A DNA stretch of 34,464 nucleotides. Origin: Phycisphaerae bacterium. Its GTDB lineage: Bacteria > Planctomycetota > Phycisphaerae > UBA1845. Position 1 is the stretch's first letter; each line of letters starts with the position of its first letter. The notes under the pieces are model-generated. The model made no database searches and was not told the origin of the DNA. It worked only from the letters and a program-made list of their open reading frames with translations. The translations under genes were made by a program, and so were the position numbers. Positions 1 through 34,464 of the stretch are shown here, in pieces. The stretch spans positions 1-34,464 of the forward strand of contig JASFUW010000003.1 in assembly GCA_050050135.1 (NCBI GenBank). Direction: 5' to 3'.

Positions 1-1422
1 ATGCCAACTCGACCCGCCGAGCTCACAGTGGAGTTTTGTGCGATCCTCGCAGCGTCCATCGCCCAGACAGCACGCGGAGGTTCCGCAGGGTGGGTCGAAA
101 GGCTCGGCGTCACACGTCGCACCCTCAATCCAGCGGGGGAAGGCGCAGTTGGCTTCGGGTACGTCGCGGCAGGTGGCGTTTCCGTATTGGTCGGGGAAGT
201 ACATGTCGCAGCAGGCGCCGACCGGGGCTGCCCCCGCGCAGGTGATTGTGGATTGGACGGCGAAGTAAAACCAATCATCGGGGTATGGAGTGCTTGTCCA
301 TTTGCCGGCGTGGAACGTTCGGTAGGATTCGTCGCTGACGCCGATCGCCGGGGCTCTGTCCAGCAAGAGCACCTTGCCGTCGGGATGGTCGGTCTGAATC
401 GTCACCCACACGTCGGACGGGATGGAGATGGGCGGATCGAAATTGAACCGAGCAAGCTGGGGGTCGGGCCCGGTGGCTTGGAATGTGCGGCGTGTGCCGG
501 CGATGGCGGCGTCGGCACCTGGCAGTCGGAGGTCGAAGGTGAATGACCCGGTTCCGGAGACGCCGACCTCGTAGGCAGTCAGCTCGCACTGATCGACGAT
601 CAACTGGAGGTCATCGGCGATCAGTTCGCCCGCGCCGGGGGAGAGGTGGCCGCGTACCGGACTGAACGCGCGGTAGGGCTGAAAGGCCGCGGCACATTCA
701 CTCCGACCGTAAAGGCGTATCCAGAAACTGCCGTGGGGGCTGAACGGGAAGCGGCCGAAGGAGACGCCACAGTTGTGTCCCGGGAAATCGAACACGTCGT
801 CGGAGTAACCGGTCAGGGCCGGGGCACCTGCGTACCATCCGGCGTTGTCGCGAGAGAAGGTGAGGCTCAGCCACAAGGGATAGGCGACGGGGATGTCAAC
901 TTCCGGCGCGATCTCGACGGTGACCAGATAATCGGATTCGTCCGGGGCATCGAACCGACCGCCGGTGCCGGGGATGATTGCACCGCCAAGATCGGGACAG
1001 GCGTCGTACAAGGCGAAGTCCACGCTGAAGGGACCGGTTCCGACTCCGTTGGCACGGCCTGAGACCATGAACTCGAAACGAGCCAGGTTGCAGGTTTCGT
1101 CGGTGATGGTTGTGATGTCGTCGGAAACGCGGCGGCCGGCGCCGGGCGCGAAAATGAAGTCCCCGAGCGTATTGTCGTAAATCAGGGCTTCGGGCGGGTG
1201 CGCGGTTCTTGTCGGGGTGGGTTCGGGTAGGGATCCGACGCGCGCGGCACGATGGGATTCGATTGGTGAACCTGACGGCTCCCTTATGGTCGCGGCTCGG
1301 TCTTGATCAAGCTTCCCAGTTATCGGGCGTTCGGTTGGCCGGGTCTGGGCGTAGGCGGTCGCGGGGCGCAGGGCAGCTAGAGCAAGCAGTAGAAGCGAAT
1401 ATGCCGTTGAGCTATGGACCAT
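1..1422 (-). CDS. Secreted Cys-rich protein (signal peptide, two related tandem domains, GACC-type Cys-rich repeats); 3' end runs off the window
   Basis: Not in the ORF track because there is no stop in the window. Manual translation is open from ATG 1422 (RBS-like GAGAGGA upstream): MVHSSTAYSLLLLALAALRPATAYA|QT...LIYDNTLGDFIFAPGAGRRVSDDITT...VGACCDMYFPDQYGNATCRDVPEANC...CGTSACCLGDGRCED. Confidence 0.85.
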   Translation of the reverse strand, partial: MVHSSTAYSLLLLALAALRPATAYAQTRPTERPITGKLDQDRAATIREPSGSPIESHRAARVGSLPEPTPTRTAHPPEALIYDNTLGDFIFAPGAGRRVSDDITTITDETCNLARFEFMVSGRANGVGTGPFSVDFALYDACPDLGGAIIPGTGGRFDAPDESDYLVTVEIAPEVDIPVAYPLWLSLTFSRDNAGWYAGAPALTGYSDDVFDFPGHNCGVSFGRFPFSPHGSFWIRLYGRSECAAAFQPYRAFSPVRGHLSPGAGELIADDLQLIVDQCELTAYEVGVSGTGSFTFDLRLPGADAAIAGTRRTFQATGPDPQLARFNFDPPISIPSDVWVTIQTDHPDGKVLLLDRAPAIGVSDESYRTFHAGKWTSTPYPDDWFYFAVQSTITCAGAAPVGACCDMYFPDQYGNATCRDVPEANCAFPRWIEGATCDAEPFDPPCGTSACCLGDGRCEDRTKLHCELGGSSWH

Positions 1423-1908
1423 GGTTCCTCTCAGCCGGGCGCAGCGTCGCTGTGGGTCGCGCGGGCCCGACGGGCCCGGTCCCACCGCACGACCCCCTAC
1501 CTGGGTGTCGACGGTTCGGGCGAGGGTGCCGCAGACATTGCCAGGCCCCTACGAACGATATCCCGGGCGAGTGGTACTTTCCACGAATCCGTGTGATCCG
1601 GGGCCGAAATATGGGTCCGATGTGACGTGCGAACGCGCTCCAACAAGCGGAGTTTCGACATGGGACGGAGGGAGGACTTGGCGCGAATTAGTGAGGGGCG
1701 GCAGCCGGGCACAGAATCGGCGTTTGAGTGAAAATAGGACAACTGTGGTCGTCGCACGCTCCGCACGTACGCGGGCCCGGCGACGTAGCATAGACCGTAG
1801 CGTTCCCGATTCGGTGGACAGAACCGTTCGGGCTCCCGGCGCTGCGGCTCTTTGACACGAGTGCCCGCGAGGTGGAAAATACGAGTTCCAAGGGGTAGGA
1901 TCGACACC

Positions 1909-2316
1909 GTGAAGATCGAGATGCTCAAAGCGAAGCTGCACCAGGCACGGATTACCCATGCAGACGTCGAGTATGAGGGGAGCCTGGGGATCGACGTCGA
2001 GTTGATGGAGGCGGTCGGGCTGTGTCCGTACGAGAAGGTGCTGGTCTCGAACCTGAACAACGGGAGCCGGCTCGAGACGTATGCGATCTCGGAGCCGTTC
2101 GGTTCGCGTCGGATCGTCTTGAACGGTGCGGCGGCGCGGCTCGGCGCCGTCGGCGACCGGATCATCATCATGTCGTTTTGCTGGGTGGACGACGCGGTGG
2201 TGCGCGACGGTCGTTTTCGACCGCGGATCATTCGCCTCGATGAGCATAACGACCCGGTCCAACGGCTCAGCTCCAGGTCTTCGGACGAGGGGATTCCGTC
2301 GATGCTGGAGCGTTGA
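1909..2316 (+). CDS. panD: Aspartate 1-decarboxylase proenzyme
   Basis: MLKAKLHQARITHADVEYEG|SLGID (Gly-Ser self-cleavage site), NNGSRLETY, LNGAAAR, GDRIII. GTG start at 1909 after GGGTAGGA is preferred over 1852. Confidence 0.96.
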   Translation: MKIEMLKAKLHQARITHADVEYEGSLGIDVELMEAVGLCPYEKVLVSNLNNGSRLETYAISEPFGSRRIVLNGAAARLGAVGDRIIIMSFCWVDDAVVRDGRFRPRIIRLDEHNDPVQRLSSRSSDEGIPSMLER

Positions 2317-2359
2317 CTGCCGCCGAGGCGACGACCCGGGCGTCATCGACACCTGATTG

Positions 2360-3586
2360 CTACCGCGGTTCAAACTTCCTGCCGAGCGTTACGGCAAGGG
2401 TCGTGCGCCGGCGGTCTCGCCACAGCTCGATGTTCACCTCGGTGCCGGGCTCGGTCTGGGCGAGGAGAGACGATAACTGTTCGATGGATTCGACGCGGAC
2501 ATCGTCGACGGCGAGGATGATGTCTCCGGACTCGAGGCCGGCGCGGTCGGCGGCGGTGTTTCGGAGAATGTCGGTGACCAGCGCCCCGGTTCGTTCCTTC
2601 CAACCGAGCTGGACGGCTTCGGTGCGCCAATGGGGTGAGGCTACCGTTCCGGCGTAGATGCCGAGGAATCCCGGGCCACCGGTGATCAAATCGTCGACCA
2701 GAACGAGCGCGCGTGAAGAGGGTATGGCGAAACCGACGCCGTCGTATTCGCTCCCGCCGGTGGCCATGGCGGTGTTCACGCCGATGACCTGGCCGTTCAT
2801 GTCGATGAGCGGTCCGCCGCTGTTTCCGGTGGTTATGACCGCGTCGGTCTGCAGGAGCCCCATGTAAATGCGATCGCCGACCGCCAGGTATCCGCGATCG
2901 GTGGCGCTGATGATGCCTTTGGTGACGGTCCCTTCCAGTCCGAACGGGTTTCCGACTGCCAACACGTCGTCACCGACCTGAACGCCTGTGCTGTCCGCGA
3001 GGGTCAGGGCGTGGAGGCGCGACAGCGGGATTCGGATGACGGCCAGGTCGGTGTCATGATCCGCGCCGAGGACGTCGGCGTTGGTTTCGCGGCCGTCGGC
3101 GAGGGTGACCTTGATCTGGCGTGCGCCGTCGACGACGTGGGCGTTGGTGAGGATGTGACCGTGGTCGGCGTCGAAGATGAAACCGCTGCCGAGCCCGGTC
3201 TGGACGAACGGATTATCGCGATCGGTGCGGTCGCTGTCTGGGTCCTCTCGGGTGCCGGTCGCATCTTCGTCCTGAAGGGTGCGGTCCGGACGCGCGGCGT
3301 CCTTCGGCATGGTGCCGGTGTGGTTGGAAGCGCGGGCGATCGGAGCGGTGAACTCGGTTTCGATGCTCACGACGGCGGGCGCGGCAAGCGAGACCGCACG
3401 GCGCGTGGACATGACCGGAGCGAGTTCATCGGAGGCAGGCCTTGCGTCTTTGATGGCGCGGAGCCGACCCTTCTCCACCTCGTACGAAATGCGCTCGACC
3501 ACGCCGAATTCGAACAGACAGATGACGGTAAGGATGGTGGCCAAGAACGCGGCCGTGAACAGCTTCAAGTTCGGGCGTTTGCTCAT
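2360..3586 (-). CDS. HtrA/DegP-family serine protease with N-terminal TM anchor and one PDZ domain
   Basis: GLGSGFI, TNAHVV (His), DLAVI (Asp), GNSGGPL (Ser), C-terminal PDZ (AADRAGLESGDIILAVD). Confidence 0.95.
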   Translation of the reverse strand: MSKRPNLKLFTAAFLATILTVICLFEFGVVERISYEVEKGRLRAIKDARPASDELAPVMSTRRAVSLAAPAVVSIETEFTAPIARASNHTGTMPKDAARPDRTLQDEDATGTREDPDSDRTDRDNPFVQTGLGSGFIFDADHGHILTNAHVVDGARQIKVTLADGRETNADVLGADHDTDLAVIRIPLSRLHALTLADSTGVQVGDDVLAVGNPFGLEGTVTKGIISATDRGYLAVGDRIYMGLLQTDAVITTGNSGGPLIDMNGQVIGVNTAMATGGSEYDGVGFAIPSSRALVLVDDLITGGPGFLGIYAGTVASPHWRTEAVQLGWKERTGALVTDILRNTAADRAGLESGDIILAVDDVRVESIEQLSSLLAQTEPGTEVNIELWRDRRRTTLAVTLGRKFEPR

Positions 3587-3970
3587 CGGATGCCTCGTTT
3601 CGAGCGGGGCGTCGCCGATCGCTGTGTCCCCGGACAGCGGCGCTTCGTCCCTGCCGGAGCCTGGGGCGTCGGCAGCTCGCCGGTGCGAGCGGTCCGGTAA
3701 GGCAGAGCCACTCCTTACTCTGATTGTAGGTAAACGGGTCGGCGTTCTCCAGCGTGTCGGTGTCGAGTTATGTCAGTAGGTAACGGCGCGTCGGGATGGG
3801 TCGCGCGGCGGTGTTTCGTGGCACCCGGTTTGTGCGGGACCCGGGTCGTATGGTGTCTCGCAGGTTTTGAGACTTGGTGAGCCTCGTTACCTCTCTTGCG
3901 TGGATATCCGCGTGGGCTGAGAGCCCGCGGCTCAGGTCTGCGGGGGTCGTACGGCTCATGAAAAGCAACG

Positions 3971-4540
3971 CTAGGGACCGTATTTGGGGACGCGGAGGCG
4001 CTTGGTGGCGGATCGGACGGCCTTGCCGGCCGGGGATTCGTAACGGGTGGTCAGCTCGATCTCGGTTCCCGCGATGGCTTTGTAGGCCCAGCGCAATCCC
4101 ACGTGGTAACCCTTTCCGAGGATGCCCCGGACGGGGGTGAAGGTGTCGGTGGGATAGTGCCAGTCGCTGACGAGGGTCCGCTCGACTTGATCGTCGGACG
4201 CCCTGTCGATCCGGTACATCTCGATGTGGAACATACCGTCGCGCAATACGCCCTTCTGGGCGGCATCGAGAAGGAAGACCCTGAACTCGATGCCCTCGAA
4301 GTCGGCGTCGCCGGCGGTGTCGAGGTTGAGCCAGGGCTTTTGCTCGTACAGACAGAGCACGTGTCGGATCGGGTCGGTCGAGGGCTTGCGTTTGGCGGGG
4401 CGATCGGACGCCACGCGGGTGGGTGAAGGCGACGACTGCGGTCCGGCGCCGCGGCAGCCGGCGAGGAAAAGTGACGCCGTGATGGCACCAATGCCCGCGA
4501 AGCAGCTCAACCCTCGAATGACACGCATCGTTTTCTGCAT
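3971..4540 (-). CDS. Lipoprotein, last gene of the secretion cluster (candidate pilotin/secretin partner)
   Basis: Lipobox LFLAG|C, followed by a Pro/Ser linker and a globular domain; starts 8 nt after the secretin stop with AGGA upstream. Confidence 0.8.
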   Translation of the reverse strand: MQKTMRVIRGLSCFAGIGAITASLFLAGCRGAGPQSSPSPTRVASDRPAKRKPSTDPIRHVLCLYEQKPWLNLDTAGDADFEGIEFRVFLLDAAQKGVLRDGMFHIEMYRIDRASDDQVERTLVSDWHYPTDTFTPVRGILGKGYHVGLRWAYKAIAGTEIELTTRYESPAGKAVRSATKRLRVPKYGP

Positions 4541-4548
4541 GGATGATC

Positions 4549-7500
4549 CTAGTCTATGGGGACGGCGGCTTTCGCGTTGCCGTCGGTTTGCACGATCTTC
4601 GGGCCGTACACCGGACGGCTGGTGGTTGTGGTCGGTTTCGGTCGGGAGATGACCGGTCCGTAGCTCTTGGGTGTGGGGCCGTAGAGCCTGCGCTCCTCCC
4701 GGTCCGGCGTCGAGGTCGGGTCGATCGCGCCGGGCGCTCGGCCGTTGCGGTCAACGGGGCCCATGCCCTGCTCTTCCGCGGTGATCCGGAGCCCTTCCAT
4801 GAGCGCGCTGCTGCGGATGGAGTCGGGGAGCACGAACTTGTCGCGCTGCTCGATCGACATGTGGCGGGCGTCCTGGTCGGTGCGGAGGATGTCGACGGTC
4901 ATGACGATAAGAAGCTCTGTCTTCTGCTCCGAGATGCCGGTGGCGCGGAACAGATGCCCGATCAGCGGAATATCCCCGATCAAGGGGACCTTGTTGTGCC
5001 CCTCGGAATGACGCGAGGTGATCAGCCCGCCGATGACCACGGTCTCGCCGTCGCGAAGGGTGACGTTGGTCTGGACCTCGCTGGTGTTGAACACGGGCTG
5101 CGACACGCCCTCTGTGATCTGGAAGTTCTCTCCGCCGAAGCTGGATATTTCCTGGGACATTTCGACGGTGACGTAGCCGTCGGGGCTGATGTGGGGGGTG
5201 GCGGTGAGCACGATGCCGACGTCCTCTCGGCCGATGACGGTGTTGGTCGAACCGGACTCGGTGACCTGGGAACTTTCGACGAAGGGGATCTCGTCGGCGA
5301 TGGTGATGTTGCCCTCTTCGCCGTTGCGGACGAGGAGGATGGGTCGTGAAAGGACCTCGAGCCGACTTTCACCCTGGAGGGCGTTGACCAGGAACGAGAA
5401 ATCCTCGCCGGCGATGGAGAAGCTGAAGCCGAGGCCACTGCCGACGCCGAAGCCGGTGCCGCCGACGAAGTCGAAGTCGGCGCCTTGGACGAGACCGTTC
5501 GGCCCGACGATGGCGTTTTCGGAGAATCGGAGGTCTTGTCCGGCGAGCTCGACGCCGAGGTCGAAGTCGTCCTGAAGCCTGACCTCGGCGATGAGCACGG
5601 AGATCATGACCTGGGGCTCGGGGCGGTCGAGTTCCTGGATCATGGCCATCGTATCGAGGTAGCTTTGCCTGGAGGTTCCGATGATCAGGCTGCGGCCGCC
5701 CTGCTCTTCGCTGCCGACGGCTTCGACCGATATCTGGCGTTCCATGCGGCGGAGCCTGGCCTCCTGGTCGTCGATTTCGCCGAGGACGTCCTGCTCCTGC
5801 TGGTTGAAGCCCTGGATCGCACTGGCGATCTGATCGGGCTCCATGTACTTAGTCTGCATGACCTGGACGACGCGGTCTTCGGCTTCCTGCGAGTCGAGGT
5901 AACGGACGAGTTCCTCGACCATTCGGAGGTCGACCTCGGCGCCGGCGGCGATGAGGGTGTTGGTTCGTGTGTCGGCGGCGAAGCGGAGGTCCTGGCCTAC
6001 GCTGGAGACCTCGAACTCACCGATGGTATCGCCGAAGACGAGTTGGCTTTTTGCTTCGCCGTCGGCGGTTTCGGCCTCGAAGAGCTCGGTCAGTTGGTCG
6101 ACCATCGACTCGGAGTCGCTGTTGATGAGGGGGAAGAGTCGGATTTCCGAGCGTATGGGTCTGATGGTGTCGAAGTCTCGAATCATGGACTCCAACATGG
6201 CCATGCTGTCCACCGGAGCCATGACCATGAGGGAATTCGTTCGGGGATCTGCTTCGACGGTGATGTCCTGGCGGAGGAGCTTTCGGAGTGTCTCACTGCC
6301 GTCATCCGACTTTTCGATGAAGGAGACGATGACGGCGCGCTCATCGTCGTTGCCCGCCTCCTCGCCGACGACGGTGCGGCGGAGGAGGTCGGCGAAGTCT
6401 TCTGCAAGGGCCTGTTTGAGCTGGACGACCTTGACCATCGTTTCGACCGCGGGGGTGGCTGTGTCGAGTCGGGCGATGACCTGCTCGATGTTCTCCATCT
6501 GAGACGGCGCCGCCCAGACTACGATGGAGTTGGTTCGCTCATCGGCCTCGGTGGCGATGGCGTCGGCGCGTCCGCCTCCCGAGTCCGCTTGCGACTGGAA
6601 AACGCTTTCCAGCTTCTCGGCGACGGAGTTGGCTTTCGCCCGCTGGAGGGGGAAGATCTGGAACTGGCGGGCGATGCTGGAGGGTCTGTCGAGGAGGCTG
6701 AGCAGCTCGGTGATGGCTTCGTGATCGTCGCGGGAGGCGCTGGATACGAGACTGTTGGAGGCTTCGTCGGCGAGGATCACGATGGGTGTGCGGGTGATCT
6801 CGCTGCCCTCGTCACGGGAGTCGAAGAGCTCCTGCATGCGTTCGGCAAGCTGGACCGCAGAGGCGTACTCGAGTGGATAGACCTTGAAGATGGCGGTCAT
6901 GGGACCGACCTTGACGTCGAGGCGCTGAACGAGCCCGGCGGTGCGTTCGAGGGCGTCGCGTGAGCCGGCGACGACGAGTGCATTGCTTCTGGGGTCGGGC
7001 ATGATGGTTGGGGCGGTGAAGGACTCGGAGTCGCCCGCCATGCCCTGGAACAGCTCGTCGAGCATGTCCGCGAGGACGGCGGCGTCGGCGTATTCCAGCT
7101 TGTAGAGCGAGGTGTCCTCGATGACCGGCTGGGACTCGAGGGTGCGGACCAGCTCCTTGATCTCCTCGTAGTCCTCGATGCTGGACGCGATGATGAGGGC
7201 GTTGCTGCGGTCGTCGACGACGACGACGGGGGTGTCTTCGAGGAGTTCCTCTTCGGCGCGCAACTGGGCCTTACGTTCCCAGAGTTCTTCGATCTTCTGC
7301 TTGATGTCGTTAGCGGAGAGGCGTTCGCACCTTACGATGCGAATCTGGTCGAAGAGCTTGGCCGGTTTGGTGTCGAGCTGCCTGGCGAGTCGGAGCACGT
7401 CCTGGTGGTTCTCCTCGGAGGCCGAGAGGATGAGCGAGTTTGTGCGGAGGTCGACACTGAGGAAGATTCGCTCGCGTTCGAGGGCTGCGCGGCCGGCGTC

Positions 7501-9069
7501 GGTGGCTTCAAGGGCTTCCAAACGCTGATCAAAGAGGTCCTGGATGATCTTTGCGACCTTGCTGGCGTCGGTGAATTCGAGCTCGATGAAACGCAGGGGG
7601 AACTTCAAAGCGGTGGCCGGTCGGTCGAGCTCGGCGACGACGGTGTCGACGAGTCGCAACTGTTCCTCGCGACCGGAGACGATGAGGGTGTTGGTTCTGA
7701 TGTCGGTGGAGACGCCGATCTTGTAGGCGAAGGCCTTTCCGACCGGACCATCGGGGACGGACTCTGCGCCGCTGCCGTCGGGGTCTTCGGGGAGTTCCTT
7801 GCCCTTGTCGAACATCTCGTCGATGGTCTCACCGACGGATTCGGCGTCTGCGAATCTAAGTGCGAAGAACCTGACATGGGCGTCTTCGCCGAGGGGCACG
7901 CCGTCCATGAGGCGGATCAACTCGGTCATCGGTCCGACGTTGGCTTCGACGGTGGCGATGATGAGGCTGTTGGTGCCTTCGTCGGCGAGGATGCGGGTCG
8001 GTCGTTCGAGATCGATGGCGGGCAGGTCGATGATCTCACCGGTGGTGGGGTCTGCTTTGCTGATCTGGAGGCGGGAAATGGCCTCTTCGGCTTCTTCACG
8101 ACCGGTATCGGATTTAAGCAGTTCCTCGATGACATCGGCCATCTCGTTGGCTTTGGAGTGGAGAAGCGGGAACAAGACGAGCTTGACCTCGCCCCAACCC
8201 TTGACGGGCTCGACGTCGATTTCGTTCAGCAGGGCCTGGATCTTCTCGCGCTCGGTCTCAGGGGCAAGGACCATAATGCTGTTGTTGGCGTCGTTGGGGA
8301 TGATCTGGAACTCGCCCTTGGCGCCGGTGGCGCCCTGCTTCTCGCGGAGCTTGGTGATGATCTCGGTCAGCTCTTCGGCGACCACGGACGCCCGGCGGTT
8401 CTTGACCGGGAAGACAAGCTGCTCGGGCTCGGGCAGCTCGTCCTTCAGCTCGTCCACCCTGTGGATGACGTCGATGATGAACTCGAGTTCGTTGGGCAGG
8501 GCGGAGACGAGCAGGACGTTGGACGACAGGGCGGTGACGGAGAGTTCGAGCTCCGGTCTGCGGTTGGGCTCGAAGAAGACATCTTTGAGCGGTTGCTCGA
8601 TGGCGCGGGCGATGTCGTTGGCGTCCTTCTCGGTGACGGTGACGACGCGCAGCTCCTTCTTTTCCGTGGTCTTGTCGAGCAAGGCGACCAGCAGCTCAAC
8701 GATCTGGATGTCCTGGGGTTGACCGTAGACGATGATCTGATCACCGACGACCTCGTAGTCGAGTTCGGCGCCGGTGAACGTGATCAGCGAGGGATCGATG
8801 TTCTTGAGGGCCTCCTGAACCGTATCCACTCGGGACTCAGTGCGTGCGCGGGCGGCTTCCTCCGGCGTTACGCCCGGCGGCAACTTCTTGGGCGCGGGTT
8901 GTTTCGGTTGTGCCGCTTGCCTGCGTTTGGCCGGTTGGGTGGGCTTGTCCGGTTGCACATCCTGGGCGACCGCCGCATTCGGGAAGGCGATCAGTGCCAA
9001 CGTCAGTGCACTGCAAACCCACCACGGCCTCGCTACCCGCCGCTGTCGACACCATTCATTTGTCCGCAT
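4549..9069 (-). CDS. gspD: Long GspD-family secretin (~1506 aa): signal peptide, half repeat plus ~12 NolW-like N-repeats, C-terminal secretin domain
   Basis: Start ATG 9069 after AGAGGA; signal peptide ...LALIAFPNAAVA|QD. Repeats follow L-x-Y/F-A-D-A...D-x-R-T-N-S-L-I-V...L-D. Secretin core motifs PQVMISVLIAEV, VLSRP, DVGIVLTATPHI, DGETVVIGGLI, KVPLIGDIPLIGHLFR, TELLIVMT (~4885-5620). Confidence 0.93.
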   Translation of the reverse strand: MRTNEWCRQRRVARPWWVCSALTLALIAFPNAAVAQDVQPDKPTQPAKRRQAAQPKQPAPKKLPPGVTPEEAARARTESRVDTVQEALKNIDPSLITFTGAELDYEVVGDQIIVYGQPQDIQIVELLVALLDKTTEKKELRVVTVTEKDANDIARAIEQPLKDVFFEPNRRPELELSVTALSSNVLLVSALPNELEFIIDVIHRVDELKDELPEPEQLVFPVKNRRASVVAEELTEIITKLREKQGATGAKGEFQIIPNDANNSIMVLAPETEREKIQALLNEIDVEPVKGWGEVKLVLFPLLHSKANEMADVIEELLKSDTGREEAEEAISRLQISKADPTTGEIIDLPAIDLERPTRILADEGTNSLIIATVEANVGPMTELIRLMDGVPLGEDAHVRFFALRFADAESVGETIDEMFDKGKELPEDPDGSGAESVPDGPVGKAFAYKIGVSTDIRTNTLIVSGREEQLRLVDTVVAELDRPATALKFPLRFIELEFTDASKVAKIIQDLFDQRLEALEATDAGRAALERERIFLSVDLRTNSLILSASEENHQDVLRLARQLDTKPAKLFDQIRIVRCERLSANDIKQKIEELWERKAQLRAEEELLEDTPVVVVDDRSNALIIASSIEDYEEIKELVRTLESQPVIEDTSLYKLEYADAAVLADMLDELFQGMAGDSESFTAPTIMPDPRSNALVVAGSRDALERTAGLVQRLDVKVGPMTAIFKVYPLEYASAVQLAERMQELFDSRDEGSEITRTPIVILADEASNSLVSSASRDDHEAITELLSLLDRPSSIARQFQIFPLQRAKANSVAEKLESVFQSQADSGGGRADAIATEADERTNSIVVWAAPSQMENIEQVIARLDTATPAVETMVKVVQLKQALAEDFADLLRRTVVGEEAGNDDERAVIVSFIEKSDDGSETLRKLLRQDITVEADPRTNSLMVMAPVDSMAMLESMIRDFDTIRPIRSEIRLFPLINSDSESMVDQLTELFEAETADGEAKSQLVFGDTIGEFEVSSVGQDLRFAADTRTNTLIAAGAEVDLRMVEELVRYLDSQEAEDRVVQVMQTKYMEPDQIASAIQGFNQQEQDVLGEIDDQEARLRRMERQISVEAVGSEEQGGRSLIIGTSRQSYLDTMAMIQELDRPEPQVMISVLIAEVRLQDDFDLGVELAGQDLRFSENAIVGPNGLVQGADFDFVGGTGFGVGSGLGFSFSIAGEDFSFLVNALQGESRLEVLSRPILLVRNGEEGNITIADEIPFVESSQVTESGSTNTVIGREDVGIVLTATPHISPDGYVTVEMSQEISSFGGENFQITEGVSQPVFNTSEVQTNVTLRDGETVVIGGLITSRHSEGHNKVPLIGDIPLIGHLFRATGISEQKTELLIVMTVDILRTDQDARHMSIEQRDKFVLPDSIRSSALMEGLRITAEEQGMGPVDRNGRAPGAIDPTSTPDREERRLYGPTPKSYGPVISRPKPTTTTSRPVYGPKIVQTDGNAKAAVPID

Positions 9070-9087
9070 GATGGTTTCCTCTGTAAA

Positions 9088-9119
9088 GCCGGGTCTTCCA
9101 TACCGGCCGGGTCTTTCCA
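9088..9119. repeat. Imperfect tandem direct repeat upstream of the secretin RBS
   Basis: GCCGGGTCTTCCA (9088-9100) and GCCGGGTCTTTCCA (9106-9119). Confidence 0.6.
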
Positions 9120-9201
9120 CTCGCGTTCCTTTCGGCTGCCTTCCCCTTGGCGGTACGTTCACGCGTCCCGGATTCACGAATGCCGGGCTTGCCCACGTTT
9201 G

Positions 9202-12200
9202 TCACGGCCGGCGTCCCCTTCCGCTTGAAGCCGGTCGACGACGGCTGCTGGACGAACTCTTGCGCGTGGTGGAGGACGCGCCTTCGCCGCGCAGGCGCTC
9301 GATCAAGCTGGTGAGTTCGTCTGCCGGGACCGTATCGATCGTGATCACGGCCATGCTTCGCCCGCTCATGGGGCCCATTTCTTCCATTTCTCGAGCCAGC
9401 TTCTCCGCATCGTCGAACAGCTCCGGAGAGCCCGCGAAGACCAGAGAGATCGTCCGACGATCCGGCGTCACGGTTATGCTCGGTACGTCACGACGCCCCT
9501 TACCTGAGGTGGCACGTGCGGAAGCACCGTTATTGATCACACTCTCGACGGTCTCGGCCATCTCGGTGACGTTGACACCGGGGGCCAACTGGACGATTCG
9601 GAAGTTGGTACCGCCGGCAGCCTCTTCGGTGTCGAGTTTTTCAACCAGGGACTGGATGGCGCTCAAATCCGCCCGGCCGGCGCTGACGATCAGGTTCTTC
9701 TGGGACTCGTCGGCTGTGATGACGGGGGTTCTCTGCCCTTTCATGGTTCGGCCCTTGGCCTCGACGATCGCCTCCTGCAAAGTGGGTAGTATCTGCCCCG
9801 CAGTTACGTGCTTGAGCGGGATGAGCTGTGGTTCCGTCTGGTCCTTGGCAGCTTCATCGAGCTTGTGAATCTGCTCTTCCAAGTCGTTCACGCGTTCGAG
9901 GCTTCCGCTGACGAGCATCGCGTTACTGCTCGCGAGCGGAGCGAGCTTGATGTTTCCGACCAGCTCCTTGCCTCGCCCTGAAGGCTTTTGTAGTGCCTGC
10001 TCCATGGCACGTTGCATTTCGGTCGCATCACCGTAGAGCAGGGTGACCACGCGGACCTCTTCGGCGCCGGCGGCGGCCTCGCTGTCCAGTTCCTTGATCG
10101 CCGCGTCGATGTCGGCGAAGTCCTGCTCGTTGCACTTGACGAGAAGGGCCTTGGACCCCCCTACCGCCGAGATCGAGATCGGCTGGGGGCCGCCGCGCGG
10201 TCGGGCGGCGGAGCGGATGAAGACCTCCGTCAGCGTGCGTGACATCGACTCGGCATCGGCGTTTTCCAGCGTGACGACGTGAACTTGTTCCTCCGCGCTG
10301 GTCTCGCTATCGAATTCCTCCAGAAAGGCTTCGATGCGCTTCAGGTTGGCGGGTGACGCAGAGACCACGACGGACGAAGTTTCGTGATCGCCGATAGCGG
10401 CGACCTGGTCGCGGGGGCTGCGGCCGCCGCGGAACAACCTGGTGATGGCTTCCTGGGCGATGTAGGGATCGGCGTTATTCAAGTGGAAGCTCTTTACCTG
10501 TTGCATGCCGGTCAGGTCAGGCTCGACGTCGAGCGATTCGATCAACACGGTCAGCTCGAGCATTTCGTCGCGGGTGGCCGAGATCAGGAGGGAGTTCGAG
10601 GCGACATCCGGGGTTATTTGAACGGCTTGTTCGCCGCGGCGCGTGGGTCTTTGTCCGCGATAGACCTGTTGCAGAGCCCGGGCGGTCTCGTCGGCGCTTG
10701 CGTGTTGAAGCTTGTAGGTGTGGAGTTCCTTGGTCAGTGTGGACTCGACGTCCACCTTCTCGATGAAGGCCTTGATAATCGCGTGGGTCTTTGCCGGAGC
10801 GGTGACGATCACCGATTGGGTGGCCCATTCCGGGGACGAGGTCACCTGTTGTGATGGGCTCGGCTGCGAGCGGACATCCCACCGAAACATATTGAGAATG
10901 ACGCCGTTGACACTGCCGGGGTCGGCATACTGGAGGGGATAGACCTCGGTGACGCGTTCGGCCTCCAAGGGCGATTCGATGTCGATCTCGGTGAGCAGAG
11001 CCTCAATCTCGGCGAGCTCTTCGTCGTTAACGTTGGCGACGATGGAGTTGGTCTTGGCGTCTGCGACGAATGCCGGTCCCTGGTCGCCGCGTGTTCGGCG
11101 GGTCACCTGCCGGAACAATTGTGTGAACTGGTTGGCCACCTCGGCGGCCGAGGCGTGGGTAAGCCGCAGCACGTGTCGCCCGCGCTGCCTGGTGGCGACG
11201 GTCTCGTCGTCGAGCCCGTCGAGCAGGTCCTTGATGATCATGTGGTTGGATTCGGACGCGGAGACGACGACGGACTGGGTGCCCTGCTCGGCGAAAGCGG
11301 TAACGACGTCGCGTGGGGCCTGTCTGCCCTTGGTTTGCGAGCGTGATCTGGCCCACTGGTTGATGATGTTGACGACGGCGTTGGGGTCGGCGTACTTGAT
11401 GGCGTAGATCTTCATCGCTGTCGCGCTGATGGCGGCGATGTCTTCGCGGTCGAGCTCGGCGACGCGCTGCCGGACCATCTGCATGTTCGTCTCGGACGCC
11501 TGGACGACGACCTGTTTGGTGTCGGTCACCGGTGTTACGACCACGGTGTAGTCGAGGGGGGGCACGTTGGCCCCGCGCCCGAGCCCCTTCATGGCGCGGG
11601 CCTTGTCCTCGAAGATGCGGTTGAGCGATTCGGCGACCGCTTCGGGCTCGGCGAATTCGAGCGTGATGGTCTCGGTCTGGAGCTTGAGCGCTTCCTGGGC
11701 TTCGAGCGGGTCGATGACCTCGCTTTTGATCTCGTCGAGCTGGGCCTGGGTCCCGCGGACGATGAGCATGTTGAGGGAGCGGTTGGCTTCGGCGGTGGGC
11801 GGTATCTCGCCTTGTGCCAGGTTTCTGCCACTCCAGAGGCGGTTGATGTTCTGTGCCACTTCTGTGGCGTCGCCGTTTTGCAGGTGGATCATCAAGAAGC
11901 CGGGCGGGCTTTTGGCGTAGGCGGGGACGTCGACCTTTGCCAGGTTCTCTTCGATGAACCCGAACACGGCCGGTCCGCCGAGGGCGATGATGGCGTTGGC
12001 CTTGTCGTCGACCTCGACGCTGAATGCCTCGATGTTGGCACCGCGTCCCATGCGCCGCATGTAGTCTGCAATCAGCTTGGTCATCAGGGTGTGGACCTGG
12101 CGGGCGTCGGCGTATTTCAGCGGGTAGATGCGGAACTCGAAGCCGATTTCGCGCGGCTTGTCCAATGACTCGACGAGCGACTCGATCTCGGCGAACATGG

Positions 12201-15200
12201 TGTCGTCGGCCACGACGAAGAGTGTCTTGCTGGGGTCATCGCCGGTGATGGTGAACTGGGTGCCGCCCGATTGACCACCGCCCCGTCGGCCTCGGCTTCC
12301 GCCTCGTCCGCCGTACGCGGTCTGGATCGCCTCCGCGACCTCGGACGCCTGGGCGTGGAGGACGGGGATGACACGAACGGTGTCCGTAATCTCCGCCTCG
12401 GACTCCAACCGGGCGATGGTCTCGTCGATCAGGTCGCGCTGATTGCTAGGGGCGGTGAAGATCAGCATCCGGCTGCCCTCCTCGCCGATGAACACGGGGC
12501 CGGTCTCGTCGCCGGCGGTGGTGGTCCCGCGTCGCGGGCGGCCTCTGCGGCTCGGTGTGCTCCGTTTGCCGGTGAACATCTGGGTGAGGGTGTCGGCGAC
12601 GGCGCCGGCGTCGGCGTGCTTGAGGACGACGTGCTCCCACTGGCGGTCGTCCTTGACGTCGAGGCGGGCGATGATGTCGTCGATCTCCTCGAAGTCGTCT
12701 TCGAGGGCAAGGACGGTGATCATATTGAGCCGCGGGAAGGGAATGAACGTCGGCGCGGTCAGGATACCGGTCGCCCCGCTCGATGATGCATCCCTGCCGC
12801 CCCGCCGCCCACCGCGTGGTCTGGTGGGCTCGTCGCCGTAATGGGTTTCGAGGTATCCGACGACCTCATCCGCATCGGCGTGCTCAAGTTCATAGTACCT
12901 AGCCACTCGTTCGTGAACTTCGGCGGTCTCGAGCTGCTCGATGATGTTCTCGATATAGTCCAAAGCCACCCGCGGCGCGACGGCGATGATCGTGTTCGCG
13001 GTCTCGTTGCTGTGCAGGCTGATGTCCTCGGGATCGATGCCCAGCAGGTCGCCTGTCTTGGTCTCTTGCAGGATGGTCTCGGGGAGTTGACTGCCGGGGC
13101 CGGTGGTGGAGACGGTCGCCTGGGGTTGTGCGCCACGCCGCGTCCGACGGGACCGACTCACCCTTCGGGGCTGCTCGTCGAGACCGAGGATGTCCTTGAG
13201 CATTTCTTCGACTTCGGCGGCGTTGAGTTTTTCGAGACGGAAGATGCGCATTTCACTGTCGATCGGCTTGGGCCGATCGATGGTGGCGAGGAGTTCCAAC
13301 AACGCCGAGTACTGGCTGGTATCCGCGCGGAAGATCAGGGTTCGATCGCGTTCGTTGGCGTAGACCCGAACCGCGGTTTCGGGCAACTGCGGCGCGGCAG
13401 GCGTTGCGGTCGGTTGGGCACCGCGACGTCCGCGACCGGGCTGCTGGTCCTCCTGATCGTCCCGGCCTGGCTGCTGTTGACGGGCCCGTTGTTGCTGCAG
13501 TCGGGCCTGTTGTCGAGCCCGCTGGGCTGCCAAACGCTGCTGCTGGACCATCATCTGCCGCTGCTGACGCGTGGCGTTGTACATTTCATTGATGATGTCC
13601 GCGGCGGTGTTGACGTCGATATAGCGGACGCGGTACACACGGATGTCGGGCCTGGCCGTTGTCTCATCACCGAGGTCCTCATCGATCTCCGTGACCCAGT
13701 CCGGTACCTCGTCGACGACGCTGGCCTGTCCGTTGATATAGAGCACACCCTCTTCATCATCGTATTCGATGATGACCTTCTCTTCGTCCATAAGGGAGGT
13801 GGCCACATCGACCAGCTCTCGGTCGGTCTCTTCCGGCGCGTGGTGCGCGGTTTCTTCCGCCGGGTCCTGCGCGGTCTCGTCCGGTGGGTCCTGCGCGGTG
13901 ACGGTGACGGCGAGCGCGTCAACCATACGGGTGAATCCGGTTGGAAGAACGCACGGGGTCGGCTGTGGCGGAACGGCTTCCCGCGTTGTCGGTTCCGGGA
14001 TCAAGCGTGTGAGCCCGTATTCCTCCGTCGGGCCTTCGCGAAGGTTTTTGATCTGGATGTCCAATTCGGGATGCGTCGCCTGCAGTAGGTATGCCAGCTC
14101 TTTGGCAGTAAGTTTCTTCGGGACTCGAACCGTCTTCCGGATCTTCTTCATTTGATCGGGGTCAGGCTTGTCGACATACTCCCGGATGATCGCCCTGATC
14201 TCGTCGAAGCGCTCTTCATAGGGATACTTGACGACCAGGTAATCGCCCCAGAACGCCTCCTCGACCTTGGGCAGTTCCCCGGGGTAAGACCAGAGCTGCT
14301 CGATGGCCATCTCCGCGTTAAAGACCGCATCGAAGGCGTCGGTGTATCTCAGCTCGTAGGTGAAACTCGGAATGACCGGTGCGCTGGTGACCCCAAGCTC
14401 GTCCTCACTGTCGAACCGCGAGATGGTGTCCTCGATCTCGGCCATCTTCGCCGGGGTGGTGGATACGAGCAAGGTTCGGGAAATCAGGTCGGCCTGCATG
14501 TATAGCTGGTCGCCGTCCCATGTCTTGGTGGAGGCGAACTCGTCCTCTTCCTCCGGCTCGGCGCGTCTTCCGCGGCGGGTGGACGGCTTCGCTCCGGGAC
14601 GCACGATCGGGGTATCCACGGTGTGGATGATGAGCTCGCCGAGTCTGATGAGGTCGGCGTTGGCGATTTCGAATACACGGAGGGCTCGACCGGAGGTTGC
14701 GCGGGCGTCGAGGCGCTCAATCCAACCGACAACTTCGTCGACCTCGGGGCGTTCGCCTCGAAGAACGACAGCTTGACCACCGGGCGCTTCGGCGATGGTC
14801 AGGGCGGTGTACTCGTCCGCCGATCCGGCGGAAGCCTTGCCTTTCGCCCTTCGGGTCGTCGGTCGGGTGGGCGCGCCGCGCATCTCCTTGACGGCTTTTA
14901 CGACGTCGGGCGCCGTGGCGTGTTTTAGCTCGACGAGCTGGACGACGACCTCCTGGTCGTCACCGGGCAGGTCGAACTGGGCGATCAACGTCTTGGCCTC
15001 ATCGATGATGAGCTGCTCGGCGGAGATGACCACGCGACTGCTGCGGGGGTCGGCGAGGATGTGGAAACGCTCCGGCCTGTCGCCGGGTCGCCTCGCGCGT
15101 GTCTTGGATGATGTCCCCGGTGTGGCACTCGGATCAAGCGCGGGGTCCAGCTCTCCGCCGACGGCGAGTTCACGCACCTTCATGTTCAGAAGCGGCGTGA

Positions 15201-18159
15201 TCTGCTCGACGAGTTCGTCGGGATCGGCGAACTTGACCTCGATGAACTCGGTGAAGACCGGTTCGGGTGTGCTTCCGATGCTGAGGACGGCGATGTATTC
15301 GTCGATCTGATCGAAGTCCTCCGAGGGGGCGATGACGAGAAGCTGGCCGATGCCCGGCTGGGCGATGAACCGCGGCGCTTCCCCGGCGGCGGACTTTGCT
15401 CTGCCCTTCGACGATCGCGATCGCGGCGCTGCGGTGGCCATCAGCGACTTCAGCGTCTCGGCGATGTCCTCAATGTCCGCACCCGAGGGGAAGTCCTTGT
15501 AGACTTTCAGTTCGGTCCGGGAATCTTCGACGTCGAACTGCTCGATCAGGGCGGCGACGCGCTCCATTTTTTCGGGCGTGGCGCGCACGATCAGGCGGGT
15601 CCCCAACTCGACGATGGTCAGGTCGGGTGAGATGGTCGGCGAAGCGGCGGCGGCGGCTTGTGCCGCCTTTGATGATCTCCTCCGCGACGGCCTGCCCGCG
15701 TCACCGTCTGCGACGAGCGTTTCGATGAGGGTTTTGATATCACCGGGGTCGGCGTAGCGGATGTCGAACGTGCGTTCCTCGATGTTGACCGGTCGATCGA
15801 TCTCGGCGATCACGTCTTTGATCTGTTCGAGCTGGGTGGGGCTGGCGCCGGTCACGAGGACCGCTTCCTCCGACGGCATGAAACCGACGTTCCAGTCTTG
15901 CCCGGCGATCTCGAAGAAAGCGGGGAGGAGTTCGACGGCTTCGTCCGGGGTGATGTGCTGAAGAGAAAGGCGAACGAAGAGTGGTTCCTCGCTGCCAACC
16001 TCTTCGAGCGAATCGATGATGGGTTTGTACTCTTCCCACTGCTCGTTCGAGCACAACACGTAGAGCCGGCCGGCGTCGTCATCGGGGGTGAACTTGGAGG
16101 CGGTCATCGGGCGTGTACGGCGGCGGCGGGAGGTTCGGGTCTTCGGTTTCGGTGAAGGCGTTGGCGTCGCCTGCGGGGCTGATTCCTGCTCATACTCGCG
16201 GAGGATGCTGGCGACGAAGGACGGGAGCTGATAGGTCAACTCGACGACCCGCAGCTCGACCTCGGCATGGGGAACGTCGAGCTGTTTGACCCAGTTCATG
16301 ACCTGGTTGTACTTGGCGTTGCTTCCGGCGTACCACATGCGGGAGTCATCGTTGGCGTCGGGCACGAGCTGGAAGTCGGCCGGTCCCTTGCCGCGCTCGG
16401 GGTCTGAGGTGACGGTGGGGATGAAGGTTGCCAGCTCTATGGCAGACGCGTGGTTCAGGACAATCTCTATGGGGGGTGCAGACGGCTGGTCGAACTGGGT
16501 GACGTATTTGCGTATCTCGTCGATGTCTTCCTTCTCGCCGATGGCGATGATGGCGTCGGCTGAGGGGTGGGCGATCATGGTCAGCCCGCCCGCGGTCGCC
16601 GAGGTTGTGGGCGTCTGGTCCTTTGCTCCCCGTCGTCGGCGCGAGGGTCGCGCGCGGGTGGATGGGGTGGCGCCGTCTTCGGACGACGAAGCCACGAGGA
16701 TGTCCTCGATGATCTCAATCAGTTCGCCGGGGTCGGCGTGCTGGAGGGGGATCACGACGGGCTCTCCTTCGGGCTGTGGCACGTCGATGTAGGGCAGGAG
16801 CATTTTGATCTCCTGGATCTTGTCCTGCATCGCCCTGACGAGGAGGTACCCGCGGGTGTCGTTGGGCCAGAGCCCGACCTCCGGTTCGAGCATGTTGTCG
16901 AGTCGACTCTGGTCCTTTCCCCCGCCCCGGCGGGAGGCGGTGCTTCGGGTGCGTGCGCCGCCGCCGTCGATGTCCATCATTTCGGAAAGCGTGGCGAGCG
17001 CTTCGCTGGGCGCGATGTGCTCGACGGGAATGATCTCGAGCGTTCGTGGATCGTTGCTGCCGCCGACGAAGATGCGCTTGAACTCGAAGTACTTCTCGAT
17101 GTCGTCCACGAATGCGTAAATGGTGACCGCGTTGCGGTCCTCGATGGGGGTAACGCGGAGGTAGTCGGGCATGAAGTCGCGGACGATGCGCAGATCAGCG
17201 ACGGAGCCTGATTTGGGGGTATAGATGACGAGCACGAGTTCGTCGTCGGGGAGGCCGGCGGCGCGGAAATCCTCGAGCGTTCGGTACATGCGTGTGGGAG
17301 GCAGCTTGCGCAGATAGTCGTTGACCCGGACGACCTCGAGGTGCTTCTCGTGGCGGATTAGATAGTAGGGGTCGTGGGGTTTGTAGTGGCGGAGCAACAT
17401 CCGTACGCGGCTGAACGCCGCCTCGTAGGCGAGTTCCTCGTCCGTAACGAAATTGACTTTCCCGTCCTTTGGTGCCGCGCCTATGACACCCAGTCCGGTT
17501 TGTCGGGCGAACGCGGTGACCAGTTGCTCGTAGCTACCGTCGGCGATGCTGAACGAGTAGATCTTATCCTCGGGCGTGATTTCGCTTAGGGTCGGTTCGA
17601 CATCAAGCGTGGTGGTGTCACCGGATTCGCCTCTACCGGTGACGTCAGGCGGCATGTCGGTGCCCCGGTCGGGCGTCCGACCGGGCCGACTTCCCGTTGG
17701 TCTGCGGGTCGGGGTTCGCGGGTCCTGGTTGTTGCCCCTGCCCGCGGTCGGGTTCGGGCGTGTCGCTCTGCGGTAGCGTTCAGGGACGGTCGGCGTGGTC
17801 TTGGGGTCTTGTTGCGGACGTCGGGTTCCCGCCCTTTCGAGCAACTTCTCGAGATTCTTCTGCGACGCGGGACTGAGTCTGGGCTTGTTCGGACCGCCCG
17901 GTTTGGTGATGGGTGTCTTCGGTTTGTCGGCGTCGTCGTCCGATTCATCCTCGGACTCATCGTCTGGCGGCACATCGTCGTCCGGAGGGGGATCGGCCTG
18001 TTCTTCGCCCTCTTCCGGTTCCGGGTCCGGTGCGAGCGAAGGAGCGGCCACATCGGGCGCGGTTGCCTGCGATGCCGACAAGTCGGTCGTCAGAACGGGC
18101 CCCATGGCAAGCGCGAGACCGAGTAAAAGGATGGCTCTCAACACGATTTCCCGATTCAT
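9202..18159 (-). CDS. Giant secretin N-terminal-domain repeat protein (~2985 aa): signal peptide, N0-like domain, ~30 NolW-like repeats, no secretin barrel
   Basis: Start ATG 18159 (MNREIVLRAILLLGLALAMG). N0-like segment YSFSIADGSYEQLVTAFARQTG. About 30 repeats counted by eye, e.g. IPLQHADPGEL...HPSADAIIAIG...FDQP and YPLKYADARQV...DDKANAIIALG...VDVP. No PQVxI or GDIPxxGxLF motifs. Confidence 0.9.
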   Translation of the reverse strand: MNREIVLRAILLLGLALAMGPVLTTDLSASQATAPDVAAPSLAPDPEPEEGEEQADPPPDDDVPPDDESEDESDDDADKPKTPITKPGGPNKPRLSPASQKNLEKLLERAGTRRPQQDPKTTPTVPERYRRATRPNPTAGRGNNQDPRTPTRRPTGSRPGRTPDRGTDMPPDVTGRGESGDTTTLDVEPTLSEITPEDKIYSFSIADGSYEQLVTAFARQTGLGVIGAAPKDGKVNFVTDEELAYEAAFSRVRMLLRHYKPHDPYYLIRHEKHLEVVRVNDYLRKLPPTRMYRTLEDFRAAGLPDDELVLVIYTPKSGSVADLRIVRDFMPDYLRVTPIEDRNAVTIYAFVDDIEKYFEFKRIFVGGSNDPRTLEIIPVEHIAPSEALATLSEMMDIDGGGARTRSTASRRGGGKDQSRLDNMLEPEVGLWPNDTRGYLLVRAMQDKIQEIKMLLPYIDVPQPEGEPVVIPLQHADPGELIEIIEDILVASSSEDGATPSTRARPSRRRRGAKDQTPTTSATAGGLTMIAHPSADAIIAIGEKEDIDEIRKYVTQFDQPSAPPIEIVLNHASAIELATFIPTVTSDPERGKGPADFQLVPDANDDSRMWYAGSNAKYNQVMNWVKQLDVPHAEVELRVVELTYQLPSFVASILREYEQESAPQATPTPSPKPKTRTSRRRRTRPMTASKFTPDDDAGRLYVLCSNEQWEEYKPIIDSLEEVGSEEPLFVRLSLQHITPDEAVELLPAFFEIAGQDWNVGFMPSEEAVLVTGASPTQLEQIKDVIAEIDRPVNIEERTFDIRYADPGDIKTLIETLVADGDAGRPSRRRSSKAAQAAAAASPTISPDLTIVELGTRLIVRATPEKMERVAALIEQFDVEDSRTELKVYKDFPSGADIEDIAETLKSLMATAAPRSRSSKGRAKSAAGEAPRFIAQPGIGQLLVIAPSEDFDQIDEYIAVLSIGSTPEPVFTEFIEVKFADPDELVEQITPLLNMKVRELAVGGELDPALDPSATPGTSSKTRARRPGDRPERFHILADPRSSRVVISAEQLIIDEAKTLIAQFDLPGDDQEVVVQLVELKHATAPDVVKAVKEMRGAPTRPTTRRAKGKASAGSADEYTALTIAEAPGGQAVVLRGERPEVDEVVGWIERLDARATSGRALRVFEIANADLIRLGELIIHTVDTPIVRPGAKPSTRRGRRAEPEEEDEFASTKTWDGDQLYMQADLISRTLLVSTTPAKMAEIEDTISRFDSEDELGVTSAPVIPSFTYELRYTDAFDAVFNAEMAIEQLWSYPGELPKVEEAFWGDYLVVKYPYEERFDEIRAIIREYVDKPDPDQMKKIRKTVRVPKKLTAKELAYLLQATHPELDIQIKNLREGPTEEYGLTRLIPEPTTREAVPPQPTPCVLPTGFTRMVDALAVTVTAQDPPDETAQDPAEETAHHAPEETDRELVDVATSLMDEEKVIIEYDDEEGVLYINGQASVVDEVPDWVTEIDEDLGDETTARPDIRVYRVRYIDVNTAADIINEMYNATRQQRQMMVQQQRLAAQRARQQARLQQQRARQQQPGRDDQEDQQPGRGRRGAQPTATPAAPQLPETAVRVYANERDRTLIFRADTSQYSALLELLATIDRPKPIDSEMRIFRLEKLNAAEVEEMLKDILGLDEQPRRVSRSRRTRRGAQPQATVSTTGPGSQLPETILQETKTGDLLGIDPEDISLHSNETANTIIAVAPRVALDYIENIIEQLETAEVHERVARYYELEHADADEVVGYLETHYGDEPTRPRGGRRGGRDASSSGATGILTAPTFIPFPRLNMITVLALEDDFEEIDDIIARLDVKDDRQWEHVVLKHADAGAVADTLTQMFTGKRSTPSRRGRPRRGTTTAGDETGPVFIGEEGSRMLIFTAPSNQRDLIDETIARLESEAEITDTVRVIPVLHAQASEVAEAIQTAYGGRGGSRGRRGGGQSGGTQFTITGDDPSKTLFVVADDTMFAEIESLVESLDKPREIGFEFRIYPLKYADARQVHTLMTKLIADYMRRMGRGANIEAFSVEVDDKANAIIALGGPAVFGFIEENLAKVDVPAYAKSPPGFLMIHLQNGDATEVAQNINRLWSGRNLAQGEIPPTAEANRSLNMLIVRGTQAQLDEIKSEVIDPLEAQEALKLQTETITLEFAEPEAVAESLNRIFEDKARAMKGLGRGANVPPLDYTVVVTPVTDTKQVVVQASETNMQMVRQRVAELDREDIAAISATAMKIYAIKYADPNAVVNIINQWARSRSQTKGRQAPRDVVTAFAEQGTQSVVVSASESNHMIIKDLLDGLDDETVATRQRGRHVLRLTHASAAEVANQFTQLFRQVTRRTRGDQGPAFVADAKTNSIVANVNDEELAEIEALLTEIDIESPLEAERVTEVYPLQYADPGSVNGVILNMFRWDVRSQPSPSQQVTSSPEWATQSVIVTAPAKTHAIIKAFIEKVDVESTLTKELHTYKLQHASADETARALQQVYRGQRPTRRGEQAVQITPDVASNSLLISATRDEMLELTVLIESLDVEPDLTGMQQVKSFHLNNADPYIAQEAITRLFRGGRSPRDQVAAIGDHETSSVVVSASPANLKRIEAFLEEFDSETSAEEQVHVVTLENADAESMSRTLTEVFIRSAARPRGGPQPISISAVGGSKALLVKCNEQDFADIDAAIKELDSEAAAGAEEVRVVTLLYGDATEMQRAMEQALQKPSGRGKELVGNIKLAPLASSNAMLVSGSLERVNDLEEQIHKLDEAAKDQTEPQLIPLKHVTAGQILPTLQEAIVEAKGRTMKGQRTPVITADESQKNLIVSAGRADLSAIQSLVEKLDTEEAAGGTNFRIVQLAPGVNVTEMAETVESVINNGASARATSGKGRRDVPSITVTPDRRTISLVFAGSPELFDDAEKLAREMEEMGPMSGRSMAVITIDTVPADELTSLIERLRGEGASSTTRKSSSSSRRRPASSGRGRRP

Positions 18160-18261
18160 CTCGACGTCTCCGTCCTCACGCGATTTCCGCGTGGCGGTCA
18201 AATGGCACTCAGGTGGCGGCAAGAGACGGCGGCCACTCGTTGTCGCCCCTTACGGGGCATG

Positions 18262-20250
18262 CTATTCGTCCTTAGCGTCCTTGCCTTTGTCCTTTCCGTC
18301 GTCCTTGTTCTCGGTTTGCCCCTTTCCCTGTTCCTTCTCTTCCTTCTTGCCGTCTTCTTTCTTGCCCTCGTCCTTCTTGTCCGCGGTCGCCTCGTCCTTC
18401 ACCTCTTTTACCCCCTCCCCTTCAGCGGATGCACCCGGCTTTCTTCCCGGGTCGGGCTCCGGTTTCGGCGTTTTCCCCAGATTCCTGGGTTGGAACTTTC
18501 CTCGTCGCGACGAGCCCGGGGCTCTGCGGGTGTTCGGTTTCTTGACTTTTCGGTCCGTCCTGCCCGGTCTGTGTGTCCGGGTGATGGCCGGTTTCTTCGT
18601 TCCGGGCTGCGGGGTGAACTTACCCGTTCGTTTTGTGGGACCGTCGCGCTTGGCGTCGGGCGACTCCGCCGGGGCCTGCGGGGTGTTTCGTACGCCCGGC
18701 CTTCCGGACGGGGCTCCGGTCCTGGCTGTACCCGGCCGGCCGGGCACCGGCGACTTCGGGTCCCGGACGGTTGTGTCCGGCTGCTTCGCCGAAGACGGCG
18801 CCTCGGCACTGCCCGGGTTTCGCGGGGCCCCCTGCCCCGTTCGCGCGGGCGTTGATGGTGCCTTTGTTTTGTCACTTTTCTGCGCGGCTTCGGCGGCTTT
18901 CCGTTCGGCTTCGGCTGCTTCACGGGCGGCCTCTTCGGCCGCCTTCTTTTCCTCCTCGTCCTTGATCTTGTGCGCAACGGCCTTTAGCTCGGGGTATTCG
19001 TCGGCTGCGTTGTTGACCACGTTGACGGCTTCGTTGAGCCAGTGCCCGATCGGGTAGATGAAGAAGTCATCACTTCTACGCGCCAGCACGCCCGTCGGAT
19101 GCATGGCCAGCAGCTCTCCGCCGTCGAATTCCTGACCTTTGGTGTAGTACTCGGTCTGGTGGGTCCGGCGGTTGTCGATCATCGCCTCCCAGATCCGCTC
19201 CGAACCGCTTCGCGTACCCAGGACCATCACGAGCTGCATGTTCTTGGCGTACTTCCAGGGTTGGGGTTTTGGCGGCGTCGGAGGAGAAGGATCTTCTCGG
19301 TCGGGTCCGGGCGGCGGTGGCACGACGCGCTTCGGCTCGACCTTGACCCGTAGCGAGTCGGTCGCGGTCCACCCTTGACCGTCGGTGGCGGTGACCACGT
19401 ACGTTCGATCATAGGGCTCGGACACGTCGAGCTCGGTTCGACAGTCGTCGGCCTTTTCAAGACCGTCGGCGGGCTCCCACTTACAGGTGTACTGCTTGTC
19501 TCCGCCGGTGACGCGAGCCCTCAGGTTGGACTTTCTCCTCTGCGGGCTTCTGAGTTTGATGTCGCGCCCGGCGTCGACTTTGAGCGGATCATAGTCGGGC
19601 TCGGGTGTGAAGGGCGTGCCGGCCCACAAGGAGGAATAATCACGCTCCTCATGGCGTACGAAGGACTCGGGTTGGTCGAGGTCCTGCGGTTTGATCTTCC
19701 CGACCTTTTCGTGTTGTGGCGGGATGAGGATCTCGATGGGAACGCGAATGTTCATCTTGGCGGGGCCGCGCTCCTTGCGAGACCGACTCGCGGGGTAGAT
19801 GGCGGGGTTGGTGACGCGGGCCAACTGGGGCAGTTCGGACGCGTCCCGCAAGAACTCGATCGCCGCCTGCAAGGTGCCCTGACCCTTGACCGTCACGGTG
19901 AGGAAGGTGAGGTCGGTTTTTTGATCGCGCTTCGGTCGGCTCGGCACGGTGCTGGCATCTACGAGCTTGTGCTTTTCGATGAGTTTGTTGAGTCGGTCGC
20001 GGAGGTCGGTCTCGACCTTTCCGAGATCGAAGGACCCGGCGCGTCCCGCTAGAGCCTGATACTTCTTGGCCCACTGCTTGACTTCCGTCTCGACGGCTTT
20101 GAGCTCTTCGTATCGCTCGTTTTTCTCAGCGATCCGGTCGTCGATGGTGAGAAGCGGTTTGATCCATTGCGGGTAGACGACCGAGTCCACGATAAACAGA
20201 AGGACCAGGACGCCGAGGGCACCCGCCAGAATTGGTTTGAGTCTTTCCAT
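18262..20250 (-). CDS. Bitopic assembly-platform protein: GspM/PilO-like domain + Ig/PKD-like domain + GspC-HR/PilP-like domain + low-complexity tail
   Basis: N-terminal TM and coiled coil; ferredoxin-like segment LTVTVKGQGTLQAAIEFL; Ig-like VDAGRD...YTCKWEP...TYVVTATDGQG; HR-like QLVMVLG...AMIDN...YYTKGQEFDGGELLAMHPTGV; lies between the PilMN gene and the secretins. Confidence 0.7.
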   Translation of the reverse strand: MERLKPILAGALGVLVLLFIVDSVVYPQWIKPLLTIDDRIAEKNERYEELKAVETEVKQWAKKYQALAGRAGSFDLGKVETDLRDRLNKLIEKHKLVDASTVPSRPKRDQKTDLTFLTVTVKGQGTLQAAIEFLRDASELPQLARVTNPAIYPASRSRKERGPAKMNIRVPIEILIPPQHEKVGKIKPQDLDQPESFVRHEERDYSSLWAGTPFTPEPDYDPLKVDAGRDIKLRSPQRRKSNLRARVTGGDKQYTCKWEPADGLEKADDCRTELDVSEPYDRTYVVTATDGQGWTATDSLRVKVEPKRVVPPPPGPDREDPSPPTPPKPQPWKYAKNMQLVMVLGTRSGSERIWEAMIDNRRTHQTEYYTKGQEFDGGELLAMHPTGVLARRSDDFFIYPIGHWLNEAVNVVNNAADEYPELKAVAHKIKDEEEKKAAEEAAREAAEAERKAAEAAQKSDKTKAPSTPARTGQGAPRNPGSAEAPSSAKQPDTTVRDPKSPVPGRPGTARTGAPSGRPGVRNTPQAPAESPDAKRDGPTKRTGKFTPQPGTKKPAITRTHRPGRTDRKVKKPNTRRAPGSSRRGKFQPRNLGKTPKPEPDPGRKPGASAEGEGVKEVKDEATADKKDEGKKEDGKKEEKEQGKGQTENKDDGKDKGKDAKDE

Positions 20251-20287
20251 CGTCTGTTTACGGTTCAGGCCTCGATGTCACTCCGTG

Positions 20288-21895
20288 TCATTCACCCGAT
20301 CCCCGGCCGGACTTGCCCTTTCGAGGCGGGCCGTCGTCGAGGATGGTGATCCGAAAATCCTGACTGAACGAGTACTTCTCGTTCTTTTTTTCCGTCTGCG
20401 ACCCGACACGGACGCGGAATCGCGGTTCTTCGTGACCCTCGCGGCGAAAGTCCATCAACCTGCGCCGGACATCCATGGCTGTGCCTCGCTCCCTGGTTTG
20501 GGTCTTGAGTGTCAGACGTCCGTCTTTCTGGTTCATTTCCAGGTTGTTGACGACCAAGTCCTTGTGGGAAGGGAGCTGGGAGAAGACGTCGTAAAGTACG
20601 TCGACCCAGACGTGCTGATCCGCGTCGAACGCCTCGACGTACCTGGCCAACTGGATGAACTTCTTGTTGTCCCGTCGCTCGCCCTCCAGCTCCGCGATTC
20701 GCTTATCGAGGGCTTGAAGGGTGTTTCGATCGTCCTGGGTGATTCCTGCCAAGGTGACGGCACCCGCAGCCAGAAAGAGCAGAGCGACCGCGGCTGCGAT
20801 CGGCGCTTTGCGAAGTCTCTGTGTGGTCTCCGAGACGCGCTTCTTGGGATGGAGGAAGTCGAAGCTTGAGGCACCCAGATCGGCGTGGCTGAGGACCAGG
20901 CCCAAGGAAGCTGCGAAGGCTGACGCCGCCGCACCTTCATCGGGTTCCCATCCGAAGGTCGTGGCCGGGTTGTACAACTCGGTGCTTATGTGCAGTTCCC
21001 GTTGGATTTCCTCGGCGAGCGCTTCCTCGACACCCACGTCACCACCAATGACGACGTGATCGATCTGCGCCCCCGGATCACCCTGGCGGTACGCCTCGAT
21101 CGAACGGGTGACTTCGAGCATGAGGGACCGGACGACGCGTTCGGGCCCGCCGGGCTCGTCTGCCAAGTCAGTGGCACCCAATCTGGGCTCATGTCCCGGA
21201 GCGGGCCCCGCCGGGCCGATCGAGCGAGGTGGCGGATGGGTGCTGATGCCCTTGGGAATCATCACCGACGCCGACCGCGAGAAGGTCAAGGCCGAATGAC
21301 GCAGGACGTCGATTTCCATGAAGGAAGGTCTGACGTCGATGAACAAGACGCGTTCGGGCATGCCGTGTCTGAGCACCTCGCAGACGGCGGCCTTGCTGGC
21401 GTAGGGTCGAAGACCGACACGATCGAGCCGCAGGCCGGCGGCGCTGAGCGAGGCCTCGTATTGTTCGAGCAGCTCGCGGCGGATGGCGGCGACCAGGACG
21501 TCGGAGGTCGCGCTGTCGTCCGGAGCGAGCGAAGCCGCGAAATCGATGACCGCCTCGGTCGCCGGAAAGGGCAGCTCTTTTGCGATCTGAATCTCGACCA
21601 TGCCGGCGAGGTCCTGCGACTGCGCGGCCGGCAGGGCGAGCGTCTTGAGGATGGCCTGGTCGCGCGGGACGTCGACGATCGCGTGTTTCGTGCCGATCCC
21701 CTCTTGTCGCAGCGTCTGTTGAATGTGGAATCCGATCTGTGTGGGCTCGTTCGGATCGACATTCTTGGGAACGGCCACCGAGAGCAGACGGTCGATCTTC
21801 ACGCCCTTCTTGTTCAAGAAGGCGTGGACGATGCGGAGCGTGTGCGCATCCCAGTCGATCGCCAGAATCCTCTTTTGCCTGGCTTTAGCGGACAC
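20288..21895 (-). CDS. PilM-PilN fusion (GspL-like): actin-like cytoplasmic domain, TM helix, coiled coil, ferredoxin-like domain
   Basis: ILAIDWD, KELPFPATEAVIDF, VLVAAI, AAGLRLDRV, EVTRSIEAY, VVIGGD, FAASLGLVL, FDFLHPKK, then TM and WVDVLYDVFSQLP; GTG start overlaps the gspK stop. Confidence 0.85.
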   Translation of the reverse strand: MSAKARQKRILAIDWDAHTLRIVHAFLNKKGVKIDRLLSVAVPKNVDPNEPTQIGFHIQQTLRQEGIGTKHAIVDVPRDQAILKTLALPAAQSQDLAGMVEIQIAKELPFPATEAVIDFAASLAPDDSATSDVLVAAIRRELLEQYEASLSAAGLRLDRVGLRPYASKAAVCEVLRHGMPERVLFIDVRPSFMEIDVLRHSALTFSRSASVMIPKGISTHPPPRSIGPAGPAPGHEPRLGATDLADEPGGPERVVRSLMLEVTRSIEAYRQGDPGAQIDHVVIGGDVGVEEALAEEIQRELHISTELYNPATTFGWEPDEGAAASAFAASLGLVLSHADLGASSFDFLHPKKRVSETTQRLRKAPIAAAVALLFLAAGAVTLAGITQDDRNTLQALDKRIAELEGERRDNKKFIQLARYVEAFDADQHVWVDVLYDVFSQLPSHKDLVVNNLEMNQKDGRLTLKTQTRERGTAMDVRRRLMDFRREGHEEPRFRVRVGSQTEKKNEKYSFSQDFRITILDDGPPRKGKSGRGSGE

Positions 21896-23612
21896 GTATT
21901 CTCTCCATGTCCTCCTCGCGGATCGGGAAACGACTACCGAGGTAGGTCAGGTCCCGATAGTATAACGTTTGAACGATCGGCCCCACGGCGTCGACGACGA
22001 CCTGCAGCCGCGTGACCATTCCCAGGTGGTCGGCGTAGCCCAGCGATTCAATTGTAAACTGCTGCCCGCGGGCTGTAACCTGCGGTGCGATCCGCTCGAA
22101 CGTATCAAGGTCGACCACCTCTTCCATCAACAACCAAGCCGTCGTCTCCTTGTCTACGGGTCCCAGCCGCTCGCGCACCTCGATGATGGCATCGATCTGT
22201 TCGGGCGAAAGACCATCGATGCAGCGGAGCACGCGTCGAGGGGCGGTATTGATGTTGATAAGGCCGGGTATCGTCTTTTGGTCCGGCGGCACGGTCGAGG
22301 TACGATCCAAGAGCGTCGGTAGATGTTCGATCGTCACCGGACTCGGCTGCATCGTCTCTCCGACTAGCTGATCTTTCAATAAGGACGCCACAGAGGGCAT
22401 CGGCGCAGATGTGCCCTTGCCATCATCCGATTCCAACCCACCCGGCGAAGCTGTTTCGGGCGACTCATTTCCTTCGTCTTCCTCGTCGACACCGCCCCGG
22501 GGGTCGTCCTCGCCGGCTCCGCTCTTCTGATTGGACTTATCAGCCTTGTTACCGGAGGGACCGGGATTCTGATCACGTTTTCCAGTGTTGTCAGAGCCGT
22601 TCGATCCGTCCCCTTTCTTGCGGGTGGCTGAGACGACGAACTCGACCACGTCGGGGTCTTCGGGGAAAGCGAGTTCGAGCTCGGCTCGGAGCTTGGCCTC
22701 CTCGCCGTAGAGATAAGCCCGCTCGCGGTTGTTGTTGCTGACGTTGCTCTCCTGCGAAAGCACGGTCAGGTAGGGATAGAGCCCGCGGTTGAGGACGCCG
22801 TCCTCGTTGGGGGTCAGCAGGCCGTTGCGGTCGAAATCCTCACCGTAGAGTATCTGACCGGTGACGCCTTTGACGAGCAGCAGCTCTTCGACCGTGTCGA
22901 AATCTCCGTTCTTGACGCGGTATGGTTGGGGAAGCCTGCGGTAGTAGTCCCCTTCCGTTCCGGCATCCTCCCGTCGGGGATTGCCGTCCTTGTCGCGCCA
23001 ATCGAGGATGGCGTCGACGATGTCCTGGGGGTTAATCTCCTCCGTGTCTTCGCCGACGGCGACGCGGACCAGTATCTGAAGCTGGTGCTCGGTGGCGGTG
23101 TTGAGATTGAGCTTGGCGGCTTCGTCTGTGATGCCGATGCGAATGCGCTCTTCGTCGTCGGTGGGGTCATCGGCGACGATGCTGAACCGATAGGCCATGA
23201 CCCCGCCGTCGTATTCCTCGTATGTGCCGAGTTCCGTGTAGTCGAAGTCTTCGACCCAGACGACGATGCGGTGAAGCTCGTCGGGATTGTTGTACCAAGA
23301 GTCGACGTCGAACTTCGACTCGCGCAGTAGAAGCTTGACCCTCTCGATGCCCGCTTCGGCGGCGAGCCGGGTCTGCAGACGAAACGAGATCGCCCGGGTC
23401 GAGGACAGATCGGCGTTTACGCGAAACGCGAAGATCGCGCAGAGCAGGCCCAGGAGCAGCAGCACCATCAAGACGACGGGCAGAATGACGGCACGGCGCT
23501 CGACCGAGCGCAATCGAACAGGATGCAGGGAACAGGGGGCGGGGATCGCCGCGGGGCGGTTGTTCCCTGATCCCGGGTCCACGGTCCATCCAGCACGTGC
23601 GTTCTGTGTCAT
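21885..23612 (-). CDS. gspK: Minor pseudopilin GspK
   Basis: RRA|VILPVVLMVLLLL, AAEAGI, ITDEAAKLNLN, IVDAILDWRD, FDTVEELLLVKGVT, ININTAP; exact start uncertain. Confidence 0.92.
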   Translation of the reverse strand: MTQNARAGWTVDPGSGNNRPAAIPAPCSLHPVRLRSVERRAVILPVVLMVLLLLGLLCAIFAFRVNADLSSTRAISFRLQTRLAAEAGIERVKLLLRESKFDVDSWYNNPDELHRIVVWVEDFDYTELGTYEEYDGGVMAYRFSIVADDPTDDEERIRIGITDEAAKLNLNTATEHQLQILVRVAVGEDTEEINPQDIVDAILDWRDKDGNPRREDAGTEGDYYRRLPQPYRVKNGDFDTVEELLLVKGVTGQILYGEDFDRNGLLTPNEDGVLNRGLYPYLTVLSQESNVSNNNRERAYLYGEEAKLRAELELAFPEDPDVVEFVVSATRKKGDGSNGSDNTGKRDQNPGPSGNKADKSNQKSGAGEDDPRGGVDEEDEGNESPETASPGGLESDDGKGTSAPMPSVASLLKDQLVGETMQPSPVTIEHLPTLLDRTSTVPPDQKTIPGLININTAPRRVLRCIDGLSPEQIDAIIEVRERLGPVDKETTAWLLMEEVVDLDTFERIAPQVTARGQQFTIESLGYADHLGMVTRLQVVVDAVGPIVQTLYYRDLTYLGSRFPIREEDMERIRVR

Positions 23613-24688
23613 TCTTCCGGCATCTCCTCCTGGGCGAGTTCCTCCATGAGGCTCTGTGCCTCGCGGCTGACACGGGAACGGAAGAGCGGGTCGGCGTGGG
23701 CGGTGCGCACGGTGATCGAGTATTGATCTTCCGGGAGCGGGTCACAATCGACGGGGTCCTCGTTGAGGCAGATGCAGAACTCCTCGTTTGGCTCGTCGGG
23801 GCCGAACGCTTCGCCGAACGGCGGCATGGGCTCGAACCCGATGGTTACGCGGACGGCCTGGGGCAACGGGTTTTCGCCGACGAGGTCCCAACTGTCCCAC
23901 CAGCGGTTTCCGTCGTAGTAGCAGAACCGAAGATAGCGGATTTCGGGCGAATAGAGTTCGTCCCAACGGATGTCCAGACCGAGGCTGGCGTCGCCCGCTT
24001 GGTCCCGCTGTTCCTCGTCTCCCGAGACGGCCCATTCCATGTCACTGGCGAACTCGTCGAGGGGGGCAAAGTCCCCGCCGTATTCGTCGGCCGTCTGAGG
24101 CGATTCCTGTCCGTCGAGCGGTTCGCCTTCGTCGAGGGCTTCGGGGTCTTCGAGCGGCGGCAGCGGACGCGGGACGAGGCGCTCGATCCGCGCGAGACCG
24201 AGGGGCAACTCGTAGTTGTCTTCGTGCATGACCTCGGGATGCCGGACGATCTTGTACTCGACCTGGACCAGGTCGTACTCGGGGGGGGCGGGGGGTTCGC
24301 GTGTGGTGCGCTCGCGGCTCTGCTCGCGGGTGGGCACGCGGTAGGTGGAAATCCAGATGCGCTCCGCCTCGCCCCGCAGGCCCACGTTGTCATCCACGGT
24401 GTTGACGGTGGCCTGGCGAATCTCGGTGGCGATCCGGTCGAGAACCACGCGGATGAGGCGGAGTCGCTGGGCGGCGGACGTGCCGTATCGGGAGGTCTCG
24501 AGCGACGAGGCATAGAACCAATACGTCATCGAGGACAAAAAGACCAGGATTCCCATCGAGAGCACCACCTCCAACAAGGTGACACCTCGACGACACTGAG
24601 TTGCGACTGCGCCGGGAGTCGGCAACCGCATACGCACGGACGCCGCTGCGTCGGTCGACGGTCTCGTCGTGATCGATGACCGCCGCAT
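23609..24688 (-). CDS. gspJ: Minor pseudopilin, GspJ-like
   Basis: Class III signal RRG|VTLLEVVLSMGIL; C-terminal LRFCYYDGNRWWDSWD...LPQAVRVTI; start and stop codons overlap both neighbours. Confidence 0.85.
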   Translation of the reverse strand: MRRSSITTRPSTDAAASVRMRLPTPGAVATQCRRGVTLLEVVLSMGILVFLSSMTYWFYASSLETSRYGTSAAQRLRLIRVVLDRIATEIRQATVNTVDDNVGLRGEAERIWISTYRVPTREQSRERTTREPPAPPEYDLVQVEYKIVRHPEVMHEDNYELPLGLARIERLVPRPLPPLEDPEALDEGEPLDGQESPQTADEYGGDFAPLDEFASDMEWAVSGDEEQRDQAGDASLGLDIRWDELYSPEIRYLRFCYYDGNRWWDSWDLVGENPLPQAVRVTIGFEPMPPFGEAFGPDEPNEEFCICLNEDPVDCDPLPEDQYSITVRTAHADPLFRSRVSREAQSLMEELAQEEMPEE

Positions 24689-25497
24689 CAGTCGCCCTCC
24701 CCGTTGTCGGGTCCGCTGTCGTCCTCCTGCTGTGAATACTCATCGAGGAGGTCCTGGATTCTCTGCCGGGCGTCGGGGGGAAGGTGCTGGGTGATGGCAT
24801 CGAGGTCGAAGACCCCCTTGGGCAGGGCGTCGAGGCAGGGCAACAGGTCCTCGATGTTCTCGAACCCGTCTCTTAGGAAGTCCTGGCGGAACTGTTCGAG
24901 GTCGATCTCGCATCCGTACTCGGCGGCTCGCTCACTGACGTCCAATAGCTCGTCGTCCGTCATGCCGAAGTCCTCGGCAAAGTTCATGGGTTCGATGGCC
25001 GCGCGCATGACATAGAGGGTGTAGAGTGTTTCCGCATAGTCGTAATCGAAGTCGTCCTGCTTGTATTCGTCCTCGCGGGGAAGGTAGAGGATGTCCAACC
25101 TCATCAGATACATCTTCTCGAGGCCGGTCTCTTCGGTGATCAGCCGCCAGCCCCAGTCGGGGTAGCGCGGGCCGAAATCCTGTTCCTCGATGTCGTCGAC
25201 CGATTCGAGCTCGATCAATCCGGTCTCGAGCTCCGCGAGCTGGTGCTCTGCCAACATTCTGGCACGAAGTTGACGTTCCATCGTGCGGACCGTCGTCTGC
25301 GCGTCCTGGACCTGGGCGCCGATGATCGCGAGCCCCACGACCAACAAGCCTGTGGCGATGACCGTCTCGAGAAGGATGTAGGCGGAAAGTCGACTACCGT
25401 GCATGTGGCGCGGCCGCGCCGAGCGACGACGCGGAGCAATCGGCTCACACCGCTCGCGCGGAGAACACCGGTTTATCTCGTTCGCACATGACACCAT
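24688..25497 (-). CDS. gspI: Minor pseudopilin, GspI-like, with acidic C-terminal extension
   Basis: LSA|YILLETVIATGLL with E at +5; ARMLAEHQLAEL; WGWRL; lies between gspH and gspJ; alternative start at 25404. Confidence 0.72.
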   Translation of the reverse strand: MVSCANEINRCSPRERCEPIAPRRRSARPRHMHGSRLSAYILLETVIATGLLVVGLAIIGAQVQDAQTTVRTMERQLRARMLAEHQLAELETGLIELESVDDIEEQDFGPRYPDWGWRLITEETGLEKMYLMRLDILYLPREDEYKQDDFDYDYAETLYTLYVMRAAIEPMNFAEDFGMTDDELLDVSERAAEYGCEIDLEQFRQDFLRDGFENIEDLLPCLDALPKGVFDLDAITQHLPPDARQRIQDLLDEYSQQEDDSGPDNGEGD

Positions 25498-25543
25498 TTT
25501 GTCAGCTTGTCGTATCCCCGATGGCGGTCCCGCGTGGTGCAGG

Positions 25544-26485
25544 TTACGGCTCGACGGGCAAGTCTCCTGCGGACTCGTCCACCTCGAGCTCTTGCCCCTT
25601 GAGTTCGACCCGACGCCCCTTTAGCTGAGTCTCTCGAATCTCGAGCACGTCGTCTTCGGTCAGGACGCGCGTCGCCAAAAAGTCCTGTCGCAGGACCGCG
25701 GGCCAGTTCTTCTCCTCGAACAGGTCGAGTTCCTCGTCGTAAAACGGCCGCTGAAGCCAGGCGAGGCCCATCGGACCGTCCACGATGACGTCCATCTGGG
25801 GGTAGTCCTCGAGGGCGTCGACCTCGATGTCCTCCGGCGCGGTTGTGAGCACGAAGGTCACCCATTCACTTGTACCGTCGGGTTCGATCAAAAGTGGCGG
25901 TCGTTCGGGATCGAGGTCCTGTTCCCCGAAAGCCTGTTCCAGCTCTTCTTCAATGTCTTTGCGCCCCTGACGGCGCAGGTTCTGGATTTGTTCGATTGTG
26001 GGGCGCCCCAGGCGCACCTCGGCACATCGGACGTCCTCCAGGAAGATCCGCCCCAGCGACCAGGTGTCCTCGACGAGCGTGAAGATCTCGGGGTCGTTGA
26101 CCGGGTCTTCCTCCCGCTCGACGAGCGGCTGGCGCTGCGTGCCGAACTGGTCTTCTTCGTCCTCGTTGGGGAAGCGGATGCGGTATCGCTTGCCCTCAAA
26201 CTGGGCGTTGGCGCGGGTGATGGCGATCAGCGAGCGAAACTGCTTCGCGGAACGGACGAGGGCGTCGCCTTTCATCTCGCCCAGAAATGCGGGCACAACC
26301 ATCGCGGCGATCAGCACCACGATGCCCAACACCAAGACCACCTCCAGCAGCGTGAAGGCGCGATGTGGTTCGGACCGTGTTGTGTTCCTGCTATTTAGCA
26401 ACCGAGCCGCCGGCATCAGCCCGGACGGTGCGTCGCAATCACGACGCTCGTGGCATCGCGCGCGTAAACGAACAAAGCGTCCCAT
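25544..26485 (-). CDS. gspH: Minor pseudopilin, GspH/FimT-like
   Basis: HRA|FTLLEVVLVLGIV; TRANAQFEGKRYRIRF; LIEPDGTS; ATG 26485 after GGAAGGA. Confidence 0.8.
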   Translation of the reverse strand: MGRFVRLRARCHERRDCDAPSGLMPAARLLNSRNTTRSEPHRAFTLLEVVLVLGIVVLIAAMVVPAFLGEMKGDALVRSAKQFRSLIAITRANAQFEGKRYRIRFPNEDEEDQFGTQRQPLVEREEDPVNDPEIFTLVEDTWSLGRIFLEDVRCAEVRLGRPTIEQIQNLRRQGRKDIEEELEQAFGEQDLDPERPPLLIEPDGTSEWVTFVLTTAPEDIEVDALEDYPQMDVIVDGPMGLAWLQRPFYDEELDLFEEKNWPAVLRQDFLATRVLTEDDVLEIRETQLKGRRVELKGQELEVDESAGDLPVEP

Positions 26486-26551
26486 CAGCGATCCTTCCCA
26501 TAGCCTGACCCGAGGGTGTGTCGACCACAACGAGACGCGAGCGCGCGACGG

Positions 26552-27073
26552 CTACTTTTCGAGCCAGTTCTTGATGTCGTCGCTGCCTTCCTTGCCGCCG
26601 TCGTCGACACGGTCGGGCCCGCGGCTCCACAGGTCGTACATCTCCTCGCCATGAACCTCACCGGGGAAGCGGTATTCGTACGGGCTGCCCCAGGGGTCTT
26701 TCAGCTCCTCGAACTCACCTTCGAGATAGGGTCCTTTGTAGTTCTCGTTGTCGGCTTCCTCTTTTCGTTGGTACAGGGCCTCGAGACCCTCGTCGGTCTC
26801 GGGGAAGTTGCCCATGTCCCACTTGTAGGTTTTCAGGGCCTTGGCGATCGGCCCGTTCTGCTTGATGGCCGCCTCGCAAAGCTTGATCTTCGCCGTCTGG
26901 GCTTGCTGGAAGAGCTTGGGAATCGCAAAGGCCGCCAGCAACGCCAGGATTCCCGCTACCAGCAACAGTTCCATGAGTGTGAACGCTGATCTCCTCGCGT
27001 TCGCCGCTGCCACATCGTCGCGTCTCACCTTCGGCCGCATCACGCGTCTCCGTTTGAAAGAGAGGTCATTCAT
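26552..27073 (-). CDS. gspG: Major pseudopilin GspG
   Basis: RRSA|FTLMELLLV; ALKTYKWDMGNFPETDEGLEAL; YKGPYL; DPWGSPYEY; YDLWSRGPD; DDIKNW. Confidence 0.95.
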   Translation of the reverse strand: MNDLSFKRRRVMRPKVRRDDVAAANARRSAFTLMELLLVAGILALLAAFAIPKLFQQAQTAKIKLCEAAIKQNGPIAKALKTYKWDMGNFPETDEGLEALYQRKEEADNENYKGPYLEGEFEELKDPWGSPYEYRFPGEVHGEEMYDLWSRGPDRVDDGGKEGSDDIKNWLEK

Positions 27074-27233
27074 AATCCCTCGTCACCATATCGAAAAAGG
27101 GCGTCTCACGTTCGCCACTGCGTTCGCGGGCTGTCAACGCCGGTCACCGCCGTGTCGCCCGCTGTCTCTTGCGAACGCTTCCGTTCTCCGCGTTCGGATT
27201 CACGCTCGTCCCTCGGTCGCGTTCACCGTGCCA

Positions 27234-28433
27234 TCATTGTGCGGCCACGCCCATCGTCAAAATCGGCAGCAGCAACGCCACCATGATGCAAAAGACGATC
27301 GAGGCCATGATCACCAACAGAATCGGCTCAAACACGCGCACGCCGAGATCGATCATTCGTGCGGTGCGCGATTCGTTCGTATCCGCAATCTGCACCAGAA
27401 CGGTCTCCAGGTTGTTGCTCTCCTCGGCCACGGCGATCATGTCGACCACCGCGGGCGGGAAGAGCCCGGACGCGCCGAGCGGGTTTGACAGCGCCGCTCC
27501 CTTCTTGACGCTGTCTGCCGACTCGGCGATGACGTCCGCGAGAATCTGGTTGCCGGCCGAGTCCTTGGATATCTTGAGCGCTTGAAGAATCGGCACGCCG
27601 TTGTGCAGCATGGTCCCGAGGATTCGGCAAAACCGACAGATCGCCACCATGGTCATGATATTCCCGAGAATCGGGGCCTTGAGCTTGAAGCGCTCGAACA
27701 CCATGCGGCCTTGTTTGGTGTTGATCAGCATCCAGAGCGCGAAACCGACGGCGACGGCGCCGATGATCAGGCTCACGTAGTGATGTTGCAGGATGTCGCA
27801 GACTTTGAATACGAAAACGGTCATGAAGTTGAACGTCTCGGGTCTCAAATAGGGGCGGAGCTTGGGCACGACCGTGGTGAGCAAGAGAACGACGACCGCG
27901 CCGCCGACGAAAACCAGGATGCACGGGTAGATCATCGCGCCGACGACCTTGTTGCGGAGCTCGTCCTGCTTCTCCGAGAAGATGGCGATTCGTTGCAGGA
28001 CCTCTTCGAGGAACCCGCCCTGCTCGCCCGCACGGACCATCGAGGCGTGCAGGGGCGAGAAGACGCGCGGGTGTTTGGCCATCGCGTCTCCGAGTGACAT
28101 ACCGCCGGCAACGTCCTCCCGGAGTTCTTTGACCATGTGCGAGAGCGATCCGTGCGAACCCTGGCCGGAGAGCACGTCCAACGCCCTGAGCATAGGCACT
28201 CCGGCTTGGAGCAGGTCGGCAAGTTGGCTGTAGAAGGTCGTCAAATGCCGCGTTTTGACGCGACGGCGAGCGGTGAACGGAATCTTGCTTTCCTCGATTC
28301 CCTCGGTGACGTTGACGGGGAACAAGGCCTTCTCGTCGAGTTGGCGCAAGGCGACCTGGTAGTTCTCGGCCGTCAAAACGCCGCTGACGGGCTTGCCGGT
28401 CTCGTTGATCGCCTTGTAGGTAAAACTCGGCAC
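27234..28433 (-). CDS. gspF: Inner-membrane platform protein GspF/PilC
   Basis: FTYKA, QLADLLQAGVP, MVRAGEQGGFL, AMIYP, LGTMLHNGVP, MIAVAEES, FEPILL, ALLLPI; GTG start. Confidence 0.96.
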   Translation of the reverse strand: MPSFTYKAINETGKPVSGVLTAENYQVALRQLDEKALFPVNVTEGIEESKIPFTARRRVKTRHLTTFYSQLADLLQAGVPMLRALDVLSGQGSHGSLSHMVKELREDVAGGMSLGDAMAKHPRVFSPLHASMVRAGEQGGFLEEVLQRIAIFSEKQDELRNKVVGAMIYPCILVFVGGAVVVLLLTTVVPKLRPYLRPETFNFMTVFVFKVCDILQHHYVSLIIGAVAVGFALWMLINTKQGRMVFERFKLKAPILGNIMTMVAICRFCRILGTMLHNGVPILQALKISKDSAGNQILADVIAESADSVKKGAALSNPLGASGLFPPAVVDMIAVAEESNNLETVLVQIADTNESRTARMIDLGVRVFEPILLVIMASIVFCIMVALLLPILTMGVAAQ

Positions 28434-28969
28434 GCGTTGCTCGCTCGCTTCTTAAGGCCCATCGCCCCTTGATTCGGCGTTCGCTGCTCCTCTCTCGGTC
28501 GTCGCTCTGCGGCCGCCGGTCATGAGTCGCGGTTTCCGCTCAACCCCGGCCTCGATGGGGCACGGGGTGTCCAACACCGAATTCGGGGCCGGGTGGTGGA
28601 CCATTTCGTCGGAAATTCGGCGAATCGCAGGCGGGGTTGAACGACACGATCAGACCCTCCCTGGTCCATCTCACGTCCACAGCGCAACCAACCGTCTCCG
28701 CGGGGCTGCGGCGGGCAAGCTAGCCCGCATCTGTTTCTTCGTCAATCGTCCGTTCCCACCGCACAGATTCGCGCGTCCGCTCATGATGGACGCGCTGAGC
28801 GCCCGACGGGCACCCCGGGACCTTGTACACCGCGCGGCACCGGTCGATTGCATTGCTGGAAGGCCGATAGAACGGCGGCATGAGGTGCTCCGGCAGTGCT
28901 GGGAACCGCGAACCCGACCCGGGGGACGGTCGGACCGGGCGGGCCTGCGGCTTCGCATCGACGGTCTCA

Positions 28970-29668
28970 CTATGCCCTTTCGACGTGCCCGCTGGCTCCG
29001 CCGGGCCGACCCGACAGGGAGGCGACGAGGGACGCAATCCGGGCCACAACCTCGGCGATCGTGAGGTCCGTCGTATCAACCACGAACGCGTTGCCCGGCA
29101 CAAGCAGCGGTGCCCAGTGGCGTGCGTCCGCTTGATCGCGCAGGCGCAAATCCCGCTCGACCACGCGCTGATCGACGTCAACGCCCCTGTCCAGGAACTC
29201 CCGCAGACGGCGCTCGACGCGCTTCTCGAGGGTCGCTTCGAGAATGACTTTTGCGTCCGCGTCGGGGAAGACCACACTGCCCTGGTCCCGGCCTTCGGTC
29301 ACGAAGGTTTTCAATTGCCGCCCGATCCGGCGTTGCCGTTCGACCAGGACCGTTCTGATGTCAGGGTTTTGGGCGATGGCCGCGGTGTGTTCGCTGACCT
29401 GCATGGTGCGGATCGCTTTGGTGGCGTCGGTCCCGTCGACGAAGACCTTCGTCTCGACCGCCCCACCGTGCACCTCGAGCTCGATGTTGCGGGCAAGGTC
29501 GAGCAACGCCGAAGGGTCCTTGAAGTTGACGCCCCGGTTGAGTGCCGCGAATGCGACAGCACGATACATGGCCCCGGTGTCGAGGTAGGCGATCCCCAGA
29601 TGGGACGCCAGCTCGCGTGCAACCGTGGATTTTCCCGATGCAGCACAGCCGTCAATCGTGATGATCAT
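28970..29668 (-). CDS. cmk: Cytidylate kinase
   Basis: IITIDGCAASGKST, YLDTGAMYR, EGRDQGSVVFPDA, RDQAD, VDTT. Confidence 0.95.
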   Translation of the reverse strand: MIITIDGCAASGKSTVARELASHLGIAYLDTGAMYRAVAFAALNRGVNFKDPSALLDLARNIELEVHGGAVETKVFVDGTDATKAIRTMQVSEHTAAIAQNPDIRTVLVERQRRIGRQLKTFVTEGRDQGSVVFPDADAKVILEATLEKRVERRLREFLDRGVDVDQRVVERDLRLRDQADARHWAPLLVPGNAFVVDTTDLTIAEVVARIASLVASLSGRPGGASGHVERA

Positions 29669-29733
29669 TGCGCGACGTGCCCCCCGTCACGTACAGCCGA
29701 GGCGACAACGCCGAGGGGCGCTCCCCGTAGGAT

Positions 29734-29907
29734 TCACGTTGCTTCCTCGTTCGAAGCCACTTCATCCAAATACTTCTGGAACTCGCCGGTCTTGAAGGAA
29801 ATGAAGCAGAACGCATGGTGAATCGCGAGATACTCCAGATCCGTCTTGTCATCCTCCGCCTCGTGGCGGAGTTCGTTGAGTTTTGCGAGAATCTGCTCGG
29901 CTCTCAT
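29734..29907 (-). CDS. Small hypothetical protein (~57 aa, predicted helical)
   Basis: MRAEQILAKLNELRHEAEDDKTDLEYLAIHHAFCFISFKTGEFQKYLDE has protein-like composition and GC3-rich codons; alternative start at 29937. Confidence 0.7.
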   Translation of the reverse strand: MRAEQILAKLNELRHEAEDDKTDLEYLAIHHAFCFISFKTGEFQKYLDEVASNEEAT

Positions 29908-30083
29908 GTCTGTCTGGTCCGTCTGGTAGAGCTTCATGGACGCGGTCGCAGACCGTCGCACGGCGTTTGACCACGTCGTCCCTGGTAGTCCGACACGGGC
30001 TCATGATAACCCGTTGCTACGGTTTGATAAACGGGTGTGAACTGCGCCGGGCAACCGGCGAACGGGTCCGTGCTACCGGGCGG

Positions 30084-30677
30084 TCACTCGGTGCCTTCCG
30101 GTATCTCGACGGGCGTGACCTGCTCGATAAGCTGGATCAGCGAGCGTACGTCAAAGGGCTTGCTGAGATACGCGTGGAAGCCCCCCTGAAGCAAGGCCTG
30201 GCCTTCGCCCTGGGTCAGCCCGGGGGCGGTCCCGATCAATCGGACGGATTCCGCAGGCGCGAGGGTCCGTACGAACCGTGTGACGACCGCAGGGGTGATG
30301 TCGGGGAGCGTCATGTCGACAACGAAGACGTCGGGTTCGAGTTCGCGTGCGGCGGCGCCGGCCTCGAGAGCGGAGCCCGCGGTTGCGACCTCGTAGCCTC
30401 CGTTCTCGGTGAGCGCCACACGCAGTGTGTCGGTGAGCCCGAGATCGCCGTCGAGGATCAGGACGCGTATCAGGCCCTGGTCAAGCCCGTTAAGGGGCAT
30501 GCCGTGGGCGCGCATGAACCGAACGAGATGCTCGACAGGAATCCGGCGATCTTTGCTTCCCGGTATGCGATAACCGCGCAACTGCCCGGCGTCGAACCAC
30601 TTGGAGACCGTCCGCGGAGCTACGTTGCAGAGCCTGGCGACTTCCCCCGTCGTCAGCACGGTTTTTCGAGTATGCAT
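30084..30677 (-). CDS. Excisionase-like HTH + receiver-domain regulator
   Basis: LTTGEVARLCNVAPRTVSKWFDAGQLRGYRIPGSKDRRIP (Xis/MerR-like HTH), then REC motifs VLILD, PDVFVVDMTLP and YLSKPF. Confidence 0.9.
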   Translation of the reverse strand: MHTRKTVLTTGEVARLCNVAPRTVSKWFDAGQLRGYRIPGSKDRRIPVEHLVRFMRAHGMPLNGLDQGLIRVLILDGDLGLTDTLRVALTENGGYEVATAGSALEAGAAARELEPDVFVVDMTLPDITPAVVTRFVRTLAPAESVRLIGTAPGLTQGEGQALLQGGFHAYLSKPFDVRSLIQLIEQVTPVEIPEGTE

Positions 30678-30761
30678 CGACTACGTCGTCACCCTGTCAG
30701 GTGATTGTGCGAGGAGGACGCCCCGTTGTGGCGCGCGCTGCGCCTCGGGGCGAGCCGCTGG

Positions 30762-30777
30762 TGCCGATTCATCGGCA
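30762..30777. promoter_or_regulatory. Palindrome, candidate operator upstream of the HTH-REC gene
   Basis: TGCCGAT-TC-ATCGGCA, ~85 nt upstream of ATG 30677. Confidence 0.3.
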
Positions 30778-30886
30778 GGCAGCCGACCTTACATTGGCCA
30801 ACCCCACGGACTGTGGTACGGCTTGCCCGGTTCTTACGACAACGCCCGGCAACCGATCCCAGTTGCCTGGTCTTGGGGAGATGGCA

Positions 30887-30917
30887 GGGACAGACAGGTC
30901 CTATAAAAGTCTGTCCC
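30887..30917. repeat. Intergenic inverted repeat
   Basis: GGGACAGAC-(13 nt)-GTCTGTCCC, perfect 9-bp arms. Confidence 0.5.
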
Positions 30918-31271
30918 GCTAGGCCTACCGGCCTTGGGATCGTAGACCGCCCAACCGCCAGCGTCCACCCATGGAAACGGGAAGCGAAGAAAAACGTCGA
31001 GATCGCCGTACGACGGGCGTGCGACGGCGGCGTCGAGGAACGGTTTGGCGCATCGTTTGCAAGCGCATCGGTCGAGGGGTGCTTCCGGATGATCGCCGGC
31101 ATTCCGTACCGCGGGGACGTGAGCCACACCATGGAGCGCAGGCGCCGGTAGCTCCGCCGCGCGGTGAGGGTGTAGCTCGGCGCTTGGAAAGGCTAACAGA
31201 ACCAATGGGTGAGGGATGAGATCCCGCTCTCCGGGCGCGCCGGGAACCCGGCTCGGCTCTGTTAAGCGGGG

Positions 31272-32348
31272 TCAGTCAGGCAGGACCAGCACGTGTCCGA
31301 CCTGCAGGCGTTTTGGGTCACCATGCACGACGTCCTTGTTCAGGTCGAAGATCTCCTGCCAACGCGATGCGTCGCCCAGTTGATCCTGGGCGATGCCGTA
31401 GAACGTGTCGCCGGTCTTGACGGTGTAGGTTTGACGGTTCACGCCACTCCGCGCGTTTCCGGCGGCAGACGACTGGCTCGCCTTGTCGATTGAGCCCTCG
31501 GGAGGCTTTTCGGGAATCTTGACCGTCATGCCGACCGTGAGTCTGTTCGGATTCCGGATGTGCGGGTTGCCATCGATGAGGAACTGCGTGTATTTGGTGC
31601 TTCCGTAGTACTGCTGGGCTAGCGACGACATCGTGTCACCCGGCAGGACGCGGTGCGTTTCAACGGCCGACTGGTCCCGTTTGGCGGTCCGCCTTGCGGC
31701 GGGTTGGGGACCGTTGTTTCGTTTGCCAACCAATGGGACCGGTCGCCGGGTCGGGTTTTTCGCGGCCTGTCCCGCCCGTGTCGGTGTGGCGGACCTGGGT
31801 CGGTCGCGCGTCGCCACCTTGGTCCGAGCCGGCGAGGCGGCGCCGGTTTCCGTGTCGCCGCTCTTCGTGTCGGCGGGGAGGGCGGTCTCGGGAGCGTTCG
31901 TCCGTCGGTTCGCCGTTGTCTTCCGATCTGCAAAGGCCTCGGGCCTGAGTTGCGTGTGCCGCTTGCGCCCCTCGGCGAGCTTGGCGGGGGCGGATTGGGA
32001 CGGGTCCGACGCATCGGCGCGCTTGCTCGGTCTGGGCTTTGGCTGGCGAACGGTTGGCGATTCGGCGGAGGCCGGGCGGCGCGCGGCCGCGCGAGGCGTA
32101 TTCCGCTCGGTACCGGTCCGAACCGCCTGTTTGCCCCGATTGCGGGCCGCGGGCCGTCGTGCATCGCGTCCGGTCGGTTTGGTCGCGGTGGTCGTCCGGT
32201 CCGCGGGCACGTTCGAGTCGATACCTACTTTGTCTGCCGACGCCAGGGGAATCGGCGTCTCGCTCCGGTCGCGGTAGAGGTAGTAACCTCCGGCGACCAG
32301 GACGACGACCATCGAAATGACCACACCGAGCTTGACATCGGGGCGCAT
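31272..32348 (-). CDS. Membrane-anchored protein with two LysM domains
   Basis: ATG 32348 after AAGGGAG; TM VVISMVVVLVAGGYYLY; long basic linker; HRVLPGDTMSSLAQQYYG...LTVGMTVKIP and YTVKTGDTFYGIAQDQLG...LQVGHVLVLP. Confidence 0.93.
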   Translation of the reverse strand: MRPDVKLGVVISMVVVLVAGGYYLYRDRSETPIPLASADKVGIDSNVPADRTTTATKPTGRDARRPAARNRGKQAVRTGTERNTPRAAARRPASAESPTVRQPKPRPSKRADASDPSQSAPAKLAEGRKRHTQLRPEAFADRKTTANRRTNAPETALPADTKSGDTETGAASPARTKVATRDRPRSATPTRAGQAAKNPTRRPVPLVGKRNNGPQPAARRTAKRDQSAVETHRVLPGDTMSSLAQQYYGSTKYTQFLIDGNPHIRNPNRLTVGMTVKIPEKPPEGSIDKASQSSAAGNARSGVNRQTYTVKTGDTFYGIAQDQLGDASRWQEIFDLNKDVVHGDPKRLQVGHVLVLPD

Positions 32349-32675
32349 CGCAAACTCCCTTCTACTTCGCAGTCGAAAAGGCGGGAACGGCCTGGCATCC
32401 TTTCCAGCGCCCGAGCTGACCAAACCCGATCCAATGAGCGCCGCGCCAAGCCGCCGACAACATCAGACGTTGCCCGGAATCGCCGAGGAACTGTAACGCG
32501 CTGCAAGAACCCAGTCAAGCGATTTGCGGCGCACACTCGAACCGACGCCGCTCGAAACTCACAGGCAGAGGATACGGCGCGTGTCGGGTTTGCGGGCATA
32601 CGATTGCCGGGCGGCGCCGAGGGCAAGAACCTCGACACCGCCCATCGATCGTAGGTCTGAGAACAGGTCGTGCCG

Positions 32676-34464
32676 CTAGGCACCGACCGGTCGTGCGCCG
32701 GTAAGGTACCGGGCCTCACGTTGAGCTCGGAACAGAACAACACCCGCGGCGATCACGGTCAGCGCTACCCAGATCAATCGCCACGTGGAATCATCAACGG
32801 CAGCGAAGATGACCCCGACCAAACCGAGCGCCACAATGATGGTGATGACCGCGTTAAGCAACAAGGGGCGGTACAACAGCGGCGTGGCGATCCCGAGTGA
32901 GCTGTACGTACCGACGATGACACCGATCAACAGTGCGAAGCTGAACCCGTGCACGCCCTTTCCACCGAAAATGTACAGGACGGCCACCACCACGAAGGTC
33001 GTGATCGAGGTCAACAACGTCCGTGAGAGTGTCTGGTTGAGGCTGGTGTTGATGATCCTGGGGTTCAGCGACTCGACGCGTCCGCGATTCTCGCGGATTC
33101 GGTCGAACACCACGATCGTGTCGTTCAGGCTGTATCCGATCACCGTCAGAATGGCCGCGATCATCGGGAGATCGACCCGGAAGGGTTCGAGCAGCAGGGC
33201 GTCGCCGACCAGGGTGCCCGCCGCGTACTGGGCCAATACGACAAGTCCCAATGTGATGCTGACGTCGTGGATCAAGGCGACGATGGCGGCCAACCCGTAC
33301 TCCTTGGTCCCGAACCTGAGCCACAGGTACGACACGATCGCGCCGAGGGCCAGCACGATGGCGAACATGGTCTTGTTTTTCGTCTGACCGGCGACTTGCG
33401 GGGCGAACTGGATCACCTTGGACAGGGACTTTTCCTGCCCCAACGCGGCCTCGACCTGAGCGTGCAGGCCGCTGGCGAGCACGTCCGCCCACTGGACAGG
33501 GTCCTCGTCGTGGAGCAGTCCTTCGTCCACGGCGACGACCGCAAACTCACGATAGCCCGTCTCCCCGTCGGTGCGCGGCGTGCCGACCCCGAGGGGGAAG
33601 ACCGCGGACTTGCGGGTCGCGAACTGCTCGAACTCGGGCTGGAGGGCGATCTCCCTCATTCGCCGCTCGACCTCGGCGACGGTGACCACCTCTCCGCCGG
33701 CATCGAGGTTGACGTGGACGGCGGCGCCGCCGCGAAACTTCCTCACGTCGTAGGTCGCGTCGCCTCCGAGCACGTCGGAGAGGAAGTGATCATCCTGCTC
33801 GACGACGAAGAAGGGCTCTTTGGTGAGCTCTTCGTCCACGGTGGTCGTGAAGGTCAGGGCACGTTGAACGGAGAGACGATCTCCGAGCGCCGCCATGATC
33901 GCGGCTTGTACGAGTGCGCGATTGGTCTCGATGGTGACGACTTCGTACGAGCGCCCCGCGTCTCCGGACGGATCGAGTTCGCCGACGCTCTGCACGCGTG
34001 AGCTGTGCAGGCGCTCGATGCTCTTGAGGATTCCCTTTTGCGCGTCGGCGATCTTGGCCTTGAAACTGTCCAGGTTGAGTTGGCCGGGCTTCGCGTCGAA
34101 GACGGCACGGTGACCGTCCACGTTCATCCCGCCGCGCTCGACGAACGGCTCGATGGTCTGTCGCATAAGGGCGACCAGTTGTGTGCCGGTCAGGTCGGGT
34201 GATTCGAGCGTGAACTGTCCGGGTACCTCACCGACGGCTGCTTCGGCGTCACCCAACTGTCTCTCCGCCATGCGGAGCCAGTCGACCGCGGATTCGCCCT
34301 CCGCACCATCGCCGACGATGGCGGCCGCCATTTCTTCATCCGTCATCGCCACCCCGGGTTTGAGATCGACCCGGAGGCTCGTTCCACCCAAAAACTCGAT
34401 GTCGTAGATCGCCTCGGTCCGCGCGGTGCTCTGCCAGACAAACAGGCTCAGGCCAGCGACGACC
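32676..34464 (-). CDS. secF: Protein translocase SecF (probably the SecF half of a SecDF fusion); 5' end outside the window
   Basis: Frame open to the window edge; DIEFLGGT, YLWLRF, ALIHDV, IGYSLNDTIVVFDRIREN, NQTLSRTLLTS, GVIVGTYSS. Confidence 0.93.
   Translation of the reverse strand, partial: VVAGLSLFVWQSTARTEAIYDIEFLGGTSLRVDLKPGVAMTDEEMAAAIVGDGAEGESAVDWLRMAERQLGDAEAAVGEVPGQFTLESPDLTGTQLVALMRQTIEPFVERGGMNVDGHRAVFDAKPGQLNLDSFKAKIADAQKGILKSIERLHSSRVQSVGELDPSGDAGRSYEVVTIETNRALVQAAIMAALGDRLSVQRALTFTTTVDEELTKEPFFVVEQDDHFLSDVLGGDATYDVRKFRGGAAVHVNLDAGGEVVTVAEVERRMREIALQPEFEQFATRKSAVFPLGVGTPRTDGETGYREFAVVAVDEGLLHDEDPVQWADVLASGLHAQVEAALGQEKSLSKVIQFAPQVAGQTKNKTMFAIVLALGAIVSYLWLRFGTKEYGLAAIVALIHDVSITLGLVVLAQYAAGTLVGDALLLEPFRVDLPMIAAILTVIGYSLNDTIVVFDRIRENRGRVESLNPRIINTSLNQTLSRTLLTSITTFVVVAVLYIFGGKGVHGFSFALLIGVIVGTYSSLGIATPLLYRPLLLNAVITIIVALGLVGVIFAAVDDSTWRLIWVALTVIAAGVVLFRAQREARYLTGARPVGA

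Follow-up and report, generated by a model that had tools for sequence, protein, structure and literature searches.

A putative giant type II-like secretin encoded by two adjacent genes in a Phycisphaerae bacterium, with the break between chains inside an N domain

The usual picture of a secretin is a channel built from one kind of chain, with no more than about six rings in the periplasm. The secretin GspD of the type II secretion system (T2SS) is an oligomer (12-15-mer) of stacked rings forming a channel, and its N0 domain binds the HR domain of GspC. Two neighbouring genes in the window analysed here, a 34,464-nucleotide stretch of contig JASFUW010000003.1 from a Phycisphaerae bacterium, raise the question whether a secretin can be divided between two secreted chains and carry some forty N domains. 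A preliminary description, made from the sequence alone, had answered yes: it assigned an N0-like domain and about 30 repeats without a barrel to the upstream gene, about 12 repeats and a barrel without N0 to the downstream gene, a separate signal peptide to each, and about 43 N domains to both together. The source genome assembly is a draft in 572 contigs with a completeness of 84%. Both genes lie on the minus strand and were annotated as follows.

9202-18159, minus strand: barrel-less large chain, 2985 aa, with signal peptide, N0 and N1-like domain, about 29 Secretin_N domains, C-terminal half domain and basic tail
18064-18159, minus strand: signal-peptide-like N-terminus of the large chain, read by eye from the translation
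17038-17610, minus strand: N0 and adjoining N1-like domain (AlphaFold2 model with pLDDT 90.2, Foldseek)
14404-17034, minus strand: module A, first Secretin_N run, residues 397-1273 (Pfam and own HMM)
13558-14208, minus strand: fused A/B junction with half-domain-like beta1-alpha1, a 93-aa linker and beta2-beta3-alpha2
9382-13641, minus strand: module B, second Secretin_N run, residues 1528-2947 (Pfam and own HMM)
9268-9387, minus strand: half N domain near the C-terminus of the large chain (MGPxGG-like turn, beta1, alpha1)
9205-9267, minus strand: Arg/Ser/Gly-rich C-terminal tail of the large chain
9070-9201, minus strand: intergenic spacer of 132 nt, between the TGA stop at 9202-9204 and the ATG at 9067-9069, with GAGGAAA 7 nt ahead of the latter
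4549-9069, minus strand: barrel-bearing small chain, 1506 aa (Pfam, TIGR02517)
8965-9069, minus strand: signal-peptide-like N-terminus of the small chain, read by eye from the translation
8668-8829, minus strand: half N domain near the N-terminus of the small chain (short helix, beta2, beta3, alpha2; LSGAE-type motif)
5620-8649, minus strand: twelve Secretin_N domains of the small chain (Pfam and own HMM)
4882-5382, minus strand: Secretin barrel PF00263 of the small chain (Pfam)

The open reading frames are slightly longer than the genes, with the large one spanning 9202-18222 (the gene-caller form starts with the ATG at 18159) and the small one 4549-9177 (1506 aa counted from the ATG at 9069). 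The HMM scan proposed in the preliminary description found Secretin_N (PF03958) repeats in both chains and the barrel in the small chain only. In the large chain Secretin_N matched with an E value of 8.7e-190 over 24 stretches, and an own Secretin_N HMM gave 27 domains between residues 397 and 2947; these counts are lower bounds. This HMM was built from 25 repeats of the window, and the chains scored with it are therefore partly its training set. PF00263 was absent from the large chain at E<=0.1 (Pfam), which by the barrel criterion makes it no secretin when taken alone. The small chain matched Secretin_N with an E value of 4.8e-111 (11 stretches by Pfam, 12 domains by the own HMM) and PF00263 at residues 1266-1432 (E 1.3e-44, profile positions 1-169 of 169). 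The sum for both chains came to about 42-43 N domains, in good agreement with the earlier count: the N1-like domain beside N0, 27 in the large chain, 1-2 divergent ones in its gap at residues 1273-1528, 12 in the small chain, and one divided between the chains.

Both chains exceeded the curated cut-off of the GspD model TIGR02517 (351.35 bits) with 576 bits for the large and 619.2 bits for the small chain, both scores being inflated by the repeated domains. The alignment of the small chain began at profile position 113, past N0, and only this chain covered positions 113-600; neither this alignment nor an own N0-region HMM located an N0 in it. Since Pfam N0 families such as PF21305 matched neither chain, the presence of N0 was decided by fold. 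An AlphaFold2 model of residues ~197-399 of the large chain (38-row alignment, pLDDT 90.2) resembled N0-N1(-N2) fragments of XcpQ/GspD (Foldseek E 1.8e-6, probability 1.00), and the same region aligned with the isolated GspD N0 domain 4jtm with a TM of 0.74 and an rmsd of 2.5 A over 80 columns, which bears out the N0-like domain of the preliminary description. GspD carries N0 on the barrel-bearing polypeptide; here the two are on different chains and come together only if both chains are counted as one secretin.

The gene system is not peculiar to the source genome; it is the rule in its order, with the N-terminal region of the large chain present in 186 of 201 genomes, while only 2 weak matches were found in 400 other genomes of the phylum. 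A synteny survey, also suggested at the outset, showed a barrel-less gene followed directly by the barrel gene in all 20 loci retrieved from the window's family, one of which ends at a contig edge before the barrel; the downstream gene encodes 11-16 N domains plus barrel. The best 62 database matches to the large chain (E<=5e-143, 1883-3545 aa) were all without PF00263. When the whole large protein was used to search for related loci, just 2 came up, and each of them was cut at the junction. In sister families within the order, single open frames of 4115-5207 aa with N0, 35-48 N domains and barrel are collinear with the pair, and N domains and barrel occurred together in 27 of 27 single frames examined. 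In other relatives the secretin is encoded by three genes, or by two whose products add up to ~7300 aa and contain 71-74 N domains. Across relatives the secretin thus varies among one, two and three genes, and the number of N domains ranges from ~35 to 74. A tree of the barrel-end region indicated 1-2 changes of split state without resolving the root, as computed by a quick method with SH-aLRT values only and with long outgroup branches.

The cut between the chains falls within a single N domain. The large chain ends with beta1-alpha1 and the Arg/Ser/Gly tail, and the small chain opens with beta2-beta3-alpha2. Of 24 pairs, 22 had an upstream C-terminus that matched the N-domain HMM over its first half (the upstream half is missing in pair L009), and all 24 had a downstream N-terminus that matched it over the second. 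The half-domain HMMs were trained on 22 of the pairs later scored, and independent support comes solely from loci outside this training, namely 28 single frames, two loci each of families f106 and f108, and loci L024 and L041. In a first set of 8 single frames the best matches of both half-domain HMMs lay next to each other in the expected order every time, one of these cases being weak with a gap of 346 aa. A second set gave 14 of 20 with gaps of 81-207 aa; the remaining six comprised three frames without matches, one with matches out of order and two with gaps of 324 and 758 aa. HMMER ran one N domain straight across both halves in two single frames. In single-frame relatives the halves flank a disordered linker of 81-207 aa, and an AlphaFold2 model of such a junction (alignment of 21 junction regions) showed beta-alpha, 94 disordered residues and beta-beta-alpha, with pLDDT ~76-84 for the halves. 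This model as a whole aligned with GspD-type chains over 299-312 columns, and as far as model confidence and secondary structure tell, the two halves would pack in cis.

Where the pair has stop, spacer and start, the junction loop of single frames holds a conserved signal-peptide-like segment ending in A-x-A-Q. Such segments in fused forms might be read as relics of a fusion; at the A/B junction the nesting of the three-gene family within the two-gene clade argues the opposite. The intradomain break lies at the same point in four families and recurs at this second junction. In the large chain the A/B point is fused, and its linker carries a weakly hydrophobic segment and a conserved motif that includes Cys. 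In family f108 two genes meet at this point, and in the three-gene family this second, independent junction is likewise cut between beta1-alpha1 and beta2-beta3-alpha2.

It is possible, though we regard it as rather unlikely, that within one machine the two chains meet solely by plain stacking of ring on ring, or that the large chain builds a stack of its own with its anchor in the inner membrane, and that in both cases the halves are unpaired leftovers of gene fission that play no role in docking. N-domain rings in solved secretins stack non-covalently, and pair L009 does without an upstream half. Several downstream chains also have a helix just ahead of beta2 that could replace alpha1 and might complete that half alone, so that the complementing piece would perhaps be only a strand, or nothing. 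Against leftovers counts the conservation of the halves, because half domains without a partner should degenerate over time: among sequences just 18-56% identical, their mean pairwise identities (0.31 and 0.37) were like those of the neighbouring whole domains (0.34 and 0.32; linker 0.21). The recurrence of the same break in four families and at a second junction speaks in the same direction. A complex prediction that combined the last 135 aa of the large chain with the first 150 aa of the mature small one gave no answer either way (score 0.15, mark 0.32).

The pair forms the last genes of a T2SS-like operon with the following neighbours.

20288-28433, minus strand: T2SS-like genes (PilM/GspL-like, GspK, GspJ-like, two pseudopilin-like, GspG, GspF)
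18262-20250, minus strand: 662-aa membrane protein without Pfam family; N-terminus PilO/GspM-like (lead only)
3971-4540, minus strand: gene for a lipoprotein-like product of 189 aa, conserved as the next gene after the barrel gene

The two pseudopilin-like genes are N-methyl-motif genes. No Pfam family was found for the 189-aa product either, which is a pilotin candidate, and a PDB sequence search with the 662-aa protein yielded chance low-complexity matches only. GspE, GspC and GspD-type pilotin families were not recognised in the operon. The GspE ATPase is absent from this contig; other parts of the genome contain 14 matches to PF00437.

A second alternative, which we consider improbable, is that the N-domain arrays form a flexible or folded scaffold, for example one binding cell-wall or anionic polymers through Arg-rich loops, or that the system exports polymers or fibres rather than folded proteins. 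Arg/Ser/Gly-rich loops do occur in most N domains of the large chain, whose tail is 26% Arg, and the variable domain number among relatives is hard to fit to one periplasm width. T2SS secretins are also described as required for slime export in cyanobacteria and myxobacteria (PMC12475490). The scaffold is at odds with repeats that match the ring-building Secretin_N family throughout, with an N0 at the far end like in canonical secretins, and with an operon that includes pseudopilins, GspK among them. The draft state of the genome and the single-frame relatives could suggest that one giant secretin gene was merely misassembled or frameshifted, or has become a pseudogene. This is hardly credible given that the pair is kept in 20 of 20 loci of its family and in further families, that a start and a signal-peptide-like sequence of its own are found in every downstream gene, and that in the window a clean TGA is followed 132 nt later by a Shine-Dalgarno-like site and ATG.

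Compared with GspD/XcpQ/PulD of the T2SS, the pair shares the N0 fold, Secretin_N domains, C-terminal barrel, TIGR02517 scores above cut-off and an operon with GspF, GspG, GspJ-like and GspK genes. Unlike these N0-N1-N2-N3 proteins, it has ~42 N domains instead of 3, on two polypeptides. Split secretins have a precedent in the rhizobial type III secretion system (T3SS), where rhcC1/nolW and rhcC2 encode the N-terminal domains and the barrel, with three ORFs in Bradyrhizobium elkanii, and where the functional meaning of the split is given as unknown (PMC3574062, PMC3973906). As described there, that secretin is of normal total size with its parts often far apart, whereas the genes here are adjacent, T2SS-type and carry N domains in about tenfold greater number. 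Section 16 of PMC3574062 and section 11 of PMC3973906 do not describe an intradomain break for rhcC1/rhcC2. The cluster in the window is T2SS-like and its best equivalog is GspD rather than SctC; the gene pair works like a split secretin outside the rhizobial T3SS lineage. Lengthening by additional N-domain rings is likewise known: PilQ of Thermus thermophilus, among the largest characterised secretins, has six stacked rings (N0-N5) that its authors linked to a wide periplasm (PMC5745081). It is described as one 757-aa chain of a type IV pilus and DNA-uptake system, in contrast to ~42 domains here, and 71-74 at most in relatives, on one to three chains. The single-frame giants of the sister families are orthologous and collinear and have the same junction domain, yet consist of one frame with the signal-peptide-like segment in the junction loop. 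The preliminary description knew of no characterised two-chain extender system. This stands for planctomycetes, for which no giant or split secretin was found described in the main texts searched, and a 2025 review of the phylum contains neither "secretin" nor "type II secretion"; a split secretin gene as such, of normal size, had already been described with rhcC1/rhcC2. With split and lengthened secretins thus known, what appears to be new here is the cut within an N domain.

The original proposal of one secretin in two chains gained from the collinear single frames, the pair kept in its family and the fixed intradomain break. Together with the domain content and the conserved halves, these observations make it fairly probable to us that the products of the two genes are exported independently as parts of a single giant secretin of the T2SS type, joined by rebuilding the split N domain in trans. 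The small chain would provide the outer-membrane barrel and about 12 periplasmic tiers of N domains, and the large chain about 29 further tiers with N0 facing the inner-membrane platform. The gene boundary sits in a long loop of one N domain, where the first chain finishes with beta1-alpha1 and basic tail, and the second begins with signal peptide and linker ahead of beta2-beta3-alpha2. We propose that both halves rebuild this domain in the periplasm, by which every large chain would be bound to a single small one at a stoichiometry of 1:1. Rings are about 3 nm high each, and the stacked conduit may reach a length on the order of 100 nm, serving a pseudopilus-driven secretion or fibre system.

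More tentatively, and in our view with less than even chances, the secretin of the whole order might be a modular multi-chain trans-periplasmic tube of ~35-74 tiers, in which N domains that are split between chains and rebuilt in trans connect module A (N0 end), module B (middle) and module C (barrel end). Even the giant single frames, with the A-x-A-Q segment exactly at the junction loop, may be processed into these modules. Such a tube could serve as a conduit for pili or fibres through the periplasm, which is enlarged in planctomycetes.

In this lineage, 35-74 ring-building domains are spread over one, two or three genes that are broken at fixed intradomain points. If the halves rejoin in trans, this would represent a natural split-domain complementation that bolts ring stacks together, and a rule for building very long periplasmic conduits. 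The genes described here provide concrete targets for understanding the passage of proteins or fibres through the unusual cell envelope of planctomycetes.

All genes of interest in the window are encoded on the minus strand, and the window represents one entire contig of a draft genome (572 contigs, 84% complete). The features were as follows.

3971-4540, minus strand: lipoprotein-like gene downstream of the barrel gene, 189 aa, no Pfam family
4549-9177, minus strand: small ORF, start ATG at 9069, 1506 aa
9202-18222, minus strand: large ORF, gene-caller start ATG at 18159, 2985 aa
18262-20250, minus strand: gene for a 662-aa protein, upstream of the large gene, no Pfam family
Upstream of the large gene, same direction: GspF, GspG, two N-methyl-motif genes, GspJ-like, GspK and PilM/GspL-like genes
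Downstream of the barrel gene: HtrA-type protease gene

Pfam searches assigned Secretin_N to 24 stretches of the large chain (E 8.7e-190) and to 11 stretches of the small chain (E 4.8e-111). A single full Secretin barrel was located in the small chain (residues 1266-1432, E 1.3e-44), and none was found in the large chain (PF00263, E<=0.1). Both chains exceeded the NCBIfam equivalog cut-off for GspD, with the small chain covering profile positions 113-600 of 600, i.e. everything past N0. Our own repeat HMM, trained on 25 repeats from the window itself, counted 27 domains on the large chain and 12 on the small chain, sequences which are partly its training set. Pfam, NCBIfam and our own HMM confirmed the preliminary description of a barrel-less N-domain protein and a barrel-bearing protein encoded by adjacent genes, with repeats that match Secretin_N. 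Both N-termini, read by eye from the translations, were signal-peptide-like, in agreement with the claim that each chain has its own signal peptide. The large gene ends with TGA, followed by a 132-nt spacer with a GAGGAAA site 7 nt ahead of the small-gene ATG. In the large chain, Arg/Ser/Gly-rich loops connected alpha1 with beta2 in most N domains (9205-17034, minus strand), and one loop (residues ~1545-1600) contained a long helix-like stretch rich in Gln and Arg.

The Pfam N0 families matched neither chain, and N0 was therefore checked by fold. An AlphaFold2 model of the large-chain region past the low-complexity N-terminus (38-row alignment) reached a pLDDT of 90.2 and a pTM of 0.81. Its top PDB matches were N0-N1(-N2) fragments of XcpQ (5ngi) and GspD (3ezj), the GspC-GspD complex (3oss) and EscC (3gr5), the best with an E-value of 1.8e-6 and a probability of 1.00. 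The isolated N0 of GspD (4jtm) aligned over 80 columns with a TM of 0.74 and an rmsd of 2.5 A. The whole-model TM was low (~0.32), which fits two domains oriented differently to each other in the model. Because the N0 fold lies on the large chain and an HMM of this region had no match in the small chain, N0 and barrel sit on separate polypeptides, as had been proposed.

The gene pair was well conserved. When the database was searched with the large chain, the 62 best matches (E<=5e-143, 1883-3545 aa) contained Secretin_N and lacked the barrel; remoter matches (20-27% identity, mostly 3600-5100 aa) combined both. The N0 region was detected in 186/201 genomes sampled from the order and in 46/47 of the family; six of the 47 other family genomes matched it twice. 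Beyond the order, a sample of 400 further genomes of the phylum yielded just two weak matches. The suggested synteny survey bore out the arrangement: all 20 family loci encoded a barrel-less frame (2591-3252 aa, N0 plus 17-31 N domains) and, immediately after it, a frame containing 11-16 N domains. The barrel was seen in this second frame at 19 loci, and at the remaining one the contig ends before it. The two-gene arrangement is thus neither an artefact nor rare.

The gene boundary falls inside an N domain. At the C-terminus of the large chain, a Gly-rich turn is followed by one beta strand, one helix and an Arg/Ser/Gly-rich tail; this part corresponds to the N-terminal half of the N-domain HMM. 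The mature small chain opens with a linker, and the strand-strand-helix that comes next, around an LSGAE-type motif, corresponds to the C-terminal half. This pattern was found at 22/24 upstream ends and 24/24 downstream starts of gene pairs. At locus L041 the frame overruns the true end and the upstream half was found further in; at L009 it was missing. There (9394-9726) the upstream protein stops right past a whole N domain, without a half domain, and the next frame follows after a 330-nt gap, which may be a frameshift or genuine. Mean pairwise identities were 0.31 and 0.37 for the halves, 0.34 and 0.32 for the flanking whole domains and 0.21 for the linker, so that both halves appear as well conserved as the adjoining whole domains. 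The C-terminal tails of large-chain orthologues contained 26% Arg, usually also as last residue.

In sister families of the same order we found giant secretins encoded by one, two or three genes (frame lengths are stop-to-stop and slightly overestimate the proteins). A first set of loci included seven single frames of 4115-5207 aa, each with N0, 35-48 N domains and barrel. A second set covered the C-terminal two thirds only, and there N domains and barrel shared one frame in 20/20. Family f110 encoded a pair (3520-3823 aa and 1435-1725 aa) and f108 three genes of 1290-1320 aa (N0 plus 8 domains), 1165-1254 aa (13 domains) and 1605-1659 aa (14 domains plus barrel). Family f106 (L029+L070, L044+L071) encoded 5458-5504 aa (57-59 domains) followed by 1808-1847 aa (14-15 domains plus barrel), in total ~7300 aa and 71-74 N domains, the largest among the loci here. 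In BLASTP the large chain aligned collinearly with the N-terminal region of the single frames and the small chain with their last 1300-1500 residues. This orthology supports the proposal that the two window genes represent one secretin in pieces.

Half-domain HMMs built from 22 pairs were scored on loci outside those 22. In first-set single frames the best matches of both halves were adjacent and in correct order in 8/8, with gaps of 85-163 aa in seven and a weak case of 346 aa. In the second set gaps were 81-207 aa in 14/20; in two others the halves lay 324 and 758 aa apart, one was out of order and three had no matches. With ~25-45 domains in each frame, we estimate the probability of chance adjacency at a few per cent. 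HMMER itself placed a single N domain across both halves in two of the single frames, with 100 aa inserted between them. For such a single-frame junction region (21-row alignment), AlphaFold2 predicted strand-helix, 94 residues with pLDDT<50 and strand-strand-helix, the halves at pLDDT ~76-84 and flanked by two ordinary N domains; the model aligned with ExeD, PulD, GspD and EpsD chains over 299-312 columns. Judged by its confidence values and secondary structure, the halves may pack against each other. The loop of single frames contained a basic stretch and, after it, a conserved hydrophobic segment that terminates in A-x-A-Q (L034:7355-8299, L028, L030, L048-L067). This segment looks like a signal peptide, and might be a relic, mark a site of processing or act as an internal start.

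Family f106 has the identical break point, as does f108 where gene 2 gives way to gene 3. At the boundary of genes 1 and 2 of f108, strand-helix again faced strand-strand-helix and gene 2 encodes a signal peptide; the counterpart of this boundary is fused within the window's large chain (residues ~1339-1555). The 93-aa linker there (residues ~1396-1488; 13700-14040, minus strand) contains a conserved motif of the Pro-Cys-Val-Leu-Pro type as well as a stretch of weak hydrophobicity, both present in most family orthologues. Because of this second intradomain boundary and its fused counterpart, the giant secretin is composed of three modules (A, B and C) with two fixed intradomain joints. In a quick tree of the barrel-end region the window's family, f108 and f110, all split at the joint preceding the barrel module, formed one clade (SH-aLRT 97); the placement of f106 and the root were not settled, and one or two changes of split state are needed.

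The same genome encoded a second barrel-less gene (L047:9266-12994, minus strand; 1242 aa, N0 plus ~9 N domains), whose N0 region shared 47% identity with the large-chain N0 region and whose C-terminus lies exactly at the half domain of the first joint. It stands alone, with no adjoining N-domain or secretin gene, next to small unknown genes and a sigma-54 two-component pair. No GspE was found on the window's contig; elsewhere in the genome there were 14 matches to PF00437 and four other, ordinary-sized secretin barrels. The 662-aa protein has an N-terminal membrane segment, an Ig-like middle and a long Lys/Pro/Glu-rich tail. Atlas structure matches give a first lead that its first 180 residues resemble PilO/GspM, and the protein possibly serves as partner to N0 at the inner membrane. 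Homologues of the 189-aa gene lay directly 3' of the barrel-bearing gene in 26/39 loci from several families (tblastn), making its product a candidate pilotin.

Canonical GspD possesses the domains N0-N3, and each ring is ~3 nm high. Here the domains of one secretin are exported to the periplasm in two separate polypeptides, each of which retains a conserved half domain complementary to that of the other. Both halves would build one N domain in trans, which would couple the large and small chains 1:1. The tiers would stack as rings beneath the barrel, with N0 at the far end contacting the inner-membrane platform, and 42 tiers would form a conduit in the order of 100 nm or more. The six-ring PilQ of T. 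thermophilus is described as among the largest characterised and tied to a wide periplasm (PMC5745081). The secretin gene of rhizobial-type T3SS is likewise split, into rhcC1/rhcC2 or, in B. elkanii, three ORFs, with the significance stated as unknown (PMC3574062, PMC3973906). Our literature search for giant or split secretins in planctomycetes yielded no paper, the words 'secretin' and 'type II secretion' did not occur in a 2025 review of the phylum, and database names of relatives were generic, e.g. 'secretin N-terminal domain-containing protein'. While split secretin genes as such are already known, the number of N domains, the modular encoding by one to three genes and the intradomain joints are what is unusual here.

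Follow-up and report, generated by a model that had tools for sequence, protein, structure and literature searches.

Secretins of solved structure are single chains with few periplasmic rings, and the solved GspD secretins are each one polypeptide with an N0 domain and three N domains. PilQ of Thermus thermophilus has a handful of rings. The excerpts of its published description that we draw on (PMC5745081) present it as a secretin with extra stacked periplasmic rings in a single 757-residue chain; unlike the proteins described here, it is unsplit and is not a type II secretion system (T2SS) secretin. The only earlier case known to us in which separate polypeptides each bear half an N domain is in the mitochondrial T2SS of heteroloboseans, jakobids and malawimonads, for which the sections of PMC8134430 used here report that GspD is split into polypeptides and that GspDN2 and GspDN3 are half N domains. 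According to those sections, the mitochondrial proteins GspDN1-3 are eukaryotic, small and single- or half-domain, without a long repeat array, and the same sections neither propose nor test a reassembly of the GspDN halves (PMC8134430).

Like the GspD-type T2SS secretins ExeD, EpsD and E. coli GspD (PDB 6i1x, 5zdh and 5wq7), the proteins encoded in the window, by which we mean the whole 34,464-nucleotide stretch of DNA analyzed, combine a PF00263 pore with Secretin_N domains and belong to a gsp operon. However, about 40 N domains are distributed here over two polypeptides, which we call the extender and the secretin, and one of these domains is cut in two; N domains and pore do not share a single polypeptide but are encoded in two ORFs with a stop between them, the second of which has a signal peptide. 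The presence of N- and C-terminal Secretin_N halves on separate polypeptides is shared with GspDN2 and GspDN3, as a likeness of architecture and not an established ancestry. Full-text literature searches returned no paper on giant or two-gene secretins in Planctomycetota.

We favor, with moderate confidence, the reading that the gene pair represents one GspD-type secretin cut in one N domain, the halves of which pack together in the periplasm. This lineage, relatives of which are labelled Phycisphaeraceae, makes channel proteins of 40-50 rings, and many of its families divide them between two genes at a point exactly within a single ring domain. Refolding of the halves in trans, if it occurs, would provide a bacterial case of a secretion conduit held together by a domain common to both parts. 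It would indicate how such a system can span a very wide periplasm, and would make sense of the mitochondrial T2SS proteins with half N domains, so far unexplained.

The gene pair and its type II secretion context

The features of the locus are as follows, in window coordinates:

20291..28433, (-): upstream type II secretion genes (GspF, GspG, minor pseudopilin candidates, GspK and PilM/GspL-like)
9202..18222, (-): extender gene, 3006 aa, from the ORF list
9379..9603, (-): last complete N-domain repeat of the extender, residues 2874-2948; repeat HMM positions 1-70, 42.6 bits
9292..9354, (-): beta1-alpha1, the first half of the split N domain (extender residues 2957-2977)
9205..9291, (-): basic C-terminal tail of the extender, rich in Ser, Arg and Gly; proximal part of the usual basic alpha1-beta2 loop
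9070..9201, (-): intergenic spacer, in frame with both genes and without an additional stop
4549..9069, (-): secretin gene, 1506 aa; half repeat, then 12 N-domain repeats, then pore domain
8962..9069, (-): secretin signal peptide, residues 1-36, read by eye from a basic n-region, a hydrophobic core and an Ala-x-Ala-type end
8767..8961, (-): Pro/Lys/Gln-rich linker and upstream helix, poorly conserved
8668..8766, (-): beta2-beta3-alpha2, the second half of the split N domain (secretin residues 102-134)
8449..8652, (-): first complete N-domain repeat of the secretin, residues 140-207; repeat HMM 31 bits, AF2 pLDDT >90

Genes for GspF, GspG, GspK and a PilM/GspL-like protein lie upstream of the secretin pair and on the same strand, with Pfam matches to T2SSF (1e-57), T2SSG (6.8e-25), T2SSK_1st (5.5e-13) and PilM_2 (3.1e-26); a match to T2SSJ is weak (4.1e-4) and under its cut-off. 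The extender has a signal peptide followed by a low-complexity region, a possible N0-like region (approximately residues 181-400), the repeats, the half repeat and the basic tail. Pfam places Secretin_N (PF03958) in 23 stretches of the protein (E 8.7e-190), and a 72-position repeat HMM, built solely from the extender and secretin of the window, finds about 26 clear and two partial Secretin_N-type repeats. The Pfam search of the extender found no PF00263 pore domain, and it is therefore not a secretin on its own. The assignment of its start codon is uncertain; residue 22 is an internal Met that lies ahead of a hydrophobic signal-like stretch.

The possible N0 domain is a language-model lead only: residues 181-400 match GspD N0 clusters in the ESM Atlas with scores of 0.93-0.91, 25 of the 30 matches share a family set, and PF21305 is carried by 38-92% of the members of the nearest clusters. 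Pfam did not find N0 (PF21305) in these residues even at E <= 10, and a PDB sequence search with the region matched only unrelated double-bond reductases.

The secretin begins with an ATG at 9069, and its signal-peptide element recurs in relatives. Secretin_N is matched by Pfam in 11 stretches (E 3.3e-111) and the repeat HMM counts 12 repeats; the pore domain (PF00263, E 1.2e-44) spans residues 1230-1396 (window 4882-5382). In this gene, too little sequence precedes the half repeat to hold an N0 domain. With an N0-like lead in the extender alone, it is therefore the C-terminus of the extender and the N-terminus of the secretin that should come together.

The facing termini and their relatives

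An earlier note on this DNA had claimed that the extender ends with the first half of an N domain plus a basic tail (9354-9205), that the secretin carries the second half behind a linker (8766-8668), and that the break falls in the variable loop. The coordinates and sequences of both termini are correct: the stretch 'MAVITID...' has its ATG at 9354-9352, the extender ORF extends to 9205 and is closed by a TGA at 9204-9202, and 'ELDYEV...LDKT' runs from 8766 to 8668 inside the secretin ORF. Matches of the half repeats made from the window sequences alone are weak. Extender residues 2959-3004 align with positions 3-32 of the 72 in the repeat HMM (-1.2 bits, i-E 0.32), and secretin residues 111-133 with positions 49-71 (2.9 bits, i-E 0.017); Pfam Secretin_N aligns with the same secretin residues at model positions 43-65 of 69 (E 0.041, short of the curated cut-off) and has no match in the final 56 extender residues.

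Comparison by hhalign of profiles built from relatives gave, for the extender half, a probability of 94.8% (E 5e-8) with the first half of the repeat versus 68% (E 5e-5) with the second, and for the secretin half 94.8% (E 5e-8) with the second half versus 0.4% with the first. On sequence grounds, then, the termini represent the two complementary parts of a single Secretin_N-type domain; the observation of the earlier note is confirmed, and the HMM phasing agrees. An hhalign comparison against the whole repeat misplaced the extender half on the second half at 7% (the other value being 27%) and was superseded by the half-versus-half comparison; the strand-plus-helix pattern is therefore ambiguous without repeat phasing.

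Both halves retain the hydrophobic pattern of the repeat, and the break falls in the variable alpha1-beta2 loop, as the earlier note had claimed. At least four Arg or Lys residues are present in the alpha1-beta2 loops of 19 of the 26 extender repeats, and the basic tail is therefore an ordinary extender loop that has been truncated. In relatives, a conserved 'LSG' turn stands directly ahead of the secretin half domain.

The earlier note had made its proposal depend on conservation of the half-repeat termini in homologues, and conserved they are: among the family-level loci the extender half is found at E <= 1e-3 in 17 of 18, the 18th being cut by a contig end, and the secretin half in all 18. 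The extender half has a mean pairwise identity of 34.5%, against 36.5% in the adjoining full domain; the corresponding values for the secretin half and its full neighbor are 43.8% and 41.0%. Both halves are thus as conserved as neighboring full domains, at the same junction, across the order. They are retained in at least eight of its families (f1-f7 and f10), and the split two-gene form occurs in f1, f3, f5, f7 and f10. In a survey of the junction in 49 relatives' loci, using HMMs derived only from the window's own family, 36 pass both thresholds, seven are weak and six are without one match.

Three genomes, belonging to two other families of the class, encode giant secretins as single ORFs of 4490-5073 aa with 48-50 intact repeats, and both the junction and the internal hydrophobic stretch are absent from them; these three lie outside the order-level sample but within the same class. 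Stop-free reading through the junction is found at 12 loci in families f2, f4 and f6, and at 10 further loci in f6, and the fused sequences inspected from these families keep both halves together with a signal-peptide-like stretch. The extender C-terminus of the window is collinear with positions 2247-2461 of the G027 fused ORF (E 8e-30) and the secretin N-terminus with positions 2502-2736 (E 2.5e-16), and in the G037 fused ORF a single repeat-HMM match, interrupted by a long insertion, bridges the junction (2380-2539, HMM positions 1-71, 11.1 bits). AF2 models the G027 junction as a strand and helix, a disordered loop, and then two strands and a helix, with pLDDT of only 60-69 for the halves; the top Foldseek matches of the fused-junction model are GspD-type secretins (E 8e-7 to 1e-4), which speaks to the fold and not to the packing.

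The three intact giant secretins and the fused ORFs with both halves therefore point to a GspD-type secretin split in the variable loop of an N domain. As judged from these sequence comparisons, the halves arose by a break or an insertion in a domain that is intact in the giant secretins of the two other families. The fused ORFs, with their signal-peptide-like stretch, could have arisen by secondary fusion or could be translated from an internal start rather than prove a single chain.

The proposed joint and its alternatives

In the arrangement that we favor, a single secretin with approximately 40 periplasmic N domains would have been broken within the variable alpha1-beta2 loop of one such domain. 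The upstream product would form the inner-membrane-proximal end, with the possible N0, about 28 basic-loop repeats and the beta1-alpha1 half, and the downstream product would have its own signal peptide and the beta2-beta3-alpha2 half, followed by 12 repeats, the loops of which are mostly acidic, and would provide the outer-membrane pore. The two would be exported separately, the half domains would pack in the periplasm to give one complete N domain, and this joint, repeated round the ring, would connect the extender ring stack with the secretin ring stack in a continuous and very long conduit. Judging from their conservation and origin, the halves probably refold into one domain in trans, and we infer a 1:1 stoichiometry and ring stacking of extender and secretin. 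A complex prediction with the N-terminal 145 aa of the secretin and the C-terminal 133 aa of the extender, run without controls, gave ipSAE values of 0.14 and 0.08, the mark being 0.32, and weighs neither in favor of binding nor against it.

More tentatively, and at somewhat short of even chances, the split N domain may act as a self-assembling, non-covalent snap joint, allowing a conduit of about 40 rings over an unusually wide periplasm to be made from two separately exported and oligomerized modules. The basic-loop module would then grow from the inner-membrane platform and the acidic-loop module hang from the outer-membrane pore. If this holds, the domain, which is found in a single bacterial class in intact form, in fused form around a relic signal peptide, and in split form, would amount to a natural experiment in fold complementation, and an orthogonal split-domain tag might be derived from it.

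Several known systems work in a similar manner. In the Lpt bridge (LptC-LptA-LptD N-terminal domain), like-folded domains on separate polypeptides dock end to end to span the periplasm; however, these have a beta-jellyroll fold and meet as whole domains, edge to edge, with none shared by chains. In chaperone-usher donor-strand complementation, an Ig-like pilin fold without its last strand is completed by the N-terminal extension of its neighbor, and self-cleaved SEA and GAIN domains stay assembled after the chain break. The folds there are Ig-like or SEA/GAIN and the donor is a single strand, whereas here a strand-helix unit would be supplied to a beta-beta-alpha unit. The donor-strand analogy drawn in the earlier note is accordingly a loose one, apt in that a segment would be supplied by the other chain, but failing in that this segment would be a strand plus a helix and that the fold is Secretin_N (beta-alpha-beta-beta-alpha).

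The extender and secretin could instead dock end to end without rebuilding the N-domain fold, the half repeats being separate contact elements that pack on the adjoining complete domain or on the next ring subunit, or the basic tail binding an acidic linker, while ring-on-ring avidity supplies most of the strength. Consistent with this, AF2 models the secretin half alone as a hairpin and helix (strands at model residues 39-43 and 46-50, helix at 53-69; pLDDT 74-86), extender loops are basic and most secretin loops acidic, the secretin linker is acidic in many relatives, and the tail ends Arg-rich in 16 of 16 relatives in an alignment of extender C-termini. However, the secretin linker of the window is basic, and the tail is merely 6-15 residues in other families of the order and is therefore not the main joint. 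The match of the halves to complementary parts of the repeat, with its hydrophobic pattern kept, and the intact domain in the three giant secretins also argue against separate contacts, which we consider unlikely.

Completion of the secretin half in cis by its own upstream helix and strand, with the extender half an idle leftover, would accord with the long helix that AF2 places upstream of the hairpin (model residues 4-24) and with the helix-like 'xRVQQxL..LDP' stretch common to close relatives. However, that helix has a pLDDT of 57-65, and the upstream region has a mean pairwise identity of 20.6%, as compared to the 43.8% of the half domain, with gappy alignment columns, and is unalignable in distant relatives and fused forms. 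Moreover, a helix alone cannot supply the missing beta1 strand, and the extender half is conserved like a full domain, unlike a leftover. This outcome, which the earlier note had named as fatal to its proposal, is thus unsupported, and we regard it as very unlikely.

Still less credible is a single chain here, arising through readthrough of the in-frame TGA, a sequencing error or a recent nonsense mutation, with no joint in trans. The two genes do share a frame with one TGA between them, and fused ORFs exist in other families, but the secretin begins with an ATG of its own and carries a signal peptide, and with 61% of same-strand 44-codon windows free of stops, the stop-free spacer is unremarkable. 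TGA is the terminator of six of the 16 ORFs checked in the window, and among the 30 split loci classed the genes are in different frames in 17 and in the same frame in 13, near the chance expectation of about one third; with TGA an ordinary stop and the frames mixed, readthrough or recoding was rejected. A surplus of same-frame gene pairs was likewise discarded, 13 of 30 not being clearly above one third.

The low window-only scores might also suggest that the half repeats are decaying, functionless remnants of a fission, with the extender independent of the secretin or attached through a third protein, but this is highly improbable given that the halves are kept in those eight or more families at the identity level of complete domains and that the gene pair is adjacent in all split loci examined.

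The extender and secretin genes and their junction

A Pfam search places the extender and secretin genes within a minus-strand run of type II secretion genes, and the two very large open reading frames come after these in the window:

27237-28433, minus strand: GspF (Pfam)
26555-27073, minus strand: GspG (Pfam)
21888-23612, minus strand: GspK (Pfam)
20291-21895, minus strand: PilM/GspL-like gene (Pfam)
minus strand: GspJ candidate, weak (Pfam)
9202-18222, minus strand: extender, 3006 aa (ORF call)
ATG at 9069, minus strand: secretin, 1506 aa (ORF call)
extender residues 2874-2948, minus strand: last full extender repeat (repeat HMM)

Pfam recognizes Secretin_N in 23 stretches of the extender (E 8.7e-190), which lacks a match to the secretin pore domain; the secretin has 11 such stretches (E 3.3e-111) together with the pore, PF00263, at residues 1230-1396 (E 1.2e-44). 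A repeat HMM built from these two window proteins only finds 26 near-full and two partial repeats in the extender and 12 in the secretin, with no repeat match at extender residues 1274-1430. Between the GspL-like gene and the extender is a 662-aa ORF without a Pfam match (18265-20250, minus strand); judged by its position in the usual gene order, it may encode a platform protein of the GspM or GspC kind that touches the extender N-terminal region. A DegP/HtrA-type protease (2363-3586; Trypsin_2 and PDZ, E 3.5e-33), which may be a periplasmic quality-control partner, is encoded some 1 kb downstream of the secretin, also on the minus strand.

The coordinates and sequences that the earlier note gave for the junction are exact. 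Beyond the last full repeat the extender continues with a strand-plus-helix stretch from 9354, a 29-residue Ser/Arg/Gly-rich tail and a TGA stop (9204-9202), and the secretin begins with a signal-peptide-like segment, a Pro/Lys/Gln-rich linker and a stretch at 8766-8668, followed at once by its first full repeat. Matches to the window-only repeat HMM are weak for both the extender stretch (positions 3-32 of 72, -1.2 bits) and the secretin stretch (positions 49-71, 2.9 bits); against Pfam Secretin_N the secretin stretch aligns weakly to model positions 43-65 of 69 (E 0.041) and the extender tail gives no match.

Profiles built from relatives are more informative. For the extender half the probability is 94.8% (E 5e-8) against the first half of the repeat and 68% against the second; for the secretin half it is 94.8% (E 5e-8) against the second and 0.4% against the first. 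Compared with the whole repeat, the extender half is set on the second half at 7% probability, an ambiguous comparison; strand followed by helix occurs twice in the fold, so its assignment leans also on repeat phasing. The break falls in the variable alpha1-beta2 loop, and since this loop carries at least four Arg/Lys in 19 of the 26 extender repeats, the basic tail is just the initial part of an ordinary extender loop. Both points of the earlier note, that the halves are complementary and that the break lies in the variable loop, are supported.

Split, fused and intact forms among relatives

A query with the first 206 residues of the secretin matched 31 of 41 related genomes, and 18 family-level loci (L002-L019) were fetched. 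The secretin half is present in all 18 and the extender half in 17 (E <= 1e-3), the remaining locus, L013, stopping at a contig edge; the half-repeat ends are conserved in homologues. Mean pairwise identity is 34.5% for the extender half versus 36.5% for the adjoining full domain, and 43.8% for the secretin half versus 41.0%, and both halves are therefore conserved to the same degree as their complete neighbors. The upstream linker and helix of the secretin average 20.6%. When the junction region of a fused relative served as a second query, 188 of the order's 201 genomes gave a match. Among 49 loci scored at the junction with HMMs drawn from the window's own family only (L057 duplicates L004), 36 are above both thresholds, seven are weak and six lack one hit.

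The two-gene state occurs in families f1, f3, f5, f7 and f10 of the order, whereas in f2, f4 and f6 one open frame of 4000-5500 aa crosses the junction, in 12 loci (L027, L028, L032-L035, L037-L039, L042, L044 and L050; junction near locus nucleotides 1700-2300) and ten further f6 loci (L061-L070). The fused sequences shown run in the order first half repeat, basic stretch, hydrophobic stretch, long Pro/Thr/Gln/Ala-rich linker and second half repeat; the hydrophobic stretch is signal-peptide-like in f2 and f4, where an alignment of fused junctions (A3) shows it closing on an almost invariant Ala-Gln, and is degenerate in f6. On the fused ORF of genome G027, the C-terminus of the window's extender and the N-terminus of its secretin align collinearly, at residues 2247-2461 (E 8e-30) and at 2502-2736 (E 2.5e-16) respectively, and in G037 the repeat HMM covers both halves as a single domain with a long insertion. 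The fused forms could be either secondary fusions or intermediates, and either way they bring the two ends side by side.

In a phylum-wide search 120 of 121 genomes had a match to the pore domain, and among the 150 matches listed open frames longer than 4000 aa are confined to genomes of the same class. Three of these (L058, L059 and L060, from G267, G301 and G246), belonging to two further families of the class that are absent from the order-level sample, encode giant secretins as single ORFs of 4490, 4754 and 5073 aa, which carry 48-50 Secretin_N-type repeats. A junction is absent from them, and their sole signal-like hydrophobic stretch sits close to the N-terminus, so the domain split in the window is intact, or at least unbroken, in all three. 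No account of giant or two-gene secretins from Planctomycetota turned up in full-text literature searches. The closest precedent for the split is the mitochondrial type II system, whose GspDN2 and GspDN3 are likewise half N domains on separate polypeptides (PMC8134430); the gene-fission discussion in PMC6668835 is about TadB/TadC and not secretins, and the one mention of 'secretin' in PMC11131199 is unrelated.

A possible joint between the two proteins

We propose that the extender and secretin constitute one GspD-type secretin in two pieces. Only the extender has an N0-like lead (its ESM Atlas neighbors carry PF21305), with no Pfam match to an N0 domain in that protein. Solved secretins place N0 toward the inner membrane and the pore in the outer membrane, so the two ends expected to meet in mid-periplasm are the C-terminus of the extender and the N-terminus of the secretin. 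Here the beta1-alpha1 and beta2-beta3-alpha2 units would pack in trans as one N domain which, repeated around the ring, would join the two ring stacks. Functional analogies to such a two-chain joint include the Lpt bridge, donor-strand complementation and the self-cleaved SEA and GAIN domains. With a ring height of ~3 nm, as in solved secretins, ~40 rings would give a length on the order of 100 nm.

AlphaFold2 predicts the secretin N-terminus alone (19-row alignment) with a mean pLDDT of 83.9, comprising a low-confidence upstream helix (57-65), the half domain as strand, strand, helix (74-86) and, last, a full domain modeled with confidence. Modeled from a 12-row alignment (mean pLDDT 64), the naturally fused G027 junction runs full domain, strand-helix (60-69), a disordered segment at 108-206 (<50), strand-strand-helix (65-69) and full domain; in Foldseek the junction model groups with GspD, ExeD and EpsD.

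The earlier note had the two halves docking the proteins by rebuilding one domain in trans. The complementary identity of the halves, their conservation and their origin by splitting of one domain stand, and we infer the refolding in trans; this is the best available reading, partly supported. That the proteins dock without rebuilding the N-domain fold is an unlikely alternative. Completion of the secretin half in cis by its own upstream helix, which the earlier note named as an outcome that would refute its reading, is improbable, as that helix is weakly conserved and modeled with low confidence.

Readthrough of the TGA is very improbable. The two genes share a frame, with one TGA and 44 open codons between them (9070-9204), but TGA is the stop of six of the 16 window ORFs checked, and the genes are in different frames in 17 of the 30 split loci classed. 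With the other 13 in the same frame, the shared frame in the window looks like chance; 44-codon windows taken from this strand are stop-free in 61% of cases. That the half repeats are remnants without function is about as implausible, as at least eight families (f1-f7 and f10) conserve them.

Loop charge along the repeat array

The charge of the alpha1-beta2 loop shifts along the array, with Asp/Glu outnumbering Arg/Lys in one of 26 extender repeats (9205-18222) and nine of 12 secretin repeats (4552-9069). The conduit would be basic over the inner-membrane-side two thirds and acidic over the outer-membrane-side third. In one extender repeat (residues 1527-1651, window ~13270-13640) the loop extends to 61 residues, is rich in Gln and Arg, and looks helical or like a coiled coil.

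What the first reader, a model, noticed from the sequence alone, without database searches (positions are those of the whole stretch)
9205..16980. Arg-rich loops in the extender repeats versus acidic loops in the secretin repeats
Seen: the loop after the first helix is basic in most extender repeats (SRRRRGAK, RTSRRRRTRP, RPSRRRSSK, RPTTRRAKGK, RRVSRSRRTRRG, RPRGGRRGGR, PSRRGRPRRG, RGGSRGRRGG, VTRRTRG, RPTRRG), while the folded parts are acidic. The equivalent secretin loops are mostly acidic (EDPDGSGAES, RAEEELLED, AGDSES, EEAGNDDE, AETADGE). Established: the equivalent N3 loop of GspD faces the lumen. Inference: the conduit has a polycationic disordered lining and a charge switch along its length. 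It could select polyanionic cargo (acidic proteins, DNA, sulfated glycans) or guide an acidic pseudopilus.
Basis: partly seen in the sequence, partly recalled or inferred. Interest (0 to 1): 0.75.

Follow-up and report, generated by a model that had tools for sequence, protein, structure and literature searches.

The report
Charged floppy loops, giant split secretin
A giant two-gene secretion channel of a marine-type planctomycete carries floppy, positively charged loops on most ring modules of its first protein and negatively charged ones on its second. The pattern is real and kept by relatives, but its purpose is untested.

Summary
A 3006-aa barrel-less protein (26 full Secretin_N repeats) precedes a 1542-aa secretin (12 repeats) in a type II secretion operon. 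The loop between helix 1 and strand 2 is net positive in 21 of 26 extender repeats (+62 over 594 aa). It is net negative in 11 of 12 secretin repeats (-29 over 249 aa). The folded cores are equally acidic. GC bias does not explain it: 59 of 60 extender homologues (GC 0.51-0.68) keep net-positive loops, and Lys replaces Arg at low GC. Arg content itself is close to this genome's norm for hydrophobic-poor segments; the consistent sign and the lack of Asp/Glu are what stand out. The loops are hypervariable, predicted disordered, and sit where the unresolved N3 loop of GspD/PulD/pIV lies. Lumen orientation is inferred by homology. The InvG loop leaves the lumen when a needle passes. Long loops would fill much of a 74 A bore. 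Two giant relatives have neutral loops. Pseudopilin acidity does not track loop charge. Acidic secretin loops are specific to Phycisphaeraceae. This is a new variant of a known variable loop.

The parts
9202..18222 (-). Barrel-less 'extender' gene (3006 codons from the TTG; the likely start is the ATG at 18159, followed by a signal-peptide-like stretch). It holds an N-terminal conserved domain (17038-17640), 26 full Secretin_N repeats, and a non-repeat middle domain (13645-14397).
   Evidence: ORF list; translation. Pfam: Secretin_N x23 (615.8 bits) and no PF00263. Own HMM: 26 full repeats. AF2 of aa 1774-2025 gives three beta-alpha-loop-beta-beta-alpha units, mean pLDDT 82.8. The best PDB fold matches are ExeD, GspD and PulD N domains.
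13024..16971 (-). Eleven long alpha1-beta2 loops (11-68 aa) of the N-terminal half of the extender. nt 16879-16971 (+1), 16585-16692 (+4), 16375-16407 (-1), 16099-16185 (+7), 15640-15708 (+3), 15376-15435 (+4), 15067-15183 (+2), 14803-14874 (+3), 14506-14613 (-1), 13372-13575 (+7, Gln-rich), 13024-13182 (0).
   Evidence: Loop limits and net charges.
9478..12834 (-). Fifteen shorter alpha1-beta2 loops (8-27 aa) of the C-terminal half of the extender. nt 12754-12834 (+2), 12499-12570 (+5), 12256-12309 (+4), 12025-12066 (+1), 11800-11829 (0), 11545-11607 (+2), 11305-11346 (+3), 11077-11109 (+2), 10846-10881 (0), 10624-10656 (+2), 10405-10428 (+1), 10180-10215 (+3), 9952-9987 (+2), 9727-9762 (+3), 9478-9531 (+3).
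   Evidence: The first three of these have pLDDT under 50 to 64 in the AF2 model. They are positive in 76%, 97% and 89% of 37 aligned homologues, while loop identity is 24% against 45% in the cores.
9205..9360 (-). Extender C-terminus: a half repeat (beta1-alpha1, 9289-9360), then a Ser/Gly/Arg tail of net +7 (9205-9288) that ends the protein inside what would be an alpha1-beta2 loop.
   Evidence: The same half repeat plus basic tail ends 25 distinct homologues.
4549..9177 (-). Secretin gene (1542 codons from the GTG; the likely start is the ATG at 9069). It holds 12 full Secretin_N repeats and the Secretin barrel domain (aa 1266-1432).
   Evidence: Pfam: Secretin_N x11 plus PF00263, 152 bits. 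TIGR02517 619 bits. Matches GspD/PulD chains in the PDB.
5734..8583 (-). Twelve alpha1-beta2 loops of the secretin. nt 8545-8583 (-2), 8311-8352 (+2), 7999-8112 (-6), 7720-7806 (-2), 7468-7527 (-1), 7231-7275 (-2), 7012-7044 (-2), 6784-6819 (-1), 6559-6594 (-1), 6265-6366 (-5), 5989-6075 (-6), 5734-5799 (-3).
   Evidence: Part of one long insert (aa 938-971) recurs in distant relatives, so it may be structured, not a floppy loop.
8662..8829 (-). Secretin N-terminal half repeat (a helix, then beta2-beta3-alpha2), the counterpart of the extender's C-terminal half repeat.
   Evidence: It matches HMM positions 49-74 only. It is conserved in 29 distinct homologues. Co-folding with the extender C-terminus gave weak support.
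26552..27073 (-). Major pseudopilin GspG of the same operon; the mature part is 143 aa, net -11, pI 4.6.
   Evidence: Pfam T2SSG and N_methyl; charge. The mature part is acidic in 40 of 40 distinct homologues.

Best explanation
These are the enlarged, intrinsically disordered alpha1-beta2 loops of the ring-building N domains of a giant type II secretion secretin encoded as two proteins. They are the same loop as the unresolved 'N3 loop' of GspD, PulD and pIV. Selection in Phycisphaerales keeps their net charge positive, not their sequence or length. From the order of secondary-structure elements, each loop should emerge at the rim of its ring that faces the inner membrane, next to the preceding ring and the bore (inferred). 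I propose it behaves like the InvG N3 variable loop. At rest the loops hang into or near the lumen as a diffuse cationic layer. That layer offsets the strongly acidic helices of the domains. When a pseudopilus or cargo occupies the bore, the loops are pushed into the grooves between rings and make fuzzy electrostatic contacts with the acidic domain surfaces. In Phycisphaeraceae the sign flips to negative at the gene boundary, so this family has a basic inner conduit and an acidic outer one. Shown: the loop position, the predicted disorder, the charge pattern and its conservation. Inferred: the ring stacking, the orientation and both functional states.
For: Anatomy: the fold and the tandem arrangement match GspD N1-N3. 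Three more distant homologues (L017, L019, L020) and two further ones (L088, L089) carry the extender N domain and the secretin barrel in one chain. So the extender repeats are N domains of a secretin. The gene break lies inside a repeat. Co-folding the two halves scored 0.36 against a best control of 0.00. That is a weak pass. The mark was reached by 116 of 157 solved complexes and 2 of 215 mismatches, but passes at 0.60 or under came from only 18 of those 157 and from both mismatches. The runs agree in at least 77% of contacts and the partner's pLDDT is at least 59. Own alignments were used, and split domains may pass by likeness to solved folds. Loop equivalence to the GspD/PulD N3 loop. 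Disorder: pLDDT under 50 to 64 in the loops against 89-97 in most core blocks. Selection on charge: 59 of 60 homologues are net positive over GC 0.507-0.678. At low GC (n=10) R is 10.7% and K 10.1%, net +0.111 per residue. At high GC (n=12) R is 11.7% and K 4.9%, net +0.077. Loops are 24% identical against 45% for cores, yet positive in 76-97% of 37 homologues at three aligned positions. Basic loops also occur in four of six multi-repeat secretins sampled from other parts of the phylum, at locus GC 0.644, 0.617, 0.469 and 0.389. Acidic charge sits mainly in helices 1 and 2 (-0.9 and -1.9 per repeat). Loop and core charge correlate weakly and negatively (rho -0.20, 481 repeats, kin not independent). 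Precedent for the two states: passages of PMC6155069. Lumen-pointing disordered N3 loops: PMC8563730 and 10.1101/397794.
Against: No ring model or structure shows where these loops point; orientation rests on homology to N3 alone. The secretin's own rings have acidic cores and acidic loops, so neutralisation or stapling is not a general requirement. Two giant relatives of the same genus (45 detected repeats each, another order of the class) have neutral loops: net -1 and -3 over about 880 aa, 20 and 19 loops positive against 18 and 19 negative. A long stack therefore does not need basic loops. Basic residues are not clustered beyond shuffles (26 adjacent pairs against 21.7 +/- 3.8; 314 of 2000 shuffles reach it), and no conserved motif suggests a docking site. 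The loop-core correlation is weak. Homologues are related, so 59 of 60 overstates independence.
Confidence: 0.4

Rival explanations
1. Cargo filter. The loops stay in the lumen as a polycationic brush that admits or guides polyanionic cargo (acidic proteins, DNA, acidic glycans) or the acidic pseudopilus. The acidic secretin loops then form a second zone.
For: Disordered N3 loops point into the pore in pIV and form constrictions in PulD and GspD. Charge, not sequence, is conserved, as expected for a brush. Mature GspG is acidic in 40 of 40 homologues, and the two minor pseudopilins whose mature parts I computed are -31 and -39. A listed abstract reports that secretins are needed for exopolymer slime secretion (PMC12475490, abstract only).
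Against: GspG is just as acidic (-22, -21) in the two relatives with neutral loops, so there is no covariation. Most proteins of the operon are acidic, and the long-ORF proteome is slightly acidic (-1.4 per 100 aa). With 15 subunits, a 74 A bore and rings 34 A high, loops of 23, 33 and 68 aa would occupy about 24%, 37% and 86% of the bore (my assumptions). That is hard to reconcile with passage of folded proteins or a pseudopilus unless the loops move out. An acidic outer zone would repel the cargo that the basic zone attracts. No cargo is known.
Confidence: 0.15
2. Charge bookkeeping without a specific partner. The positive loops only limit the very large negative charge of the assembly (cores about -5 per repeat) for solubility, export or folding. 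The sign in a given lineage drifts with the charge of the rest of the system.
For: There is no motif, no clustering of basic residues and free variation in length. Loop and core charge correlate weakly and negatively. The sign varies by lineage: basic in Phycisphaerales extenders, neutral in G081 and G108, acidic in Phycisphaeraceae secretins. Arg is already common in hydrophobic-poor segments of this genome.
Against: The sign is held at this one loop position in 59 of 60 homologues despite near-complete sequence turnover, while linkers and other segments of the same protein stay acidic. The adjacent secretin does the opposite with equally acidic cores. The extender remains net -142, so the balancing is far from complete.
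Confidence: 0.25
3. Outward-facing anchors. The loops project from the outside of the tube and bind periplasmic polyanions such as peptidoglycan, membrane lipids or other envelope polymers, bracing a very long tube in a wide periplasm.
For: Only that orientation is untested and that a tube of about 38 rings would need lateral support (inference). In needle-bound InvG the loop does exit between the rings.
Against: All published statements that I read place the equivalent disordered loop towards the pore when it is free. Peptidoglycan is one thin layer, whereas the basic loops run along 21 of 26 rings. No peptidoglycan-binding domain was found in the two proteins.
Confidence: 0.1

Closest known systems
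Disordered N3-domain loop of T2SS and phage secretins (E. coli GspD 5wq7, K. pneumoniae PulD 6hcg, f1 pIV 7ofh)
   Same: It lies at the same alpha1-beta2 position in the same domain family (alignments). It is unresolved or disordered and is described as pointing into the pore or forming the N3 constriction.
   Different: Known secretins have one such loop, in N3, about 20 aa long. By my count from the alignment it is near neutral in the E. coli GspD sequence shown. Here the loop recurs in 38 successive domains. It is up to 68 aa long and systematically positive in one protein and negative in the next.
InvG (T3SS secretin) N3 variable loop
   Same: It is a disordered loop of the N3 ring-building domain that accounts for a periplasmic constriction. 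It gives a precedent for a loop that alternates between lumen and inter-ring positions (passages of PMC6155069).
   Different: It is a single loop that orders on needle insertion. I did not check by alignment that it sits at the same alpha1-beta2 position. No charge array is described, and the system is a T3SS, not a T2SS.
Thermus thermophilus PilQ with six stacked periplasmic rings (PMC5745081)
   Same: [quoted passage not shown] The paper calls the six rings 'exceptionally long' (passages).
   Different: It has six rings in one chain, against 26 + 12 full repeats in two chains here. It belongs to a type IV pilus and DNA-uptake machine. Among the passages that my word search returned, none describes a charged-loop array.
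Vibrio cholerae PilQ inner-surface electrostatics (PMC7545093)
   Same: The paper notes that secretin classes differ in the charge of their inner surfaces, with the N3 region of VcPilQ negative (one passage). So axial charge differences in secretin bores are a recognised variable.
   Different: Those charges lie on folded surfaces of a single short secretin. They are not on arrays of disordered loops, and no sign switch between two polypeptides is described.

Membership tests
Secretin_N / ring-building N domain (PF03958) | Match to the family HMM above the curated cut-off | tested here: met
   Extender: 615.8 bits against a 28.2 cut-off, 23 stretches. Secretin: 363.5 bits, 11 stretches.
Secretin_N / ring-building N domain (PF03958) | [quoted passage not shown] | tested here: met
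   AF2 model of aa 1774-2025: three such units, mean pLDDT 82.8. Foldseek top hits are 6i1x ExeD (E 4.9e-9), 5zdh GspD and 6hcg PulD, over 247-250 columns.
Secretin_N / ring-building N domain (PF03958) | Assembly into stacked homo-oligomeric rings | not testable with these tools
   Inferred from homologues in which the same repeats are fused to a secretin barrel. No oligomer model was made.
Secretin (GspD type; PF00263, TIGR02517) | C-terminal secretin barrel domain | tested here: not met
   Extender: no PF00263 match. It still scores 576 bits on TIGR02517 (cut-off 351) through its repeats alone, so automatic pipelines may name it GspD. The downstream protein meets the feature (PF00263 152 bits, aa 1266-1432).
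Type II secretion system operon | Neighbouring GspF, GspG, minor pseudopilins, GspK, a GspL/PilM-like gene, and a GspE ATPase | tested here: inconclusive
   T2SSF, T2SSG, T2SSK and PilM_2 match, and T2SSJ matches weakly, on the same strand upstream. No T2SSE ATPase is in the window. Fourteen PF00437 matches lie on other contigs of this fragmented 572-contig genome.
N3-type constriction loop | Insert between helix 1 and strand 2 of the N domain | tested here: met
   HMM alignment of the 38 repeats. phmmer alignments place the GspD and PulD N3 loops at the same place.
N3-type constriction loop | Disordered or unresolved | tested here: met
   Prediction only: pLDDT under 50 to 64 in three loops. 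Sequence and length are hypervariable.
N3-type constriction loop | Projects into the channel lumen | not testable with these tools
   No ring coordinates were available to me. Published statements concern N3 of pIV, PulD and InvG only.

The most novel reading that the evidence does not exclude
The extender bore is filled by a polycationic disordered brush. With 15-fold rings that is about 15 x 26 loops and roughly +900 charges. The brush would act as a selective phase, as FG domains do in nuclear pores (that comparison is recalled, not from a call). Acidic folded cargo or an acidic pseudopilus would partition into it and move along a tube over 100 nm long. The acidic loops of the outer, secretin-encoded rings would form an electrostatic stop or release zone below the gate. 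The axial charge polarity would then be a working part of a new long-distance mode of periplasmic transport.
Probability: 0.1. Interest if true: 0.85.

Novelty: new variant of a known kind. Interest (0 to 1): 0.45.

Why it matters
Secretin N-domain loops are usually treated as unresolved, variable decoration. Here one loop position, repeated in up to 58 successive domains of a single relative, keeps its charge through near-complete sequence turnover. That is the signature of a functional disordered region. If the loops line the bore, they would set the electrostatics of what may be a very long protein conduit, and would bear on how cargo and pseudopilus move through the wide planctomycete periplasm. 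If they staple rings, they would show how a barrel-less protein can build a ring stack. Either answer gives concrete mutations to make once a cultivable relative or a recombinant fragment is in hand. The practical by-product is an annotation warning: the barrel-less extender passes the GspD equivalog cut-off.

Tried and rejected
1. Gene fission as the cause of the acidic secretin loops. I rejected this. In other families of the order the system is also split, yet the barrel-bearing protein has basic loops: L087 +20 with 12 of 14 positive, L091 +19, L094 +15. L092 and L093 are mixed, -3 and -7. Acidic loops throughout the secretin are a Phycisphaeraceae trait. In most barrel-bearing relatives outside the family, only the last two to four repeats before the barrel are negative. 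L019 is an exception (+1, 0, 0), and L094 ends -2, 0.
2. Covariation of pseudopilin charge with loop charge. There is none: GspG is acidic in 40 of 40 family homologues. It is also acidic in 4 of 4 other lineages, whether their loops are neutral (-22, -21) or basic (-19, -14).
3. Clustering of basic residues or a motif. It is not above shuffles: 314 of 2000 shuffles reach the observed count.
4. Other secretins of the same genome as an internal control. My repeat HMM recognised only one repeat in each of the C128 and C203 proteins, so this was uninformative. The second extender paralogue on C71 is even more basic (+53 over 10 repeats).
5. Electrostatics on ring models.
It was repeated with 13 closer sequences.
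7. Literature. Searches for Planctomycetes or Phycisphaerae with secretin terms, 'crateriform' with secretin, and 'giant secretin' listed no paper on multi-repeat secretins of this phylum. I read the listings only, and subscription journals are not covered.
8. The earlier-notes look-ups by place found nothing.
Full report
WHAT IS THERE. The minus strand of the window carries a type II secretion operon. It holds GspF (27234-28433), GspG (26552-27073), three further pseudopilin-like genes, GspK (21885-23612) and a PilM/GspL-like gene (20288-21895). Next come a basic 662-aa protein (18262-20250), a 3006-codon ORF (9202-18222), a 1542-codon ORF (4549-9177), a 189-aa ORF and an HtrA-like protease. 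Pfam finds 23 Secretin_N stretches and no secretin barrel in the 3006-aa protein. It finds 11 Secretin_N stretches plus the Secretin domain in the 1542-aa protein. The first protein nevertheless passes the GspD equivalog cut-off through its repeats (576 bits against 351). An HMM built from the repeats delimits 26 full repeats in the 'extender' and 12 in the secretin. Record titles of the relatives place the system in Phycisphaeraceae/Phycisphaerales, Planctomycetota, all as metagenome-assembled genomes.

THE OBSERVATION. I defined the loop as HMM columns 24-39 plus inserts, that is, between helix 1 and strand 2. The extender loops total 594 aa with R 16.8%, K 4.0%, D 5.7% and E 4.7%, net +62. 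Of the 26 loops, 21 are positive, 2 negative and 3 zero. The secretin loops total 249 aa with R 8.8% and D+E 25.3%, net -29. Of the 12 loops, 11 are negative and 1 is positive. The difference is significant for loops (Mann-Whitney p = 7.6e-6) and not for cores (-5.3 against -4.5 per repeat, p = 0.26). Within the extender the positive charge is confined to this loop. The loop is +10.4 per 100 aa, the repeat cores -9.0, the short inter-repeat linkers -15 over 144 aa, and everything else -7.6.

IS IT MORE THAN COMPOSITION? There are two controls. First, the genome itself. In 2222 long ORFs of the 5.07-Mb assembly, hydrophobic-free segments of 10 aa or more (first 80 residues dropped) hold R 13.6%, K 3.6%, D 9.2% and E 7.3%. 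They are net +0.6 per 100 aa, with 41% positive and 42% negative. Arg-richness is therefore close to this organism's norm for such segments. What is unusual is the lack of Asp/Glu and the constant sign. The binomial P is 4e-5 for at least 21 of 26 positive and 5e-4 for at least 11 of 12 negative. By a crude whole-protein measure the extender ranks only 308 of 431.

Second, the relatives. The extender's N-terminal domain is found in 38 of 41 related genomes. In 20 fetched loci, all 17 barrel-less extenders have net-positive loops (+17 to +164). All 12 separate secretins have net-negative loops (-6 to -33). In 66 further loci, 60 extender ORFs had five or more repeats: 59 are net positive and one is zero. 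This set partly overlaps the first, and the genomes are related. Locus GC runs from 0.507 to 0.678. K/(K+R) falls with GC (rho -0.52), while net charge per residue does not track GC (rho -0.13, p = 0.32). Below GC 0.56 (n=10) R is 10.7% and K 10.1%, net +0.111 per residue. Above 0.64 (n=12) R is 11.7% and K 4.9%, net +0.077. At three aligned loop positions the loops are positive in 76%, 97% and 89% of 37 homologues. Loop identity to the window is 24%, against 45% in the cores, and lengths vary freely. Charge is conserved, not sequence.

WHAT THE LOOPS ARE. An AlphaFold2 model of aa 1774-2025 (38-row alignment; mean pLDDT 82.8) gives three beta-alpha-loop-beta-beta-alpha units. Ten-residue block means are 89-97 in most core blocks and 47-64 in the loops. 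Its best PDB matches are the N1-N3 regions of ExeD, GspD and PulD (E 4.9e-9 to 1e-7, 247-250 columns). Sequence alignments put the N3 loops of E. coli GspD and PulD at exactly this position. [quoted passage not shown] A review figure legend lists GspD 'N3 constriction sites' that open on substrate passage (PMC9251779).

One point matters for the interpretation. In InvG the N3 variable loop accounts for the constriction only in the closed state. [quoted passage not shown]

THE CONDUIT. Five more distant homologues carry the extender N domain, 34-44 detected repeats and the barrel in one chain of 4115-5029 aa (L017, L019, L020; L088, L089). The extender is therefore the detached N-terminal part of a giant secretin. 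The break lies inside a repeat. All complete extenders end with beta1-alpha1 followed by a Ser/Gly/Arg tail (25 distinct homologues; window tail net +7). The secretins begin with a helix plus beta2-beta3-alpha2 (29 distinct homologues). The gene was thus cut within an alpha1-beta2 loop.

Co-folding the two halves scored 0.36 against a best control of 0.00, which the tool calls weak support. The mark was reached by 116 of 157 solved complexes and 2 of 215 mismatches. Passes at 0.60 or under came from only 18 of those 157 and from both mismatches. The runs agree in at least 77% of contacts, and the partner's pLDDT is at least 59. Own alignments were used, and a split domain may pass by likeness to solved folds. 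I reached it independently here. In other families of the order the conduit is cut into three or more genes, and the last barrel-less piece again ends in a half repeat plus an Arg-rich tail (L092, L093, L094).

HOW GENERAL IS THE CHARGE PATTERN? Basic loops along most of the conduit are the rule in the order. One relative has 58 repeats, 55 of them positive, with R 24.5% (L018). Acidic loops throughout the secretin are not general. Outside Phycisphaeraceae the barrel-bearing proteins have basic loops (L087 +20, L091 +19, L094 +15) or mixed ones (L092 -3, L093 -7). Usually only the last two to four repeats before the barrel are negative. Elsewhere in the phylum, four of six multi-repeat secretins have basic loops. 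These are L102 (15 of 15 positive), L104, L105 (locus GC 0.469) and L107 (GC 0.389). Two five-repeat ones are acidic. Two giant secretins of one genus in another order of the class (45 detected repeats each) are neutral: -1 and -3 over about 880 aa, with 20 and 19 loops positive against 18 and 19 negative. A long stack therefore does not require basic loops.

TESTS OF THE INTERPRETATION. (a) Pseudopilus. Mature GspG is net -11 with pI 4.6, the two minor pseudopilins whose mature parts I computed are -31 and -39, and GspG is acidic in 40 of 40 distinct homologues. But it is as acidic (-22, -21) beside the neutral-loop giants and (-19, -14) beside two basic-loop secretins. Most proteins of the operon are acidic too. 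This gives no discrimination.

(b) Space. I assumed 15 subunits, a 74 A bore, rings 34 A high, 135 cubic A per residue and six residues to bridge the gap. Loops of 12, 23, 33 and 68 aa would then fill about 8%, 24%, 37% and 86% of the bore slab. The short C-terminal loops could line a bore. The long N-terminal ones could not coexist with a pseudopilus or folded cargo unless they move.

(c) Neutralisation. Acidic charge sits mainly in helices 1 and 2. Loop and core charge correlate weakly and negatively (rho -0.20 over 481 repeats). Yet the secretin combines acidic cores with acidic loops.

(d) Basic residues are not clustered beyond shuffles.

VERDICT. The pattern is real, specific to one loop position, and maintained by selection on charge. 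It is best read as a new, repeated and charge-tuned variant of the known variable N3 loop in a two-gene giant secretin. My preferred mechanism (0.4) is an InvG-like two-state loop. At rest it forms a cationic layer at the bore, and when the bore is occupied it moves into the acidic inter-ring grooves. A permanent cargo-selecting brush (0.15), plain charge bookkeeping (0.25) and outward anchoring (0.1) remain open. Nothing here bears on DNA or glycan cargo. The listed searches (listings only) turned up no paper on such secretins in this phylum. Earlier notes of this scan describe giant secretins, and Tyr/Arg/Ser-rich or Gly-rich loops at the same position in other genomes. Those notes are leads, not evidence.

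Noticed in passing
window 9205-9360 and 8662-8829: The extender ends with half a Secretin_N repeat (beta1-alpha1) plus an Arg-rich tail. The secretin starts with the other half (beta2-beta3-alpha2). So the gene break lies inside a repeat, in the very loop under study. This is conserved in 25 and 29 distinct homologues. Co-folding gave only weak support (0.36 against a best control of 0.00).
   Followed up: partly
window 13645-14397 and 13024-13575: A non-repeat domain of about 250 aa interrupts the repeat array (aa 1276-1526). It is followed by the two longest loops (68 and 53 aa); the first is Gln-rich and looks helical. Long Gln-rich (or Gln/Pro/Gly/Met-rich) loops recur at about the same place in L014, L017, L019 and L020. 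It may be a special collar or gate.
   Followed up: no
G000:C71 (locus L097): The same genome holds a second extender paralogue: a 1250-aa ORF on a 15.3-kb contig, about 50% identical in the N domain. Its loops are even more basic: +53 over 10 repeats, R 24%.
   Followed up: partly
L092, L093, L094 (other families of the order): There the conduit is cut into three or more genes. The last barrel-less piece again ends in a half repeat followed by an Arg-rich tail, which suggests repeated fission at the same loop.
   Followed up: partly
window 9202-18222: The barrel-less extender scores 576 bits on the NCBIfam GspD equivalog TIGR02517 (cut-off 351) through its repeats alone. Annotation pipelines may therefore name it a secretin although it has no pore domain.
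   Followed up: no
window 18262-20250: A 662-aa protein just upstream of the extender has an N-terminal hydrophobic segment and a very long Lys/Pro/Arg-rich tail (net +19, pI 9.4). It has no Pfam match. It may be a periplasm-spanning GspC/GspM-like partner.
   Followed up: no
window 17923-18042: After its signal-peptide-like start the extender has a 40-aa Asp/Glu/Pro tract (net -19). A basic Pro/Arg/Thr tract (net +13 over 100 aa) follows it.
   Followed up: no
L079: One homologous locus comes from a record titled 'Alphaproteobacteria bacterium', while all the others are Phycisphaerae or Planctomycetota. This is probably a mislabelled or mis-binned MAG.
   Followed up: no
window 1497-2231: A 244-aa minus-strand ORF has pI 11.5 and no family match. 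Another minus-strand ORF of 274 aa (1549-2373), in a different frame, overlaps it. It may be a spurious ORF.
   Followed up: no
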